This document shows, piece by piece, positions 1-64,000 of a DNA stretch of 64,000 nt. The stretch is from Dehalococcoidia bacterium (GTDB lineage Bacteria; Chloroflexota; Dehalococcoidia; UBA2979). The position numbers and the translations under genes were made by a program. Each line of letters opens with the position of its first letter. The first letter of the stretch is position 1. The DNA is taken from NCBI GenBank assembly GCA_964291495.2, contig OZ219871.1, forward strand, positions 704,001-768,000, written 5' to 3'. Under the pieces are notes generated by a model. The model did no database searches, was not told the DNA's origin, and saw nothing but the letters and a program-made list of their open reading frames with translations.

Positions 1-759
1 TGGGCGCACGACCGCTTCGACTGGGACCAGGAGGACTGCGTCTACGAGGACATGGCCGAGCGCGTCGTCGATCTCGGCGACCTGCCGGTCGAGCTGGACA
101 ACCCCGCGGGCAACCGCCAGCTGATCCGGGACACCTGCGCGACCATCGTCGCGACGGGCGCGGTCCCGCTCGCCCTCGGCGGCGACGACTCCATCCCGTT
201 CCCCGTGCTCTGGTCGCTCAAGGAGCTCGGCGAGGACGTGACCGTCGTGCACGTCGACTCGCATATCGACTGGCGCCACGAGGTGCACGGCGAGCTGTAC
301 GGACTTTCGAGCGGGATGCGGCGCGCTTCCGAGCTGCCCTTCGTGAAAGACATGATCCAGCTCGGCATGCGCGGCCTCAGCTCCGCAGGCCGGCAGGACG
401 TCGAGGACGCGAGGGCGCGGGGCGTGCAGATCGTCCCGGCGCGGGCGGTGCATGCGCAGGGCATCGAGTCGATCCTCGATCGCATCGAGCCGGGCGCGAA
501 CGTCTTCCTCACCATCGACCTCGACGGGCTCGACCCCTCGATCATGCCGGCGGTGTACGTGCCGGCGCCCGGCGGCCTGCTCTACTGGCAGCTGGTCGAG
601 CTGATCGAGGGCATCGTCGCGAAGGCGCGGCTCCGGGCGTTCGTGATGGTTGAGCTGGTGCCCGCGAGGGACCCGGAGGGCCTCGGCGCACTCACGGCGG
701 GCCGGATAGCGAGCAACGCGATCGCGGCGCTGCTCGGCGCGAACCGGCCGAATCGATGA
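1..759 (+). CDS. Ureohydrolase (agmatinase/arginase family), 5'-truncated by window edge
   Basis: Frame is open from base 1. Motifs GGDDS, DSHID, DLDGLDP and terminal ELVP match the arginase fold. Confidence 0.85.
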   Translation, partial: WAHDRFDWDQEDCVYEDMAERVVDLGDLPVELDNPAGNRQLIRDTCATIVATGAVPLALGGDDSIPFPVLWSLKELGEDVTVVHVDSHIDWRHEVHGELYGLSSGMRRASELPFVKDMIQLGMRGLSSAGRQDVEDARARGVQIVPARAVHAQGIESILDRIEPGANVFLTIDLDGLDPSIMPAVYVPAPGGLLYWQLVELIEGIVAKARLRAFVMVELVPARDPEGLGALTAGRIASNAIAALLGANRPNR

Positions 760-857
760 TCCATCAGCGGATCGCCTCGCTGCTACAGTACCCGCGGGCA
801 GCAGCGGTGAGTTGATGTTAGTTCGAGGCGGAACCAGAGCAGCCTAGGGAGGGCGCC

Positions 858-1733
858 ATGACCGAGCCTGCGATCAACAACTGGGGCCGCTGGGGCGAAG
901 ACGATCAGCTCGGAGCGCTGAACCTGCAGTCGCCCGAGAGCGTGCTTCGCGCGCTGCAGCTCGTCCGCAAGGGCAAGATCTACAACCTCGCAGTGCCGCT
1001 CGAGTCCGACGGGCCGCAGGCGCCGGCGTTCCACAAGACGTGGCAGACGACGTACATCACCACCAATGCCGACCCTGACGCCGTTCAGTTCGTCGATGAC
1101 CTCGTCATCATGGAGTCCCACTCGGGGACGCACCTGGACGCGCTGGGACACGTCTGGACCGACGGTGTGCTTTGGAACGGCGTCGACGACGGCGAGGCCG
1201 CCCACGGGCGGACGCTCGACTGGGGCGGCATCGACAACGTATCGGCGTTCTTCTGTCGCGGCGTGATGCTGGACATTGCGAAGTTCAAGGGCGTGGAGCA
1301 CCTCGGCCTGGGCGAGGTGGTGACGGCCGAGGACATGCAGGCGTGCGCCGACGCGCAGGGCGTCGAGATTCAGTCCGGCGACGTCCTGCTGGTGCGGACG
1401 GGCTGGCGCCGCGTCTTCGATAACGACTACGAGCTGTGGCAGCGCGGGGGGCCCGGCCCCGACATCACCTGCGCCGCGTGGCTGTACGAGAAGGACGTCA
1501 TGGCCGTGGGCGCCGACAACGTAGCGGTGGAAGCGAACGTCCGAGGCGTCCCCACGCCGAGGAGCATGCGCCTTCACATCGCCGCGCTTCGCGACATGGG
1601 CATCTACCTGATCGAGCTGATGGATCTCGATGGGCTGGCGGCGGACGACGTCCATGAGTTCCTGTTCGTCGCCGCGCCGCTGCGCCTGACCAAGGCCACC
1701 GGCTCGCCGTGGACGCCGATCGCGGTCGTGTAG
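858..1733 (+). CDS. Cyclase-family metal-dependent hydrolase (kynurenine formamidase-like)
   Basis: NWGRWG-DD-LG N-terminus, HSGTHLDALGH metal motif, GDVLLVRTG, GSP end. GGAGG RBS upstream. Confidence 0.9.
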   Translation: MTEPAINNWGRWGEDDQLGALNLQSPESVLRALQLVRKGKIYNLAVPLESDGPQAPAFHKTWQTTYITTNADPDAVQFVDDLVIMESHSGTHLDALGHVWTDGVLWNGVDDGEAAHGRTLDWGGIDNVSAFFCRGVMLDIAKFKGVEHLGLGEVVTAEDMQACADAQGVEIQSGDVLLVRTGWRRVFDNDYELWQRGGPGPDITCAAWLYEKDVMAVGADNVAVEANVRGVPTPRSMRLHIAALRDMGIYLIELMDLDGLAADDVHEFLFVAAPLRLTKATGSPWTPIAVV

Positions 1734-1810
1734 GAGCGAGTCTGCTCGCGAGCGCGCGGCTCGGCGGCGCTCGCTAGTTCGGGCGACGGAAACGGACACG
1801 GGGGACAGCC

Positions 1811-3070
1811 ATGAAGATCGAGATGTTCCACCTGCACCCCTATCGCGATCTGCCCGAGGACTTCGCCGAGCGCTACCGCAGCGTGTGGGTGGACGTGCCC
1901 ACCGAGCTCTTCGACCCGGCGAAGGCGCACCAGATGTACAACGACACGCTCGATGAGCTGGAGTACGGGGCCAGCCTCGGCTTCGATGGCATCTGCGTGA
2001 ACGAGCACCACCAGAACGCCTACGGCATGATGCCGGCGCCGAGCATCATGGCGGGCACGCTCGCGCGCCGCACCCGGGACGTGGCGATCATCGTGCTGGG
2101 CAACTCGATCACCCTCTACGACCCGCCCATCCGCGTCGCCGAGGAGATGGCGATGCTCGACTGCATCTCCGGCGGGCGCATGATCTCCGGTTTCCCGGTG
2201 GGCTCGACGATGGACACGAACTACGCCTACGGCTCGAACCCGGCGACGCTGCGCGACAAGTACCGCGAGGCGACGGACCTGATCCTGCGCTCCTGGACCG
2301 ACCCCGAGGTCTTCTCGTGGGACGGCCGCTTTTTCCAGCTCCGTTACGTCAACCCCTGGCCGCGCCCGATCCAGCAGCCCCACCCCCCGATCTGGGTCCC
2401 GGGCGTGGGCTCGATCGAGACCTGGGAGTGGTGCCTCGAGCGGCAGTACATGTACTCCTACCTCTCCTACTTCGGCTTCATTCGCGGCAAGCAGGTGATG
2501 GACGGCTTCTGGGCCAAGGCCGACGAGATGGGGGTCGAGCGCAACCCCTACCAGGCCGGCTTCATGCAGCTCGTCGTCACCGCCGACTCCGAGCAGGAGT
2601 GCGAGGAGCGCTACGGGGCGCACGCGGAGTACTTCTTCAACAAGATGCTCCACGTCTACCCCGGCTTCGACGCACCCGGCTACCGAACGCTCGACAGCAT
2701 CCGTGCCGGGCTCGAGAGCGATCCGATTATTCTCCCCGGGCTCGAGTCGGGTCGCTCCGGCGGCTACGAGAGCAACGCCACCTGGGCGGAGTTGAAAGAG
2801 ACCGGGAACATCATCTCGGGCACGCCTGCGCAGGTGACCGAGCAGCTCGAGCAGGTTGCAAAGGACCTCTTCATCGGCCACCTCCTGCTGCTCTGCCAGA
2901 TCGGCTCCATGCCGCACGACCTCGCGATGTACAACATCGAGCGCATCGCCAGGGATGTCGCGCCGAACCTGCGCCATCTCCATTCGGAGTACGAGGACCA
3001 CTGGTGGCCGCAGCCGCTGACCGACCGCGTCCAGCAACAGCCAATGTTCGCGCCCGGGGGCGAGCGATGA
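1811..3070 (+). CDS. LLM-class flavin-dependent monooxygenase
   Basis: GFDGICVNEHH, PIRVAEEMAMLD, PRPIQQPHPPIW luciferase-like motifs. Confidence 0.9.
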   Translation: MKIEMFHLHPYRDLPEDFAERYRSVWVDVPTELFDPAKAHQMYNDTLDELEYGASLGFDGICVNEHHQNAYGMMPAPSIMAGTLARRTRDVAIIVLGNSITLYDPPIRVAEEMAMLDCISGGRMISGFPVGSTMDTNYAYGSNPATLRDKYREATDLILRSWTDPEVFSWDGRFFQLRYVNPWPRPIQQPHPPIWVPGVGSIETWEWCLERQYMYSYLSYFGFIRGKQVMDGFWAKADEMGVERNPYQAGFMQLVVTADSEQECEERYGAHAEYFFNKMLHVYPGFDAPGYRTLDSIRAGLESDPIILPGLESGRSGGYESNATWAELKETGNIISGTPAQVTEQLEQVAKDLFIGHLLLLCQIGSMPHDLAMYNIERIARDVAPNLRHLHSEYEDHWWPQPLTDRVQQQPMFAPGGER

Positions 3071-3879
3071 GCGAGTCGCAGATCGCGGTTGCCGGCGGCC
3101 GCTTCAGCATCGCGGTGCGCGAGGAGGGCAGCGGCCCGCCGCTGCTCTTCCTGCACGGCATCTCCGGGCTGCACTGGAACGCCGTGCTCGACGACCTCGC
3201 CACGCGTCATCGCGTGATCGCGCCGCGGCATCCCGGCTTCGGCGACGCGAGCCAGGTCGAGCTCGACGACATCGGCGACCTCGTCTACGCCTACCTCGAC
3301 CTGCTCGACGCCCTCGCCCTCGAGGGCGTGCCGGTGGTCGGGCACTCGCTCGGCGGCATGATCGCGGCCGAGCTGGCGGCGGCGCAGCCGCGGCGCTTCT
3401 CGAGGCTCGTGCTGCTGGCGCCGCTGGGGCTGTGGGACGGCTCGCGGCCGATCTTCGACTTCTTCGCCTGCACCCCGTGGGAGATGGCCGACGCCTTCTT
3501 CGCCGACCCTGAGAGCGAGGCCGCGCTGAACGCCGGTGAGACCGGGCTCGCGCGCATGGTCGAGCTCGAGATCGGCAGCGACGAGCACGGCGCGCTTGTC
3601 GAGAGTTACGTGGAGCGCCGGAAGGCCCTGGCCACGGCCGCGAAGTACCTCTGGCCGATCCCGAACCGCGCGCTGAGCAAGCGCATCCACCGCATCGCCG
3701 CGCCCACGCGGCTGATCTGGGGTTCGCAGGACCACGTCGTGCCGCCCTCGTACGCCGACGACTTCGCGGCCGCCATCGCCGGAGCCGAGATCCGCATGAT
3801 CGAAAACGCCGGCCACGAGCTGCTGCTCGAGCAGCCCGGGTCGGTCGCCGAGGCGATCGAGGAGTTCACCGGCGCGTAG
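3067..3879 (+). CDS. Alpha/beta hydrolase
   Basis: ATGA overlap with the LLM stop. HG oxyanion motif, GHSLGG nucleophile elbow, D..V and AGH triad residues. Confidence 0.88.
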   Translation: MSESQIAVAGGRFSIAVREEGSGPPLLFLHGISGLHWNAVLDDLATRHRVIAPRHPGFGDASQVELDDIGDLVYAYLDLLDALALEGVPVVGHSLGGMIAAELAAAQPRRFSRLVLLAPLGLWDGSRPIFDFFACTPWEMADAFFADPESEAALNAGETGLARMVELEIGSDEHGALVESYVERRKALATAAKYLWPIPNRALSKRIHRIAAPTRLIWGSQDHVVPPSYADDFAAAIAGAEIRMIENAGHELLLEQPGSVAEAIEEFTGA

Positions 3880-3959
3880 CCGCCCGCCGGGGCGTGCGGG
3901 GCGCCGCGCGAGAGACGCACGTTCCGGGCACATCCAGGGCCGGCCGCAAGGAGCACCCC

Positions 3960-4832
3960 ATGACTGAGCCTGCCATCCACAACTGGGGCCGCTGGGGCGA
4001 AGACGACCAGCTGGGGACGCTCAACCTGCAGTCGCCGGAGAGCGTGCTGCGCGCGCTGCAACTCGTCCGCCGCGGCAAGGTCTACAACCTCTCCGTGCCG
4101 CTCGCGGAGCACGGCCCGCAGGCCCCGATGTTTCACAAGACGTGGCAGACGACCTCTCTCTACACGAGCCCCGAGCCCGACGCCGTCGACTTCGCAGGTG
4201 ACGTGGTCACCATGGTGACGCAGTCGGGCACGCACCTCTGTGGGCTGTCGCACTGCTGGACCGACAACACGCTCTGGAACGGCGTCGGCCACGACAGGAT
4301 CACCAGCTACGGCTCCGCATGGGCGGGTGTCGAGAACATCCCGGCGTTCGTCTCCCGCGGGGTGATGCTCGACATCGCGAAGTTCAAGGGCGTGGAGCAC
4401 CTCGGTCTGGGCGAGGTGGTGACGGCCGAGGACATGGAAGCGTGCGCCGCCGCGCAGGGCACGGCGGTTGAACCCGGCGACGTGCTGCTGGTGCGCACGG
4501 GCTGGCTCAAGCTCTTCGAGAGCGACCGCGAGCGGTGGGAGCAGGGCTGCCCCGGTCCCGACGCCTCGTGTACGGCGTGGCTGCGCGAGAAGGACGTGAT
4601 GGCCATCGGCGCCGACAACCTCGCCGTGGAAGCGGACGTGCGCGCGAACCCCTTCCCCACGCGCCTGAAGTTGCACCTCACCGCGATGCGCGATCTGGGC
4701 GTGTACATGATCGCGACCCTCGACCTGGAAGCGCTGGCGGCGGACGAGGTCCATGAGTTCCTGTTCATCGCCGCGCCGCTGCGCATGCCCGGGGCCACCG
4801 CCTCGCCGCTGACGCCGCTCGCGCTGGCGTAG
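3960..4832 (+). CDS. Cyclase-family hydrolase paralogue with altered metal motif
   Basis: AAGGAG RBS before ATG 3960. Near-identical N-terminus to 858..1733. Motif reads QSGTHLCGLSH. Confidence 0.88.
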   Translation: MTEPAIHNWGRWGEDDQLGTLNLQSPESVLRALQLVRRGKVYNLSVPLAEHGPQAPMFHKTWQTTSLYTSPEPDAVDFAGDVVTMVTQSGTHLCGLSHCWTDNTLWNGVGHDRITSYGSAWAGVENIPAFVSRGVMLDIAKFKGVEHLGLGEVVTAEDMEACAAAQGTAVEPGDVLLVRTGWLKLFESDRERWEQGCPGPDASCTAWLREKDVMAIGADNLAVEADVRANPFPTRLKLHLTAMRDLGVYMIATLDLEALAADEVHEFLFIAAPLRMPGATASPLTPLALA

Positions 4833-4843
4833 GGGTCCGTGTC

Positions 4844-6289
4844 GTGAGCGCTCCCCGCGCCAGCACCCTGATCCGAGGCGGCACGGTCGTCACCGCGGAA
4901 TCGAGCCACGTCGCGGACGTAGCGATTGCGGACGGCACGATCACGGCCGTCGGGCCGCCCTCGGCGATGCCGGAGGCGGACGAGACGATCGACGCCACGG
5001 GGAAGCTGATCTTCCCCGGCGCGATCGATCCACACTTGCACCTCGGCTTTGGTGAGGACTGGCGGCTGATCTCGAAGATGGCCGCGCGGTCCGGCATCAC
5101 CACGATCATCCCGTTCATCGAGCTTGAGCGCGGCGCGGACGGCATCGAGTCGATCCCGGAGGCGATACGACGGTCGAAAGGCGAGTTCTCCGGCCAGCTC
5201 GTCACGGACGCTTCGATGCACGTGATCGTCCCCGGAGCGGCGGAAGGGTTCCCGGGCGCGTTCGAGGCGCTCGACACCGGCATCCCGGAAGCGGTCGCGC
5301 TGGGCGTCAGCTCCTTCAAGTTCTTCATGACGTACAGCCTCGCCGGATACATGGCGTCGGACGGGTACCTCCTGCGCGCGATGGAGGTCGCCGGTCGCTC
5401 GGGCGGTGTGATTCAGCTGCACTGCGAGAACGGCGCCGTCCTCGACTACCTGCGGGACGAGGCGATCCAGGCGGGCAGGACGAAGCCCAGCGACTATCCG
5501 CCGACGTGCCCTCCGTGGGCGGAGGCCGACGCCGTCAGTCGCGCGATCCTTATGGCCCGCGCCGCCGGCTGCGCGATCTACGTCGTCCACCTCTCGACCG
5601 GGGACGGCCTGTCCCGGATCAGCGAGGCCCAGGCGGCCGGCCAGCCGGTGTGGACGGAGACGTGCCCGCAGTATGTCGTGCTCGACGACAGCGAGATGGA
5701 GCGCCTGGGGCCCTTCGCGAAGATCGGCCCGCCGCTGCGATCACGAGCGGAGGGGCACCAGGACGCGCTCTGGCAGGGGCTCCGGGACGGCCGAATCTCG
5801 ACGGTCGGCAGCGATCACGCGCCAGAGGAATCGGCCGCCAGGGAACACGGCTGGGAGAACATCTTCCTCCAGCCCGACGGAACGTCGGTGCCCTTCGGAT
5901 CGCCCTCGATCGAGACGATGGTCGCCATCACCTACCACGAGGGCGTCGTCGAGCGCGGCCTGTCGCCGTCGTGGTTCGCACGGGTGATGGCCGAGAACAG
6001 CGCCCGGCTCTTCGGCCTGTACCCGCGGAAGGGCGCGATCCGGGTCGGCTCCGACGCGGACTTGCTGATCCTCGATCCGGACGCGAGCTGGACGATCCGG
6101 GCCGAGGACCTGCTGTGTCCCGCCGGGTACACCCCGTACGAGGGCCGCGAGGTGCGCGGCCGCCCGTGGATGACCTTCCTCCGTGGTCGCGCGGTGCTGC
6201 GCGACGGCGAGGTGGCAGTTGGCCCGGGCTCGGGCGAGTTCGTCCCCGCGGGGGGCCGCACCGCGCCTCTGGGGTTCGGGTCGGCGTAA
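4844..6289 (+). CDS. Dihydropyrimidinase/allantoinase-like cyclic amidohydrolase
   Basis: PGAIDPHLH, SSFKFFM (carbamylated Lys position), LHCEN, VHLS, GSDHAP, YPRKG.I.VGSDAD. Confidence 0.88.
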   Translation: MSAPRASTLIRGGTVVTAESSHVADVAIADGTITAVGPPSAMPEADETIDATGKLIFPGAIDPHLHLGFGEDWRLISKMAARSGITTIIPFIELERGADGIESIPEAIRRSKGEFSGQLVTDASMHVIVPGAAEGFPGAFEALDTGIPEAVALGVSSFKFFMTYSLAGYMASDGYLLRAMEVAGRSGGVIQLHCENGAVLDYLRDEAIQAGRTKPSDYPPTCPPWAEADAVSRAILMARAAGCAIYVVHLSTGDGLSRISEAQAAGQPVWTETCPQYVVLDDSEMERLGPFAKIGPPLRSRAEGHQDALWQGLRDGRISTVGSDHAPEESAAREHGWENIFLQPDGTSVPFGSPSIETMVAITYHEGVVERGLSPSWFARVMAENSARLFGLYPRKGAIRVGSDADLLILDPDASWTIRAEDLLCPAGYTPYEGREVRGRPWMTFLRGRAVLRDGEVAVGPGSGEFVPAGGRTAPLGFGSA

Positions 6290-6309
6290 CCGGGTCGGGG
6301 CAGCGAACC

Positions 6310-6456
6310 CACCCCCGCCCTCTCCCCCAGGAGAGGGGGCCGGAGGCGCGTCCTCGGGGCCGTCCCCTCCCCGTCATTCCGGCGAGAGCCGGAATCCAGG
6401 CACGCCGACCACCGCGCCGCGGAGGGAACCCTCTCCCCGGGGAGAGGGGCCGGAGG
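6310..6456. repeat. Composite REP-like palindrome cluster (two CCCTCTCCC..GGAGAGGG hairpins flanking GTCATTCCGGCGAGAGCCGGAATCCAGG)
   Basis: 6310-6346 is the exact reverse complement of 23581-23617. 6373-6400 matches 11848-11875 and 18156-18183. Lies between convergent genes. Confidence 0.85.
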
Positions 6457-6480
6457 GGAGCGGAGCCGTGGGAAGGACAG

Positions 6481-6933
6481 CTAGCCCGGTACGCGGATCG
6501 GCCGGTCGCGGGTCGGCAGGACGACGGTCGCCGTGCCCGGCGTCGTCACCTCGTCCGGCCCCTTCTCGACCCAGACCTCGATGTCGGCGAGATGGGTTCC
6601 GTCCTCTTCGCGCAGGGCCGTGATCCGGCCGCGGCCGGTGAGCGTCTCGCCGAGCACCGCAACCTGCCGATGCGAGAACGAGATCTTCCGCAGCCAGCCC
6701 GTCGTGCCCAGCCAGCGCTGCAGCATCTGCACCAGCATCTCGGTCTGAAACGGCCCCTGGATCACTCGCTCCTCGTGGCCCTCGTGCTGCGCCCAGGCGA
6801 GGTCGAAGTGGATGCGATGCGAGTTCCACGTGACGGCAGCCAGCTGGAACATCGCCACCGCCGACGCCTCCACCGTGTGGGAGGGGATCTCCTGTCCCAC
6901 CTCGAGGTCTTCCCAGTACGCGGCGTCGGTCAC
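6481..6933 (-). CDS. MaoC-like hot-dog dehydratase
   Basis: GTG start after GGGGGAG. YWEDLEVG, TWNSHRIHFD, hot-dog beta strands. The longer listed ORF is a spurious extension. Confidence 0.85.
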   Translation of the reverse strand: MTDAAYWEDLEVGQEIPSHTVEASAVAMFQLAAVTWNSHRIHFDLAWAQHEGHEERVIQGPFQTEMLVQMLQRWLGTTGWLRKISFSHRQVAVLGETLTGRGRITALREEDGTHLADIEVWVEKGPDEVTTPGTATVVLPTRDRPIRVPG

Positions 6934-6944
6934 GGTCGCTCCCC

Positions 6945-7451
6945 CTAGAGCAGGATGGTGGTCGATCGCACCGTCAGCACCAGCTCCCCGCTGGTGTCGT
7001 AGTACGTCAGCTCGGTCTCGACGAAGACGAGCGGGCCGCTGCGACCGCGCCGCTCCTCGATGCTGCTGATGCGCGAGCGCCGCGTCAGCACGTCGCCGGG
7101 CCGGATCGGCCGCACGTAGTCGACCTCCTGCCCGCCGAACAGGTCCCGAGGCAGGGGGACCGGTGGTTTCAGCTCGGCGTCCTCGTTCGGGAGGCCGTCC
7201 TCCTGCAAGTCTTCGTGCCGGAGCGGCTGGATGAAGGGGATCGGGTAGAACAGGAACGGCGCGATGATGCCGCTGAACGGGCTCGCCTGCGCCGTTTCCT
7301 CGTCGAGAAAGAGGGGGCTGTGGTTGTCGACGGCATGCGCGTAGCGCTCGATGTCGCGCTGCGTCACCTCCGCCGTCACGACCGGCCCCTCGCGACCAAT
7401 CCACGAGAGAATCTCGTCGGTGAGGACCGGTTCGTACTCGTCGTCGGCCAT
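6945..7451 (-). CDS. MaoC dehydratase N-terminal-type (FAS1-like) hot-dog protein
   Basis: IERYAHAV...SPL, IAP, RPIRPGDVL, GRSGPLVFV pattern. Confidence 0.82.
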   Translation of the reverse strand: MADDEYEPVLTDEILSWIGREGPVVTAEVTQRDIERYAHAVDNHSPLFLDEETAQASPFSGIIAPFLFYPIPFIQPLRHEDLQEDGLPNEDAELKPPVPLPRDLFGGQEVDYVRPIRPGDVLTRRSRISSIEERRGRSGPLVFVETELTYYDTSGELVLTVRSTTILL

Positions 7452-7596
7452 CGCGCCCCCGCTCGGCTCGCCGATCATAGGGTCGCGCCGAGGGCGTGTC
7501 GACGCGCGGCGAGTCCGCCTCGCGGGTGCCGGGTCGAGCGCCACGCGCTAGGCTACGGGCAGTCCAGCCGCCCACCGCGCAGACGGGGATCTGCCG

Positions 7597-8019
7597 ATGA
7601 CCAGCGAGTACGCCAAGCCCCTGCCGGTCCAATCGGACGAGGAGCTGACCGCGCCCTTTTGGGAGGCCGCGAAGCGCCACGAGTTGCTGATCCCGCGCTG
7701 CGCGCGCTGCGACGCCTACTTCTGGTATCCGCGGCCCGCCTGCCCGAATTGCCTGCGTGAGGGCTGGGAGTGGACGCCCGTGAGCGGCAAGGCGCGGCTC
7801 CACACGTTCACCATCGTGCGGCAGCCCGCCGACCCCAGCTTCGCCGAGGAGACGCCGTACGTGTACGCGGTGGTGCAGCTCGAAGAGGGCCCGCGCATGA
7901 TCTCGAACGTGATCGACGCCGATCCGCTCACCGAGGTCGAGGTCGACATGCACCTCGAGGTGACGTTCGACGACGTCACCGACGAGTGGACGCTCGTGAA
8001 GTGGCGGCCGGCCAGCTGA
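7597..8019 (+). CDS. DUF35 Zn-ribbon/OB-fold protein (ChsH2 C-terminal-like)
   Basis: PFWEA, CARC...YPRPACPNC Zn ribbon, V.LEEGPRM OB-fold. Confidence 0.92.
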   Translation: MTSEYAKPLPVQSDEELTAPFWEAAKRHELLIPRCARCDAYFWYPRPACPNCLREGWEWTPVSGKARLHTFTIVRQPADPSFAEETPYVYAVVQLEEGPRMISNVIDADPLTEVEVDMHLEVTFDDVTDEWTLVKWRPAS

Positions 8020-8047
8020 GCGCGGCGAGGCGGATGGGAGCCACGCC

Positions 8048-9190
8048 GTGAGCTTGCGGGGACGGACGGCGATCGCCGGGTACTGCGAACTGCCCACGAG
8101 GCGCACGTACCCCGGTCGCAACACCTTCAGCCTGCTGGCGGAGGCGGCGCGCGGCGCGATCACGGACGCTGGACTCCGGCAAGCCGACATCGACGGCCTG
8201 ATCTGCTCGGGGGTCATGCCGATGTCGCTCGCGGAGCACTTCCGGCTCAAGCTGCGCTTCACGGAATCGATGACCGTGCAGGGCGCCGGTCCCGCGGGTT
8301 CGATCGTGACGGCGGCGGCCGCGATCCACGCAGGGCTGGCGAACTACGTGCTCTGCGTCTTCGGCGAGTCGCTCCAGGACGTCCCATGGCCCGTGCGCGC
8401 AACGACCGCCGAGTGGGAGGCCCCGTTCGGCCCGGTGATCGCCGCCAACGGCGACTACGGACTGATCAAGCAGCGCTACATGTTCGAGTTCGGCACGACG
8501 CAAGAGCAGTTCGCCAAGTGCGCCGTGGACGAGCGCTTCAACGCCGCCGACAACGAGCACGCGGTCTGGGCCGGGCAGCCGATCAGCATCGAGGACGTCC
8601 TCAACTCGCGCTTCACGAACGACCCGCTGCACCTGCTGGAGAGCGTGATGCCCTGCTCCGGCGCGGCGGCGGTGATCGTGACCTCGGCCGACCGCGCTCG
8701 CTCGCTGCGGAACCCGCCCGTCCACATCCTCGGGGCGGCCGGGCCGGCCACCTCGCACCACTCGATCTGGCAGGAGGACGAGATCACGACGACTCCGGTG
8801 GTGCTGTCCGCCCCGACTGCGCTGGAGATGGCGCAGTACAGCGTGCGCGACGTGGAGTTCGCGCAGTTCTACGACCCCTACACGATCCTCGTGATGATGA
8901 CGCTGGAGGACGCCGGCATCTGCCCAAAGGGCGAGATCGGCGCCTTCTACGAGGAGACCGACACGACCTACAAGGGCGAGTTCCCGATCAACACGGACGG
9001 CGGCCAGATCGGAGCCGGGCAGCCCGGCGACGCAGGCGGCCTCCGCCACGTCGTCGAGGCCGCGCGCCAGATCATGGGGCGCGCCGGCGTGCGGCAGGTG
9101 GAGCGCAACGACCTCTGCCTGGTCAACGGAAACGGCGGCTTCGCAAGCGTCCAGGCCACGCTGGTGCTCGGTTCGAGCGCCACCCTTTGA
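8048..9190 (+). CDS. SCP2/Ltp2-like thiolase-fold protein
   Basis: Thiolase fold (GAAAVIVTS, FYDPYT, PINTDGG), no N-terminal catalytic Cys, adjacent to DUF35. Confidence 0.85.
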   Translation: MSLRGRTAIAGYCELPTRRTYPGRNTFSLLAEAARGAITDAGLRQADIDGLICSGVMPMSLAEHFRLKLRFTESMTVQGAGPAGSIVTAAAAIHAGLANYVLCVFGESLQDVPWPVRATTAEWEAPFGPVIAANGDYGLIKQRYMFEFGTTQEQFAKCAVDERFNAADNEHAVWAGQPISIEDVLNSRFTNDPLHLLESVMPCSGAAAVIVTSADRARSLRNPPVHILGAAGPATSHHSIWQEDEITTTPVVLSAPTALEMAQYSVRDVEFAQFYDPYTILVMMTLEDAGICPKGEIGAFYEETDTTYKGEFPINTDGGQIGAGQPGDAGGLRHVVEAARQIMGRAGVRQVERNDLCLVNGNGGFASVQATLVLGSSATL

Positions 9191-9214
9191 CAGTCACCTT
9201 TCGGGCGATAGAAT
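9187..9214 (+). promoter_or_regulatory. Sigma70-type promoter with conserved operator-like core (copy 1)
   Basis: TTGACA-16 bp-TAGAAT containing CTTTCGGGCGATAGAAT, identical in copies at 15496 and 20604. Confidence 0.8.
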
Positions 9215-9262
9215 CCCCGTTGACCCGACCGGCGACGAGCAGCGGCGGACGAGGGAACCTCG

Positions 9263-10486
9263 ATGGACTGGCTGGATACGCCCGAGCAGGCCGAGTTCCG
9301 TGCCGAGGTGCAGGCGCTGCTGCGTGACCACCTCCCGGACTTCTACCGCCGCGCCAGCGAGGAGGAGATCGGCGAGGAACGCGGGGGCGGCTGGGTCGCG
9401 GACCGCAGGTCCGAGGATCCGGAGCGACGTGGGGCGGCCGACGCCTGGGCAGACGCGATCTCCGCACGGGGCTGGTTCGCGCCTCACTGGCCCGTCGAGT
9501 ACGGCGGCGCCGGGCTCGGCCCGGACGAGCAGTTCATCTTCCGACAGGAGCTGGCGCGCGCCGGCGCGCCGCTCGTGGGCGCCGGCGGCGTCCGACTGCT
9601 CGGCCCCACCCTGATCGTCTACGGCACCGAGGAGCAACGCGCGCGCTACATGCCGGAGATCCTCTCCGGCGAGGTGGTGTGGGCGCAGTGCTACTCGGAG
9701 CCGGGCGCCGGCTCCGACCTCGCCTCGCTGCAGACGCGAGCGGAGCTCGAGGGCGACGAGTGGGTGATCAACGGACACAAGGTCTGGACCACGAACGCCC
9801 AGCACGCCGACGCGCTGGTCCTCCTCACACGCACCGACCCGACCGCGCCACGACACCGCGGCATCTCGTTCCAGCTGATCGACGACATCCACACCGAGGG
9901 GCTCTCGGTCCGCCCCCTGATCAACATGGCGTGGGGCCACGAGTTCAACGAGGTCCACTTCGAGAACGTGCGCACGCCCGCCTCGCACGTGGTCGGCGAG
10001 GTCAACCGCGGGTGGTATCCCGCCCTCTCGATGCTCGACTTCGAGCGATCGGACATCAACGTCGTCGTCCACCTCGAGCGCGCACTCGATCGGCTCGTCG
10101 CGTACCTCGAGACCGAGGCCGGCGCCCGGCAGGCGCGCCTGACGCCGACGGTGCGGCACGAGATCGCGGATCGCTTCCTGGAGGTGGCGGTCGCCCAGAA
10201 CTTCTCGCTCTGGATGCTGTCGATGCAGAACGACGGTGTGATTCCGAACTACGAGGCGTCGATGACGAAGCTGTTCATCTCGGAGTGCAATCAGCTGCTT
10301 GCCCAGACCGGCACCCGCATCTTCGGGCTGTACTCGAACATCTGGGACGCGAGCGAGCGGGCTCCGCTGAACGGCGGGTTCACCCGTCACTACGTCCTGA
10401 CCGTCCCCGACACGATTGAGGGCGGCACCTCGGAGATCCAGCGCAACATCATCGCCACGCGCGGGCTGGGGCTGCCGCGCAGCTAG
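9263..10486 (+). CDS. Acyl-CoA dehydrogenase
   Basis: WP.EYGG, YSEPGAGSDLASL, NGHKVWT, LDFERS, GGTSEIQRNIIA. Confidence 0.93.
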   Translation: MDWLDTPEQAEFRAEVQALLRDHLPDFYRRASEEEIGEERGGGWVADRRSEDPERRGAADAWADAISARGWFAPHWPVEYGGAGLGPDEQFIFRQELARAGAPLVGAGGVRLLGPTLIVYGTEEQRARYMPEILSGEVVWAQCYSEPGAGSDLASLQTRAELEGDEWVINGHKVWTTNAQHADALVLLTRTDPTAPRHRGISFQLIDDIHTEGLSVRPLINMAWGHEFNEVHFENVRTPASHVVGEVNRGWYPALSMLDFERSDINVVVHLERALDRLVAYLETEAGARQARLTPTVRHEIADRFLEVAVAQNFSLWMLSMQNDGVIPNYEASMTKLFISECNQLLAQTGTRIFGLYSNIWDASERAPLNGGFTRHYVLTVPDTIEGGTSEIQRNIIATRGLGLPRS

Positions 10487-10588
10487 CTGCGCGCCGCCGC
10501 GTCGCGGCCCTGCCCGGACCGTTGCCCGGTCGCCTGAGGGGTCGCGCATACGCTGTACGTGTAACCGAGCGCCTGAGGAGGCAGACAG

Positions 10589-11794
10589 ATGAGCGAGCAG
10601 GGGCCGCTGGCCGGAATCAGCGTCGTCGAGCTGGCGAGCTGGATGATGACGCCGGCGAGCGGCAGCATCCTCGCCAGCTTCGGCGCGGACGTAATCAAGA
10701 TCGAGCCCGCGGGCTCGGCCGACCCGATCCGGCGGCTCAACGAGGTCGGCGTGGGCGCGGGCGGGCTCGAGCCGAGCTTCGAACTCGCGAACAACGGCAA
10801 GCGCAGCATGCAGCTCGACATCCGGTCCGGGGCGGGGCGCGAGGTCGTGCACCGCCTGCTCGAGGGTGCGGACATCTTCCTCACCAACGTGCGCGCACAG
10901 GCGCTCGAGCGCGCCGGGCTGGGCCTTGAGGCGCTGCACGAGCGCTACCCCCGGCTGATCGTGGCGCACGGCAGTAGTTACGGGAGGGTTGGCCCCGTCG
11001 CCCACCATCCGTCCTTCGACGAGCTCGCGTACTGGTCGCGCGGCGGCATGGCGACCGCGCTCCAGGACGAGGGCGCGCTTCCGGTTGCGATCAACGGGGC
11101 GATGGGCGACCTGCCCACGGCCGTCACCCTCGCCGCGGGGATGCTCCTCGCGCTCTACCGCCGGGAGCGAGAGGGGGTCGGCGCGATCGTCGACGTCTCG
11201 CTCTACCAGTGCGGGCTCTGGGCGAACGGGACGGTCCTCGCCGCGGCCCTGGCGGGCGTGCAGTTCCGCCCGAGGATCGGCCGGCATCACCCGTTCAATC
11301 CGCTGGACACCTCGTACCAGTGCGCCGACGGCTCCTGGGTGCAGTTCGCGATGTTGCAGCCGACCCGCTACTGGGGGCTGCTCTGCGAGGCGCTGGACCG
11401 TCCGGACCTGGCCGACGACCCCCGCTTCGATACGATGGAGCACCTGTTCGAGCATGTGCCCGAGGCGACCGCCGAGCTGGAGCGGGCGGTCGGCGTCTTC
11501 ACGCGCGAAGAGCTGGGCCGACGCCTCGAGAGCCGCGACCTTCCCTGGGCGCCGCTGTTCGACGCCGGGGACATCGTGAGCGACGAGCAGGCGCGCGCGA
11601 ACAACTACTTCGTCACGAAGCAGCACCGTTCCGGCGTCGAGATGGAGACGCTCGCGCCCCCGTTCGGTCTGCGCGACGAGGAACCGCAGATGGAGCCCGC
11701 GCCGGAGGCCGGCCAGCACACGGAGGAGGTGCTGCTGGAGCTGGGCTACGGCTGGGACGAGATCGGGGAGCTGCGGGAGCGCGGCGCGTTCTAG
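10589..11794 (+). CDS. CoA-transferase family III (CaiB/BaiF)
   Basis: GADVIKIE, NNGKRS..LD, catalytic GD (AMGDL), APEAGQHT. Confidence 0.92.
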   Translation: MSEQGPLAGISVVELASWMMTPASGSILASFGADVIKIEPAGSADPIRRLNEVGVGAGGLEPSFELANNGKRSMQLDIRSGAGREVVHRLLEGADIFLTNVRAQALERAGLGLEALHERYPRLIVAHGSSYGRVGPVAHHPSFDELAYWSRGGMATALQDEGALPVAINGAMGDLPTAVTLAAGMLLALYRREREGVGAIVDVSLYQCGLWANGTVLAAALAGVQFRPRIGRHHPFNPLDTSYQCADGSWVQFAMLQPTRYWGLLCEALDRPDLADDPRFDTMEHLFEHVPEATAELERAVGVFTREELGRRLESRDLPWAPLFDAGDIVSDEQARANNYFVTKQHRSGVEMETLAPPFGLRDEEPQMEPAPEAGQHTEEVLLELGYGWDEIGELRERGAF

Positions 11795-11847
11795 CCAGGC
11801 CGAGACCCTCGTGAAAGCCCTTCAGGGCAGGGAGCGCACCCCCTCCC

Positions 11848-11875
11848 GTCATTCCGGCGAAAGCCGGAATCCAGG
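11848..11875 (+). repeat. REP-like palindrome GTCATTCCGGCGAAAGCCGGAATCCAGG
   Basis: ATTCCGGC-GAAA-GCCGGAAT hairpin between convergent CoA-transferase genes. Copies at 6373 and 18156. Confidence 0.85.
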
Positions 11876-11908
11876 CGCGCCAACCGAACCGCGGCGGGTC
11901 AGGGCAGC

Positions 11909-13195
11909 CTAGCGGGTGGAGCCCTCGCGAACGCGGACTGCCGCCTGCGACTCGAACAGCACCTTCTCCGCCATGAGATCCTCGACCGCCGCCTCGTCCA
12001 TCCCGAGGTACTCGCCGACGATCTCGCGGGTGTGCTCGCCCATCTCCGGCGCGCGGCCGCGGACGTAGGCCTGCGCGTCGGAGAACCTGAAGGGCGGCTC
12101 GACCACTCCGACCGTTCCGAGGCCGGGGTAGTCGACCTCGCCGAAGCTGCCGCGCTGGACGAACCACGGGTGCGTGAGCATCTCCTCCTGGGAGAGGACG
12201 GGGCCGGCGGTGATCCGTTCCTCCGCGAGCAAGGCGAGGGCCTCCTCGCGGCTGTCGAGTGAGCAGAGCCAGCCCTCGACGATCTCGACGACCTCCTCCG
12301 TGCGTTGCAGCCGGGCCTGGTCGGTGCGGAAGTCCGGATGTTCGACGAGGTCCTCGCGGCCCATCAGCGCGCAGAGGCGCGCCCAGAGGCTCAGCTCGCC
12401 CGACCCGTGCGCCTGGATGGAGATGTAGCCGCCGGTGGCCTTGAACGTACCCATCGGGAACGTGTAGCTCTGGTTCTGACCGTTGCGGTAGGGAGCGGCT
12501 GCCTGGCTGCCGAACATCGCCACTGCCGGAGCGACCAGGCAGTCGACGAACAGGTTGGCGTCCACCATCGAGATGTCGATGTGCTGGCCCTTGCCCGTCG
12601 CATTCAGGCCATGCATCGCCGCGAGGATACCGACCACACCGTGGACCGCGGTGATCGGGTCGCCGATACCGCCGCCCACGGCGTACGGCGGGCCATCCCT
12701 GTCGCCGGTGTTCCAGTTCATCCCGCTCATCGCCTGCGCGATCGGGTCGCTGCTCGGCCGGCCGCGGTCGCCCTCGAGCCCCTCCTGGCCGAAGCCTGTG
12801 AGCGAGCACATGATCAGGCGGGGGTTGATGTCGCTCAGCGTGACGTAGGAGAGGCCGAGGTTCTGCATGACGCGCGGCGTCATGTTCTCCACGACGATGT
12901 CCGTTTGCGGGATCAGGTCCCAGATGATCTGCACGCCGCGCGGGTCCTTGAGGTTCACGGCGAGGCTTTTCTTGCCGCCGTTGGTGTGCAGGAACAGCCG
13001 GTTGGCGGGGACCGCGTGCAGTCCCTCTTCCTCGAACCGGCTGCCCGGGCCCTCGGCGTCGTAGCCCCAGCCGGGCAGCGGGTACTCGACGTGAATCACA
13101 TCGGCGCCGAGGTCGGCGAGAATGCGGGAGCAGAACGGGCCAACCGCCGCGAGCGTGAAGTCGAGCACACGCAGGCCCGCAAGCAGATCATTCAT
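11909..13195 (-). CDS. CoA-transferase family III
   Basis: LRVLDFT...GP, GADVI, NGGKKS, GIGDP catalytic Asp, APEMGEHT. Start set at MNDLL. Confidence 0.92.
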   Translation of the reverse strand: MNDLLAGLRVLDFTLAAVGPFCSRILADLGADVIHVEYPLPGWGYDAEGPGSRFEEEGLHAVPANRLFLHTNGGKKSLAVNLKDPRGVQIIWDLIPQTDIVVENMTPRVMQNLGLSYVTLSDINPRLIMCSLTGFGQEGLEGDRGRPSSDPIAQAMSGMNWNTGDRDGPPYAVGGGIGDPITAVHGVVGILAAMHGLNATGKGQHIDISMVDANLFVDCLVAPAVAMFGSQAAAPYRNGQNQSYTFPMGTFKATGGYISIQAHGSGELSLWARLCALMGREDLVEHPDFRTDQARLQRTEEVVEIVEGWLCSLDSREEALALLAEERITAGPVLSQEEMLTHPWFVQRGSFGEVDYPGLGTVGVVEPPFRFSDAQAYVRGRAPEMGEHTREIVGEYLGMDEAAVEDLMAEKVLFESQAAVRVREGSTR

Positions 13196-13379
13196 CGGAG
13201 TCCCCTTCTCTGCGAGAGTCCGCGGACGTGGCGCGCTCGGCGCCGAGGCGCGCGCACTCCCTCGAATCATGTGGAGCACGGATGGGATTCGCAACCAGCA
13301 CATTGCCCGGACCGCTGCCCGCGCGAACGCGTACCCCGGAGTCGCCTAGAATCGCCAGGAAGACCGTTGGGAGACGACG

Positions 13380-14324
13380 ATGACCAGCGCAACAGCCGTG
13401 CCGACCCTGCCGTACGAGATGCTCGCGGAGTGGGAGCGGCTCCCGGACGGCATGACGCTGCACGAGACGCCGGGCGTCTCGGTCGCGCCGGACGGGACAA
13501 TCTGGCTGCTCACGAAGAACCCCGAGAACCCGGTGATCGCCCTCGATAGCGACGGGAAGTTCCTGCAGACCTTCGGGGCCGGCTCGTTCACCGACGCCAC
13601 CCACGCGATCCTCGCGGCACACGACGGCTATCTCTACTGCGCAGACGAGGGGGCGCACACGATTACGAAGTGGACGACCGAGGGTGAGCTGCTGATGACG
13701 ATCGGCACGCCGGGCAGTCCCGCGCCGAAGTTCTCCGGGCTGCCGTTCAACAGCCCGACGGACATCGCGATCGCCGAGGACGGCACGATCTTCATCAGCG
13801 ACGGCTACGGGAACGCGCGCATCCACAAGTACTCGCCCGACGGTGAGTTGCTGTGCTCCTGGGGCGAGCCCGGCGTCGACGCCGGACAGTTCCTGTGCCC
13901 CCACAACATCGGCCTGCGTGGCGACCGCCTCTACGTCGCCGACCGCGAGGCGCTGCGCGTGCAGGTCTTCGACCTCGACGGCAACCACGTCGTCACCTGG
14001 AACAACATCCACCGCCCCTGCGCCCTGACCGTCGGCCCCGAGGGCAACATCTACATCGGCGAGCTGTGCGGCGTGCCGCTCACGGTGGACGCGCCGGGGG
14101 TCGGTCACCGGATCTCGGTGCTCAGCCCCGACGGCGAGCTGCTCGGCCGCTACGGCGCGCCCGAGTCGGGCGAAGGGCTGGGCCAGTTCATCGCGCCGCA
14201 CGGGATCGGGGTGGCGGAGAACGGGGACGTCTACGTCGGAGAGATGTCCTACACGATGCTGGGGAGCCGCCTGGACCCGCCGCGCGAGCTGAAGAGCCTC
14301 AAGAAGCTCCGCAGGACGGACTGA
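13380..14324 (+). CDS. NHL-repeat beta-propeller (peptidyl-alpha-hydroxyglycine amidating lyase-like)
   Basis: FNSPTDIA, SDGYGNARIHKY, GQF..PH repeats, VADRE. Confidence 0.85.
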   Translation: MTSATAVPTLPYEMLAEWERLPDGMTLHETPGVSVAPDGTIWLLTKNPENPVIALDSDGKFLQTFGAGSFTDATHAILAAHDGYLYCADEGAHTITKWTTEGELLMTIGTPGSPAPKFSGLPFNSPTDIAIAEDGTIFISDGYGNARIHKYSPDGELLCSWGEPGVDAGQFLCPHNIGLRGDRLYVADREALRVQVFDLDGNHVVTWNNIHRPCALTVGPEGNIYIGELCGVPLTVDAPGVGHRISVLSPDGELLGRYGAPESGEGLGQFIAPHGIGVAENGDVYVGEMSYTMLGSRLDPPRELKSLKKLRRTD

Positions 14325-14427
14325 GCCGGGCCGGCCCTGCGCGGGCCATCCGAAGCGCGTCACGCCGCCATCCTCGCAATCGCTCGCTGCGGCGCCCGCG
14401 GCGATCGGCCGAGGGCCCGCGCCCGTG

Positions 14428-15450
14428 CTACGACAGGCCGGCCTTCAGCAGGTCGAGCGTCTCGGCCGTGGGAACCTCGGTCGTGATCGGAAGCGTCACG
14501 CCCGCATCGAGGTACGCGCCCAGTCGCTCGCGCACCTCGTCGGGCTCGCCGACACAGCCCAGCGCCGCTACCGCCTCGTCGGGGATCAGCGTCGCCGCCT
14601 CCGCGTAGTCTTCGGCGGGCGCGGGCCATCCGCCGGGCGCCATCGCGCGCACGCGCTCCGCGAGCTCCGGATCAACCCCGGACGGCGACTCGACGTGAGG
14701 CTGCTGAGCGAGGAAGCGCGCGAAGTAGACCTTCTGCCGTTGCAGCGCCGCACGCTTGTCGCGCGTGACCAGCACGCGGACAGGCATCACCCGCTCGATC
14801 TCATCCAGCGAGCGGCCGGCCGCCTCGGCGCCTTCGGCGATCCGGGCAACGGCATCGCGGATCGCCTCGACCGGATGAGCCCCGTTGAGCACAACGCCGT
14901 CCGCGATGCGACCGGCCAGGCGCAGCATCTGCGGTCCGACCGCGCCGATGAAGATCTTGACGTCGTGGCCGCCGTCGCCCGGGTGGTCGAGGTAGGCGCG
15001 GTCCAGGTGAGCGTAGGTGCCGTCGTAGCTCGCCTCCTGGTCGCGCGGGAGGAGCAGCCGAAGCGCCTCGATCACCTCGCGCATCACGCGGATGGGCGCC
15101 TTGCGCTCGACCCCGACGCGCGTCGCCAGCGGATCCCACCACGCTCCGAGGCCGATCACGATCCGGCCCGGGGCCAGCATGTCGAGCGTCGCGGCCGTCT
15201 GGGCAATAAGCGCCGGATTCCGCGTCCAGACCGGGATCACCGAGCAGCCTACGCGAAGGCGCTCGGTTCCCGCGGCGAAGACGGCCATCGGCGTGATCGC
15301 ATCGGTCTCGAGCCCGGTCTCATAGACCCAGACCGAGTCCGCGCCGGCCGCCTCCATCGCCTGTGCGTGCTCGAGGTTGAGCCTGAGGTCGTGCCCGGTG
15401 AGCGTGACCCCGAAGGGAATGGGACCGCTGGACGAGACTGAAGACGGCAC
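14428..15450 (-). CDS. LLM-class oxidoreductase (Mer-like, possibly F420-dependent)
   Basis: AGGAGG RBS then GTG 15450. TRNPALIAQTAATLD, GAVGPQMLRLAGRIADG. Confidence 0.85.
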   Translation of the reverse strand: MPSSVSSSGPIPFGVTLTGHDLRLNLEHAQAMEAAGADSVWVYETGLETDAITPMAVFAAGTERLRVGCSVIPVWTRNPALIAQTAATLDMLAPGRIVIGLGAWWDPLATRVGVERKAPIRVMREVIEALRLLLPRDQEASYDGTYAHLDRAYLDHPGDGGHDVKIFIGAVGPQMLRLAGRIADGVVLNGAHPVEAIRDAVARIAEGAEAAGRSLDEIERVMPVRVLVTRDKRAALQRQKVYFARFLAQQPHVESPSGVDPELAERVRAMAPGGWPAPAEDYAEAATLIPDEAVAALGCVGEPDEVRERLGAYLDAGVTLPITTEVPTAETLDLLKAGLS

Positions 15451-15495
15451 GCTCGTTCCTCCTGCCGGGGACAACCCCCAGGCTCTCGCTCGGTC

Positions 15496-15523
15496 ATTCT
15501 ATCGCCCGAAAGACGGGAGTCAA
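15496..15523 (-). promoter_or_regulatory. Sigma70-type promoter with conserved operator-like core (copy 2)
   Basis: Minus strand TTGACT-16 bp-TAGAAT with CTTTCGGGCGATAGAAT, upstream of the LLM gene. Confidence 0.8.
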
Positions 15524-15526
15524 CGG

Positions 15527-16396
15527 TCAGGACGCGTCGCCAGCCGGGTTGCGGCGCTCGAGGATCCCCTCCATCCGCGCGCGGATGGCCGCGTCGTACG
15601 TGTCGCCGTGCGTCAGGATGTAGAACCGCTCGTCGCGCACGGCCTCGACGACCTGCGCCGCGACGTCGGCAGGGTCCATGAACTCGATCTCGGGGACCGT
15701 CTCGCCGGCCGCGCCCCGCCGAACCAGCGGCGGACGAAGCGCTTCGCCTTCGCGGCCGGGGCGGTTGCGCTCGGCAACCCCGATGCGCGTGTCCACGGGG
15801 CCTGGGCAGAGCACGGACACCCCCACCGAGGCGCCCGCCAGCTGCCGGGCGAGCGTCTCCGAGAGCGCAACGACCGCGTGTTTTGTCGCCGTGTAGATCC
15901 CGTAGTGCTCACGCGTGAGGAGGCCCAGCTCCGAGCCGGTGTTGACCACGTGGCCCTCCTCCTGCTCGAGCAGGACCGGGACGAACGTGCGGATGCCATG
16001 CACGATGCCCCAGAGGTTCACGCCGAACACCCAGCTGAAGTCATCGCGGTCCTGCTCCCAGAGGCGCAGGCTGCGGCTGCCCTCGGGCGACGGTCGGTCG
16101 GAGTTGGCGATGACGCCGGCGTTGTTGCAGACGAGGTGGATCGCTCCGTACGCCTCGAGCGCCTCGTCGCGCAGTCGCTCGACTGCTGCCGCGTCGCTGA
16201 CGTCGGTGACGATGCCGATGGCGTCGCGTCCCTGTTCGAGCAGCTCGCGTACGGCGACATCGAGGGCCGGCGCCTCGACATCGGCGAGGACGACCCGCAT
16301 ACCCTCGACGGCACAGCGCCCGGCGAGGGCGCGACCGATGCCGCTGGCGGCCCCGGTCACGACGGCGACGCGTCCTTCGAACTGCTGCAACGTCAC
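15527..16396 (-). CDS. Short-chain dehydrogenase/reductase
   Basis: TGAASGIG, NNAG, YTATK catalytic motif. GTG start after GGAGG. Confidence 0.92.
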   Translation of the reverse strand: MTLQQFEGRVAVVTGAASGIGRALAGRCAVEGMRVVLADVEAPALDVAVRELLEQGRDAIGIVTDVSDAAAVERLRDEALEAYGAIHLVCNNAGVIANSDRPSPEGSRSLRLWEQDRDDFSWVFGVNLWGIVHGIRTFVPVLLEQEEGHVVNTGSELGLLTREHYGIYTATKHAVVALSETLARQLAGASVGVSVLCPGPVDTRIGVAERNRPGREGEALRPPLVRRGAAGETVPEIEFMDPADVAAQVVEAVRDERFYILTHGDTYDAAIRARMEGILERRNPAGDAS

Positions 16397-16579
16397 CCTC
16401 CGTCCCCTGCCGTCGCGCGCGAATCGCTGGCCGCGCGCGAGCATGGCCCTGCCGCTGCGCCGACGTGGGGCACGCCGGCGGGGCCACCTTCGACCTATCA
16501 TGGCGGGGCCTCAACGGGTTGTCATTTCCAACCGTGCGAGGGGCGTCGGCCCCGGAGCGGCCGAGGCGGGAGCACGAGC

Positions 16580-17986
16580 GTGGACGGCAACCTCGTGGGC
16601 CTGACCATCGCCGAGGCCAGCCGCCGCATCGACGACGGCGCGCTCTCGCCGAGCGAGCTGACCGAGGCCGCCTTCGCCCGCATCGAGGCAACCGACGGCG
16701 GCGAGCGCGGCATCAACGCCTTCGTACGCCTCATGCGCGCCTCGGCGGAAGCCGAGGCAGCCGCCGCCAGCGAGCGCGCCGCCGCCGGCAAGCGCCTTGG
16801 GCCGCTGGACGGCATTCCGCTGGCGGTGAAGGATGTCTTCGACACCGCGGGCGTGGTCACCAACGCCGGTTCCGGCGCCTTCCTCGACCGCGTGCCGGCG
16901 CGGGATGCGACTGCGGTCGCGCGGTTGCGCGAGGCGGGCGCGGTGCTGCTCGGCAAGACGAACACGGACGAGTTCGCGATGGGCGGGACCTGCAACAACT
17001 ACTGGCACGGCCCGACTCGCAACCCCTGGAACCTCGACCGCGTGCCCGGCGGATCATCGGGTGGCACGGCCGCCGCGATCGCGGGCGGACAGGCGCGGGG
17101 CGGGCTCGGCACGGACAGCGGCGGCTCGATTCGCATCCCCGCCGCGTTCTGCGGCGTCAGCGGCTACAAGCCGACCTACGGGCTCGTGGGGCGCGGTGGC
17201 ATCGCGCCGATCCCGGCCAGCATCGACCACGCCGGCCCGCTCGCCCGGACCGCCGAGGACTGCGCCTTGCTGCTCAACGTGCTGCAGGGCGCCGACCCCC
17301 GTGACCTCGACTCCGTCGCCCGTCCCGCGGAGGACTTCACCGCCGACCTCGGCGCGGGCGTCGCGGGCCTCACGCTCGGCGTGATCCCCTCGCTGCTCGA
17401 GGGGTCGCAGGATGCCGTGCTGGAGAACTTCGCGGCGTCCCTCGAGGTGCTGCGTGACCTCGGCGCCACGATCGTCCAGGTCGAGCCGCTGGAAGACGAG
17501 GACGACTGGCGCGGCCTGGCATACTCGATCTTCCGCCCCGAACTGGCTAGCGGCCTCGAGCAGATCGTGCGCGAGCGCCCCGAGGCCGTGTCCGAGCCGA
17601 TGCGCTCGCGGCTCCTCGCCGGCCTCGAGACGCCGGCGATCGCGTTGGTGCGGGCGCTTGAGCAGCGCAAGCTCGTCGAGGCGCGCTTCGAGGCCGCCCT
17701 CGACGGCATCGACGCCTACCTCGGCCCCACCTCGCCGCTGGTGGCCGAGCCGATCGGTGACGACCCGCAGGTGGTCACCGAGAACGCCGACCTCAAGTTC
17801 CGCAACGCACTCACCTTCGACCTGTCGCACCAACCCTCGATCAGTGTGCCCAACGGGCGCGATGCCGAGGGCCTGCCCACCGGCCTGATGATCAGCGGCG
17901 CACTCTTCGCGGATGCGCTCGTGCTGCGCATCGCGCACGCCTACCAGCGCGCGACCGACTTCCACGAGCAGACCCCCGCGCTGTAA
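16580..17986 (+). CDS. Amidase-signature family amidase
   Basis: Lys in AVKD, GGSSGG, GTDSGGSIR (Ser-cisSer-Lys triad). Start reset to GTG 16580. Confidence 0.92.
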   Translation: MDGNLVGLTIAEASRRIDDGALSPSELTEAAFARIEATDGGERGINAFVRLMRASAEAEAAAASERAAAGKRLGPLDGIPLAVKDVFDTAGVVTNAGSGAFLDRVPARDATAVARLREAGAVLLGKTNTDEFAMGGTCNNYWHGPTRNPWNLDRVPGGSSGGTAAAIAGGQARGGLGTDSGGSIRIPAAFCGVSGYKPTYGLVGRGGIAPIPASIDHAGPLARTAEDCALLLNVLQGADPRDLDSVARPAEDFTADLGAGVAGLTLGVIPSLLEGSQDAVLENFAASLEVLRDLGATIVQVEPLEDEDDWRGLAYSIFRPELASGLEQIVRERPEAVSEPMRSRLLAGLETPAIALVRALEQRKLVEARFEAALDGIDAYLGPTSPLVAEPIGDDPQVVTENADLKFRNALTFDLSHQPSISVPNGRDAEGLPTGLMISGALFADALVLRIAHAYQRATDFHEQTPAL

Positions 17987-17996
17987 GCAGCGCGTT

Positions 17997-18274
17997 CCCT
18001 CTCCCCTCGCGGGAGAGGGGATCAGAGGGAGGGCCCGTCCGGTCCCCTCTCCCCGCGGGAGAGGGCGGAGGGTGAGGGAGCCGCCGGGCGACGTTGCGCC
18101 AGCGGGGCCTGTTGCGCCAGCGGCGCTCTCGGGGGCTCGGCGGTGGGTCGGTGTGCCTGGATTCCGGCTTTCGCCGGAATGACGGTTCTGCAAGGGTCTC
18201 CCGAGGGAGAGGACGGACGGCGAGGGGGAATCCGGCTCCCTCTCCCCTCGCGGGAGAGGGCGGGGGGTGAGGGG
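17997..18274. repeat. BIME-like cluster of REP palindromes
   Basis: CCCTCTCCC(C)..GGGAGAGGG hairpins near 17997, 18045 and 18238. Reverse GTCATTCC element at 18156-18183. Direct repeat GTTGCGCCAGCGG at 18093 and 18111. Confidence 0.85.
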
Positions 18275-18360
18275 GCCGCCGCGCCGGGGCGCGGCGTTCG
18301 AGCGCACGCGAGAGTTCCGAGGGCGCGCGCGACCGTGACGAACGGTCCGGCCCGGCGGTA

Positions 18361-19590
18361 TTAGCTGCGCGGCAGTCCGAGTCCCCGAGTGGCGATGATG
18401 TTGCGCTGGATCTCCGAGGTGCCACCGCCGATGGTCGCCACGACCGTCTGCAGGTAGCGCCGCGGGAAGACCGCCTGCATCGGTGCGCGATCGTGCTCGG
18501 CATCCCAGATGTTGGAGTAGAGACCGAACACCTTCATGCCCGTGCGCGCGAGCCGCTGCAGGCTCTCCGAGATGAACATCTTGGCCACCGAGGCCTCGTA
18601 GTTCGGGATCTGGTCCGCGTTCTGCAGCGTGATGATGCGCCGCGAGAAGTTCACCCCGACCTCAGCCTCGAGACACCGCTCGGCGATGTCGTGCCGCGCG
18701 GCCGGAGTCAGCTTCGCCTGTTGCCGGCTCCGCTCCGAGCCTGCGTACGCGATCAGGCGCTGGAGGTCGCGCTGCAGCGCGACCGCGCCGCTGATGTTGG
18801 AGCGCTCGAAGTCGAGCAGCGTGACGCCCACGTACCAGCCACGGTTGACCTCGCCGACGACGTTGGACGCAGGCGTGCGCACGTCCTCGAAGAACGTCTC
18901 GTTCACGCCGTGCTGCCACGCCATGTCGATCAGCGGGCGCACCGAGAGGCCGGGCGTGTTGATGTCGTCGACCAGCAGGAACGAGATCCCGCGGTGCTTC
19001 GGCGCCTCGGGGTCGGTGCGCACGAGCACGAAGATTGCGTCGGCGTGGTGGGCGTTCGTGGTCCAGATCTTCTGCCCGCTGATCACCCACTCGTCGCCAT
19101 CGCGCACGGCGCGCGTCTGCAGCGAGGCGAGGTCGGACCCCGCCCCCGGCTCCGAGTAGCCCTGCACCCACGCCGTCTCGCCGGAGAGGATCTTCGGCAG
19201 GTACTTCGCCCGCTGCTCCTCGGTGCCGTAGACGATGATCGTCGGGCCAAGGTAGGCCGTGCCGTCGCCGCCGAGGTCCAGGGGGGTCCCCGCCAGCGCC
19301 ATCTCCTGCTTGAGGATGAACTGCTCGTTCGGTGAGAGCCCGGCGCCCCCGTACTTCCGAGGCCAGTGCGGCGCGAACCAGCCCCGCTCCGCGACCGCCT
19401 CGCCCCAGGCATCGGCTGCCTCGCGACGCTCGGGGTCGTCGGAGTTGCGGTCGGCGACCCAGCCGTGGTGGTAGGTGACGGCGCGGTCGTCCTCGGCCAG
19501 CCGCCGGTAGTAGTCGGGGAGCCGATCACGCAGCAATTCGCGTACCTGCTCGCGGAACCCGGCCTGCTCGGCCGTGTCATCCCAGTCCAT
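18361..19590 (-). CDS. Acyl-CoA dehydrogenase (close paralogue of 9263..10486)
   Basis: MDW.DT.EQA.FR start, YSEPGAGSDLASL, LDFERS, GGGTSEIQRNIIATRGLGLPRS. Confidence 0.93.
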   Translation of the reverse strand: MDWDDTAEQAGFREQVRELLRDRLPDYYRRLAEDDRAVTYHHGWVADRNSDDPERREAADAWGEAVAERGWFAPHWPRKYGGAGLSPNEQFILKQEMALAGTPLDLGGDGTAYLGPTIIVYGTEEQRAKYLPKILSGETAWVQGYSEPGAGSDLASLQTRAVRDGDEWVISGQKIWTTNAHHADAIFVLVRTDPEAPKHRGISFLLVDDINTPGLSVRPLIDMAWQHGVNETFFEDVRTPASNVVGEVNRGWYVGVTLLDFERSNISGAVALQRDLQRLIAYAGSERSRQQAKLTPAARHDIAERCLEAEVGVNFSRRIITLQNADQIPNYEASVAKMFISESLQRLARTGMKVFGLYSNIWDAEHDRAPMQAVFPRRYLQTVVATIGGGTSEIQRNIIATRGLGLPRS

Positions 19591-19675
19591 CGGCTACTCT
19601 CCCTGCGGTCGCGCCGCAGCCGGCGACAGCGAGACCGATCCCGTGTGGAGGACCGGCTCGCGGCTTACTGATCGA

Positions 19676-20521
19676 TCAGGTGAGCCCCAGCAGCTGCGCG
19701 GCGTTTCCGCCAAGCCACTTCTCGGTGACCTCGGGCTTGAGCGGAAGCTCGCGCAACTCACCGACCGCCCGATCGAACGGGACCATGCTGTTGGTCGCAA
19801 ACAGTACCTGGTTCTGCAGCAACGAATTGCCGAACTGCAGCAGCGTCTCCCAGCCCGAGCCGGGAGTCCCAATGTACTTCGGCGCCACCGCCCCGATCTC
19901 GATGTAGACGGTGCTGTGCTTCCATGCGATCGCGACCAGCTCGTTCACCCACGGCCATCCTCCGTGGTTCGCGACGATCGTCAGCTCCGGGAAGTCGCAG
20001 GCGATCTCGCACAGGTAGAGCGGCCGCCCGAACTCGATCGACCGGTTGTTCGAGAAGTTGATCGAGGCGTGGATCGTGACCGGCACGCCGAGTTCCTGGC
20101 ACTTCTGGTACAGCGGGTAGAAGCGCTTGTCGTTGGCCTTCAGGCGGTACGCGAAGGGCTGCAGGTTCACGCCCCGCATGCCTCGTTCGGTGATTTCGCG
20201 CTCCACGACGGCGACCATGTCGTCGTCCGTGCCGGGATTGACGGTGCAGTAGCCCGTGAAGCGCTCGGGATACTCGCGGACGACGTCGACCACCTCGTTG
20301 TTGAGCGCCCGATAGTCGCCCGAGGACCACTCCGCCTGCAGCACCGCATGGTCGACACCCGCCGCATCCATCGCGGCCACCAGGGCCTCCGGGGTGGAGC
20401 CACCTCCCAGATCGCTCGCGTAGACACGACGGTAGGTGGTCAGGTAGCTCCTGTCCTCGTCGTCTTCGCCCTCAGGTCGCCGCGCCAGCGACGGAGCGTC
20501 CACGCGAAAGTCGATGATCAC
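19676..20521 (-). CDS. Amidohydrolase_2 family protein
   Basis: IIDF start, YPLY..CQELGVPVTIH, NHGGWPW, VLFATNS. Confidence 0.85.
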   Translation of the reverse strand: MIIDFRVDAPSLARRPEGEDDEDRSYLTTYRRVYASDLGGGSTPEALVAAMDAAGVDHAVLQAEWSSGDYRALNNEVVDVVREYPERFTGYCTVNPGTDDDMVAVVEREITERGMRGVNLQPFAYRLKANDKRFYPLYQKCQELGVPVTIHASINFSNNRSIEFGRPLYLCEIACDFPELTIVANHGGWPWVNELVAIAWKHSTVYIEIGAVAPKYIGTPGSGWETLLQFGNSLLQNQVLFATNSMVPFDRAVGELRELPLKPEVTEKWLGGNAAQLLGLT

Positions 20522-20603
20522 CCGGCCACCCTCCCCAAGATTCGTCGCCTGGACGCGGCGGGCCAGCCACGCACGTAGCCGGGACGCTCTTGCAGGCGGT
20601 CTG

Positions 20604-20631
20604 ATTCTATCGCCCGAAAGATCGGCGTCAA
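20604..20631 (-). promoter_or_regulatory. Sigma70-type promoter with conserved operator-like core (copy 3)
   Basis: Minus strand TTGACG-16 bp-TAGAAT with CTTTCGGGCGATAGAAT, upstream of the amidohydrolase/ACAD pair. Confidence 0.8.
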
Positions 20632-20681
20632 TCCTGTCGCCACCGGTGCCGCGGTCCGAAGTCCGGCCGGCCCAGGGCGCT

Positions 20682-21620
20682 CTAGCCGACCGGCGGCAGC
20701 CCCTCGCCGAGCCGCACCTCGTTGATGGTCTCCAGCACGCGCTGGCGGAACGGAGCGTACTGGAGCTCGAACTCCTCGATGAGGCGCGAGTTGTCCACCA
20801 GGTAGATGCCAGACTGCTCGCGTCCGCCTTCGTCCGCGCCGAACGTGATCTCCGCCTCGGGCAGGAACTCGCGCACGACAGCCGCGAGGTCGCCGATGCT
20901 CATCGAGTGCCCGCCCGAGTTGTAGATGGAGTGGGCCGTCTCCTCGGCGAGCGTCACGCGCAGGAACGCCTCGGCCATGTCCTCGACGTGGAGCGGCAGC
21001 GTCATCGTGTCGCGGTAGGGGAAGTGGACGGGCTCGTTGCGCGCCGGCAGCACCTGGCAGAGCACATGATTCGTCGAGCCGCGCACCTTGTCGGGGCCGG
21101 TGATGTTCGCCGGGCGCACGCCGGTGATCGCCATGTCGTACGCGCGGTTGTACCAGTCCGCCTGGTGCTCGTTGAAGATCTTGGAGACGGCGTAAAGCCT
21201 GGTTCCGAGCCGCTGGTCATCCTCGTTCACAACGCGCTCGCCGTACATCCGCTGCGGGCCGTAGACCGCGATCGAGCTCGCGTAGACCACCCGCCGGATG
21301 CCGAGGATGCGCGCGGCCTCGAAGCAGTTGTCCATCCCGAGGACGTTGACGCGAACCTGCGGGTGCGGGTCGTCCTCCGTCGCGCCGAGGATGTAGGCAA
21401 GGTTGAGGATGCGGTCGGGCTTGCTGAGCGCGAGCACCTCGATGACGTCGTCCATCAGCGTGATGTCGCCGCGCGTGATCGTGACCCGGTCGCGCAGCGG
21501 GTCGAGCGAGGGCGCCTCGGGGGCGATGTCCATGCAGTGGACCTCGTGCCCGTGCTCGACGAGCTTGCGCATCACGCGCGGCCCGATGAAGCCGCTTCCG
21601 CCCAGTACCGCAACACGCAT
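20682..21620 (-). CDS. NAD-dependent epimerase/dehydratase (extended SDR)
   Basis: GGSGFIG, ASSIAVYG, YAVSK. Confidence 0.9.
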   Translation of the reverse strand: MRVAVLGGSGFIGPRVMRKLVEHGHEVHCMDIAPEAPSLDPLRDRVTITRGDITLMDDVIEVLALSKPDRILNLAYILGATEDDPHPQVRVNVLGMDNCFEAARILGIRRVVYASSIAVYGPQRMYGERVVNEDDQRLGTRLYAVSKIFNEHQADWYNRAYDMAITGVRPANITGPDKVRGSTNHVLCQVLPARNEPVHFPYRDTMTLPLHVEDMAEAFLRVTLAEETAHSIYNSGGHSMSIGDLAAVVREFLPEAEITFGADEGGREQSGIYLVDNSRLIEEFELQYAPFRQRVLETINEVRLGEGLPPVG

Positions 21621-21760
21621 TCCGCCCGCACCTTCCGCTTCGTGGCGGCTCGCCGCCGCTAATCTAGCGCCTCCGGCCGATCCGCTGCGAGGGACGCGGC
21701 TCCCCCTGGCCCCGAGGGTTTACCCTCACGCCGCAGACCGACGAACCGAAGGAGCGGACG

Positions 21761-22804
21761 ATGCCCCGCCTGCAAGCTGACCGGATTGAGAAGATCGCCG
21801 CCGACCTGCTGCACGGGGCGGGCGCACCCGCCGAGGAGGCCGCGATCGTCGCGAGGCACAGCGTGGCGGCGAACCTCGCCGGTCACGACAGCCACGGCAT
21901 CATCCAGATCCCGACCTACATCGGCCGGATCGAGCAGGGCCACATCGTGCCGGGCGCTCCGATCGACATCGTCTCCGAGACCGCGACCACGACGGTGATC
22001 GACGGCAACTGGGGCTTCGGCTACGTCGTCAGCGAGGAGGCGATGAAGCGCACGATCGCAAAGGCCGAGGAGCACAACGTCGCGGCGGCCACCGTCTACC
22101 GGCAGGGCCACGTCGGACGGGTGGCGGACTATCCGTTGATGGCTGCGGCGCAGGGGATGATCGGCCTGATGACCGCGGACTCCGGTCGCGGACCGAAGGC
22201 GGTCGCGCCCTTCGGCGGACGGGTCGCCCGCCTCGGCACGAACCCGATCTCGATCGCGGTGCCCTCGGACCTCGAGGGACCGCTCTACTTCGACATGGCC
22301 ACCGCGGCGGCGGCGGGCGGGAAGATCAGGCTCGCCCGGGCGCGCGAGCAGCAGGTGCCGCCCGGCTGGCTGATCGACGCCGAGGGACGCGCGACGACGG
22401 ACCCGGCCGCGCTCGATCAGGGCGGCGCGCTGCTGCCGCTCGGCGCGGACGTCGGCTTCAAGGGCACCGCCCTCTCGGTCATGGTCGAGATCCTCTCGGC
22501 GCTGCTGACCGGCCTCGGCTTCGGCGTCGAGCCGACGGGCAGGCACAACGACGGCTGCTTCATCGCGGTCTTCAAGGTCGCCGCGTTCCGCGATCTGCCC
22601 ACCTTCAGGCGCGAGGTGGCCGAGTTCGCGCAATACCTCAAGGAGACGCCTCCCGCGGAGGGGTTCAGCGAGGTGTTCTATCCGGGTGAGTTGGAGCACC
22701 TGCGCCGTGTCGAGCGTTTGCGCGACGGCGTCGACGTGGAGGACGCCACGTGGTCACGGCTGCTCGCGCTGGGCGAGAAGTACGGGGTGCACGTCGCCGC
22801 CTGA
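21761..22804 (+). CDS. Ldh_2 family oxidoreductase (malate/sulfolactate/ureidoglycolate dehydrogenase-like)
   Basis: GHDSHG, HVGR, GTNPI, DMAT, G..KG..L. Confidence 0.9.
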   Translation: MPRLQADRIEKIAADLLHGAGAPAEEAAIVARHSVAANLAGHDSHGIIQIPTYIGRIEQGHIVPGAPIDIVSETATTTVIDGNWGFGYVVSEEAMKRTIAKAEEHNVAAATVYRQGHVGRVADYPLMAAAQGMIGLMTADSGRGPKAVAPFGGRVARLGTNPISIAVPSDLEGPLYFDMATAAAAGGKIRLARAREQQVPPGWLIDAEGRATTDPAALDQGGALLPLGADVGFKGTALSVMVEILSALLTGLGFGVEPTGRHNDGCFIAVFKVAAFRDLPTFRREVAEFAQYLKETPPAEGFSEVFYPGELEHLRRVERLRDGVDVEDATWSRLLALGEKYGVHVAA

Positions 22805-22841
22805 CGGCGGCGCACGGCAGCGACGAAGGGCAGCCCTCGCA

Positions 22842-23561
22842 ATGTCCGACCAGGCCAGAGCCGAACTCGCGCCCGGCGGCGTGCTGCGCGCGGGGATCAA
22901 CATGGCGAACGCGCTCCTCGTCACCGGCCGCACCGAGGACGGAGACCCCGACGGCGTCTCGCCCGACGTGGCCCGCGCCATTGCCGAGCGCCTCGGCGTG
23001 CCGCTGCAGCTCGTCCCGTTCGACTCGCCCGGTGAGCTCGCCGACGCCGTCGGCGCTGATGCCTGGGACATCGGCCTGATCGGCGCCGAGCCGCAGCGCG
23101 CGGAGAAGATCGAGTTCACGGCGGCGTACGCGGAGATCGAGGCGACGTACCTCGTCCCCGCCGGCTCGCCGATCACGACGATCGAGGAGGTCGATCGGCC
23201 GGGCGTGCGCATCGCCGCTCCGGGACGGAGCGCCTACGGCCTGTGGCTGGATCGCAACATCGAGCACGCCACCCTGGTCCGCTCGGCCAGCGGGCCGGAC
23301 GCGTTCGAGCGGTTCGTCGCCGAGCAGCTGGACGCGCTGGCCGGACTTCGCTCCGGCCTCGTCGAGCTCGCGGATGAGCTTCCCGGCGCGCGCGTCCTCG
23401 ATGGCCGCTTTGCCACCGTGCAGCAGGCCGTCGGCACGGCGAAGGCCAATCGCGCCGGCGCGGCCTTCCTGCAGAGCTTCGTCGAGGAAGCCCGGGCATC
23501 CGGCCTCGTCACGACCCTGATCGCCAAACACAACGTCGAGGACAAACTCAGCGCGGCATGA
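22842..23561 (+). CDS. Family-3 substrate-binding-domain protein without signal peptide
   Basis: LAP.GVLRAGIN..N, D.PGVRIA pattern. No permease adjacent. Confidence 0.8.
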   Translation: MSDQARAELAPGGVLRAGINMANALLVTGRTEDGDPDGVSPDVARAIAERLGVPLQLVPFDSPGELADAVGADAWDIGLIGAEPQRAEKIEFTAAYAEIEATYLVPAGSPITTIEEVDRPGVRIAAPGRSAYGLWLDRNIEHATLVRSASGPDAFERFVAEQLDALAGLRSGLVELADELPGARVLDGRFATVQQAVGTAKANRAGAAFLQSFVEEARASGLVTTLIAKHNVEDKLSAA

Positions 23562-23580
23562 CCGCGCGCGTCCGGCCCTC

Positions 23581-23617
23581 CCTCCGGCCCCCTCTCCTGG
23601 GGGAGAGGGCGGGGGTG
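23581..23617 (-). repeat. REP-like palindrome, exact inverted copy of 6310-6346
   Basis: 37-bp identity to the reverse complement of 6310-6346. Confidence 0.85.
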
Positions 23618-23821
23618 AGGGGGCTCGCCGGCCTGAGTACCAGCTCGATTGATTGGTGCGCCCTCGAAAGCCCCAAGCGGGGGTGCCGGGCGCAGCCCCC
23701 CACGGAGGGCGGATGAGTGGGCCGGACTGCCCTCGGAGTCGGGCGGCGTCCGCAGTGTGAGATGCTGCGGTCCGCTCAACGCGTAGGCTTGAGGCCGAAG
23801 TCGCCGGGACGGAGGTAACGC

Positions 23822-24793
23822 ATGTCGATGGTGCAGACGATCCGTGGTCCCATCCCCAGCTCCGAACTCGGACGCACGCTGTCGCACGAGCATCTGACCA
23901 ACGGCACGGCCGGGATGGAGCGCGTCCCCGGGTTGCTCGACCGGGCGGAGATGATCGACCGCTGCCTCGAGGCGCTGCAGGTGGCCCACGACGCCGGGAT
24001 CGACTCGCTCATCGACCTCACGCCCTTCGACCTCGGCCGCCAGGTCTGGCTGTTCGAGGCCGTCGCCGAGCGCTCGGCGCTCAACATCGTCTGCGCGACC
24101 GGCGTCTACCGCTGGGTGCCCGTCATCTACAACGGCTGGGACGAGGACGAGATCGCGGCGCACTTCGCGCGCGAGATCGAGGAAGGGATCGAGGGCAGCC
24201 AGATCCGCGCCGGCGCGATCAAGCTCGCCTGGGACATCGAGTACCGGCTCGGGCAAGCGGACGGACCGAACTCCCCGCGCGTCATGCTGGAGCGGACGGC
24301 CCGCGCCGCGGCCCGCGCCTCGAAGGCGACGGGCGTGCCCATCTCCTGCCACACGCGCGCGGTCGACGAGCTCGGCACACCGCTGCTCGACCTCTTCGAG
24401 GACGAGGGCCTCGACCTGCGCGCCGTGACCATCGGCCATTCCAACGACACGCAGGACCTCGACTACCTGCGCGGCCTCGCGGCCCGGGGCGCGACGGTTG
24501 GCCTCGACCGCTTCTTCTCCACGGAGGACGACTACGTGGCCGAGCGGTCCGCGATCGCGCTCGAGTTGGCCCGCGCGGGGTACGCCGAGCAGGTCTGCCT
24601 CGGTCACGACGGCTCACCGGCCGGCCTCTGGGGCCGCTGGGTGGAAGCGCGCCGCAGCGACTGCTGGACTCGCGTCTCCCGCTACGAGGTGCCGTGGCTG
24701 CTCGCCAACGGCGCGACCGAGGACGACGTGGACGCGATGCTGCGGCGCTCGATCGCCGCGACCTTCGAGGCCGCCGCGGCACAGTCGCCGTAG
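23822..24793 (+). CDS. Phosphotriesterase-like lactonase family protein
   Basis: TLSHEHL, ATG, GAIK, CH, GH and GHD metal ligands. Confidence 0.88.
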   Translation: MSMVQTIRGPIPSSELGRTLSHEHLTNGTAGMERVPGLLDRAEMIDRCLEALQVAHDAGIDSLIDLTPFDLGRQVWLFEAVAERSALNIVCATGVYRWVPVIYNGWDEDEIAAHFAREIEEGIEGSQIRAGAIKLAWDIEYRLGQADGPNSPRVMLERTARAAARASKATGVPISCHTRAVDELGTPLLDLFEDEGLDLRAVTIGHSNDTQDLDYLRGLAARGATVGLDRFFSTEDDYVAERSAIALELARAGYAEQVCLGHDGSPAGLWGRWVEARRSDCWTRVSRYEVPWLLANGATEDDVDAMLRRSIAATFEAAAAQSP

Positions 24794-24853
24794 CCGCGCG
24801 ACGGGGCGCGGGCGCGACGTTGCCGGGGGTTCGGCGCGGGGCCTGCGTCCGGG

Positions 24854-25246
24854 CTAGCGCTCGACCTGCTGGATCAACTCGATCCTGACATCGTCCGGGG
24901 CTCGCATCCAGCAGACGCGAATGGCGCCGAAGTCGAGCGGCCCCTCCAGCAGCTCCGCGCCGAGCGCTTCGAGCCGCTCGATGTCCGTTTCGAGGTCCGC
25001 CGAGTCGAGCCCGAAGTGCTCCAACCCCTCGTGCACACCCGCGTCGCCGGGACCGAGCGTCTCGTTGGTGCGCGGGCCGGAGATGTTGACCGTGATGCCG
25101 TTCTCGCTGCGCGTAGCCACGAAGCGGTCACCGACCCCGCGGACGAAGTCATTCACGATCTCGAAGTTGAATGCCTCGACCCACCACTCCGCGCTCTTGC
25201 GCGGGTCGTGGGACTTGATGTGAATGTGGTTGATCGCGAAGGTCAT
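24854..25246 (-). CDS. VOC/glyoxalase family protein
   Basis: AGGAGG RBS. HIH, LEHFG, PD.VRIEL. Confidence 0.88.
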   Translation of the reverse strand: MTFAINHIHIKSHDPRKSAEWWVEAFNFEIVNDFVRGVGDRFVATRSENGITVNISGPRTNETLGPGDAGVHEGLEHFGLDSADLETDIERLEALGAELLEGPLDFGAIRVCWMRAPDDVRIELIQQVER

Positions 25247-25299
25247 CAGCAGCTCCTCCTGCTCGCTCATCATCGCACGATCGGGTCGCGGCGACGGGC

Positions 25300-27564
25300 T
25301 CAGCCGGCCTTGACGCTGCGGCGGTTTCGGAAGAGGGCCGGTTCCACGTAGGCGCTCGGCGAGGAGAGGGCGTCGTCGATGATCTCCAGCACCGCGGCCA
25401 GGGCCGGTTCAGCCAGCATGCTGTCCTGCTTCTCGCGGGTGTCGGCCAGGGGGACGTAACCGGACACCTCGGCGCTCTGCTCGTCCACGATCGCGGCCGC
25501 CTTCCTGACCGCGTCCTCGATGTCGTCCTGGCTGATCACGCCGTGCAGCCTCCAGTTGGCGAGGATCGCGCCGTCGATGCGCTCGGTGGCGCGGTCCTTC
25601 ATCTCTTCGATCTGGTCGAAGTCGGGCACCCCGCTGCAGCCAACGCCGCGCCGCACCCACGGCTCCACGTACGCCACCATGCTGTGGGCGTAGCGAAGGA
25701 CGGCGCGCTCCCTGACCCCGGAGGCGTCCAGCTTGCCCTCCCCCAACAGGGGGAACGCGAGGAGGGCGGCGCGGGGCACCGGGTCGGCGGCCGTGTCGAG
25801 CATGACCCGCTGCACCTCGTCGACGTCCACCATGTGGTAGTGCATCGAGTGCAGGTCGCTGGGGTAGGGGGCAGGCACCCAGGCCGTGTTACCGCCGCTG
25901 CGGGGATGGTCGATCTTGCGCTGCATCATCTCGGCCATCGCCCGGTTCCTGACCTGCATCCCCTTGCCCACCTTGCCGTGGCGGTGGAGCCCGGCGCGCA
26001 GGCCCACATCCACGTTGTCGAGCTCATAGCTCGTGTTGAACGTTGCCCGGGTCAGGTCGTCCCGCAGGTCGACGGGCCCGGCGTACATCTGCACGCGAAG
26101 CTGAGACCCGGTGCGGTCGAGGAAGCCGGTGTTGGTGAAGAAGACCCGGTTGCGGGCGGCCCGCAGCGCCTCGGGCAACTGCAGGGTCATGCCGAGCTCT
26201 TCGTTCATGATGCCGATGAGCATGGTCCCGGCGGGCAGCCCCAGGCCGCGCTCCACCGCCTCGAAGAACCGCATCTGCTCGGCGACCTCCTCGGCCGTGT
26301 GGAGCTTGGGAGTCACCTGGTAGACGAAGCCGCGGCCGCTGTTCGGACCGCGGACCGGCATGACGCCCTCGCCGTCCGCTCGGGGCTCCCCGTTGGAGCC
26401 CCGGTCGTGGGCGCTGGCGATGAGGGTGGTCAGCAGCACGCCGACGATGCGCTCCGGGACTTCCTCGCCGCCGAGCGTGACGGCGTCGGTGTACATGTGG
26501 ATCGAGACGTTTCGCACCGACATCAGGCTGGTCGCCTTGAGCGTCCGCTCCTCGCCGTTGACGTCGCGGTACGTCCTGTCGGAGTTGAGCTGCTTCAGGT
26601 TGCCCCGGGAGCCGTAGCCCTCGAGGCTGCCCCGGATCAGCCCGAGGTAGTTGCGCAACCCGTCCACCAGGTCGTCGGCGTCGACCACGGAGACCGCGTC
26701 CTCGAAGTCGATGATGTTGGTCAGGGCGGACTCGACGATCAGGTCCCTGAACTGGCCGTTGACCGGGTCGACGCTTCCGCCTTCGTAGAGCTGGAACAGG
26801 ATCCGGAGCCCGTTGTCCTCGAGGACGAACTCCGCGAGTTCCCCCTCGCCGTCCAGGTTGAACCCGATGAACTTGTCCGGGTGTTCCAGCCTGACGCCGG
26901 CGCCGTCCGAGGTCCGGCCCACCAGCTCATACGCGCCGTCGTCCTTGCGGCCGACCGAGTAGGCCGTGATCGAGTCGAAGCCGACCCCGCCCTGCCAGGC
27001 GCTGACGTGCTCATCGAGGAAGGCGTTGATCTCCTCCACGACCATCCGGAGCCGGGCGGGACGCTGCTCCTCGGCGTCGATCTCGGGGTGAATGTCGCTC
27101 AGGAAGTAGGCGTCGTAGAGACTGCCCCAGCGAGCGTTGGCCCCTCCGACGGCCATGCTGGCGTTGGTGACGGGGGTGACGAGTTCGGGGCCGTTCTGGT
27201 CCATCTCGGGATCGAGTCGCGGGGTGGCCACCTCGAAGTCCACCGGCCGCCCGGCCTCGAGGTAACCGATCTCCACGAGGAAGCTCTCGAGCTCCTCCGC
27301 GTCCCGGGCGGCCGACTCTTCGGACGGCGCCCAGCCGTTGCGGCGCTTCTCCCGGTAGTAGTCGTCGACCTGCCGTTGGACATCGGCCCGCCGGGCCAGG
27401 AGCTCGCGGTTGGGAGGCCCGAACTCCTCGACGAGCTCAGCGAGGACCTCGAAGACTCCATCGGCGGTCCAGGCGGTGCCCGCGACGGCCTCGTCCCTCA
27501 CGAAGTTGTAGAGGGTGTCATGAACCTCAAGGGTGTTGCCTGAGGGCAGCCGGACCGTTGCCAT
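25300..27564 (-). CDS. glcB: Malate synthase G-like protein (divergent)
   Basis: ANARWGSLYDA, DFED, VRNV, NTGFLDRTG, TAWVP, GCS.VPD, DRAT. Confidence 0.85.
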   Translation of the reverse strand: MATVRLPSGNTLEVHDTLYNFVRDEAVAGTAWTADGVFEVLAELVEEFGPPNRELLARRADVQRQVDDYYREKRRNGWAPSEESAARDAEELESFLVEIGYLEAGRPVDFEVATPRLDPEMDQNGPELVTPVTNASMAVGGANARWGSLYDAYFLSDIHPEIDAEEQRPARLRMVVEEINAFLDEHVSAWQGGVGFDSITAYSVGRKDDGAYELVGRTSDGAGVRLEHPDKFIGFNLDGEGELAEFVLEDNGLRILFQLYEGGSVDPVNGQFRDLIVESALTNIIDFEDAVSVVDADDLVDGLRNYLGLIRGSLEGYGSRGNLKQLNSDRTYRDVNGEERTLKATSLMSVRNVSIHMYTDAVTLGGEEVPERIVGVLLTTLIASAHDRGSNGEPRADGEGVMPVRGPNSGRGFVYQVTPKLHTAEEVAEQMRFFEAVERGLGLPAGTMLIGIMNEELGMTLQLPEALRAARNRVFFTNTGFLDRTGSQLRVQMYAGPVDLRDDLTRATFNTSYELDNVDVGLRAGLHRHGKVGKGMQVRNRAMAEMMQRKIDHPRSGGNTAWVPAPYPSDLHSMHYHMVDVDEVQRVMLDTAADPVPRAALLAFPLLGEGKLDASGVRERAVLRYAHSMVAYVEPWVRRGVGCSGVPDFDQIEEMKDRATERIDGAILANWRLHGVISQDDIEDAVRKAAAIVDEQSAEVSGYVPLADTREKQDSMLAEPALAAVLEIIDDALSSPSAYVEPALFRNRRSVKAG

Positions 27565-27771
27565 GAATCGTCAACTCCCGAGTTGCGCAGCGTTATCCAT
27601 CGTGAGGCGGCGCCTCCGACGGCGAGCGAACTGATCGGGTACCACGCTGCCACATCGTACGGCTTCGGGCGTGCGCACTGCGCAACGGTATCCCGATTGA
27701 GCCTGACGGCGTACCGTCAGGGCTCGCCATGGCCTCGCTGCGTGGAACGACAAGGTCGAGCGCGTCGCTGC

Positions 27772-28746
27772 CTACTGCCGCCTCCCGATGAGCGTGAGGT
27801 AGGCCTCCTCCAGCGACGAGGTGCGCGTCGTCATGTGGTCGACGTGCTCCGCCCCGATGTGGGCGACGATCTGGCCGGCATCCTGGTCCGAGGGGATGTG
27901 TACGCGAACCGTCTGGAGCATGCCCTCGCTGCGGCTCTCCACGTGTTGGACCTGCGGCAGCTCGCTCAGGGACGCCTGGAGTCCCTCCCGCGGTTCGCGC
28001 AGCGAGACCTCAACGACGGTCGCGCTGCCGAACTGCCTCTTGAGCGCTTCGGGGCTGCCCTGGGCAACCACGACGCCCTGGTCGATCACGATCAGCTCGT
28101 CGCAGAGTTCGTCCGCCTCGAGCATGAAGTGGGTCGTCAGCAAGATCGTGCGGCCCCGCTCCTTCAGGTCGGCGACCCGCTGCCGGAATTCGAAGGCCCC
28201 GAGCGGGTCCAGGCCCGCCGTGGGCTCGTCCAGGAAGAGGACGTCGGGGTCGGTGAGCAGGGCGCGCGCGAGGTGGAGCCGCTGCTTCATTCCGCGCGAG
28301 TACTCGAACACTTTCGAGCGCCGCCGCTCTCCGAGCCCCACCAACTCCAACAGCTCGTCGGCGCGGCGTTTCGCGTGGCGCGGCGAAAGATGGTTGATGG
28401 CGGCGAAGTACTCGAGGTTCTGCTCTGCCGTGAGCCGGCCAAAGAGACCCCGGTCGCCGCCAAGTGCGAGGCCCGTGCGCCGACGAACTTCGCGCGGCTG
28501 CGATGCGATGTCGAAGCCGGCTACGCGAGCGCTGCCCGAAGTCGGGAGGAGCAGGGTCGAGAGCATCCGCACCGTGGTCGTCTTCCCGGCCCCGTTTGGC
28601 CCGAGCAGACCGAAGATCGTTCCCGGCTGGACGACGAACGAGATGTCGCTGACCGCAACGATCTCGCTCCCCCTCCGCAGGGGACCGCCTCGCTGGAACG
28701 TCCGCCGCAGATTGTGGCACTCGATCATCGGAGCGTTCATCGTCAT
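27772..28746 (-). CDS. ABC exporter ATP-binding subunit
   Basis: GPNGAGKTT, YSRGM, LDEPT, TTH. Confidence 0.92.
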   Translation of the reverse strand: MTMNAPMIECHNLRRTFQRGGPLRRGSEIVAVSDISFVVQPGTIFGLLGPNGAGKTTTVRMLSTLLLPTSGSARVAGFDIASQPREVRRRTGLALGGDRGLFGRLTAEQNLEYFAAINHLSPRHAKRRADELLELVGLGERRRSKVFEYSRGMKQRLHLARALLTDPDVLFLDEPTAGLDPLGAFEFRQRVADLKERGRTILLTTHFMLEADELCDELIVIDQGVVVAQGSPEALKRQFGSATVVEVSLREPREGLQASLSELPQVQHVESRSEGMLQTVRVHIPSDQDAGQIVAHIGAEHVDHMTTRTSSLEEAYLTLIGRRQ

Positions 28747-29534
28747 TCCTCACCCCCTGCGAGGATTCCGCGCCGCCGGGCGGCCCGGTCGATGAGTACG
28801 AACACGACCAGTCCCAGGGCGGCGTAGCCGCCGGCGACCGCAAGTTCGAGCAAGAGGTCCGAGGACACGGCCGCCACCGAGTCACCGGCGAAGGCCCCTC
28901 GCAGCGCGCGCAGGCCGTGCGTGATGGGGAGCGCCTGCGCGACGCCCTCGAGCACCCGGGGAAGGCGGTCGACAGGGATGATCACGCCCGTCAGTCCAAG
29001 CAGCGCACCCAGCGCCACCGAAAAGAAGATCTGCCAGTCCCTGTAGAGCGCTGCGAAGTTTCCGAGGAGCAGGGAGAACATCAGGATGCCGATCGAAACC
29101 ACGGCGATCGCAACTGCGTACGTGAGGTAGTTCAGATCGCCCGCGTTCAGGTCGATCACGAGGACGGCGAGCAGGGTCGTGCTGATGGCGGCCACGGGAC
29201 CGTTGTAGAAGTGCCCGGCCCCGCGCGCGAAGTAGGCGGATGCCCGGTTCGCCGGGGATGCGAACAGCAGGTGCAGCGTTCCGCCGGACCGGTCGTTCGA
29301 GAACGACTGCGTCACACCGGCAACGTAGATCCAGACGATCGCGTAGACGATCATCCCGATGCCGAACCGGTCGACGTCCCCCACCTGCGCGAAGCGACCG
29401 ATCAGGACGAAGTTGAGCAGCATGAGGAACGGCGCGAGGACGAGATTGCTGAAGTAGGGGAACGGCGTGAGCCAGTGGAAGAGGCCTCGGTACGAGAGGT
29501 ACGCCTGCAGGTAGAAGTTCCGGACGCTGTCCAC
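28743..29534 (-). CDS. ABC-2 type permease
   Basis: About 6 hydrophobic segments, P...LP.......ALP.T motif, overlaps the ATPase start. Confidence 0.85.
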   Translation of the reverse strand: MDSVRNFYLQAYLSYRGLFHWLTPFPYFSNLVLAPFLMLLNFVLIGRFAQVGDVDRFGIGMIVYAIVWIYVAGVTQSFSNDRSGGTLHLLFASPANRASAYFARGAGHFYNGPVAAISTTLLAVLVIDLNAGDLNYLTYAVAIAVVSIGILMFSLLLGNFAALYRDWQIFFSVALGALLGLTGVIIPVDRLPRVLEGVAQALPITHGLRALRGAFAGDSVAAVSSDLLLELAVAGGYAALGLVVFVLIDRAARRRGILAGGEE

Positions 29535-29537
29535 GAT

Positions 29538-30317
29538 CTACCCCTCCGTCAGACCACCGAAGAGGCGGGCGCGCCGCTCCGCCTGGACGAACAGCACCAC
29601 CTCGACAACGGCGACGAGCACCACCAGGCCCACTGCCGGCGCCCAGTTGAGGGCGATCCGGCCGATGTCCTCCTTCCCGTTGATGGACCAGACCAACGCC
29701 TCCATGGCCCAGGCGGTTGGCAGCAGGCGGGCCAGCCACTCCAACCAGTCGGGGAGCAGGGCGACGGGATAGAAGAAGCCGCTCAGCACGACACCCAGAG
29801 GCCTGATCGCATTGAAGAACCCACCCTGCGCGCCCACAAGGAAGCCGAGCGGCGCGAAGATGAACTGGAGGGAGACGACGGCGAGCACGACGAGTGCGAG
29901 CGACAGAGCGAAGCTCGCGGGGCGCTCGATGCCGGCGATCTCCGTCGCAACGAGCAGGGCGGCCGCGAAGGACAGCAGCCCAATCAGCCCGAAGAATGCA
30001 ACGAAGGCGAGCGACTTCCCCAGCATCACGAGCGCGAGCGGCGAACGGGACAGCAGATTCAGTTCGAGCGTGCCCGCCCAGCGCTCGCCGAGGAGGGACC
30101 AGCCGGTCTGAAAGACCGCGACGTTCCAGATGACGACGAACGTCGCGCCGACGGCTATTGCCAGCGAAACGCCCTGCTCCACGCTCGAGCGCGCGATCCA
30201 GGCCGCGGCGACCGCCGTGGGCACCTGGCCGAGGGAGACGAGAAGGACCTGGTAGGGGGTCGCCGTGTCGCGCCACTGCTGCAGGAAGGCTCCCCGGAGT
30301 GCGTACAGATGACCCAT
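29538..30317 (-). CDS. ABC-2 type permease
   Basis: ERWAGTLE, SGFFYP...LP.WL motifs. Confidence 0.87.
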   Translation of the reverse strand: MGHLYALRGAFLQQWRDTATPYQVLLVSLGQVPTAVAAAWIARSSVEQGVSLAIAVGATFVVIWNVAVFQTGWSLLGERWAGTLELNLLSRSPLALVMLGKSLAFVAFFGLIGLLSFAAALLVATEIAGIERPASFALSLALVVLAVVSLQFIFAPLGFLVGAQGGFFNAIRPLGVVLSGFFYPVALLPDWLEWLARLLPTAWAMEALVWSINGKEDIGRIALNWAPAVGLVVLVAVVEVVLFVQAERRARLFGGLTEG

Positions 30318-30483
30318 GACGGCGCTCCTGTCGCCAGTCCAGACTCCGCCGCCGATCTACCGCACTCTACGCACAAGCCCTTGCGCCAGAGACGAGCGAT
30401 GGTGGACCCGTGCAGGTAGAGAGTATGGCCGATGCGACCAGAGCCCGTCGGCACGCCATCGGGGCCCCGTGCCCCGCGGCTGG

Positions 30484-30540
30484 TTGACCTATATATCGTC
30501 TATCGCTACATTGACTGCCGGTACATCGTCAGGCGGCATA
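30484..30540 (+). promoter_or_regulatory. Promoter and probable PadR operators
   Basis: TTGACC-17 bp-TACATT overlapped by imperfect inverted repeat TATATCG-N5-CGCTACA. A second similar site TACATCG-N5-CGGCATA follows. Confidence 0.55.
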
Positions 30541-30598
30541 CTCCATGGCGGTCCTGAACACCGCTGCCGGATCCCGCCGTCAGCCGGGTCAGGTGGGC

Positions 30599-30964
30599 AT
30601 GCCGAACCGAACGCCTTTGGATTTGCTTCCGCTACCGGTATCGCAGTTGCACATCGTGCTCGCGCTGGCTAATGGCGACAGGCACGGCTACGCGATCATG
30701 AAGGAGATCGAAGCGTTTACCGGTGGAACGGTCGTAATGGGCGCAGGGACGCTGTACGGAGCCATCAAGCAGATGTTGAAGACCGGGTTGATCGAAGAGA
30801 GCTCCGAGCGCCCGGACCCCGATCTCGATGACGAGCGCCGGCGCTACTACCGTCTCACGGATCTCGGGCGAGACACGCTCGACGCCGAGGTGATCCGGAT
30901 GGAGCTGCTCACCCACACCGCCAGGACGAGACTGGCGGAGGTCATGCATGCGCGAGGGACCTAA
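30599..30964 (+). CDS. PadR-family transcriptional regulator
   Basis: HGYAI, GTLY, RRRYYRLT..G winged helix. Start could be 30545. Confidence 0.92.
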   Translation: MPNRTPLDLLPLPVSQLHIVLALANGDRHGYAIMKEIEAFTGGTVVMGAGTLYGAIKQMLKTGLIEESSERPDPDLDDERRRYYRLTDLGRDTLDAEVIRMELLTHTARTRLAEVMHARGT

Positions 30965-30966
30965 CC

Positions 30967-32094
30967 ATGTTCTCGGAGCGGGTGTACCGCGCGCTCCTCG
31001 TCGCCTACCCGAGGGAGTTTCGACGCGAGTACGGGGATCTGATGGCCCAGTTCGTACGGGACCGAATGCGCCACGACGGCGGGGGTGTCCGGGGGCTGAC
31101 GATCTGGATGCACGTGCTCTTCGATCTCGCGGCTTCCGCCCTGAGAGAGCACCTGAGGGGAGCTGGCATGGGGCGCAGTAGACCCGTCATCGAGACCGAT
31201 TCACTCACGAAGATCTACGGGGACATCGTCGCCGTCGATGGCCTCTCGATGTCCGTTCCGAGCGGACACGCCTTCGGGTTGCTCGGTCCGAACGGGTCCG
31301 GCAAGACGACCACCATGGGTATGCTGCTCGGTCTCGTGCGGCCCACGTCCGGGAGCTTCAGTCTCTTCGGCTCCTCCGAAGGCCTCGAGGCATCCCTGCG
31401 CCGCGTTGGAGCGATCATCGAGTATCCATCCTTCTACCCCTATCTCACCGGCCGGGAGAACCTCGCCTACTTCCAGGGCATCTTCGGGCGGGGCTCGCCG
31501 GGCGACATCGACGGCCTGCTCGAACGTGTGGGCCTGGCAGACAGCGGAGACTACCGCTTCAGCACGTACTCCCTCGGCATGAAGCAGCGCCTGGGGCTGG
31601 CCTTCGCGCTTCTCGGCGATCCGGAGGTCCTCTTCCTGGACGAGCCGACGAACGGGATGGATCCGGCGGGCATGGCCGAGGTTCGCGAGCTCGTCCGCCA
31701 ACTCTGTGCGGACGGGAGAACCGTGCTGCTGGCCAGCCACCTGTTGAACGAGGTCGAGCAGATGTGCGACAGCGTCCTGATCATGTCCAATGGAACGCTG
31801 ATCACGCAGGGCGACGTCCCGGACATCCTCCGCGCCCGCGATCAGCTCCGGCTCAAGACCACGGACGATGCAAAGGCCGTGTCCACCCTCTCCGCACTGA
31901 AGTGGGTTCGCGACGTGGGGATGGACGGCGACGACGTTGTCGTTTCAGCCCCGAGCGAACGGTCCGCGGAGATCTCCACGGTCCTCGGACGTGCCGGTGT
32001 CTACGTAGTCGAGACGAACTCCGGCCGTGGGGGGCTGGAGCGATACTTCCTCGAGGTCACCGGCGACGAAGCAGAAGGCGTCCGCGAGGCCTGA
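30967..32094 (+). CDS. ABC ATP-binding protein with N-terminal PadR-partner-type extension
   Basis: GPNGSGKTT, YSLGM, LDEPT. First ~67 aa read YRALLVAYPREFRREYG. Confidence 0.88.
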   Translation: MFSERVYRALLVAYPREFRREYGDLMAQFVRDRMRHDGGGVRGLTIWMHVLFDLAASALREHLRGAGMGRSRPVIETDSLTKIYGDIVAVDGLSMSVPSGHAFGLLGPNGSGKTTTMGMLLGLVRPTSGSFSLFGSSEGLEASLRRVGAIIEYPSFYPYLTGRENLAYFQGIFGRGSPGDIDGLLERVGLADSGDYRFSTYSLGMKQRLGLAFALLGDPEVLFLDEPTNGMDPAGMAEVRELVRQLCADGRTVLLASHLLNEVEQMCDSVLIMSNGTLITQGDVPDILRARDQLRLKTTDDAKAVSTLSALKWVRDVGMDGDDVVVSAPSERSAEISTVLGRAGVYVVETNSGRGGLERYFLEVTGDEAEGVREA

Positions 32095-32113
32095 CGTGCG
32101 GGCCTGGAATACG

Positions 32114-33157
32114 ATGTCGACGCCCCAGGTGCTCCGGCTGGCAAGGTGGGAGTGGTTCAAGGTCCGCCGGCTCCGGATGCCCTGGATCCTCCTCGCGATA
32201 GCCGTGCTGATCTCGCAACTGGGCATCTGGGTCAACTATCTCGCGTACCACAACGAGACCGTGCAGGAGATCGTTGGCGGCGGCACCGCCTCGTACAGCG
32301 TGTCATGGGACGAGGAGGGCCGAACGTCCCTGAAGATGACGTGTGCGGATGTCGCGAACGATCGCACTCCATCAGGGTTCTACCAGCTCACCGAGGAGCA
32401 ACGGAGGGACTTCCTGGACGGGGTGGACGCATGGCGCGCCGGTGGGCCGTGTGACAGCTTCCCGTCGCTCCCCGAGCTTCGCAAGGGTTTCACGGCCCCC
32501 AACAGCATCACCGCAAGCATGTCCGGCTTTTCTTCGCTCGGTCCTGTGGCGATAGGCCCACTGCTCATCATGATTCTCGCGGCTTCTCTGGTGGGGACCG
32601 AATACGGCTGGGGCACACTGCGGACGGTCCTCAGTGGCGGCGCCGCGCGCTGGAAGTTCCTCTCCGCGAAACTCCTCTTGCTCGGACTGGTGTGCGCCTG
32701 CGTCCTTGTCGTCATCTCGCTCGTATCGGTTGCGTCCAGCCTCGCGGCCGCACTGATTCCTCCCGGCGAGACAGGCGGACTTCCCGATGCCGGCAGGTGG
32801 TCCGAGGTGGTCGTGATGTTCTTCAAGACCGCTTCGGGGCTCCTGCCACTCGTGGCGCTCAGCGTCCTCGCCACGGTACTCACCGCATCCCGCGGTGTGG
32901 GCATTGCCCTTTCGATCGGGTACACGATGGTTGAGTCGCTTGTCGCGCCGCTTCTCCACCTCAACGACACGCTTGCCGAGGTCGCGGACTACCTGCTGAT
33001 TGAGAGCTTTCGCTCGTGGACGGCCATGCCGGACGCAGGGAGCTCTTCGGACGCGCTGCAGGGCCTGACCCCAATCCTCGCCTACACCGTCCTGCTCGTT
33101 GCCACTGCGCTCTGGGTATTCAGGAGGAGGGACATCGGCGGGGCTATCGGCGACTAG
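32114..33157 (+). CDS. ABC-2 permease with large extracytoplasmic loop
   Basis: EW.K.RR start, GTEYGWGTLRT, KFLSAK, FRRRDI end. Confidence 0.87.
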   Translation: MSTPQVLRLARWEWFKVRRLRMPWILLAIAVLISQLGIWVNYLAYHNETVQEIVGGGTASYSVSWDEEGRTSLKMTCADVANDRTPSGFYQLTEEQRRDFLDGVDAWRAGGPCDSFPSLPELRKGFTAPNSITASMSGFSSLGPVAIGPLLIMILAASLVGTEYGWGTLRTVLSGGAARWKFLSAKLLLLGLVCACVLVVISLVSVASSLAAALIPPGETGGLPDAGRWSEVVVMFFKTASGLLPLVALSVLATVLTASRGVGIALSIGYTMVESLVAPLLHLNDTLAEVADYLLIESFRSWTAMPDAGSSSDALQGLTPILAYTVLLVATALWVFRRRDIGGAIGD

Positions 33158-33367
33158 GCCACACAACCCCTACTTGCACCTCACGATCCCCAGGACCAGG
33201 CCACGCACATCGGCCTCGCTGCTCGGAACGACAAGATCGGGCGCGTGCCGGTGGTGGTGACAGTTGCTCTTGCGAGCGAGGCGCGAGAGGCCCTGTGGCG
33301 GGTGAGTCCCACGAGCTGAACGCTCCCGAGTGAGCGCGGCGCATGGCGCCCGGAGGCCCGGCTGCGC

Positions 33368-35935
33368 CTACCGCCCCTCTGCTGCGAGCTCGCATACGCG
33401 ACGGTGCTCCGGGTCGATCCGGTGGACGGAGCCCAGCTCGACGTACAGCTCGTAGGGCTGCCTTCGAGCCTCGCGCGCGGCCTCACTGCGCCACACCCCC
33501 GTCTCGGCGGTGATCACGCCCTGCCGTCGGAGTTCGGCGATCTCCGCGGCGTCGAGCCCGGCCTCGCGCAGGATCTCGTCGGCGTGCTCATCGACGCTCG
33601 GCGCCCGTGAGCGCACCGCGAACCCCCGTCCGTCGATCTTCGCCGGGAAGCAGCGCTGCATCGGCACCGTCCCGAAGCCCTCGATTTCGATGGGATCGAA
33701 GAAGTGGCGGGCGCGGAGCTGCTCGTCGGCGAGGATCTCGTCCGCCTTGAGGACGGCGCCGGCGGCCACGCCCGCAGTCTGCAGTCGCCGCATGACCTCG
33801 AGCTTCGTGCGCGTGCTCGTCCAGCGTTCCAGCAAGCCATCGATCTCGTCATGGTGGGCCCGGCGCGCGGCGGCGCTGCCAAAGCGCGGGTCACTCGCCC
33901 ACTCCGGATGTCCGCTGGCTTCGCAGCAGGCTCGCCACGCCTCGTCGTCTGCGATTGAGATCGCGACCCAATCGTCGTCTCCACGACAGCGGTAGATTCC
34001 GCGCACCTCGGCGGGCCGGCGGTTGCCTGCTCGCTGCGGCGCTCGCCCGTTCGCTGCAAAGTCGAGCAGCTGCGGGCCGAGCAGCTGCAGCGTCGCCTCC
34101 TGCATCGAGACCTCGATGTACTGTCCCTCCCCCGTGCGCTCGCGATGGATCAGGGCCGCGATGATCGCGCCGGCGACGTGGACCCCGACGAAGGGGTCGA
34201 CCCAGGTGTTGCCGGTCTTGGACGGCGGGCCATCCGCATAGCCGGTTACCGACGAGATGCCGGCGGCCGGCTCCATGCTGACGCCGCTGGCGCCGAGCCG
34301 TGCATCGGGTCCGGACTGTCCGTAGCCGGATACGGACACCAGGATCAGCCGCGGGTACGAGCTCCGCAGCACATCGAAGTCCAGCCCGAGCCTGCTCATG
34401 ACCCCGGGGGTGAAGTTCTCGACGAGTACGTCGGCGCCGGCGAGCAGCCGGTGGAGCGCATCACGCCCCGGCGCGGACGAGAGGTCGAGGGAGATCGCTC
34501 GCTTGCTGGCGTTGCGGGCATGGAAGTAGGGCGAGCGGTTCCAGTACTCGCCGCTCATGTCGTTGGCCGCGGGGAACAGGGTGCGCGCGGTCTCCGGCGG
34601 GTTGGGACGCTCGACCTTGACCACGTCGGCGCCGAGCTCGGAGAGGATGCGGGTCGCCAGCGGACCCACCCAGACGTGGGCGAGCTCCACCACGCGGAGC
34701 GGCTCGAAGAACGACAGCCGCATACCGTTGCCGCGGCTTCGTGTGCGGACTTCCGGCTCCCTGCCGGGGGAGGCGCGGCCTCCGTCCGAAGGCTCCAGGT
34801 CATCGTCGGCGCCGAGCGCCGGCGCCGGCTCCACGCGCAGCGGTGTGGCCGACATGCGCAACGGTGGGCCGACCGAGACCGGTTCGCGGGACGAGGCGCC
34901 GAAGAAGCGCCGCTCACGGAGGTGCTCGTCCGCCAGCAGCTCCGCTACCGAGGGGGCGGGCCACAGGGCGATGCCAAGCGCGCTGCCGCGCCGCACCACG
35001 TCGGCTACCGTATGCGCCTCGAGCCAGGGGCGGAGCAGCGCCTCGAACTCCCTCCAGCGCAGCATCCGCTCTCGCTGGTCGGCGAACAGGGCGGTCGTGG
35101 CGAGCTCCGGCCGCTCGATCAGCTCCGCCAGAGCCACTGCCGGGTCGCCCGCGAAGCGCGGGGTGAACGTCACGTATCCATCGGCGCAGGCCAACACGTC
35201 GGACGGATAGGAGAGAATGACGCGGGAGTAGTGGCGGCGGCGCACGGCGCCCGCCGCGATGTACATCGCCAGGCTGTAGTCGTCGTCGATGGCCAGCGAC
35301 TCGAACGCCGACACGTCCACATGGCGGTGAGCCGCGCCCCGGCTGCGGTCGGCGAGCGCCGCGAGGGCCGCGGTGAAGGCCATGGCGCCCGCGCTGTAGT
35401 CCGCCAGCTCCACGCCGAGGCTGAGCGGCTCCCGATCGGGGTACCCGCTGATGTAGGACATCCCGGCCAGCGCCTCGAGCACTTGCCCGTCCGCCCTGTA
35501 CGGCGCATAGGGGCCCGTCATCCCGAACGGGCTGACCGCGACGTAGAGGGCGTGCGGGAACAGCGCCGCGATCCGATCCGGCTCCCGGAGGGGAAGCCAC
35601 GATGGGGCTCGCCAGTCGGCGAGCAACACGTCGCTTCGTCCTATCCAGTGGTCGGCTCGCTCGGCGTGCCGCTGGCCGGACGGGTCGAACGTCACGCTGC
35701 GCTTGCCGCCGTTGAGGAAGGCATGCTGCGCACCGCGGTCCAGGTCCATGACATCGTCGGGGAACGGTCCGGCCTGGCGGACGCCGTCACCGTCCTCCCG
35801 CTCCAGCCGGACGACGTCCGCGCCGAAGAGAGCGAACAACCGTCCGCAGTAGGCGACCGCGCTGCCGCTGGCCAGCTCGGCCACGCGTATGCCGGCGAGC
35901 GCGGAGCGCGGCGACTGCTCCCGGGCGGCCGTCAT
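33368..35935 (-). CDS. Two-domain fused CoA-transferase family III
   Basis: Two complete CaiB repeats: GADVV..NGGKRS..ADY, then GADVVKVE..NASKR..VDP. Confidence 0.9.
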   Translation of the reverse strand: MTAAREQSPRSALAGIRVAELASGSAVAYCGRLFALFGADVVRLEREDGDGVRQAGPFPDDVMDLDRGAQHAFLNGGKRSVTFDPSGQRHAERADHWIGRSDVLLADWRAPSWLPLREPDRIAALFPHALYVAVSPFGMTGPYAPYRADGQVLEALAGMSYISGYPDREPLSLGVELADYSAGAMAFTAALAALADRSRGAAHRHVDVSAFESLAIDDDYSLAMYIAAGAVRRRHYSRVILSYPSDVLACADGYVTFTPRFAGDPAVALAELIERPELATTALFADQRERMLRWREFEALLRPWLEAHTVADVVRRGSALGIALWPAPSVAELLADEHLRERRFFGASSREPVSVGPPLRMSATPLRVEPAPALGADDDLEPSDGGRASPGREPEVRTRSRGNGMRLSFFEPLRVVELAHVWVGPLATRILSELGADVVKVERPNPPETARTLFPAANDMSGEYWNRSPYFHARNASKRAISLDLSSAPGRDALHRLLAGADVLVENFTPGVMSRLGLDFDVLRSSYPRLILVSVSGYGQSGPDARLGASGVSMEPAAGISSVTGYADGPPSKTGNTWVDPFVGVHVAGAIIAALIHRERTGEGQYIEVSMQEATLQLLGPQLLDFAANGRAPQRAGNRRPAEVRGIYRCRGDDDWVAISIADDEAWRACCEASGHPEWASDPRFGSAAARRAHHDEIDGLLERWTSTRTKLEVMRRLQTAGVAAGAVLKADEILADEQLRARHFFDPIEIEGFGTVPMQRCFPAKIDGRGFAVRSRAPSVDEHADEILREAGLDAAEIAELRRQGVITAETGVWRSEAAREARRQPYELYVELGSVHRIDPEHRRVCELAAEGR

Positions 35936-36189
35936 CGCAAGCCTCCGATCGGATTCGGTCTTGTCACGAGCCTGGAGCTCTGCCGCTCCGGCCCGATGCT
36001 AGCGCGTCATGCGTGCGACGCGGCGGTTCCGAGCGTCACGCCCAACGGAGAGGATCTGCTGAAGGTGTTGACGCTGCCCGTCGTTGAGCATGAGCAGGAT
36101 CCGCTCATGCGCTCGGAGCGTCAGGGCTTATGCTAGGATGACTGCGCCAAATGGATCCTCTGCGACATCACATAAGGAAGGTGTTTAAC

Positions 36190-36870
36190 GTGGGCACAAT
36201 ATCGGTGAATCGGCTGGCGGGTCTGTCCCTCATTTTTGGCCCGGTTATCGCCTTCGTCTTCTTCCTCATCGAACCGGGTGGACTCCTGATCGACAGCGCA
36301 AAGGTATCGGACGCTGTTGGCTCCATCACGGCCAAGAGCTCCAACGAGACGCTGACCAATGTAACCAACATCGCGATCATCCTCGGCCTGGCTCTCATCC
36401 TCTCAGGCCTCTATGCGCTCATGCGGAACGTGACCCTGGAGGGCAACGGCAAGGCGCTCGTTCAAATGGGCTTCTTCATGACCTTCGTCGGGCTGACCGG
36501 TTGGATTCTCTCCGGCGGCATGGACTTCATTCTGGCCGACGCCCAAACCAGCGACGAGATCCGGGGAAGTGTTCCCGTCTACTACGCCGGGTCCGCTCTC
36601 GTTTACGCGGGTGGGATTACGCTCGGGTTTGGCAGCCTCATCTTCGCGTTGGGCCTCTCCACGAGAGACGACTTCAACCAAACAATCTCCCTGTTGGCTG
36701 CCCTTGTCAGCCTGGCCATCATGGTCTTCTTCATCATGGCCATACTCAGCAACGCCGACCGCGACACCTTCATCAGCATGGCCCGAGGCTGCTACGTGCT
36801 GCTGGTCATCTGGTACGGATATCTGGGCCTCGGACTGATGAACCGGCCCGATCCCGATCTCTGGCGATAG
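36190..36870 (+). CDS. Integral membrane protein (DUF4386-like)
   Basis: About 6 TM segments. AAGGAAGG RBS before GTG 36190. Visibly less GC-rich than neighbours. Confidence 0.7.
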   Translation: MGTISVNRLAGLSLIFGPVIAFVFFLIEPGGLLIDSAKVSDAVGSITAKSSNETLTNVTNIAIILGLALILSGLYALMRNVTLEGNGKALVQMGFFMTFVGLTGWILSGGMDFILADAQTSDEIRGSVPVYYAGSALVYAGGITLGFGSLIFALGLSTRDDFNQTISLLAALVSLAIMVFFIMAILSNADRDTFISMARGCYVLLVIWYGYLGLGLMNRPDPDLWR

Positions 36871-36913
36871 ACGGCGTCTAGGATCCGCCGGCGGCCCGTC
36901 CCGCGGTTCGCCC

Positions 36914-39016
36914 TTGCCGTACTCGCGAACCGCGGTGCTGGCCGGTCTCGTCGCCCTGGTCGCGCTGGCGCTGCTCCCCGCGCTGCCCGGCGACCCCGCC
37001 GCACACATCGCGGATGCGCAGGGCGGCGGGGTAACCGTCACCCTCCTCCACAACAATGACGGCGAGTCGGCCCTGCTGCCCCTCACGAACACCGTCGAGG
37101 CAGGCAGCCGCACCGTCGAGGTGCCGGTCGCGGGGATCGCCGCCTACAAGGCCGTGGTCGAGCGGGAGGTGGCCGCTGCGCGCGCGGACGGAAACGCAGT
37201 CCTGGCCGTGTACGCGGGCGATGCGTACCTCTCATCCGCCGCGTTTGTCTGCGGCCAGCGGGAGGGTAGCCCGTTCTTCGATGCGGTCGCCCAGGGCGCC
37301 ATCCCCTACGATGCCCACGTCATCGGCAACCACGAGTTCGACGCGACGCCCGACGTCCTCGAGCGCTTCATTCGCAGCTTCGAGGGCCAGCCCTTCCTGA
37401 GCGCCAACCTCGACTTCTCGGGCGAGCCCGGGTTCGCCGATCTCGTCGACGACGACGGGCTCATCGAGCTGCCCATCGCCGGTGGCCGGGTGGTCGGGCG
37501 CTCGATGGTCCTCGGCGATCCCGTCACCGGCGCACGCTTCGGCCTGGTGGGCGCGACGACCCCGGGCCTGACCAACATCTCCATCCCCCGGAACGTCGCC
37601 GTCACCCCCGATCTGGCCTCGACCGCGGCCGCCGTCCAGTCCGAGATCGATCGCCTGCTCGCGCGGGGCGTCAACAAGATCATCTTTGTCAGCCACCTCC
37701 AGAGCCTCGCGAGCGACGTGGCCATCGTCGCGCTGCTGCGCGGGGTGGACATCGCCGTCTCCGGCGGCGGTCACACCCTGCTCCAGAACACCGGCGTCGA
37801 CGGTTCCGTGCAGCGCCTGCCCGGCGAGCGCGCCCCGGTCGAGGGCGAGTACCCACTGGAAGCCACGGACGCCGACGGCAGGACCGTCTACATGGTGACG
37901 ACCGCGGGCCACTACAGGTATGTCGGTCGCCTCGATGCAGTATTCGACGCTGCGGGCGAGGTCGAGAGCATCGTCGGCGCGTCCAGCTATCCCCGGCCGG
38001 TCGCGCCTGTGAGCGAGGCAGCCACCCTCGCGGGATTCGAGGGCGGCGTCGTCCCCGATCCCACGCTCGTTGCCACCGTTGAGGAGCCGATTGCGGCCTG
38101 CCTTGCCGGTCTCGCGAGCACGACGATCGCGACCACGGAGGTGCTGCTCGATGTGTCGCGCGCCGGCGTGCGCGGGGGCGAGAGCAACGCCGGGAACCTC
38201 ATCGCCGACGCCTTCCTCCATGCCTACGATCGCGCCGCCCGCGGCCTGGGCCTGCCTCAGCGCAGCCCCGACAAACCGGTCATCGCCATCCAGAACAGCG
38301 GCGGCATTCGCCAGAACGCCGGCGACACGCTTCCGACGAGCGGGACGGCCCCCGGCGAGATATTCCTCGTCAATACGCTCGACGTGCTCCCCTTCCCCAA
38401 CGCCGTCTCGGTCGTCGGGAACGTCTCACCTGCCGACCTGAAGGCCGTCTTCGAGATCTCGGGCGAACGCTACCCCGCCCCCAGCGGAGCCTTCCTCCAG
38501 ATCGGCGGGATCGCCGCCGCCTACGACCCCTCCCGCCCCGCCGGGGAACGGGTGGTGAGCCTCACCCTGGCCGGCGGCGCGCCGATCGTCGCGGACGGCG
38601 CGATCGTCGAGGGCGCCCCAGCCGTCGCCGTCGTGACCAGCAGCTTCGTCGCGGATGGAGGTGACGGCTACACGATGCTCGGACGGAACCCCGACAAGCT
38701 GCGCATCGTCGCCAGCTACGAGCAGGCCCTGCGCGAGTACCTGCGCGCCCTCGGGACCGTCCGCGCCGACGACCCTCGCTACGCCCCCGGCGGCGAGGCG
38801 CGCAGCACGTTCGTCGGGGCGTCGCCGGCGGAGGCCGCCCGCGACGCTGAGCGGGACTCCCCTGCCCCGCCCGCCTCGGGTAGCGGACTCGAGCCCGGCG
38901 GGGAGTCGCCGCCGGCGCCCGTGGCTCTCATGCTCCTGATCGTACTGGGCGTGGCGGTCACCCTCGGCGCCGCGTGGACGCGATGCTCCAGCCCTCACGG
39001 AACCCGACGCCACTGA
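36914..39016 (+). CDS. Secreted bifunctional metallophosphatase/5'-nucleotidase with C-terminal anchor
   Basis: Signal peptide, AGD, GNHEFD, R..ESN.GN, NSGGIR, LPF.N, GGDGY. Tail PPASG-TM-basic. Confidence 0.9.
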   Translation: MPYSRTAVLAGLVALVALALLPALPGDPAAHIADAQGGGVTVTLLHNNDGESALLPLTNTVEAGSRTVEVPVAGIAAYKAVVEREVAAARADGNAVLAVYAGDAYLSSAAFVCGQREGSPFFDAVAQGAIPYDAHVIGNHEFDATPDVLERFIRSFEGQPFLSANLDFSGEPGFADLVDDDGLIELPIAGGRVVGRSMVLGDPVTGARFGLVGATTPGLTNISIPRNVAVTPDLASTAAAVQSEIDRLLARGVNKIIFVSHLQSLASDVAIVALLRGVDIAVSGGGHTLLQNTGVDGSVQRLPGERAPVEGEYPLEATDADGRTVYMVTTAGHYRYVGRLDAVFDAAGEVESIVGASSYPRPVAPVSEAATLAGFEGGVVPDPTLVATVEEPIAACLAGLASTTIATTEVLLDVSRAGVRGGESNAGNLIADAFLHAYDRAARGLGLPQRSPDKPVIAIQNSGGIRQNAGDTLPTSGTAPGEIFLVNTLDVLPFPNAVSVVGNVSPADLKAVFEISGERYPAPSGAFLQIGGIAAAYDPSRPAGERVVSLTLAGGAPIVADGAIVEGAPAVAVVTSSFVADGGDGYTMLGRNPDKLRIVASYEQALREYLRALGTVRADDPRYAPGGEARSTFVGASPAEAARDAERDSPAPPASGSGLEPGGESPPAPVALMLLIVLGVAVTLGAAWTRCSSPHGTRRH

Positions 39017-39206
39017 GCACGATCCGGCTCCGGAGTGCAACGTCGTGGCTCCAGGCTGCAGCGAGTCTGACGGCGCGGACACTGCGCGGCTCTTCACGAT
39101 GCGGAACAGCGCGGTCCCTTACCGACGCTGAGTCCTCTGGAGGTGATAACGTGCCGGCGGACGAGTATCAGTGGCGGCGCCGCGGCAGGCATGCAAAGGA
39201 CTCGAA

Positions 39207-40064
39207 GTGCTCACGATCGACTGTCAGGTTCACGCTTACGAACGCGATCACCCCGGGCGACCCTGGGCCGGCACGCTCGTCGGCCCGTCCGAGGTGACCG
39301 GTGACGATATGGTCTCGGCGATGGATGCCGTCGGCGTCGACGGGGCGCTCCTGGTCTCCCCGCACAGAATGTACCGCTTCGACGGGAGCTATGCGCTCGA
39401 AGTGCACGCCCGGCATCCGGGGCGCTTCGGCCTGATCAAGCCCATCGACCCGGAAGCCTCCGATGTCGGCGACGAAGTTGCCCGCTGGGCGGCGAACCCC
39501 GGGGTCGTCGGGGCGCGAATGATGTTGACCCACCTGGATCCGGACGCAACGGCCGATCACCCCGGGCTCAATCAGATCCTGGCCGCGGGAGCGGCCAACG
39601 ACATTCCGATCAACGTGATGTGCTGGCGGAAGCTCGATCTGATCACGGAGCTCGCCCGTCGCCATCCCAACACCCGGGTCGTGATCGACCACCTGGGCAT
39701 CCCCCAGCCCTTCCAGCCGCCGCTACCCGAGCGACCGTTCGCCGACTTGCCCGCCGTCCTCGAGCTGGCGGAGCTCGACAACGTCGCCGTCAAGGTGTCG
39801 GGGGCATGCACGCTGTCGCGGGAGCCGTTTCCCTACGACGACATCTGGGAGCCTCTGGGTCAGATCTTCCGGGCATTCGGGTTCGAGCGGTGCATGTGGG
39901 GCACCGACTGGACCCGTGCGGTCGAGTTCCTGACCTACGAGCAGGGTGTCGAGGCGTTCCGCGTCACCGATCACCTCACGGAGTCAGAACGAGCGGCCCT
40001 CATGGGGGGCAGCCTCGCGCAAATCTACTCGTGGACGCCGGGCGAGGCTGCACGAGACGAGTGA
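39207..40064 (+). CDS. Amidohydrolase_2 family protein
   Basis: IDCQVH, VIDHLG, VKVSG, WGTDW. Confidence 0.88.
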   Translation: MLTIDCQVHAYERDHPGRPWAGTLVGPSEVTGDDMVSAMDAVGVDGALLVSPHRMYRFDGSYALEVHARHPGRFGLIKPIDPEASDVGDEVARWAANPGVVGARMMLTHLDPDATADHPGLNQILAAGAANDIPINVMCWRKLDLITELARRHPNTRVVIDHLGIPQPFQPPLPERPFADLPAVLELAELDNVAVKVSGACTLSREPFPYDDIWEPLGQIFRAFGFERCMWGTDWTRAVEFLTYEQGVEAFRVTDHLTESERAALMGGSLAQIYSWTPGEAARDE

Positions 40065-40080
40065 TGTTCGCGCCTGACGC

Positions 40081-40365
40081 CTACGGCCCATCGCCCCGCA
40101 CGGTCAGGGGCGTGGCCGCCGGGACGCCGTCCGGGAACAGCCCTCGGAAGCGGGCGTTCACGAACTCCGGCGAGCCGATGATGTACGCCACGTACTCGCC
40201 CGCGACGAGGGCGTAGACGGCCGCGACGTCGCGGTCCTCCGCGCAGGCCCCGAGGTCATCGACGCTCCCGCCCTCGTAGACCACGAGGCTGAAGCTCCCC
40301 GCGATCTCGCACAGACCGAGGCGGCCCACCGTGCCTCCGCCGAGTAAGCGACGGCGCCTCACCAC
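40081..40365 (-). CDS. Small hypothetical protein or orphan domain fragment
   Basis: Protein-like stretch FSLVVYEGGSVDDLGACAE...YIIGSPEFVNARFRGLFPDG in an otherwise empty gap. Start uncertain. Confidence 0.45.
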   Translation of the reverse strand: MVRRRRLLGGGTVGRLGLCEIAGSFSLVVYEGGSVDDLGACAEDRDVAAVYALVAGEYVAYIIGSPEFVNARFRGLFPDGVPAATPLTVRGDGP

Positions 40366-40416
40366 CTGATACCCAGTCTCTTGCACAGCCCGCTGCGACC
40401 GTGGTACCGTCGTCGG

Positions 40417-40442
40417 CCATATGAGACGTAGTATCACTATGG
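40417..40442. promoter_or_regulatory. Putative Zur/Fur-family box upstream of znuA
   Basis: Imperfect 7-1-7 palindrome TGAGACG-T-AGTATCA (40422-40436) flanked by CCATA/TATGG. Confidence 0.5.
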
Positions 40443-40482
40443 CGCCGCAGCAATGACCGCCCAGCTGGAAGGAACCCAAATC

Positions 40483-41802
40483 GTGCGGAACATCATGGGA
40501 TTGCGGACGCTCGCGACCGCGCTGCTGCTCGCGCTCGCGCTCGCCGCGGCGGCGTGCGCGAGCGACGACGGCGATGACGGTGATGCCGGTGATGCCAGCC
40601 AGGCTGCGGCACAGCCTCCGCAAGTTGAGGAGCGTCTCCAGGTTGTCGCGTCCACCGGCATCATCGCCCACTTTGCCGAACAGATCGCCGGAGACGACGC
40701 CGACGTCGTGTCCGTGATCCCGCCGGGCGCGGACGCGCACAGCTTCACCCCCACCACCACCGCCATCCGCAACATCGCCGCCGCCGACCTCGTGATCGTC
40801 AACGGCTATAACCTCGAAGAGAGCACCCTGGCCACCATCTTCGAGAACCTGCCTGAGGATGCCACGCTCGTTGTCGCCACCGCCGGCATCGCCCCCCTCG
40901 AGGGCGGCCACCACCACCACGAGGACGAACACGGCCACGACGAGGACGAGGACGAACACGGCCACGACGAGGACGAGGACGAACACGGCCACGACGAGGA
41001 CGAGGACGGCCACGACCACGACGAGGACGAAGAAGGCCACGACGACGAAGAGGGCCACGACCACGACGAGGACGAGGACGGCCACGACGACGACGAAGAG
41101 GGCCACGACCACGACGAGGACGAAGAAGGCCACGACGACGACGAAGAGGGCCACGACCACGACGAGGACGAAGAAGGCCACGACGACGAAGAGGGCCACG
41201 ACCACGACGAGGACGAGGACGAGCACGGCCACGACGACGAGAAGATGAAGGTCGCCGCGGAGCACGAGCTCGCAGTCGCCGATGGCGACCCGCACATGTG
41301 GCTGACCGTCCCGAACGCGATGGTCTACGTGCGCAACATCGCCAACGCGATCGTCGCCGCCGACCCGGACAACGGCGCCGCCTACCGCGAGCGCGAGGCG
41401 GCCTACCTCGCCGAGCTACAGCAACTCGACGAGGAGGTGCGGGCCACAATCGCCGGCATTCCGGAGGAAAGCCGCGTGCTGATCGTCTACCACGACGCCT
41501 TCCAGTACTTCGCCGCCGAGTACGGGCTCGAGCTGGCCGCGTCCCTGCTGCCGGGTAACCCCTCGCAGCAGGCGAGCGCCGCCGCCGTCGCCGAGATCAT
41601 CGAGATCGTGGCCGGCCGCCAGGTCGGCGCCGTCTACCGCGAGCCGCAGTTCGCCGCGACCGCACTCGAGGCGATCGCTGAGGAGGCGGGCGTGCGCGCG
41701 CTGACGATCTACTCCGCCGCCTTCACGGACGAGGTCGACAGCTACGTCAAGCTGATGCGGGCGAACGCGGACGCGCTGGTCGAAGGGCTTGGCGGCGGGT
41801 AG
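40483..41802 (+). CDS. znuA: Zn/Mn ABC substrate-binding lipoprotein with very long His/acidic loop
   Basis: Lipobox AAAC, DAH, DPHMW and HDAF ligands, His/Asp/Glu insertion. Confidence 0.9.
   Translation: MRNIMGLRTLATALLLALALAAAACASDDGDDGDAGDASQAAAQPPQVEERLQVVASTGIIAHFAEQIAGDDADVVSVIPPGADAHSFTPTTTAIRNIAAADLVIVNGYNLEESTLATIFENLPEDATLVVATAGIAPLEGGHHHHEDEHGHDEDEDEHGHDEDEDEHGHDEDEDGHDHDEDEEGHDDEEGHDHDEDEDGHDDDEEGHDHDEDEEGHDDDEEGHDHDEDEEGHDDEEGHDHDEDEDEHGHDDEKMKVAAEHELAVADGDPHMWLTVPNAMVYVRNIANAIVAADPDNGAAYREREAAYLAELQQLDEEVRATIAGIPEESRVLIVYHDAFQYFAAEYGLELAASLLPGNPSQQASAAAVAEIIEIVAGRQVGAVYREPQFAATALEAIAEEAGVRALTIYSAAFTDEVDSYVKLMRANADALVEGLGGG
40909..41241 (+). repeat. Coding tandem repeats (GHD[H]DEDEE units)
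   Basis: Imperfect 21-27 bp units encoding about 111 aa of H/D/E/G only. Confidence 0.9.
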
Positions 41803-41832
41803 CGCTCGCAGGGCAGAGGGCGGAGCGGGCCG

Positions 41833-42654
41833 GTGACGTCTCATCGCGAGCCCACGCACACGTGTGGCCCGCTCGCGCTCGAGGTCAGCGGCCTCTGGGC
41901 CGGTTACCCCGGCAAGCCGCCTGCGATCGAGGACGTCAGCTTCGACGTCCCGCAGGGGGAGATGGTCGGCCTCGTCGGGCCGAACGGGGCCGGCAAGTCC
42001 ACGCTCTTCAAGTCGATCCTCGGCGTCATGCGTCCGCTGCTCGGCGAGGTGCGTGTCTTCGGGCGCCCCGTCTCGGAGACGCGGTCGGACGTCGCCTACA
42101 CCCCGCAGGTCGAGGAGGTCGACTGGGAGTTCCCGGTCAGCGTTCGCGACGTGGTGCTGATGGGCCGCTGGCGTGGGACCAGCCCGTTCCGTCGCTGGTC
42201 GCGCGAGGACCGCGAGGCCGCCGAGGACGCACTCGAGCGCGTCGGCCTCGCCGAGCTCTCCGGGCGGCAGGTCGGCGAGCTATCGGGCGGGCAGCGCCGC
42301 CGCGTGCTGATCGCCCGCTCGATCGCGCGAGGCGCGCGGCTGCTGCTGCTCGACGAGCCATTCGCCGGCCTCGACGCCGCCGTCGAGCACGACCTGCTCG
42401 TGATCCTCGGCGAGCTCACCCACGAGGGCTGCAGCATCCTGATCGCCACGCACGACATCTCCTGCGTTGCGAACGCCTGCCACGGGGCGTGCTGCCTGAA
42501 CCGCCGCGTGCAGGGCTACGGGCCGCCCGCCGACGTGCTCACCGAGGACGTGCTCTCGCGCACCTTCGAGCGCGCGCTCGTCCCGGTCGGCGCGGATCGC
42601 GAGTTCGTGGTCGCCGCGGGCACGGCGCCGCCCGGGCGGTCTGAGGGCGGATGA
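41833..42654 (+). CDS. znuC: Metal ABC transporter ATPase
   Basis: GPNGAGKST, LSGGQ, LDEP, Y.PQ...DWEFP, C.CLN. Confidence 0.9.
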   Translation: MTSHREPTHTCGPLALEVSGLWAGYPGKPPAIEDVSFDVPQGEMVGLVGPNGAGKSTLFKSILGVMRPLLGEVRVFGRPVSETRSDVAYTPQVEEVDWEFPVSVRDVVLMGRWRGTSPFRRWSREDREAAEDALERVGLAELSGRQVGELSGGQRRRVLIARSIARGARLLLLDEPFAGLDAAVEHDLLVILGELTHEGCSILIATHDISCVANACHGACCLNRRVQGYGPPADVLTEDVLSRTFERALVPVGADREFVVAAGTAPPGRSEGG

Positions 42655-43508
42655 TCGTGGAACTCGCGGAGTGGCTGATCGCGCCCTACGAGTACACGTT
42701 CATGCGACGCGCGCTCGGCTCGCTGCTGATCGTCAGCCTGGTCGGCTCGGTCGTCGGCACCTTCGTCGTGCACAAGGGGTTGGCGGCGTCGGGCAACGGG
42801 CTCGCGCACGCGACGCTGGGCGGAGTTGCGATCGCCTTCGTCAACGGCGCCAGCGTAGCGCTGGGCGCCCTCGCCGCGGCCGTCGCGACGGCGCTCGGCA
42901 TCGGCTACGCGCGGCGCACCTCGCGCGTCAGCTACGACACGGCGATCGCGATCTTCTTCGTCTCCGCTTTCTCGCTCGGCATCCTCGTGATCTCGCGCCG
43001 CTCGACCTACACGCCGGACCTCCTCTCCTTCGTGTTCGGCGACATCCTCGGCGTCTCGCGGGCGGACCTGGTCGGCGAGCTCGCGCTTGCCGTCGTCGTG
43101 ATCGGCTTCGTGCTCGCCTTCTACCGGGAGATGGTGATGGTCGCCTACGACCCCGGAATGGCGGCTGCGGCCGGGGTGCGGACTGGGTTCTTCGAATTCT
43201 CGCTGCTGGTCCTGATCGCGCTCGCAGTGGTGGTGGCGCTGCAGGCGATCGGCATCGTGCTGGTCACGGCGACGCTGATCATCCCGCCGGCGACGGCGAG
43301 CCTGCTGTTCCGGCGGATCCCGCTGATCATGGCGACAGGGTTCCTGATCGGCGCGGCCACCTCCGTGGCCGGCCTGTACGCCTCGTTCCACGCGGGCGTC
43401 GCCGCCAGTCCCGCCATCGTGCTCTCCGCGACGGCCACCTTCACCGTCGCGCTGCTGGCCACCTCGCTGCGCCGCACGCGCCTCCCGGCTCCCGCAACCG
43501 CCGAGTAG
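42651..43508 (+). CDS. znuB: Metal ABC transporter permease (ABC-3)
   Basis: FM.RAL, LAHATLGG, FGDILGV, LIIPPATA. Confidence 0.9.
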   Translation: MIVELAEWLIAPYEYTFMRRALGSLLIVSLVGSVVGTFVVHKGLAASGNGLAHATLGGVAIAFVNGASVALGALAAAVATALGIGYARRTSRVSYDTAIAIFFVSAFSLGILVISRRSTYTPDLLSFVFGDILGVSRADLVGELALAVVVIGFVLAFYREMVMVAYDPGMAAAAGVRTGFFEFSLLVLIALAVVVALQAIGIVLVTATLIIPPATASLLFRRIPLIMATGFLIGAATSVAGLYASFHAGVAASPAIVLSATATFTVALLATSLRRTRLPAPATAE

Positions 43509-43639
43509 CGCGCCCCAATCGCGAGGGCGCGAGGGCGCCCTGAGTGCTCCCAGGCATGCTCGTAACGAGCCGATACGGCGCTGAGCGCACCGTCGGCGCC
43601 GTCGGTCGAGCGTCGGGAACTACGTCCGGGCGCGAAAGC

Positions 43640-44386
43640 TCACGCCGTTCCGCCGGTCCTCTCAGTCCCCCGGGATGAGCCCTGCATCGCGGCGAAGTGT
43701 CGCTCTACCCGGCCTGTCAGCAGCATCGCGGCAATCACGACAAGCCACAGCACGAAGGCGATACCGCTGATCCTGTGGACGATCGTTGCGGCATCCACCC
43801 AGATGAACTGCATCCCGATTCCGAGCGCCAGCGAACCCGGTGCAATGCGACGGAGGGCACCGCCGGCCTTCCACTGTCGCTGCGCCGCCGCCAGCAGCGC
43901 CAGTCCCGCGGCCGCGAACCCTGCCGCGCCGGTGATCCAGCGGACGCTCGCGATCGCCTCGGTCGAGCCTTCCACGACGCTGAGGGCTGCGGCCTCCGAC
44001 GCCGCTGGCGCGGACGCGGCGAGCGCGAGGGCGCACACGCCGGATACGGCGGTGAAGGCGCCCGAGACGGCGAGCAGCAGGGGAACGAGCGGAGTGCCGA
44101 GTCGTTCTCGAACGATCCAGGTACACCAGAGGAACCAGGCCCCGGCGATCAGCGCGAGGGCGGAGACAAGACGCGCGGCGCCGCTCACGCTGTACATGGC
44201 CTTGTCGGCGGCAATCGCGCGGATCGATTCCAGCAGGTCCGGTTGGTCGGCATCCGCGGAGACACGCGCAAACACCATCACCACGGTGGCAGCCGCCGTG
44301 AGCAGCAAGAGCAGGCCCGCCTTTCGCGCAGCGGGATCCCGAGGCCGACCGAGGGCGGTCGTCACTGCTTGACCTGACCTGTCCAC
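43640..44386 (-). CDS. Integral membrane protein (DUF4386-like)
   Basis: About 6 hydrophobic segments, no catalytic motif recognised. Confidence 0.65.
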   Translation of the reverse strand: MDRSGQAVTTALGRPRDPAARKAGLLLLLTAAATVVMVFARVSADADQPDLLESIRAIAADKAMYSVSGAARLVSALALIAGAWFLWCTWIVRERLGTPLVPLLLAVSGAFTAVSGVCALALAASAPAASEAAALSVVEGSTEAIASVRWITGAAGFAAAGLALLAAAQRQWKAGGALRRIAPGSLALGIGMQFIWVDAATIVHRISGIAFVLWLVVIAAMLLTGRVERHFAAMQGSSRGTERTGGTA

Positions 44387-44400
44387 GCGCCGGACTCCGC

Positions 44401-45432
44401 CTACGGCAGCACGCCGGCCGAACGCAGCAGGCGCAGCGTGCCCTCGAGGTCCGCGAGGTCGCTCAGGTCGATCGGCGGCGGCTGCAGGTCGGCGATGGGC
44501 GTGAGGTGGGGGGCGCTCGGCACGCCCGCGATCAGCGGGTACTCGGAGTTCGTCTCCGCGTAGTAGCGCTGCGCCTCCTCGCCGAGCATGAACTCGAGGA
44601 ACTTCCGCGCCTCGTCGCTGCGGTCCGAGGTCTTGAGGACGCCGGCGCCCGCCACGTTGACGAGCGTGCCGATGTCCCCCGGGCCGGTGTGGTAGTTGCG
44701 CGCGGGGAAGCCCTCGCCCTCCTCGGCAAGGAAGCGGTGCAGGTAGTAGTGGTTGACGAGGCCGACGTCGACCTCGCCGCGGCCGACGGCGGCGACGATC
44801 GACACGTTGTTCGGGAACTCGGCCGCGTCGTTCGCCTTCATGCCCTCAAGCCAGGCGCGCGCGGCCTCCTCGCCCTCGCCGACGCGCAGCGCGGTGACCC
44901 ACGCCTGGAACGAGCCGTTGGCGGGCGCCCAGGCGACGCGGTCGCGCCACTTCGGGTCGGTCAGCTCGAGGATCGAGGTCGGCAGCTCGGAGGGCTCGAG
45001 GACGTCCGTGTTGTAGATCAGCACGCGCGCGCGGCCGGAGAGCCCGACCCACTGTCCCTCGCGCGAGCGGTAGGCCGACGGCACGAGGTCAAGGATGTCG
45101 TCGTCGAGGTCGGCGAACAGTCCGGCCGCCTGCACAGCGCCGAGCGCGCCCGCGTCCTGTGCGATGTAGAGGTCGGCCGGGCTCTGCTCGCCCTCCTCGA
45201 TGAGGAGCGCGGCGAGCTGGGCGGTGCCGCCGTAGCGCACCTTGACGTTGATGCCGGTCTCCTCGGCAAAGCGCTGGAGGAGGGGCCCGACCAGGTCCGG
45301 GCTGCGGCCCGAGTAGATCGTGAGCTCCCGCTCGTCATCGTCGCCGCAGCCGACGGCAAGCAGCGCGCCGGCCGCGGCGACCGCCAGCACCCCGATCGAC
45401 AGCAGCCGCAAGACACTTCCTCGTGACGTCAT
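44401..45432 (-). CDS. Fe3+ ABC substrate-binding lipoprotein (FbpA/FutA-like)
   Basis: Lipobox AVGC, IYSGR, EG..SPAD, W.GLSGRAR, VNHYY tandem Tyr ligands. Confidence 0.9.
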   Translation of the reverse strand: MTSRGSVLRLLSIGVLAVAAAGALLAVGCGDDDERELTIYSGRSPDLVGPLLQRFAEETGINVKVRYGGTAQLAALLIEEGEQSPADLYIAQDAGALGAVQAAGLFADLDDDILDLVPSAYRSREGQWVGLSGRARVLIYNTDVLEPSELPTSILELTDPKWRDRVAWAPANGSFQAWVTALRVGEGEEAARAWLEGMKANDAAEFPNNVSIVAAVGRGEVDVGLVNHYYLHRFLAEEGEGFPARNYHTGPGDIGTLVNVAGAGVLKTSDRSDEARKFLEFMLGEEAQRYYAETNSEYPLIAGVPSAPHLTPIADLQPPPIDLSDLADLEGTLRLLRSAGVLP

Positions 45433-45474
45433 CGCTACCCCGCAGAATTCGTCCCAGCCTACCAGCGTCAGACG

Positions 45475-45512
45475 TTGACACTATGACCATATATTAGGTT
45501 AGACTGCATTTC
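45475..45512 (+). promoter_or_regulatory. Promoter with DtxR/IdeR-like half-site in divergent intergenic region
   Basis: TTGACA at 45475. TTAGGTTAGACT at 45494 matches the left half of the DtxR consensus TTAGGTTAGGCTAACCTAA. AT-rich. Confidence 0.55.
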
Positions 45513-45586
45513 GGCATCAGTCCAGAGCCTTACGAGGTCATAGCGCGAATCGTACCACGGATCCCCTCCAAGCGAACAAGGGAGCA

Positions 45587-48500
45587 ATGCCTGGACTCAT
45601 GACGAACGTGGCAGGCAGCACAGGACAACTCCGGGGGCCCGCCCTGCTTGGCCGGCGCTCGCGCTGGCTCGTGGCGGCGCTGCTTACCGTCGTCGCCGCT
45701 GTCGTGGTCCTCCGCGCCGCCGATGGCGCGCTGCTGCGGGAGGGCATCGCCGAGCTGGCGAGGCGCCCCGCATTGCTCGCGCTCCTCTTCGGCGGCTACG
45801 CCGCAGCGTTCGTGCTGCGGGCGTTCGCCTGGCGCGTGCTGCTCGGGCGCGCCCGCGGAGGCGCAAGCAGCGGACGGCTGATCGCGATCCTCCACGCCGC
45901 CCTGCTCGCCAACCACGCGCTGCCCGTCAAGGCGGGCGAGCTGCTGCGACCGGCCCTCGCAGCCCGCGCCGGCATCCCGATCGCCGACGCGACCGTCTCG
46001 ACGGTCGTCGCCCGGGTGCTCGACATCGCCGCGCTGCTCGCGATCGCCGCCGCCCTGCTGCCGCTGACCGCGGGTGGGGATGGCGCGACGGTACTCGCCA
46101 TTCCGGCGCTGCTGCTCGCCGCCGTTGCCGTCGGGCTGCTCTGGTTCCGCGGCACGAGCCTCGCCGGAACCGGCTTCGAGATGTTCGACCGGCTCTGGAC
46201 GCACGCGCGTGACTCGCTCCGCGCGCTCCCGCTTCGCGCCGTCCTGGTCGCGTTCGCCATCACCGTGCCGGGCTGGCTGCTGGAGTCCGTCGTCCTCTAC
46301 GCGGCGGCGCAGGCGCTCGGCCTCGAACTCTCATTGCCAGCGGCAGCCGCGGTGACGGCGTTCACGATCCTCTTCCAGATCGTGCATCTCACGCCCGGCG
46401 GGATCGGCGTCTACGAGGCGAGCATGACCGCCGCCCTGCAGGCGCAGGGCATGCCGGGCGGCGAGGCGCTGACGCTCGCTGTGCTCACGCACGGGCTCAA
46501 GTTCGCCTACGCCTTCGGCCTCGGGGCGCCGCTCACGCTGCTCGCCGTCGGCGGGGTGCCGTCGCTCAGCCGCCTGCGCGGCAGCCGCGAGGACTCGAAG
46601 CGCGCCGGCCGCTTCGAGATCGTGGCGGCCCGGCTCTGGAACGTGCTCAACGAGGGCAAGCCGTTCACCCCCGTGTTCGTCGCCGGCGTGCTGCTGCTGC
46701 TCGGCCTCCCGCACTTCGCCGACGGCGGCTACTGGCTCAGGCAGCTGGTCGCACTCGTCGCGCTGCTGCCGCTGTTCGCCCTGTTCTATCGCTACGCCTT
46801 CCCGCTGCACCTGCGCGGCGGGTTGTGGGTGCTGCTCGCGGCCTGCCTCGCGCTGTTCCGCTTCATCGACGTGCAGGCGATCGCTCTCGTGTTCGCGTTG
46901 TACCTGGGCTTCACCGTCGTGCTCTGGGGCAGCGTCTACTACCACCTGCGCATCGGCACGCCGTGGACGAACGGGCTGCGTTTCTGGCGGCTCGTGCTCG
47001 AGAACCCGGACCCGACGAGCGGGAACTTCCTCGAGCAGGTTCCCAAGGTGCTCATCCTCGTGCTGCTCTCCGGCTTCCTCGTGGACCACCCGGGCCCGCT
47101 CTCGATCGCGGCCGTCGAGGCGTTCACGCTCGGCGCCGCCGTCCTCACCGTACTCACCCACCAGTGGTGGTTCACCTGGGCGCCGCCCGACCCACTGGCG
47201 CCGACGCGGCTGCGTAACGAGGGTGGCCCCGCGCTCTGCCGCCGCGTGATCCTGATCGTGATCGACGGCTGCCGCGCCGACCGGCTCGCCGAGGCGCGCA
47301 CGCCGTTCCTCGACCGTCTCGCCGCCGAGGGCCTCGCCTGCGAGGACATGCGCACGGTCTACCCGGCGCGCACGGTCACCGCGTTCACCTCGATGCTGAC
47401 GGGTGCGACGCCGCGCGTGCACGGCATGCGCAGCAACTTCGTGCCCTCGCTCGGCGCGAAGTGCGAGTCGATCTTCGACGTGCTGGAGCAGCGCGGCATG
47501 CGCGGCCGCCTCGCCGGCATCGCCCACCTCGTCGACTCGTTCGGCGAGGAGGCCGTCGAGACGGTCACCGCCGTCACGCCGAACGAGGAGATCGACGACG
47601 CGCTCGTCGCCCGCGCGCGCGAGGTCATGCGGCGCGACGACCCCGAGCTGCTGGTCCTGCAGACGCTGTCGGTCGACCAGACGGGCCACGCGCGCGGCAG
47701 CTACTACCCCGAGTACCTCGAGCGCATCGAGGCGACAGACCGGCTGCTCGAGGAGTTCGTGGGCTGGTGCCGCGCGGAGGGCTACCTCGACGGCGCGACG
47801 CTGATCGTGACCTCCGACCACGGACAGGGTCGCGGCATCGGCGGGCACGGCCACCTCACCGAGCCGGAGCGCCGCGTGCCCTTCATCGCCTGGGGCGAGG
47901 GCGTCCCGCGCGGCGTGCGCATCGAGGACGACCGGAGCCTGCTCGATGTCGCGCCGACGCTTGCGTACTACCTCGGGGTCCCGCCGCCGGCACGGTCGGT
48001 CGGCCAGGTGCTGTTCACGCCGGACGGCGTGCCGCCGCGCGACGACGGCCCGCTCGCGATCGTCATCCCGGCCTACAACGAGGCCGAGGTGCTGCCGGAG
48101 GTGCTCGCCCGCATCCCGCGCGCGCAGCTCGGCGAGACCGTTGCGATCGTGGTCGACGACGGCTCCGAGGACGGCACCGCCCTCGTCGCGGAACGCACGG
48201 GCGCGGACCTCGTGGTGCGGCACGAGCGCAATCGCGGCCTCGGTGCGGCGCTGCGCACGGGCCTCGAGACCGCGCGCGGGCTCAACGCGCGTGCCGCCGT
48301 CTACCTGGACGCCGACCTCGAGTATGACCCGGCGGAGATCCCGGCGCTGCTCGCGCCGATCGAGGCCGGCGAGGCGGACTACGTCCTCGGCTCGCGCTTC
48401 CTCGGACGCCGCGAGGGGCACGCGCTGTGGCGCTCCTCGGGCAACCGGGTCTTCACGCTGGCGCTGAGCTTCGCCGCCGGCCGGCGCATCTCCGACGGGC

Positions 48501-48724
48501 AGACGGGGTTCCGCGCCTTCTCGGCGCGGGCGCTCAACGTGGCGGAGATCGTCCACGACTACAACTACGCGCAGGTCCTCACGCTGGACCTGCTGCACAA
48601 GGGGATGCGCCTCGCCGAGGCGCCGATCTCCTACCGCAGCCGCACCCGCGGCCGCTCATTCATCAACGGGCACTACCTCTGGCGCGTGCCACTCGGCATG
48701 GCGCGGGAGTTGTTGGGCAGTTAG
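45587..48724 (+). CDS. Fusion: LPG-synthase-TM/flippase-like domain + membrane module + alkaline-phosphatase-superfamily domain + GT2 glycosyltransferase
   Basis: NHALPVKAGELLR and TPGGIGVYE (flippase-like). IVIDGCRAD, PARTV, DQTGH, TSDHG (AlkP). IPAYNE, VDDGSED, DAD, SDGQTGFRA (GT2). Single uninterrupted ORF. Confidence 0.88.
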   Translation: MPGLMTNVAGSTGQLRGPALLGRRSRWLVAALLTVVAAVVVLRAADGALLREGIAELARRPALLALLFGGYAAAFVLRAFAWRVLLGRARGGASSGRLIAILHAALLANHALPVKAGELLRPALAARAGIPIADATVSTVVARVLDIAALLAIAAALLPLTAGGDGATVLAIPALLLAAVAVGLLWFRGTSLAGTGFEMFDRLWTHARDSLRALPLRAVLVAFAITVPGWLLESVVLYAAAQALGLELSLPAAAAVTAFTILFQIVHLTPGGIGVYEASMTAALQAQGMPGGEALTLAVLTHGLKFAYAFGLGAPLTLLAVGGVPSLSRLRGSREDSKRAGRFEIVAARLWNVLNEGKPFTPVFVAGVLLLLGLPHFADGGYWLRQLVALVALLPLFALFYRYAFPLHLRGGLWVLLAACLALFRFIDVQAIALVFALYLGFTVVLWGSVYYHLRIGTPWTNGLRFWRLVLENPDPTSGNFLEQVPKVLILVLLSGFLVDHPGPLSIAAVEAFTLGAAVLTVLTHQWWFTWAPPDPLAPTRLRNEGGPALCRRVILIVIDGCRADRLAEARTPFLDRLAAEGLACEDMRTVYPARTVTAFTSMLTGATPRVHGMRSNFVPSLGAKCESIFDVLEQRGMRGRLAGIAHLVDSFGEEAVETVTAVTPNEEIDDALVARAREVMRRDDPELLVLQTLSVDQTGHARGSYYPEYLERIEATDRLLEEFVGWCRAEGYLDGATLIVTSDHGQGRGIGGHGHLTEPERRVPFIAWGEGVPRGVRIEDDRSLLDVAPTLAYYLGVPPPARSVGQVLFTPDGVPPRDDGPLAIVIPAYNEAEVLPEVLARIPRAQLGETVAIVVDDGSEDGTALVAERTGADLVVRHERNRGLGAALRTGLETARGLNARAAVYLDADLEYDPAEIPALLAPIEAGEADYVLGSRFLGRREGHALWRSSGNRVFTLALSFAAGRRISDGQTGFRAFSARALNVAEIVHDYNYAQVLTLDLLHKGMRLAEAPISYRSRTRGRSFINGHYLWRVPLGMARELLGS

Positions 48725-48761
48725 CCAGAGCGCCACCCGGCGCGGAGGGAGGAATCGAGTC

Positions 48762-50042
48762 ATGAGAGTGGCATTGGCAGGCCTGCGCACGGTCGCGGCG
48801 TTCGTGGTCCTCGCAGCACTGGCGGCGCTTGTCGCCGCCTGCGACGGCGACGATGGCGAGGACCGGCCGGGCACGGTGGAGGTCGTCGACGGGGGATCGG
48901 CGTCGGTATCGGCCTCCGTCTCCGGTGTCAGCGGGTCCGTCTCCGGCACGGGGACTGGCACGGGCACGGCGACCGGCTCCGTTTCCGGCACGGGGACCGG
49001 CACGGGCACGGCGACCGGCTCGGCGACCGGAACCGGCACGGGCACGGCGACCAGGGCTGACGAGCGGGGCCTCTTCATCCCGGTGGGTCAGCCTGCCGAG
49101 ACGGAAGGCCCTACCAGGTCGGACGGCTACTACTACCCCACGACGAACCGGGAGATCTACCAGAAGATCGCCTCGGACTACCAGGAGATCGCCTCACTCA
49201 CCAACGTGATCAAGGATGGCGAACCCTTGCCCGCGGCGGAGATCTGGCTGCTCTATGAAGCTGGTCCGCACACCCGCATCGGCAACCAGAGCCGGACACT
49301 CCGCAGCTTCGCAGCTGGCACCACGCCGGGCCGCTATTTCCCGGATGCCGCGGAGTTCTACGGGTCCGGCACGTTCCTCGACAGCCCGATCCAGAACGCA
49401 GTGCGCCAGCGCGGCGACGCGGCGGACTACACCGACGCGCAACGGCGTCAGGCCATCAACAAGGGCATCCTCCGGGTCCTCTACCACTGGTCCAAGTTCT
49501 ACATGATCATCGGCGGCGACTTCATGCGATCCGGCCTCGTGGACGAGGCATGGGCCGTCTACGTCGGCGAGGAAGTCGACGGCGAGTACCCGAACTCGCT
49601 GGCTGCCCTGGCCCGGTCGCGGGAGGGCAACTTCGGCAGGGAAGGGACGCTGGACGTTCCCCTCCGCGAGGCGATGGAGCAAGCCCGGCAGGCGGCCGAC
49701 GCGGGGGACGAAGCGGCCTACGCAAGCGCGGCGCGGGACGTGTACTCGCGATTCAACGCCATCTTCTACCTGGCAACCGTGCGGTACATCGGCATCGCGC
49801 AGGAAGACGTACAGAACGGCGACGACCCGGGCACGCACCAGGTTGAAGCGCTGGCGTTCTACCAGTCGATCCAGCCCGAGGTCGCCAGGGCCGACCCGGC
49901 TGCCGACGAGACGATCATCGCCTACCTCACGGCTGAGCCGGACCAGGTCACGGCTGCGTCGCGGGACGCGGCTCTGGCCGCGCTCAACAGGACGGCGGAG
50001 GCCCTCCTGCTGAAGCAGAGCGACCTGGTGGCGAGCTACTAG
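48762..50042 (+). CDS. Lipoprotein with Gly/Ser/Thr linker and FEA1 (low-iron-inducible protein)-like domain
   Basis: Lipobox LVAAC. DEAWAVY, SREGNFG and EALAFY...PEV resemble the FEA1/ISIP2a family (from recall, not searched). Confidence 0.65.
   Translation: MRVALAGLRTVAAFVVLAALAALVAACDGDDGEDRPGTVEVVDGGSASVSASVSGVSGSVSGTGTGTGTATGSVSGTGTGTGTATGSATGTGTGTATRADERGLFIPVGQPAETEGPTRSDGYYYPTTNREIYQKIASDYQEIASLTNVIKDGEPLPAAEIWLLYEAGPHTRIGNQSRTLRSFAAGTTPGRYFPDAAEFYGSGTFLDSPIQNAVRQRGDAADYTDAQRRQAINKGILRVLYHWSKFYMIIGGDFMRSGLVDEAWAVYVGEEVDGEYPNSLAALARSREGNFGREGTLDVPLREAMEQARQAADAGDEAAYASAARDVYSRFNAIFYLATVRYIGIAQEDVQNGDDPGTHQVEALAFYQSIQPEVARADPAADETIIAYLTAEPDQVTAASRDAALAALNRTAEALLLKQSDLVASY
48933..49052 (+). 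repeat. Coding direct repeat GSVSGTGTGTGTAT x2 plus a partial copy
   Basis: 42-bp units at 48933-48974 and 48975-49016. Confidence 0.85.
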
Positions 50043-50126
50043 CGACCAGCCCCGAGGCGACGCCGGCGGCGGGGCGGCCCCTGCCCCGACTCCGCCGCCG
50101 GCGCCCCGGGCTCGGAGGATCCGACC

Positions 50127-50945
50127 ATGAAGATCACCATCGCGGGCTACGGCTCGATCGGCCACTACGTCGCCGACCTGTTCCGCGACCTCGAGCCTGC
50201 CCTCTACGACCCGCCGCTCGGCCTCGGCACGGTCGAGGATCTGCGCGACACGGACTTCGTGATCGTCTGCGTACCGACGCCGCCCCTGCCCTCCGGCGCG
50301 TGCGACACCTCCATCGTCGAGGAAGTCGTGAGGCTCGCCGATCCGCGCGTGGCGATCGTCTGTCACAGCACGGTCGCCGTCGGCACGACGGAGCGGCTGA
50401 TCGCGGGGACGGGGAAGCCGATCGTCTTCGTCCCCGAGTACGCGGGCGAGGCGGACGATCATCCGCTGCGCAACCCCGCGAACCGCCGCTTCCTGATCTA
50501 CGGCGGCCACGAGCCCGCGACGTCCGCCGTACAGGCGCTCTACGAGCAGGCGTACGGACCCGGCCTGCGGCACTTCCGCGTGGCCCCGACGCTCGCCGAG
50601 GTCGTGAAGTACATGGAGAACGCCTTCCTCGCCGCGAAGGTCGCGTTCTGCAACGAGTTCTTCGACCTCTGCAACGCGGCGGGCGTGGACTACGAGTGGG
50701 CCCGCCTGCTCTGGCTGCAGGACGATCGCATCAACCCCAGCCACACCGTCGTCACCGAGGAACGCGGCTACGGCGGGCAGTGCCTGCCCAAGGACGTGGC
50801 CGCGGTCTGCGACGCCGGACGCGAGCTGGGCGCGCCGATGGCGATCCTCGAGGCGGTCCAGGCGGCGAACGTGCGGCATCGAATCAGCGGCGCGAGCGCG
50901 GCGGCGGCCGCGCTGCCCGCCGCTGCGGGGGTACAGGGAAGATGA
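50127..50945 (+). CDS. UDP-glucose/GDP-mannose dehydrogenase family, lacking the C-terminal domain
   Basis: GYGSIG, CVPTP, STV..GTT, PE, KY.EN, GYGGQCLPKD catalytic Cys. Only 272 aa. Confidence 0.85.
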   Translation: MKITIAGYGSIGHYVADLFRDLEPALYDPPLGLGTVEDLRDTDFVIVCVPTPPLPSGACDTSIVEEVVRLADPRVAIVCHSTVAVGTTERLIAGTGKPIVFVPEYAGEADDHPLRNPANRRFLIYGGHEPATSAVQALYEQAYGPGLRHFRVAPTLAEVVKYMENAFLAAKVAFCNEFFDLCNAAGVDYEWARLLWLQDDRINPSHTVVTEERGYGGQCLPKDVAAVCDAGRELGAPMAILEAVQAANVRHRISGASAAAAALPAAAGVQGR

Positions 50946-51436
50946 ACGGCCGACGCATGAAGATCGGCGGCATGAGCCGCTGCGACTGCGGGCGCCACAC
51001 CTGGCTGGTGCTCCACGAACGCGAAGGCGAGACGCACGTCTGGCTGCGCGTTCACGCGGACCTCGCCAGCTGGTTCACGCCGGACCACGGCGGCATCACG
51101 CGCCTCGTCCGGGCCCTCGGCGACGTGCTGCAGGGCATCGGCCAGGAGCCGCGCGCCGTGATCGTCAGCTACGACGCGAAGCGCCGCATCCGGCTGCGCC
51201 TGCGCCTCGCCGGGAGCGTCGGCGAGACCGACGTCGAGTGCGAGCCGGGGGTCGCGCTGCTCGCCGCCGAGCGGATCGGGCTGCCGATCCTGCTGCAGTC
51301 GGCAGCACCCGACGGCGATTCGCCGGCGCGTCCCGCCGAGCCGGCGAAGACCGCGATCCCCGAGGTCTACCGCGAGGCGCTGGCTGAGCTGGGGCTGCTG
51401 GAAGGGGCGCCGGACTGCCTGGACCGGCTCGACTGA
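50942..51436 (+). CDS. Hypothetical protein, degenerate DUF151/bifunctional-nuclease-like
   Basis: ATGA overlap with the dehydrogenase. N-terminal CDC..H. C-terminal V.C.P..ALLAA...GLPI pattern. Confidence 0.55.
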   Translation: MNGRRMKIGGMSRCDCGRHTWLVLHEREGETHVWLRVHADLASWFTPDHGGITRLVRALGDVLQGIGQEPRAVIVSYDAKRRIRLRLRLAGSVGETDVECEPGVALLAAERIGLPILLQSAAPDGDSPARPAEPAKTAIPEVYREALAELGLLEGAPDCLDRLD

Positions 51437-52872
51437 TTCGACGGCGCGGGCGGCCCCCGGCGTCCCGCGCGGGGACGCCAGGTGAGAGCCGCCCACGCCG
51501 CCAGGGCGAGGCCTCCGAGGCCAAGCCAGGCGACGGTGAGCAGCCACGTTTCGGTCGTCCACGAGGTGTACTGCGGGAACAGTCCGGCCACGCCCCGGAA
51601 GAACACGGCCTGTAGCTCGAACGGGTCGACCGCGATCACGACCTCGCGCGAGCGGCCGGCCTCGGCGAGCGCCGCCGTCACGGCGAGCGAGTAGACGCCG
51701 AGCGCCACGAGCGCGGCGCGCCAGGCACGACCGCCCCTCGAGGCGACGAGGACGAGCGGGATCGGCAGCAGCGGGAAGACCGTCACGAGCGTGCGGCCGG
51801 GGAACCACCAGCCCATCATCGTGATTACGACGAAGGTCGCGATCAGCACCTGCACGGCGACGAGGCCCAGCACGAGGCGCTGCCTCTCGTCGCCGCGCGC
51901 CAGCAGCAGCAACCCCGGCACGACGGCGAGCAGCAGCGGCGCCCAGCGCGCGACGCCGAAACGCCGGTCGATCAGCAGCCCCCACAGCCGGTAGACCCGA
52001 TCGCCGAACTCGACGTGCTCCCCGACGATCGTGGCCGTGGAGCCGCCCGCGTAGACGAGGTTCACGTTGTACGGCGTGAGCGACTCATAGGTCACGAGGT
52101 GGAACGCGCCGTAGACGAGCCCGGAGACGGCCCCGCCTCCGAGGAGCACGAGCCGCCCTCGGGGTTCGGCGCGCCAGAGGACGTAGAGCGCGACCAGCGC
52201 GGCGAGCGGCGCGTACTTCGCGCCCAGCCACGGCAGCGCGGAGAGCAGCAGCACCAGCACCAGCACCCGACCGGCCGGGAGGCGCTCGCGCCCCGTCGCG
52301 ACGAGCAGCGCCCCCACGAGCGCGAGGGCGGCAGGTACCTCGGGATAGACCTCGGAGGAGTAGATAAACGCCGTCGCGCTGAGGGCAACGGCGGCTGTCG
52401 CCAGCCAGACCGGCAGCGGCCGCGCCTCGGTCAGCCGCAGCGCGAGCAGGTAGGCGAGCGCCCAGGTCAGCGCCGCGATCAGCACGAGTTGGAGCTGTGC
52501 CCCCGCCAGCCCAGTGAGGGCGAACCCCGGCAGGAGCAGCACGGAAAGCCCGACGTTGTGCGGGCTCAGCACCCGTCCGTCCTCGAGCGGGACGGACTGC
52601 GTCCACAGCCCGTCGCGATGGTCGAAGAACGACTCGTACGAGCGCGTCGCGTACTGCTCGCGGAGATCGAGGTTCCCGTCCTCCAGCAGGCTCTGCGTCG
52701 TGATCAGGTAGAACGGTTCATCGCCGGTGATCGAGGCGCCTCGGCTGGCGCGGATGTCGATCGACGTGCTGTAGACGACGGCCAGCAGTGCAAAGAGCGC
52801 GATCGCCCCGGCCATGCCCGGCCGGGCGCGGGCGAGTTGCGCCAGTGAGCCTGTCGCGTCCGTCAGTCGCAC
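51367..52872 (-). CDS. Polytopic membrane protein, GT-C-fold glycosyltransferase-like
   Basis: TM1 followed by GDEPFYL acidic loop, YPE, more than 10 TM segments, late GR motif. GGAGAG before GTG 52872. Confidence 0.7.
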   Translation of the reverse strand: MRLTDATGSLAQLARARPGMAGAIALFALLAVVYSTSIDIRASRGASITGDEPFYLITTQSLLEDGNLDLREQYATRSYESFFDHRDGLWTQSVPLEDGRVLSPHNVGLSVLLLPGFALTGLAGAQLQLVLIAALTWALAYLLALRLTEARPLPVWLATAAVALSATAFIYSSEVYPEVPAALALVGALLVATGRERLPAGRVLVLVLLLSALPWLGAKYAPLAALVALYVLWRAEPRGRLVLLGGGAVSGLVYGAFHLVTYESLTPYNVNLVYAGGSTATIVGEHVEFGDRVYRLWGLLIDRRFGVARWAPLLLAVVPGLLLLARGDERQRLVLGLVAVQVLIATFVVITMMGWWFPGRTLVTVFPLLPIPLVLVASRGGRAWRAALVALGVYSLAVTAALAEAGRSREVVIAVDPFELQAVFFRGVAGLFPQYTSWTTETWLLTVAWLGLGGLALAAWAALTWRPRAGRRGPPAPSNQSSRSRQSGAPSSSPSSASASR

Positions 52873-53011
52873 GGCGCTCTCCGGGAGGATTGACGCGCAA
52901 TCGAGGGCTCCTCGGGACCCCTCACGCCGCCATTGTCGCACCACTGGCGGGATTGCCACCGCGTCGCGACCCACGCGCGCCTTCGAGCGCGTGCCGCGCG
53001 AAACGACACGC

Positions 53012-53048
53012 GCCTGGAGAGCTACCCTAACTTTCTACATTATGTCTA
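53012..53048 (-). promoter_or_regulatory. AT-rich promoter region with DtxR/IdeR-like half-site
   Basis: Minus strand TAGACA-N12-TTAGGGTAG mirrors TTGACA-N13-TTAGGTTAG at 45475. Confidence 0.45.
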
Positions 53049-53121
53049 TCATGCACACACATGGTTCCCCTGTTCAGAGCTGCTAACGCAGGGTTGCCCA
53101 AGATGCCGCCGGAGCGACGGC

Positions 53122-53934
53122 TCAGCGCAGCTTCCACTCGGGCGGGCGCCTCTCGGCAAAGGCCCTCGGGCCTTCGATCGAGTCTTCCATCGCCTCGACC
53201 TTGTCGAACAGGGCGAGCCCGAAGCGCTGCGCCCAGTGATCGTCCTGGAAGAGGTAGCGGTAGATGAGCTCCTTGTGCGTCCAGACCGAGACCGGGCCCA
53301 TCTCGCAGACCTCCTCGGCCCACTGGATGGCTTCGTCGAGCAGTTGCTCCCTCGGCACGACCTTGTTGACCCAGCCGACCTCGTACATCCGCTGAGCGGT
53401 GTATTGCCGTGCACCCCACAGGGTCATCTCCATGACCATTGCGGGCGGAATCATGCGTGCCGCCTGCGCCATGAACGACGCCGGGAGGTTCCAGCGCACC
53501 TCCGGAACCCCGAACATCGCGTGCTCCGCAGCGATGCGCACATCGCAGATCTGGGAGAGGAACCAGCCCCCTGCCACGGCGAAGCCGTTGACCGCGCCGA
53601 TGATCGGCTTCCAAAACTCGTGGTCCACCGGGGCGAGCTTGGCCCAGCCACCCTGATCGTCGACGTACTGGACGAAGCCGCCCTCGTACTCCTCGTCCAG
53701 CTCGGCGCGATCCTTGAGGTCCTCGCCGGCGCAGAAGAAGCGGTCACCCACCGCGGTCAGGATCACAGCCCAGATTTCGTCGTCGGCCTTGAGCCGCGGC
53801 CACTCCTGAGCAAGGCGGCGCGCGAGGTCGAAGTTGATCGAGTTCCCGCGCTCCTCGCGGTTCACGGTCAGCACCGCATAGTGCTTCTCCGGCACCCGCT
53901 CGACGAGCAGCACGTCATCTCCGCGTATCGCCAT
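53122..53934 (-). CDS. Enoyl-CoA hydratase/isomerase family protein
   Basis: FCAGEDL, KPIIGAVNGFAVAGG, FGVPEV, EGPRAFAERR.P.W. Confidence 0.92.
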   Translation of the reverse strand: MAIRGDDVLLVERVPEKHYAVLTVNREERGNSINFDLARRLAQEWPRLKADDEIWAVILTAVGDRFFCAGEDLKDRAELDEEYEGGFVQYVDDQGGWAKLAPVDHEFWKPIIGAVNGFAVAGGWFLSQICDVRIAAEHAMFGVPEVRWNLPASFMAQAARMIPPAMVMEMTLWGARQYTAQRMYEVGWVNKVVPREQLLDEAIQWAEEVCEMGPVSVWTHKELIYRYLFQDDHWAQRFGLALFDKVEAMEDSIEGPRAFAERRPPEWKLR

Positions 53935-53958
53935 GTCGTCCCTCCCCGGGTTCCGCAC

Positions 53959-54408
53959 TCACTCCCGCGAGGGGAGCAGCACGGTGCCTTGCGCCGGTGT
54001 CGCAACCCCCTCGCGGTCGTTTGCGATCGAGAGCTCGATCTCGACGGCGTTGCCGTCGTCGGTCTGTTCCTTGGCGACCACCTTGCCGCTCACTGTGATG
54101 GTGTCGTCCGGCATGTTCATGCGCCGCATCTCGAAGTGCAGCCTGCGCACCCAGCCCTCCGGTCCGGCAAAGTCTGCGAGGAGTCGGTAGAGCTGCGCGC
54201 GCGTCCAGCCGGTGTTGTAGAAGACGGTGCGGTGCCCTCCCGACTGCGCAAACGGCGGGTCGTGATGCACCGCGTAGAAGTCCTGCGAGCCGCTCACCTG
54301 TTTGACCATCTCCGTCCAGTCGAGCGGGTAGGAGAAGCCCGGCAGTTCGTCGCCCACGCTCACGTCCTCGAAGTAGATCTGCGGTAGCGGGTCCAGCTTG
54401 ACGGCCAT
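53959..54408 (-). CDS. MaoC-like dehydratase
   Basis: YFEDV.VG, QDFYAVHHD (Asp/His hydratase motif), LPSR end. Confidence 0.87.
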   Translation of the reverse strand: MAVKLDPLPQIYFEDVSVGDELPGFSYPLDWTEMVKQVSGSQDFYAVHHDPPFAQSGGHRTVFYNTGWTRAQLYRLLADFAGPEGWVRRLHFEMRRMNMPDDTITVSGKVVAKEQTDDGNAVEIELSIANDREGVATPAQGTVLLPSRE

Positions 54409-54432
54409 CGCCGTGCTCCCTCGTCTGTGGGC

Positions 54433-55008
54433 CTACGCCGCGTGCAGCCCGAGCGGGTCGGGGTTGGCCTCGACCTCCTCGGGCGCGCGGTGGCGCAGGC
54501 TCGTGTTGCGGCTGATCGCGACGAGCTCGTCGTCCTGGTTGTAGAAGCGCGTCTCGTCGATGATCCAGATCGCGTTCGGGTCGAGGCCGATCGGCTTGAC
54601 GAAGACGTCCGCGATCGAGGGCTGCAACCAGAGCCTGTCGCCGATCTTGATGGCCTTCAAGAACTCCCACGTCGTGCTGAGGTTGATCGCCCGATCGCCG
54701 ATTACGGGAACGTCGAGGTCCTCGTTGTCGGGCGCCGGGATATCGGGGCCGCCGTTCCAGTTTGGCCACGTCCCGTCGCCGGCGAAGTAGTCGGCCATCA
54801 CGCCGGGGGCGATGTTGTCGCCGTACTGGCTGTTCCGCCCGTACTCGGGGTCGATGAACAGCGGGTTCCTCCCGTAGCACATGTGCTCATGACGGCGGAT
54901 CGGATCATGCTCCACCGGGTAGAGGCCATCCTTCCGCTCGCCCGTTCGTCCTATGTACCGCTCCCGGATCTGGTCGATGTCGTAATCGGCCGCTGCTACC
55001 TTCGGCAT
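54433..55008 (-). CDS. MaoC N-terminal-type hot-dog protein
   Basis: VE...IRR, NPLF.D.EY, IAP, WEF...I..GD.L, YNQ..ELV. Confidence 0.85.
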   Translation of the reverse strand: MPKVAAADYDIDQIRERYIGRTGERKDGLYPVEHDPIRRHEHMCYGRNPLFIDPEYGRNSQYGDNIAPGVMADYFAGDGTWPNWNGGPDIPAPDNEDLDVPVIGDRAINLSTTWEFLKAIKIGDRLWLQPSIADVFVKPIGLDPNAIWIIDETRFYNQDDELVAISRNTSLRHRAPEEVEANPDPLGLHAA

Positions 55009-55059
55009 TGACTCCCCCTCACCCGACGCCACGCACGGGCGCCGGCTCACCGGCGCCGC

Positions 55060-55530
55060 TTAGATGTACGCCCAGTGCACCAGCGAGTACGGGGGGTCGT
55101 GATCGGGGTGGTGCTCGAACACCGCCTCGACCTCGGCGCCGATGACGACGTCTCCCTCCGGCTCGCCGAGCAGGTTCCCGAGCATGCGGATGTTCCCGGC
55201 CTGCGGGAGCTCGACGAGGACAACCACGTACGGCACTGCCTCGACGAGCGCCGGGTGCACCGGATGCCACGCGCGCTCCCAGGAGTAGATTCGCCCGCGC
55301 GGCTCCACCTCCCGCCACTCGAGGTCGTACGTGTGACAGCTGTAGCAGAGCCACTCCGGGCCCCACTGCCATACCTCGCAGGAGGGGCAGAACTGAACCA
55401 GCAGCTCGTTGCGGGCGGCGCCCTCCCAGTAGGGGCGGTCGAGCTCGTTCATCAACGGCACCGGGAACGCCGGAGCCTCGGCGAAGTATGCGCCGCCGGC
55501 CTGGATCTCGGACCTCGTCGCGTTGGCCAT
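55060..55530 (-). CDS. DUF35 Zn-ribbon/OB-fold protein
   Basis: PYWEG, CPSC...CYSC, GRIYSW, PYVVVLVEL. Confidence 0.9.
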   Translation of the reverse strand: MANATRSEIQAGGAYFAEAPAFPVPLMNELDRPYWEGAARNELLVQFCPSCEVWQWGPEWLCYSCHTYDLEWREVEPRGRIYSWERAWHPVHPALVEAVPYVVVLVELPQAGNIRMLGNLLGEPEGDVVIGAEVEAVFEHHPDHDPPYSLVHWAYI

Positions 55531-55540
55531 CGTTCGTTCC

Positions 55541-56713
55541 CTACACTTCCGCACCGAGGATGAGGTTGCTTGTCGGCTCGACCATCGGCCCCGAGGCGAC
55601 GAGCGAGATCTCCGCGCCCTCGACCTGTGAGGTCGAGGTGCCGCGTACCTGGCGCGTCGCCTCGGTGATCAGCTCGAAGCCGTGCATGTAGCACTCGGCC
55701 AGATTGCCGCCGCTCGTGTTCAGCGGGAGGTCTCCCGTGTCGAAACGGAAGTTCTCGAGGGTGAATTCCTCGTTGACCCGCTCCGCCGGAACCAGCCCGT
55801 GCTCGACGATGCTCATCATCACGCCGCCGGTGAAGTTCTCGTACATCTGCACGACGTCGACCTCGTCCGGCTTGACCTCGGCCATCTCGTAGAGCCGCTT
55901 GGCCGTCACCTTGAAGTTGGAGGTCGCGTAGTCCGGCGCGTTGTGGGCCGAGGCGGATTGCCGGTAGCCCGACCCCTGAGCGGCCCCCAGGATGTACGCC
56001 GGCTTCTGCTTCAGGTCGCGGGCGCGCTCGGCGCTGGTGATGATCGCCGCCGCCGAGCCGTCGTTCTCCTGGCAGCAGTCGTAGAGGTGGAACGGCTCGA
56101 CGATCCAGCGCGAGTTGTCGTACGTCTCCTCGTCGAGTGGGCGGCCATACATGACCGCGCGCGGGTTGCGCTGGGCGTGGTAGTAGCAGGCGAGCGAGAT
56201 CGCCCGCAGCGCCGACTGTTCCACGCCGTGCTCGTACATGTAGCGGTGGGTCTTCATCGCGAACATCTGCGCCGGCGACATCACCCCGTATGGCATCGCG
56301 AGGGCGTCCGGCCCCTCCACGCCGCCCGCCGCGACAGGCCCGCCGAAGCGTCCGAACTCGCCCTGCGAGAGCGCGCGGTAGGCGACGGCGTAGTCGCAGA
56401 GCCCGGTGGCCACGGCCGCGGCCGCGTTCATGATCGCGGCCGAGCCGCCGCCGCCGCCGCCGCCCCAGACCATCGAGCTGACCTTCAGGTCCTCGATACC
56501 CAGCGCCGTGGCGAAGCGGATCCCCTCGTTGCGGTCCATCGAGTAGGAGAAGAAGCCGTCGATCTCGCGAATGTCGATGCCGGCATCGTCGGCCGCCTTC
56601 TGCATGGCCATCAGGCCAAGCTTGAACTCGGCGTCCTCTGCCCCGCCCCGCTTGTAGTAGGCGGTCTCCCCGATGCCGACGATCGCGGCCTTCCCCCGAA
56701 TCGTCTCCGTCAT
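55541..56713 (-). CDS. Ltp2-like thiolase-fold protein (probable retro-aldolase)
   Basis: No catalytic Cys (GGGGGGS). DCCQENDG, YENFT and GGNLAECYMHG with both Ltp2-type Tyr positions. Confidence 0.87.
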   Translation of the reverse strand: MTETIRGKAAIVGIGETAYYKRGGAEDAEFKLGLMAMQKAADDAGIDIREIDGFFSYSMDRNEGIRFATALGIEDLKVSSMVWGGGGGGGSAAIMNAAAAVATGLCDYAVAYRALSQGEFGRFGGPVAAGGVEGPDALAMPYGVMSPAQMFAMKTHRYMYEHGVEQSALRAISLACYYHAQRNPRAVMYGRPLDEETYDNSRWIVEPFHLYDCCQENDGSAAAIITSAERARDLKQKPAYILGAAQGSGYRQSASAHNAPDYATSNFKVTAKRLYEMAEVKPDEVDVVQMYENFTGGVMMSIVEHGLVPAERVNEEFTLENFRFDTGDLPLNTSGGNLAECYMHGFELITEATRQVRGTSTSQVEGAEISLVASGPMVEPTSNLILGAEV

Positions 56714-56756
56714 CTGCCCCTCCAATCGCTGCTCGTGCAGACCCGTTGTTCTCCGC

Positions 56757-58148
56757 TCACGCTGTGGCGTCGCTCCCGTACGTGTCGCCGAACCGCTCCA
56801 TCATGCGTTCCCTGTAGCGGGTATCGAACTCGACGATCCGCAGTTGAGCCGCGGGCGGCAGGTTCAGCCGCTCCTCGAGGTCGGCGGGCGGCGGCTTCAT
56901 CTCGGCCGCATCCGGGGTGACTCCCATCGCACCCGAGGCGACGTACTGCTCGTACTCCTCCTCGCTGCATCCCAGCAGCTCGGTCGCAACCAGGTGGTTG
57001 TGCTCGCCGAGCATAGGGGCGCGCGCACGCAGTTCGGCGGGGGTGCGGGAGAGCACAGCCGAGGCGCCGGGCCAGGCCCGGCGGCCGGCCCCCTGCTCCG
57101 GCGCATGGTCGACGAGCCAGAAGAACCCGCGGGCCTCGAGGTGTGGGTCGAGCAGCAGGTCGCGCGCGTTGGCCGCGACGGCGGCCGGCACGCCTCGAGC
57201 CTGCAGCTCGGAGACCGCCTCGTCGCCGTCGCGGGACCGCGCCCACGTCTCCAGCGCCTCGTGGATCCGTTCCTGCTCGGCGGCGGAGAGCGGCTGCGCC
57301 CAGGGATCGCGATCGCCGTCGAGCGCCTCGAATTCGATCAGCTCGCGCAGCCCGTCCCACGCGGCGCGGTCGCAGACGTCGACCGCGAGCCAGCGCGAGC
57401 CGTCGGCGCACGGGTAGCAGCCGGCGATCGGGTGACCGTCGTCGCCGTTCCCGCGCGGACCGGGGACGCTCGCGCCGAAGGCGCGGGCGACGTGCGCGTC
57501 GCCGATCAGGTTGACGCCCACCTCGTACTGCGAGACGTCCACCCATGCGCCCTTGCCGGTGCGGTCGCGCCGCTCGAGCGCGGCGACCATGAGGAAGGCG
57601 ATGTGATAGGTCGCTGGGTGGTCGGTGAGGGGAATCGTGCCGCGCTGGGCTTCCTCGCCCGCGTAGCCGTTGAGCGAGGTAATCCCGCTCATGACCTCGC
57701 TCATCATTCCGTACGAGCGGATCTCGCTGTAGGGACCGCCGTACCCGTAGCCGGAGGTGGAGACGTAGACGAGATCCTCGCGCGCGGCGCGCAGGTCCTC
57801 GTAGCCCAGCCCAAGGTCCTCCATGAGCCCCGGCGGATGGCTATCGAGGACGATGTCGCAGTCGGCGACCAGGCGCAGGAACAACTCGCGGCCCTGCGGG
57901 TTCCCCACGTCCAGCCCAACGCAGTAGTCCTTGTTCCGATGCTGCTCCAGGTAGATGCCGCTCTGCTCCCAGTACGGATCGCCGGCGACGCCGTCGGGGA
58001 AGCAGAAGTTCCGCCCCAGGTCCGGCCGCCGGTAGTGCTCGACGCGGACGATCTCGGCGCCGAAGTCGGCGAGCAGGCGCGCGGGGAACGTGCCCGCCTG
58101 CACGATCCCGTTGTCCAGCACGCGCACGCCGTCGAGTGCGCCGGGCAT
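56757..58148 (-). CDS. CoA-transferase family III (BbsF-like subunit)
   Basis: VRVLD, GAEIVRVE, HRNK, LTDH catalytic Asp. TGATG overlap with the upstream gene. Confidence 0.88.
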   Translation of the reverse strand: MPGALDGVRVLDNGIVQAGTFPARLLADFGAEIVRVEHYRRPDLGRNFCFPDGVAGDPYWEQSGIYLEQHRNKDYCVGLDVGNPQGRELFLRLVADCDIVLDSHPPGLMEDLGLGYEDLRAAREDLVYVSTSGYGYGGPYSEIRSYGMMSEVMSGITSLNGYAGEEAQRGTIPLTDHPATYHIAFLMVAALERRDRTGKGAWVDVSQYEVGVNLIGDAHVARAFGASVPGPRGNGDDGHPIAGCYPCADGSRWLAVDVCDRAAWDGLRELIEFEALDGDRDPWAQPLSAAEQERIHEALETWARSRDGDEAVSELQARGVPAAVAANARDLLLDPHLEARGFFWLVDHAPEQGAGRRAWPGASAVLSRTPAELRARAPMLGEHNHLVATELLGCSEEEYEQYVASGAMGVTPDAAEMKPPPADLEERLNLPPAAQLRIVEFDTRYRERMMERFGDTYGSDATA

Positions 58149-59326
58149 CAGATCACCCCCGTTGCCGCGGCGGCCTGCAACTCGCCGTCCGAGTGGCCGA
58201 GCAGCTCGCCGAACACGGCGGCATTGTGCTCGCCGAGCCGTGGGACCGCCCGCGTGCGCTCCGTGGCGCCCTCGGAGAGCGCGTACGGCGGCCCGGGGAC
58301 GCGTCCCTCGGCGCCGTCCGGCAGCCGCAGCGAGCCGAAGTGGGCGCGCGCCTCCAGGTGTTCGCAGGCCGCGACCTCGTCCAGCGTTTGCACCATGCCC
58401 GCGGGGACGCGGTGCTCCTTCGCCCGCGCGAGCCACTCGCGGCGCGTGCGGTTGCGCATCGAGCGGGAGATGACGTCGGCCACGCGCCCGGCGTTCGCGG
58501 TCATCGAGAGCGGCGGTTGCAGCTCGGGATCGAGGATCAACTCCTCCGCCTCGAGCGCGATGGCGAAGACATCCCAGGGAACCGCGGTGTGCCAGTTCAC
58601 GATGATCGGGCCGTCGGAGGCGGGTTTCAGGTCGAGCCAGCCACGAGCCTGGAGCGCCCCCTGGTACTGGTAGTCGGCGAAGTGCATGAAGTACGAGGCG
58701 ATCAGAGACTCCTCGATGGAGACGTCCACGTGCTGGCCCTCGCCGCTTAGCCGGGCGTGCCGCCGGGCGATGAGGGCGGCGTGCGCGGCATTGGATCCGG
58801 CCCAGTACTCGGAGATGTGGCGCGGGTAGCGCAGCGGCTCGCGGTCCTCGTCGCCGTTGCCGTCCATGAGCGCGGCGGCTGCCTGCAGGGTCAGCGAGGT
58901 GCCTCGCAGGTCACGCGACGGCCCACTGCCGCCGAAGTTCGTGATGCTCACCCACACCACCGAGGGGTTCACGCCCAGCATCTCGTCCACGCCGAAGCCA
59001 TGGCGCTCGAGCGTACCGGGCGCGAAGTTCTCGACGACGATGTCGGCCCAGCGCACCAGCTCGCGCAACCACTCGGCGCCGGTCGGCGTCGTGAAGTCGA
59101 GCGTGACCGATCGCTTGTCCGCGTTCAGGAAGGCGTAGACGGCGCTGACCGCCTCGCCCGAGCCGTCGTCGAGCAGGGGCGGGAGCGCCCGCGCGGGGTC
59201 GCCGGCGCCGGGGCGCTCGACGTGGATGACATCGGCTCCCGCGTCCGCGAAGAGCTTCGCGCAGTACGGCCCGGCGGTGTAGTGGCCGAGATCGAGGATC
59301 CGCAGTCCCTCCAGCAGATCGTTCAT
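58148..59326 (-). CDS. CoA-transferase family III (BbsE-like subunit)
   Basis: LRILDL, GADVIHVE, NADKRSVTLD. Asp position reads ISEY. ATGA overlap with the permease. Confidence 0.88.
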   Translation of the reverse strand: MNDLLEGLRILDLGHYTAGPYCAKLFADAGADVIHVERPGAGDPARALPPLLDDGSGEAVSAVYAFLNADKRSVTLDFTTPTGAEWLRELVRWADIVVENFAPGTLERHGFGVDEMLGVNPSVVWVSITNFGGSGPSRDLRGTSLTLQAAAALMDGNGDEDREPLRYPRHISEYWAGSNAAHAALIARRHARLSGEGQHVDVSIEESLIASYFMHFADYQYQGALQARGWLDLKPASDGPIIVNWHTAVPWDVFAIALEAEELILDPELQPPLSMTANAGRVADVISRSMRNRTRREWLARAKEHRVPAGMVQTLDEVAACEHLEARAHFGSLRLPDGAEGRVPGPPYALSEGATERTRAVPRLGEHNAAVFGELLGHSDGELQAAAATGVI

Positions 59327-60234
59327 GCCACTGACCCCCGGAGGCGCGGATCGAGGGTGTCTCGCAGACCGTCGCCGAGCACGTTGATCGCGAATACCGT
59401 TACGGCCAGGGCGACGCCCGGGAAGAACGCCATCCAGGGCGCGCGTGTGACGTACGGCCGGGCCTCCACCCCCATCATCTGCCCCCAGGTCGGGTCCGGC
59501 GGCTGCACACCGTAGCCGAGGAAGCTGAGCACGGACTCCGCGAGGATCGCCGAGCCGAGATTCAGGGAGGCGATGATGATGACGGGCGCGATCACGTTGG
59601 GGAGCACGTGCCGCGCCATGACGCGTACGGGCGTGGCGCCGATGGTGGTGGCCGCCTCGACATAGACCTCCTCGCGCACGCTCATCACGGCGCCGCGCAC
59701 GATCCGGGAGCTTGTGACGCCCTGATAGAGCCCGATGATGAGCGCGATGCTCAGGAAGCTGGCGCCCGCCATGGTGACGATCAGCAGCAGGAAGAGGATG
59801 AACGGGATGCCTATCGCGGCGTCCACGATGCGCTGGAGGACCATGTCGGCGATGCCCCCGGCGTAGCCGGAGATCACCCCGACCAGCACGGCGATGAAGA
59901 GACCGAAGACCACGGCGGCCAGTCCCAGGAGCAGCGAGAAGCGCGTCGCGACCAGTACGCGGCTGAGGATGTCGCGGCCGAGATTGTCGGTCCCGAGCAG
60001 GTACCCCTCCCCCGGTGAGCGCAGCCCGTTCAGCACGTCCGTATCGTACGGATCCTTCGGGGTGATGGAGGGCCCGATCACGGCAATGACCAGTCCGAAC
60101 AGCAACACGAACGCCCCGAACGTCGCCAGCGGCTGTCGCCGGGCGAACACCCTGAGCGCGCGCCACCACTCCAGGGCCGCGCTCGCGCGGCCCGCGCCGA
60201 ATTCGCCTTCCCTGCCTACACCCGTCGTAGCCAT
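59323..60234 (-). CDS. Peptide/nickel ABC permease (DppC-like)
   Basis: LGTDNLGRD, YVEAA..IGA, HVLPN, GDGLRDTLDP. Confidence 0.92.
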   Translation of the reverse strand: MATTGVGREGEFGAGRASAALEWWRALRVFARRQPLATFGAFVLLFGLVIAVIGPSITPKDPYDTDVLNGLRSPGEGYLLGTDNLGRDILSRVLVATRFSLLLGLAAVVFGLFIAVLVGVISGYAGGIADMVLQRIVDAAIGIPFILFLLLIVTMAGASFLSIALIIGLYQGVTSSRIVRGAVMSVREEVYVEAATTIGATPVRVMARHVLPNVIAPVIIIASLNLGSAILAESVLSFLGYGVQPPDPTWGQMMGVEARPYVTRAPWMAFFPGVALAVTVFAINVLGDGLRDTLDPRLRGSVA

Positions 60235-60241
60235 CGCACTC

Positions 60242-61198
60242 CTATCCGGCGCGGCTGTGCCGGATGCGTGGATCGATGAACCCGTACGAGATGTCGACGG
60301 CCAGGTTCGTCACGATGATGATCGCCGCCATGAACAGCGTGACCGCCTGCACGACCTGGTAGTCGCGCCTCGACAGTGCGTCGAGCGACAGCTGACCCAG
60401 CCCGGGGAGCGCGTAGATGCTCTCCAGCACGACCGAGCCGCTGAGCAGGAAGATGAAGCGGATGCCGATCAGGGTGACGACGGGGATGAGCGCGTTCCGC
60501 AGCGCGTGGCGGCGGATCTGCGTTGCCATCGAGAGCCCCTTCGCGGCGGCCGTGCGCATGTAGTCCAGGCGCAGCACCTCGAGCATCGTGGCGCGCAGCA
60601 TGCGCATGATCGACCCCGAGAGGTACACGGTGCCGACCAGCGCGGGAGCGAGCATGTGCTGGATGCTCGCGAGCGGATCCTCCTGCAGTGGCACGTGCCC
60701 GATCGGAGGCGTCCAGCGCCAGTAGTACGCCGGGAGCGATATGGTGAGAACCCCGATCCAGAAGAACGGGATCGAGATGCCGCCGATCGCGATCGTACGC
60801 AACAGGTAGTCGAGCGCCGACCCGCGCATCACCGCTGAGAGCACGCCGAGCGGCAGGCCGATCGCCAGGCTGAAGATGAGCGTCATCATCGCCAGCTGGA
60901 GCGTCACCGGCGTCCGGGCGCGGATCACGTCGGAGAGATCCCGGCCGGAGGCGAGCGACTCGCCGAGGTCTCCGCGCGCAAGCTCGCCGAGGTAGCGGGC
61001 GAACTGCACTGGAATCGGATCGCTGAGCCCGAGCTTCTCCCGCAGCGCCTCCGCCTGGCCCGGCCGGGCGCCGGTGTCCTGGAAGAACTGGTCGACAATG
61101 TCGCCCGGCATGAGCCGCACCGCGACGAAGACGATCACGACCACAAGCACCAGCGAGATGCTCGAGACCACCAGGCGGCCGAGAAGGTATCGCACCAC
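60242..61198 (-). CDS. Peptide/nickel ABC permease (DppB-like)
   Basis: PGD, GDLG.S, DY.RTA.AKG, HALRNALIP, DPRIR. Confidence 0.92.
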   Translation of the reverse strand: MVRYLLGRLVVSSISLVLVVVIVFVAVRLMPGDIVDQFFQDTGARPGQAEALREKLGLSDPIPVQFARYLGELARGDLGESLASGRDLSDVIRARTPVTLQLAMMTLIFSLAIGLPLGVLSAVMRGSALDYLLRTIAIGGISIPFFWIGVLTISLPAYYWRWTPPIGHVPLQEDPLASIQHMLAPALVGTVYLSGSIMRMLRATMLEVLRLDYMRTAAAKGLSMATQIRRHALRNALIPVVTLIGIRFIFLLSGSVVLESIYALPGLGQLSLDALSRRDYQVVQAVTLFMAAIIIVTNLAVDISYGFIDPRIRHSRAG

Positions 61199-61247
61199 GA
61201 GCCAGTTGCTACTCAGTCGCGCCCGTCGCTCCGGCTGTCAACGCTCC

Positions 61248-63122
61248 TTACTTCTGCACGTAGACCTGATCCACGCGCCCGCTGTCCCAGAGCATCGGGA
61301 TGCCCTGGATGCGCGAGAGCGCGGCGTAGGAGAAGGGCCCCGATCCCGTCCAGGCGTTGGCGATCTCCTCCGGCGAGTTGACGAAGCGCTGCATGTCCTG
61401 CATCAGGGAGATCCGCTCCTCGATGTCGAAGGTGCTCTCCTCGACGGCGAGCATGCGGTCGAGGTCCGGGTTCGCGTATTGCGAGAAGTTCCGGCCTCCC
61501 TCGCTGTGGTACATCTTCTGCATCGCGTCGTGGGCGTCGACGCCCATCGAGTAGGCCGACGAGATCATCTGGAACTCATGCAGCGCCTCGGCCTGCTTCC
61601 AGGCGCCCCACTCGAGCGCCTGCTCCGAGGGCTGCAGGACGTTGCCGGAGACATCCTTGTACATGTCGACCGCGATCTGCAGCTGGTCGATGCCGACAAG
61701 GGTCTGCGGCACGGACCACCCCATGATCTGCCACTCCATCGGGTTGTCGGCGTCGAAGCCCGCCGCGGCGAGCATCTGGAGTCCCTCGGCGACGTCCTGG
61801 TCACGCCGGCCCAGGCCGAAGCCGGGCATCGCCTCGAACTCCGCATCCGGGAGATGGAACGCCAGATGCCCCATTCCGAGTGCGATCGACGGCTTCGCTC
61901 CGATTGGCCAGCCATACGTCCGGTTCGGCAGGCGATCCATGATCAGGTTGATCGCCCAACGCACGCGGATGTCGGCGAAGACCGGATCCTGCGTGTTCAT
62001 GAAGTGCCCGTGCGCGGAGGCGGCCATCACCTCCGAGTACACGTACCCGTCGATCCCCTCGGACTCGAGGAATCCCGCGAACGAGTCGTGGCCCGGGAGC
62101 AGTTCGGCGGGGACCAGCACGATATCGATGTTCCCCGCCCGGAACTGCGACCAGTGGTCCTCGACATCGAGCTGCTCGAGTTCGTCGAGGTACGGGAGTC
62201 CCTCGCGCCAGTAGTCGGGGTTCCGGACGAGCTTGGCGCCGAAGTCGGGCGCGAAGCTCTCGACGATGAACGGCCCCGTGCCGATCGTCGCCTCCGGGCT
62301 CTTGATGTCCCCGAACTGGTCGATCACCTCGGGCGCGACGGGAATCCACTGGTAGCCCGCGAGCATGGTGAGGATGATGGCCGTCGGGTACTTCGTGGTG
62401 AGTCGCACGGTGGAGGCGTCCGGCGCCTCGATCGTATCGACGACGGCCAGGTCGCCGCTGTGGATGAACGAGGGGTCGTCCGAGCGCGCCCGTTCGAGGC
62501 CGAACACCACGTCGCTCGCCGTGAAGTCACGGCCGTTGACCGGGGGCTTGTTCTGCCACTTCACGCCCTCGTGGAGCTTGAAGACGACGTCTGTGCCGGC
62601 CTGCTCCCAGGACTGCGCGACATCGGGCTCGGGCAGCTGGGCGTCACCGCGATAGCGGACCAGCCGGTTGTAGGTGGCGCCGATGATCTGCTGCGCCCCG
62701 GAGATGCTGTCCTGGTGGATATCGAGGTGGGCCGTCGTGTTCTGGGCCCACGACATCTTCCCGCCTCGCTTCGCCTCGTCCTCCGCAGTGGTGGCGGCCT
62801 GGGTCGGGGTGGCTGTCGCCTGTGGCGCCACGGTGGCCGTCGCCCGCGCAGGCGCCGGCCGCGGAGTGGCTGTGGCTGTTGCCGGCGCCGCGGTGGCCGT
62901 CGCCGGCGCCGCGGTGGGTGTCGCCTGGACCGGGGCGGCGGTAGGCGTCGCTGCCGGCGGCGGCGCCTCGTCGTCGTCGTCGTCGCAGCCGATCAGCGCG
63001 GCAGTGGCGAGTCCGGCGGCTCCAAGGACGCTCCCTCGCAGGAGCGCCCGGCGCCCGATGCGCGTCTTTGCCAGCCTCTGGTACGTGGTAGCGACTTCAC
63101 TCTGGTCATCTCGCGCGGCCAT
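61248..63122 (-). CDS. Family-5 ABC substrate-binding Tat lipoprotein (DppA-like)
   Basis: GRRALL twin-arginine signal, LIGC lipobox, Ala/Thr/Pro linker, GTGPF, RNPDYW. Confidence 0.92.
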   Translation of the reverse strand: MAARDDQSEVATTYQRLAKTRIGRRALLRGSVLGAAGLATAALIGCDDDDDEAPPPAATPTAAPVQATPTAAPATATAAPATATATPRPAPARATATVAPQATATPTQAATTAEDEAKRGGKMSWAQNTTAHLDIHQDSISGAQQIIGATYNRLVRYRGDAQLPEPDVAQSWEQAGTDVVFKLHEGVKWQNKPPVNGRDFTASDVVFGLERARSDDPSFIHSGDLAVVDTIEAPDASTVRLTTKYPTAIILTMLAGYQWIPVAPEVIDQFGDIKSPEATIGTGPFIVESFAPDFGAKLVRNPDYWREGLPYLDELEQLDVEDHWSQFRAGNIDIVLVPAELLPGHDSFAGFLESEGIDGYVYSEVMAASAHGHFMNTQDPVFADIRVRWAINLIMDRLPNRTYGWPIGAKPSIALGMGHLAFHLPDAEFEAMPGFGLGRRDQDVAEGLQMLAAAGFDADNPMEWQIMGWSVPQTLVGIDQLQIAVDMYKDVSGNVLQPSEQALEWGAWKQAEALHEFQMISSAYSMGVDAHDAMQKMYHSEGGRNFSQYANPDLDRMLAVEESTFDIEERISLMQDMQRFVNSPEEIANAWTGSGPFSYAALSRIQGIPMLWDSGRVDQVYVQK

Positions 63123-63168
63123 GCTGTTCTCTCCCCCCGCGGCGGAGCAGCTCCTCGCTCCGCTGAGC

Positions 63169-63219
63169 TGGTACCAAGCGTGGTATCGCGATTGTTCTCA
63201 AGCGGCCCCGGCGTGTCAA
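63169..63219 (-). promoter_or_regulatory. Putative promoter with TGGTAyC operator-like repeats
   Basis: Minus strand TTGACA-17 bp-AACAAT. TGGTACCA (63169) and TGGTATCG (63181) lie just downstream. Confidence 0.4.
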
Positions 63220-63352
63220 CCGAGCAGTCCTCGGGTGGGGCGGGTGTGGGCGCTCCTCCCGGCCCCACCAGAGCGCCGAACTCTGAGCCGGGAAGGGAGC
63301 GCTTCTCGCCGGCGCGTAGATCTTCCGACGAGTACGCGATTCGCACCCGGAC

Positions 63353-64000
63353 CTACTCGTAGCGGATCCTCGGATCGAGCGCTCCGTAGCTCAGATCGAC
63401 GACGAGGTTCGTAGCGAGGAACCCGATCGCGGCAAAGAGTACCGTTGTCTGGATGACCGGGTAGTCGCGCTGGTTGATGGCGGTGAGAATGAACTCGCCG
63501 AGGCCAGGAAGCCCGAACACGTTCTCGATCACCACCGAGCCGCCGATAAGGAAGCCGACCTGTAGGCCAATCACCGTGACCACGGGAATCAGGCTGTTCC
63601 GCAGCACATGCTTGTAGATCACGGTGGCCTCTGTCAGCCCTTTGGCGCGCGCGGTTCTCACGTAGTCCTGACGGAGCACCTCCAGCACCTCGGATCTCGT
63701 GATCCGCATGATCGACGCGGAGAGCGACCAGCCCAGGGTGAGGCTGGGCAGGGCGAACTGCTCGAGATTCCGCCGCGGGTCGTCCGGGAACGGGCTGTAT
63801 CCGAGCGGGGGCAGGTAGCCCCACCACAGCGCGGGCAGCAGGATCACCAGCAAGGCGATCCAGAAGTTCGGCAGGGAGAGGCCAAGCACTCCGATCAGCC
63901 TCCCCAGATAGTCGATGGGGGTGTCCTGGAAGACGGCCGAAATCACTCCGACCACCAGTCCGGTCGTAACGGCGATGAGAACGCTGAACACCAGCAACTC
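63353..64000 (-). CDS. Second DppB-like ABC permease, 5'-truncated by window edge
   Basis: DYVRTARAKG, HVLRNSLIP, DPRIRY. Confidence 0.9.
   Translation of the reverse strand, partial: ELLVFSVLIAVTTGLVVGVISAVFQDTPIDYLGRLIGVLGLSLPNFWIALLVILLPALWWGYLPPLGYSPFPDDPRRNLEQFALPSLTLGWSLSASIMRITRSEVLEVLRQDYVRTARAKGLTEATVIYKHVLRNSLIPVVTVIGLQVGFLIGGSVVIENVFGLPGLGEFILTAINQRDYPVIQTTVLFAAIGFLATNLVVDLSYGALDPRIRYE

Follow-up and report, generated by a model that had tools for sequence, protein, structure and literature searches.

In the Arn pathway, the GT2 enzyme ArnC makes an Und-P-sugar that is modified by ArnD, flipped by ArnE/F and transferred outside the cell by the GT-C enzyme ArnT. MprF, as far as the available descriptions go, joins a PF03706 flippase domain to a Lys-PG synthase. 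In Streptococcus pyogenes, GacI, GacJ, GacK and GacL act with GacH on the GlcNAc side chain of the group A carbohydrate and its glycerol-phosphate decoration, and the available portions of the Gac literature present GacH as an AlkP-superfamily GroP transferase that tailors the sugar brought by a GT2, a flippase and a GT-C and that affects zinc tolerance. Archaea have a neighbourhood of UPF0104, AglD-like GT2 and PMT/STT3-like genes, along with AglD-type GT2-UPF0104 fusions, according to the sections available of Makarova et al. 2015 (PMC5898192). Pseudomonas aeruginosa GpgSDF consists of a synthase, a cytoplasmic modifier and a UPF0104 flippase, and C. difficile HexSDF is cited in the same report, of which excerpts were available (PMC12713373).

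Within a window of 64,000 nucleotides (the whole stretch of DNA that was analysed) from a Dehalococcoidia bacterium, one gene, P0001, encodes, from N to C terminus, a PplT/MprF-type flippase-like domain, a 6-helix membrane module, an NPP-type AlkP domain and a DPMS/ArnC-like GT2. The locus resembles the Gac system, as partly described in the sources at hand, in combining a GT2 for a polyprenyl-P-sugar, a flippase, an outer GT-C and an AlkP-superfamily enzyme that is anchored in the membrane and has a Thr nucleophile, functions that are predicted here from sequence. In those same sources, GacH is LtaS-like with a single metal, 11 membrane helices and an outward orientation, whereas the AlkP unit here is NPP-like and two-metal, with 6 helices and a cytoplasmic orientation; the flippase is of PplT type here and of Wzx type in Gac, three functions are fused in one chain, and the context is iron uptake instead of a rhamnose polymer. 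As in Arn, a GT2 product would be modified on the cytoplasmic face before flipping, with an outer GT-C, and the fold of the GT2 matches ArnC best, but in Arn the modifier is a deformylase, the flippase is of SMR type, the proteins are separate and the target is lipid A. The arrangement of an N-terminal PF03706 domain followed by a cytoplasmic cargo-making enzyme recalls what is outlined for MprF, whose enzyme partners are wholly different. With the AglD type, insofar as the text available describes it, the locus shares a dolichyl/polyprenyl-P GT2 joined to or beside a PF03706 domain with a GT-C-like gene near; here the domain order is reversed (PplT N-terminal), the 6TM-AlkP unit is inserted between, and there is a link with iron-uptake genes, none being described for the archaeal neighbourhood in that text (PMC5898192). 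GpgSDF and HexSDF likewise handle a lipid-linked sugar with a synthase, a modifier on the cytoplasmic side and a UPF0104 flippase, but the GpgSDF cargo is a glycosylated phospholipid, the synthase a GT4 and the modifier a deacetylase, with neither a GT-C nor an AlkP-fold enzyme in the excerpts of the report (PMC12713373). The features of the locus are as follows.

44401..45432, minus strand: divergent gene for a solute-binding protein (SBP_bac_6; Fe(III)/AEP/thiamine type), a member of cluster c1, found again at related loci
45475..45514, plus strand: divergent promoter region, TTGACA and then a 21-base element starting TTAGGTTAG
45587..48724, plus strand: whole fusion ORF P0001, a single open frame of 1045 codons plus stop
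45587..46573, plus strand: module 1, aa 1-329, PplT/MprF-type flippase-like (PF03706, helices in AF2 model)
46574..47221, plus strand: module 2, aa 330-545, juxtamembrane helix and then six membrane helices (hydropathy, models, alignment)
47243..48031, plus strand: module 3, aa 553-815, NPP-type alkaline-phosphatase-fold domain with nucleophile T596 (Pfam, fold matches, residues)
48053..48721, plus strand: module 4, aa 823-1045, polyprenyl-phosphate-glycosyltransferase-type GT2 (Pfam, NCBIfam, alignment, fold)
48762..50042, plus strand: downstream neighbour P0121, FEA1-related lipoprotein, relative of NF038033
50127..50945, plus strand: P0232, short (272 aa) nucleotide-sugar-dehydrogenase-like protein (TIGR03026, E 5.2e-39, profile positions 72-303 of 413)
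51367..52974, minus strand: convergent neighbour P0231, 535-aa polytopic membrane protein, probable GT-C (weak NCBIfam match, position)

The initial annotation had read P0001 as one ORF with four domains and intact motifs, a reading borne out by the Pfam matches and the kept catalytic residues, and had asked whether reads would split the frame by stops or the architecture prove already characterised. Contigs of public run X1 are identical to the window in six pieces of 45400-49295, X1 being perhaps the sample of origin and therefore not independent support for ORF integrity, and run X2 is identical over 46957-48603; orthologues L001, L002, L007, L012, L013 and L017, at 77-95% identity, align over residues 1-1045. 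Apart from one compensating +1/-1 pair, its two changes separated by 4 bases, in a divergent contig, no indels were seen. A literature search found no paper that describes the P0001 architecture. There are at least 119 near-full-length homologues, and PF03706, the AlkP families and PF00535 are all present in 119 of the 120 homologues listed (query counted); P0001 is not a one-off and belongs to a family of hundreds. The whole-protein AF2 model has a pLDDT of 88.7 and a pTM of 0.71.

In module 1, PF03706 (LPG_synthase_TM) matches aa 28-309 with E 1.3e-36 and 127 bits against a cut-off of 33.4, taking in profile positions 2-298 of 302, so that the match is above the gathering score and covers the whole domain. 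The flippase activity of the PplT family is still largely presumed. In module 4, PF00535 matches aa 825-983 (E 1.8e-25), and the best Foldseek matches are ArnC 9asc (E 8.4e-11; TM-score 0.58, normalised to target) and DPMS 5mlz (E 2.3e-10). The domain has a GT-A fold with a DxD (D908xD910, 35 rows), and residues DD857/858, D908xD910 and D970...G974-F-R976 are kept in 35-37 rows of the alignment. Its best NCBIfam matches are AglJ, PpgS and dolichyl-P hexose transferase (91, 78.8 and 72.7 bits), all under the equivalog cut-offs of 325, 370 and 375, making it a relative rather than a member of these families. GtrB, ArnC and archaeal DPMS have C-terminal membrane helices of their own. Module 4 has none by hydropathy and AF2 after aa 525, its C-terminal end being an amphipathic helix, and its membrane attachment must therefore come from the fused modules.

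Module 2 begins with a juxtamembrane helix bearing an invariant ARLWNVLNEGK motif, in which W351, N352 and E356 are kept in all 41 rows having a residue there, and continues with six hydrophobic helices at aa ~360-525, between the flippase-like and AlkP domains (hydropathy; AF2 helices). It was matched by only 109 clusters among 1.84 billion representatives, and the 6-helix module was never found without an AlkP domain. The initial annotation had described the RLWNVLNEGKPFTP module as a separate gene; instead, it is the N-terminal membrane part of an AlkP protein in the only complete proteins where it was seen, and module 2 is the membrane half of the AlkP unit. The model of the 6TM+AlkP unit is one rigid body (pLDDT 92.6, pTM 0.91). 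Pfam families PF01663 Phosphodiest (E 8.4e-26), PF00884 Sulfatase and PF01676 Metalloenzyme match aa 553-800, and the Thr nucleophile proposed from PARTV proved correct, as the nucleophile of Xanthomonas NPP (2gsn) lines up with T596 in YPARTVT. At D560, T596, N617, D697, H701, D744, H745, H754 and H756 the residue is conserved in 39-41 rows, each site having 0-2 exceptions, and the features typical of the NPP branch are there: a two-metal site (six ligands), the Thr nucleophile and the Asn. The best fold matches of the AlkP domain are NPP7 (Z 30.8), PafA (Z 30.6) and Xac NPP (Z 30.4), and the membrane phosphotransferases score lower (LtaS Z 22.9, PbgA 23.2, MCR-1 20.7) in a comparison of model residues 217-486 that barely covers the anchor. 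Because the fold is closer to soluble NPP/PafA hydrolases than to membrane phosphotransferases, a hydrolase reading is at least as natural as a transferase one. With the LtaS/EptA/GacH type the unit shares an N-terminal multi-helix anchor followed by a Thr-nucleophile catalytic domain, and by sequence-based topology it lacks the second feature of that type, a catalytic domain outside the membrane.

To our knowledge, all characterised membrane-anchored AlkP-superfamily transferases face outward. An outward AlkP domain here, like that of GacH and LtaS in the accounts available, would make the same-side argument wrong; PbgA does align over 528-535 columns, but its superposition has an rmsd of 16-17 A, the two halves being differently arranged. 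The AlkP-side loops carry 8-17 K+R against 0-2 on the opposite side in 38 of 38 rows, stand-alone forms included, and the loop behind module 1 (aa 328-359) has 8 K/R. There is no membrane helix ahead of the nucleotide-sugar-dependent GT2: hydropathy finds no 19-residue stretch at 1.5 after aa 525, and the AF2 model is purely alpha/beta there, in agreement with the earlier view that nothing crosses the membrane between AlkP and GT2. Protein P0150 has a single membrane helix between a GT2 and a domain whose Bacillus homologues bear a signal peptide, a predicted topology that supports the same cytoplasmic orientation of AlkP and GT2. We therefore regard an outward AlkP domain as extremely improbable, and the earlier placement of AlkP and GT2 on a shared cytoplasmic face holds. 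The invariant lipid-side anchor argues for a lipid-linked AlkP substrate rather than a nucleotide or sugar phosphate.

The initial annotation had called P0001 a Rosetta-stone fusion, and the parts do occur apart. In Bacillaceae they are three adjacent genes of 312, 485 and 264 aa, the split genes standing in the same order in 4 Bacillaceae loci; Rubrobacteraceae have two genes, 6TM-AlkP and GT2; and 3 Asgard loci have DedA-6TM-AlkP, DUF6541 and GT2, with DedA standing in for the flippase-like domain. Further combinations are 6TM-AlkP-GT2, PplT-6TM-AlkP, DedA-6TM-AlkP and PplT-GT2. The PplT/GT2/GT-C core lacks the AlkP unit in five relatives (L040, L050, L058, L068 and L069), so that AlkP is not essential and would be a frequent but optional tailoring or accessory module. 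The GT-C of other lineages is a gene named GT39 by the annotation pipeline in Bacillus and a PMT_2 gene in Rubrobacteraceae (29.4 bits against a cut-off of 26.1). P0231 sits where these lineages have their GT39, PMT_2 or DUF6541 genes; it matches the LA_3751/LA_3752 putative glycosyltransferase family with E 4.6e-8, below the cut-off; hhalign gives a weak result (probability 15%), and none of the 16 members of its group has a Pfam match. From the weak matches and its position, P0231 is a probable GT-C-type glycosyltransferase.

An iron-type neighbour is present in 48 of 65 related loci, a GT-C-like neighbour in 43 and both in 38, counts that rest on gene calls and clusters made in this analysis and on labels from scanning a few members per cluster, and that overstate independence because the loci are interrelated. 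The iron-type neighbours are FEA1/phytotransferrin-like lipoproteins, Fe-type ABC parts, FTR1 and EfeO/EfeB types: FEA1-like genes with Fe-type ABC parts in Chloroflexota, imelysin/DyP/FTR1 in Rubrobacteraceae, and an FEA1-like lipoprotein with FTR1 in Bacillaceae. The FTR1 gene in the Bacillus operon accords with the link to Firmicutes iron permeases suggested in the initial annotation. Among 121 genomes sampled from the class, 5 have the AlkP unit, 4 of them as strong matches, and 7 have FEA1-like genes; all four strong AlkP-unit loci adjoin iron-type genes (FEA1-like in G000, G092 and G069, FTR1 and a cupredoxin-like gene in G010), and 5 of 6 intact FEA1-like loci adjoin a PplT-(AlkP)-GT2 gene. 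P0121 is the only FEA1-like gene in the genome of the window. It matches profile positions 4-403 of 406 of NF038033 (E 1.1e-34) at 119.8 bits, under the curated cut-off of 250, and is by NCBI's rule a relative of the family, not a member. A Ser/Thr/Gly-rich linker follows its lipobox Cys; the FEA1-like lipoproteins of the closest relatives have 27-33 Ser+Thr within 80 residues after the lipid-anchor Cys, and the Bacillaceae FEA1-like lipoproteins, with 9-12 of 80, have no Ser/Thr-rich linker. The 21-base element starting TTAGGTTAG in the divergent promoter region is kept in 5 close relatives; the TTAGGTTAG element may resemble an IdeR/DtxR half-site, a likeness that is a lead only.

The adjacency to iron genes could reflect shared regulation or gene-island history, the system serving a general envelope glycan. 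That would fit the 17 of 65 loci without an iron-type neighbour (including 3 Asgard and 5 Microthrixaceae/Iamiaceae PplT-GT2 loci, and some short contigs) and the Asgard loci, which adjoin mismatch-repair and other unrelated genes. Against it, three bacterial phyla with differing iron transporters all show the association, and in the sample of the class, where each gene type is rare, it holds from whichever of the two one starts. We judge such a general role improbable and consider it quite likely that the glycosylation system works in iron acquisition.

By a narrow preference, we read P0001 as a single-chain donor factory in a multi-component, lipid-carrier-dependent glycosylation system serving the iron-uptake locus. 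From its fold and closest families, the C-terminal GT2 would quite probably load a nucleotide-sugar-derived sugar onto polyprenyl phosphate at the cytoplasmic face. The cytoplasm-facing 6-helix and NPP-type AlkP unit would probably act on a membrane-lipid phosphate ester in the inner leaflet, and our preferred guess, itself rather tentative and drawn by analogy, is that it may decorate the polyprenyl-P-sugar with a phospholipid-derived phospho-substituent, which would be LtaS/EptA/GacH chemistry before flipping instead of outside the cell. The parallels with MprF and AglD and the DedA swap in Asgard archaea make it reasonably likely that the N-terminal PplT domain would translocate either the lipid-linked sugar or the carrier once it is spent. 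A separate GT-C (P0231 here; GT39, PMT_2 or DUF6541 elsewhere) would transfer the sugar outside the cell, where it would likely be attached to the neighbouring FEA1-like Fe(III)-binding lipoprotein, at its Ser/Thr-rich linker, or to a different surface component of the iron importer; that the FEA1-like lipoprotein itself accepts the sugar is a serious possibility, short of a favoured one.

Other roles for the AlkP unit have to be set against decoration. It might be a carrier-lipid hydrolase, turning polyprenyl diphosphate into polyprenyl phosphate for the fused GT2 or unused polyprenyl-P-sugar into free carrier, as its nearest folds (hydrolytic NPP and PafA enzymes), complete two-metal site, cytoplasmic face with a conserved lipid-side anchor, and fusion to a DedA/VTT domain in Asgard archaea would allow. 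The DedA/VTT family are proposed polyprenyl-phosphate recyclers. GT-C reactions on polyprenyl-monophosphate sugars yield the monophosphate, so that the cycle needs no pyrophosphatase, and the core system runs without the AlkP unit in some relatives; we hold this role to be unlikely. A nucleotide pyrophosphatase beside the GT2, clearing inhibitory NDP or controlling nucleotide-sugar supply, comes close to the nucleotide intermediate proposed in the initial annotation. Near relatives by sequence and fold include Xac NPP (E 5e-12), NPP1, NPP3 and NPP4, and the domain is fused to the GT2 directly by a short linker. In Xac NPP, the nucleophile is followed by an aromatic residue, Phe, that stacks on the base; by alignment, Val follows it in the window, and this feature of the NPP nucleotide pocket is absent. 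Since a six-helix anchor with invariant polar motifs on the catalytic side would be purposeless for a soluble substrate, and anchor and AlkP domain were never seen apart, this role is more unlikely still. Least expected of these is membrane-lipid remodelling without a polyprenyl carrier, which we doubt strongly: AlkP would cut a phospholipid head group in the manner of NPP7, the GT2 would glycosylate diacylglycerol or phospholipid, and PplT would flip the glycolipid, as proposed for GpgSDF. NPP7, an alkaline sphingomyelinase with phospholipase-C-like action, shares first place among the fold matches with others, the literature available describes PplT domains whose cargo is a phospholipid or glycolipid, and the inner leaflet would be the site of all three activities. 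However, the GT2 is nearest to ArnC, DPMS, AglJ, PpgS and Dol-P hexose transferase, a GT-C-type gene, needing a lipid-phosphate-sugar donor, accompanies 43 of the 65 loci, and the setting of the locus is one of iron uptake rather than phosphate starvation.

Returning to decoration before flipping, its boldest form is a long shot: FEA1/phytotransferrin-like Fe(III) uptake in single-membrane bacteria would need dedicated surface glycosylation, 6TM-NPP would be the first cytoplasm-facing membrane-anchored AlkP phosphotransferase, adding an anionic phospho-substituent before flipping, and the linker glycan would help to concentrate iron at the membrane. The 6TM-NPP proteins form a small family with sharp limits (109 representative clusters), whose members are NPP-like enzymes anchored in the membrane and facing inward. 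The natural fusions and splits are gene-level evidence that the PplT domain works with a polyprenyl-phosphate glycosyltransferase, and the replacement of PplT by DedA in Asgard archaea bears on the question of cargo for both families. The findings point to a connection, not recognised before, of envelope glycosylation with iron acquisition by FEA1-like, FTR1 and EfeO/EfeB-type systems, spanning Chloroflexota, Actinomycetota and Bacillota, and the split form is present in many cultivable Bacillaceae, in which ordinary genetics could address the glycosylation-iron idea.

The fusion ORF at positions 45587-48724 of the forward strand is a single open frame of 1045 codons, and Pfam matches above cut-off identify three kinds of domain within it:

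aa 28-309: PF03706 (LPG_synthase_TM, the MprF flippase domain), called PplT here
aa 553-800: PF01663, PF00884 and PF01676, alkaline-phosphatase-fold families, called AlkP here
aa 825-983: PF00535 (GT2)

Hydropathy and the structure model place six hydrophobic helices at aa ~360-525, between the PF03706 and AlkP domains, and neither detected a hydrophobic stretch C-terminal of aa 525; the initial annotation was therefore correct that AlkP runs into GT2 without an intervening membrane helix. The concern that stops might split the ORF was unfounded. Orthologues cover residues 1-1045 at 77-95% identity, and the gene is letter-identical over large parts, with no net frameshift, to contigs of two public sequencing runs (X1 and X2), one of which is possibly the source sample of the window. 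All other holders among the runs had small shares; contigs from an RNA library (run X23) are only 90-95% alike and do not demonstrate transcription of this gene.

The initial annotation gave the middle module as a separate gene, a view that did not hold. A search of 1.84 billion representative proteins with aa 330-550 alone returned 109 clusters at E ≤ 0.001, and every complete protein among the matches has the module immediately N-terminal of an AlkP domain, in five architectures:

anchor + AlkP: about 480-510 aa
anchor + AlkP + GT2: about 720-760 aa
PplT + anchor + AlkP: 845 aa
DedA + anchor + AlkP: 711 aa
all four modules: about 1045 aa

When folded separately, aa 330-815 gave a pLDDT of 92.6 and a pTM of 0.91, from which the anchor and AlkP domain are predicted to form a single rigid unit. 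Alignment showed two segments that are near-invariant from Bacteria to Asgard archaea: a juxtamembrane helix (ARLWNVLNEGK) and the helix 4-5 loop (ENPDxTSGNxLEQxPK).

Three independent sequence arguments place the AlkP and GT2 domains in the cytoplasm, as the initial annotation had presumed. The nucleotide-sugar-dependent GT2 follows AlkP with no membrane helix in between. Lys plus Arg residues in the anchor loops number 8-17 on the AlkP side versus 0-2 on the opposite side in 38 of 38 aligned proteins, a bias that holds in stand-alone Bacillaceae and Rubrobacteraceae forms free of the GT2 constraint. The related 1100-aa protein P0150 has a single membrane helix behind its GT2, leading into a further domain; this domain shares 31-32% identity (E about 1e-33) with a protein of the Bacillaceae operon that has both a signal peptide and a C-terminal anchor. 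All membrane-anchored AlkP-superfamily transferases known to us face outward, so the anchor-AlkP unit would be inverted relative to them.

The AlkP site comprises D560, T596, N617, D697, H701, D744, H745, H754 and H756; in a 46-row alignment, 39-42 rows have a residue at these positions, and no position deviates in more than two of them. T596, the Thr of "PARTV" proposed as nucleophile, does align with the nucleophile of Xanthomonas NPP, and the remaining metal ligands align with that enzyme as well. In a wide fold search covering model residues 217-486 of the anchor-AlkP unit, the nearest structures, with tied scores, were NPP7 (Z 30.8, rmsd 2.3 Å, 261 residues aligned), PafA (Z 30.6) and Xac NPP (Z 30.4), and the known membrane phosphotransferases scored lower (LtaS 22.9, PbgA 23.2, MCR-1 20.7). 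The GT2 domain, which contains no membrane helices of its own, retains the DD, DxD and D...GFR motifs in alignment and is structurally nearest to ArnC and dolichyl-phosphate mannose synthase. Its best NCBIfam matches (AglJ, PpgS and dolichyl-phosphate hexose transferase) all fall far under the equivalog cut-offs; the domain therefore resembles polyprenyl-phosphate glycosyltransferases but belongs to none of the named ones.

The four-module fusion is not a one-off. In a word-indexed search with the fusion protein, 759 of 8000 candidate proteins matched at E ≤ 0.001. The 120 matches listed are 57-100% identical and 907-1149 aa long; the flippase-like, AlkP and GT2 families occur together in 119 of them, and the few given a name, from Dehalococcoidia, are annotated either as "hypothetical protein" or as [quoted passage not shown]. 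Scanning species-representative genomes yielded 65 related loci, of which 32 contain one ORF of at least 1000 aa by our own ORF calls. The anchor-AlkP unit is also frequent as a stand-alone protein, with at least 1236 matches (E ≤ 1e-30) that come from many Bacillaceae genera, every one of them generically named.

The proposal of a Rosetta-stone fusion is borne out by split forms. In four Bacillaceae loci PplT, anchor-AlkP and GT2 are three adjacent genes in the order of the fusion; those of Bacillus sp. AFS041924 encode 312, 485 and 264 aa and bear the pipeline names "LPG synthase TM domain-containing protein", "alkaline phosphatase family protein" and "GT2 family protein". Cultivable carriers of the split operon include Peribacillus simplex, Peribacillus asahii and Bacillus methanolicus. 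The parts are partly split in Rubrobacteraceae, with an anchor-AlkP gene followed by a GT2 gene, and in three Asgard loci, where DedA(VTT)-anchor-AlkP (711 aa) is followed by a DUF6541 membrane protein and then GT2. Some Chloroflexota and Actinomycetota encode PplT-GT2 proteins of 540-650 aa without the AlkP unit, and in others (747-818 aa) a non-homologous spacer of ~190 aa replaces it:

L068:1707-3950, reverse strand: spacer-type PplT-GT2, 747 aa
L038:5704-8160, forward strand: spacer-type PplT-GT2, 818 aa

One spacer-type protein is 57% identical to the window's in GT2 and 41% in PplT; comparison of the L068 spacer with the window's 6TM-AlkP unit found no similarity. Because PplT-GT2 proteins occur without the AlkP unit or with an unrelated spacer, the unit appears from these sequences to be a frequent yet dispensable insert in a PplT-GT2 core. 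A midpoint-rooted tree of 38 anchor-AlkP rows, several of its branches long, resolves the Asgard, Bacillaceae and Actinomycetota forms as one fully supported clade each and groups the four-module forms together (support 90/90). The PplT-anchor-AlkP protein P0180 is placed apart from them, a hint that fusion occurred more than once. At a locus in a same-genus genome (L004, 6001-9073; G092:C1:552073-555555) the AlkP match is split across two reading frames, probably by a frameshift or assembly indel; our ORF call there is 1463 aa, and a separate FEA1-like ORF is absent.

The fusion ORF lies among the following genes:

40453-43508, forward, just upstream: ZnuA/ZnuC/ZnuB-type metal ABC operon
upstream of the fusion ORF, divergent: Fe(III)/aminoethylphosphonate/thiamine-type solute-binding protein (family match)
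48762-50042, forward, downstream: FEA1-related-lipoprotein relative P0121 (NF038033, E 1.1e-34, below cut-off)
50127-50945, forward: nucleotide-sugar-dehydrogenase-like protein, 272 aa (match to profile positions 72-303 of 413)
51367-52974, reverse, convergent: polytopic protein P0231, 535 aa (sole family match "putative glycosyltransferase", E 4.6e-8)
53122-57908, reverse: enoyl-CoA hydratase, MaoC-like dehydratase, ChsH2/DUF35-type OB-fold, thiolase-like and family III CoA-transferase genes

The last group is unrelated to the finding. The ZnuA of the metal operon is 449 aa long against 263 profile positions and so carries a long insert. In the divergent promoter region (45475-45514), TTGACA is followed by TTAGGTTAGACTGCATTTCGG, and both are identical in five close relatives while the flanking bases vary. 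Tentatively, TTAGGTTAGACTGCATTTCGG resembles an IdeR/DtxR iron box: its first nine bases agree with the consensus half-site, as do 12 of 19 positions with the consensus overall. The pattern has a single occurrence in the window, and shuffling produced at least one match in 15 of 100 trials. No inverted repeats were found in this region, and scanning for consensus promoters detected neither a site nor a convincing terminator.

FEA1 is an algal iron-assimilation protein and a distant relative of the diatom phytotransferrin ISIP2a, according to the available text of PMC7676907. Across the 65 loci, with neighbours clustered from our own ORF calls and labelled from scans of a few members each, an iron-type neighbour is present in 48, a GT-C-like neighbour in 43 and both in 38. 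Chloroflexota loci carry a FEA1-like lipoprotein with an ABC binding protein, permease and ATPase, and some additionally a cupredoxin-like protein, imelysin with DyP, ferrochelatase or ferritin; Rubrobacteraceae loci carry imelysin, DyP peroxidase and FTR1; and Bacillaceae loci carry a FEA1-like lipoprotein and FTR1, in agreement with the Firmicutes clusters near iron permeases named in the initial annotation. The strongest case for a functional link comes from this difference in iron genes between lineages. The loci without an iron-type neighbour are three Asgard, five Microthrixaceae/Iamiaceae PplT-GT2 and several on short contigs. Both elements are rare in an evenly drawn sample of 121 genomes of the class, the AlkP unit occurring in five (four strong matches) and FEA1-like genes in seven; iron-type genes adjoin all four strong AlkP-unit loci, and a PplT-(AlkP)-GT2 gene adjoins five of six intact FEA1-like loci. 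The window's genome (93.7% complete) has a single FEA1-like gene, the neighbour of the fusion ORF, and three PF03706 genes, fused only in that ORF; FTR1 was not found in it.

BLASTP aligned P0121 to the Bacillus lipoprotein over 19 residues only (E 0.046); their kinship rests on NF038033. In the FEA1-like lipoproteins a GEDRPG-VEV motif is shared after the lipobox Cys, followed by a long (GS/GT)n linker with recurrent SVSxSG; those of close relatives have 27-33 Ser plus Thr within the first 80 residues after the lipid anchor, and at L023 and L035 the protein is ~810 aa long. The match of the 272-aa protein is limited to part of the dehydrogenase profile, so it lacks the C-terminal nucleotide-binding domain. 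It keeps the catalytic-Cys motif GGxCxPKD, and the short length (264-316 aa) is a conserved trait of 17 Chloroflexota loci, made up of the window and 16 related ones (cluster c4). A full-length homologue (440-456 aa) in three of four Bacillaceae loci and a GalE/TviC-like epimerase in all four hint at a uronic acid as the sugar. The four Bacillaceae loci also encode, between GT2 and FTR1, a "hypothetical protein" of 251 aa that has a signal peptide and C-terminal anchor (L052:9172-9927 in Bacillus sp. AFS041924) and for which family scans gave no match. Its homologous domain is the one fused to 6TM-AlkP-GT2 in P0150, and it is likely an additional outer-face component. The C-terminal part of P0150 was also considered as P0231-like, which comparison ruled out for want of any likeness.

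In known systems a GT2 synthesises a polyprenyl-phosphate sugar at the inner face of the membrane; the product is then carried across by a flippase, and a GT-C enzyme transfers the sugar outside. Makarova et al., in the text available, proposed this GT2-flippase-GT-C logic for the UPF0104/AglD/PMT-like triad of archaea, and the source consulted on GpgSDF describes a cytoplasmic modifier between the synthase and a UPF0104 flippase. In the Gac system of S. pyogenes, the accessible portion of 10.1101/337519 describes GacH as an AlkP-superfamily glycerol-phosphate transferase that tailors the delivered sugar and alters zinc tolerance. Compared with such GT2/flippase/GT-C/AlkP systems, the fusion ORF combines three of the four functions in one chain, and P0231, encoded next door, is a probable GT-C, with weak hhalign similarity to a GT39/PMT_2 set. 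A profile search of solved structures found no match to P0231, Pfam matched none of 16 family members, and in the Atlas it falls in "hypothetical" clusters only, one with PMT in 12% of members. The precedents, the three functions in one chain and the probable GT-C neighbour together suggest that the fusion protein would supply the sugar donor for a dedicated glycosylation pathway. Its likely acceptor, on weak evidence because Bacillaceae homologues lack a Ser/Thr-rich linker, would be the Ser/Thr/Gly-rich linker of the FEA1-like lipoprotein.

By analogy, we prefer a reading in which the AlkP unit would transfer a phospho-substituent onto the lipid-linked sugar ahead of flipping, and its invariant anchor on the lipid side favours a phosphate ester linked to a lipid as substrate. 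Hydrolysis of the carrier lipid, or nucleotide pyrophosphatase activity, are serious rivals because in fold the AlkP domain is nearer to NPP and PafA, which are hydrolytic enzymes. As for precedent, the accessible text of the PplT survey preprint, which counted 148 domain architectures, makes no mention of alkaline phosphatase, phosphodiesterase, sulfatase or iron, and a literature search with subscription journals mostly outside its range found no relevant paper on the FTR1/flippase/GT39/AlkP combination. What is new here is the putatively inward-facing anchor-NPP unit as a recurring partner of the PplT-GT2 core, and the tie to iron uptake.
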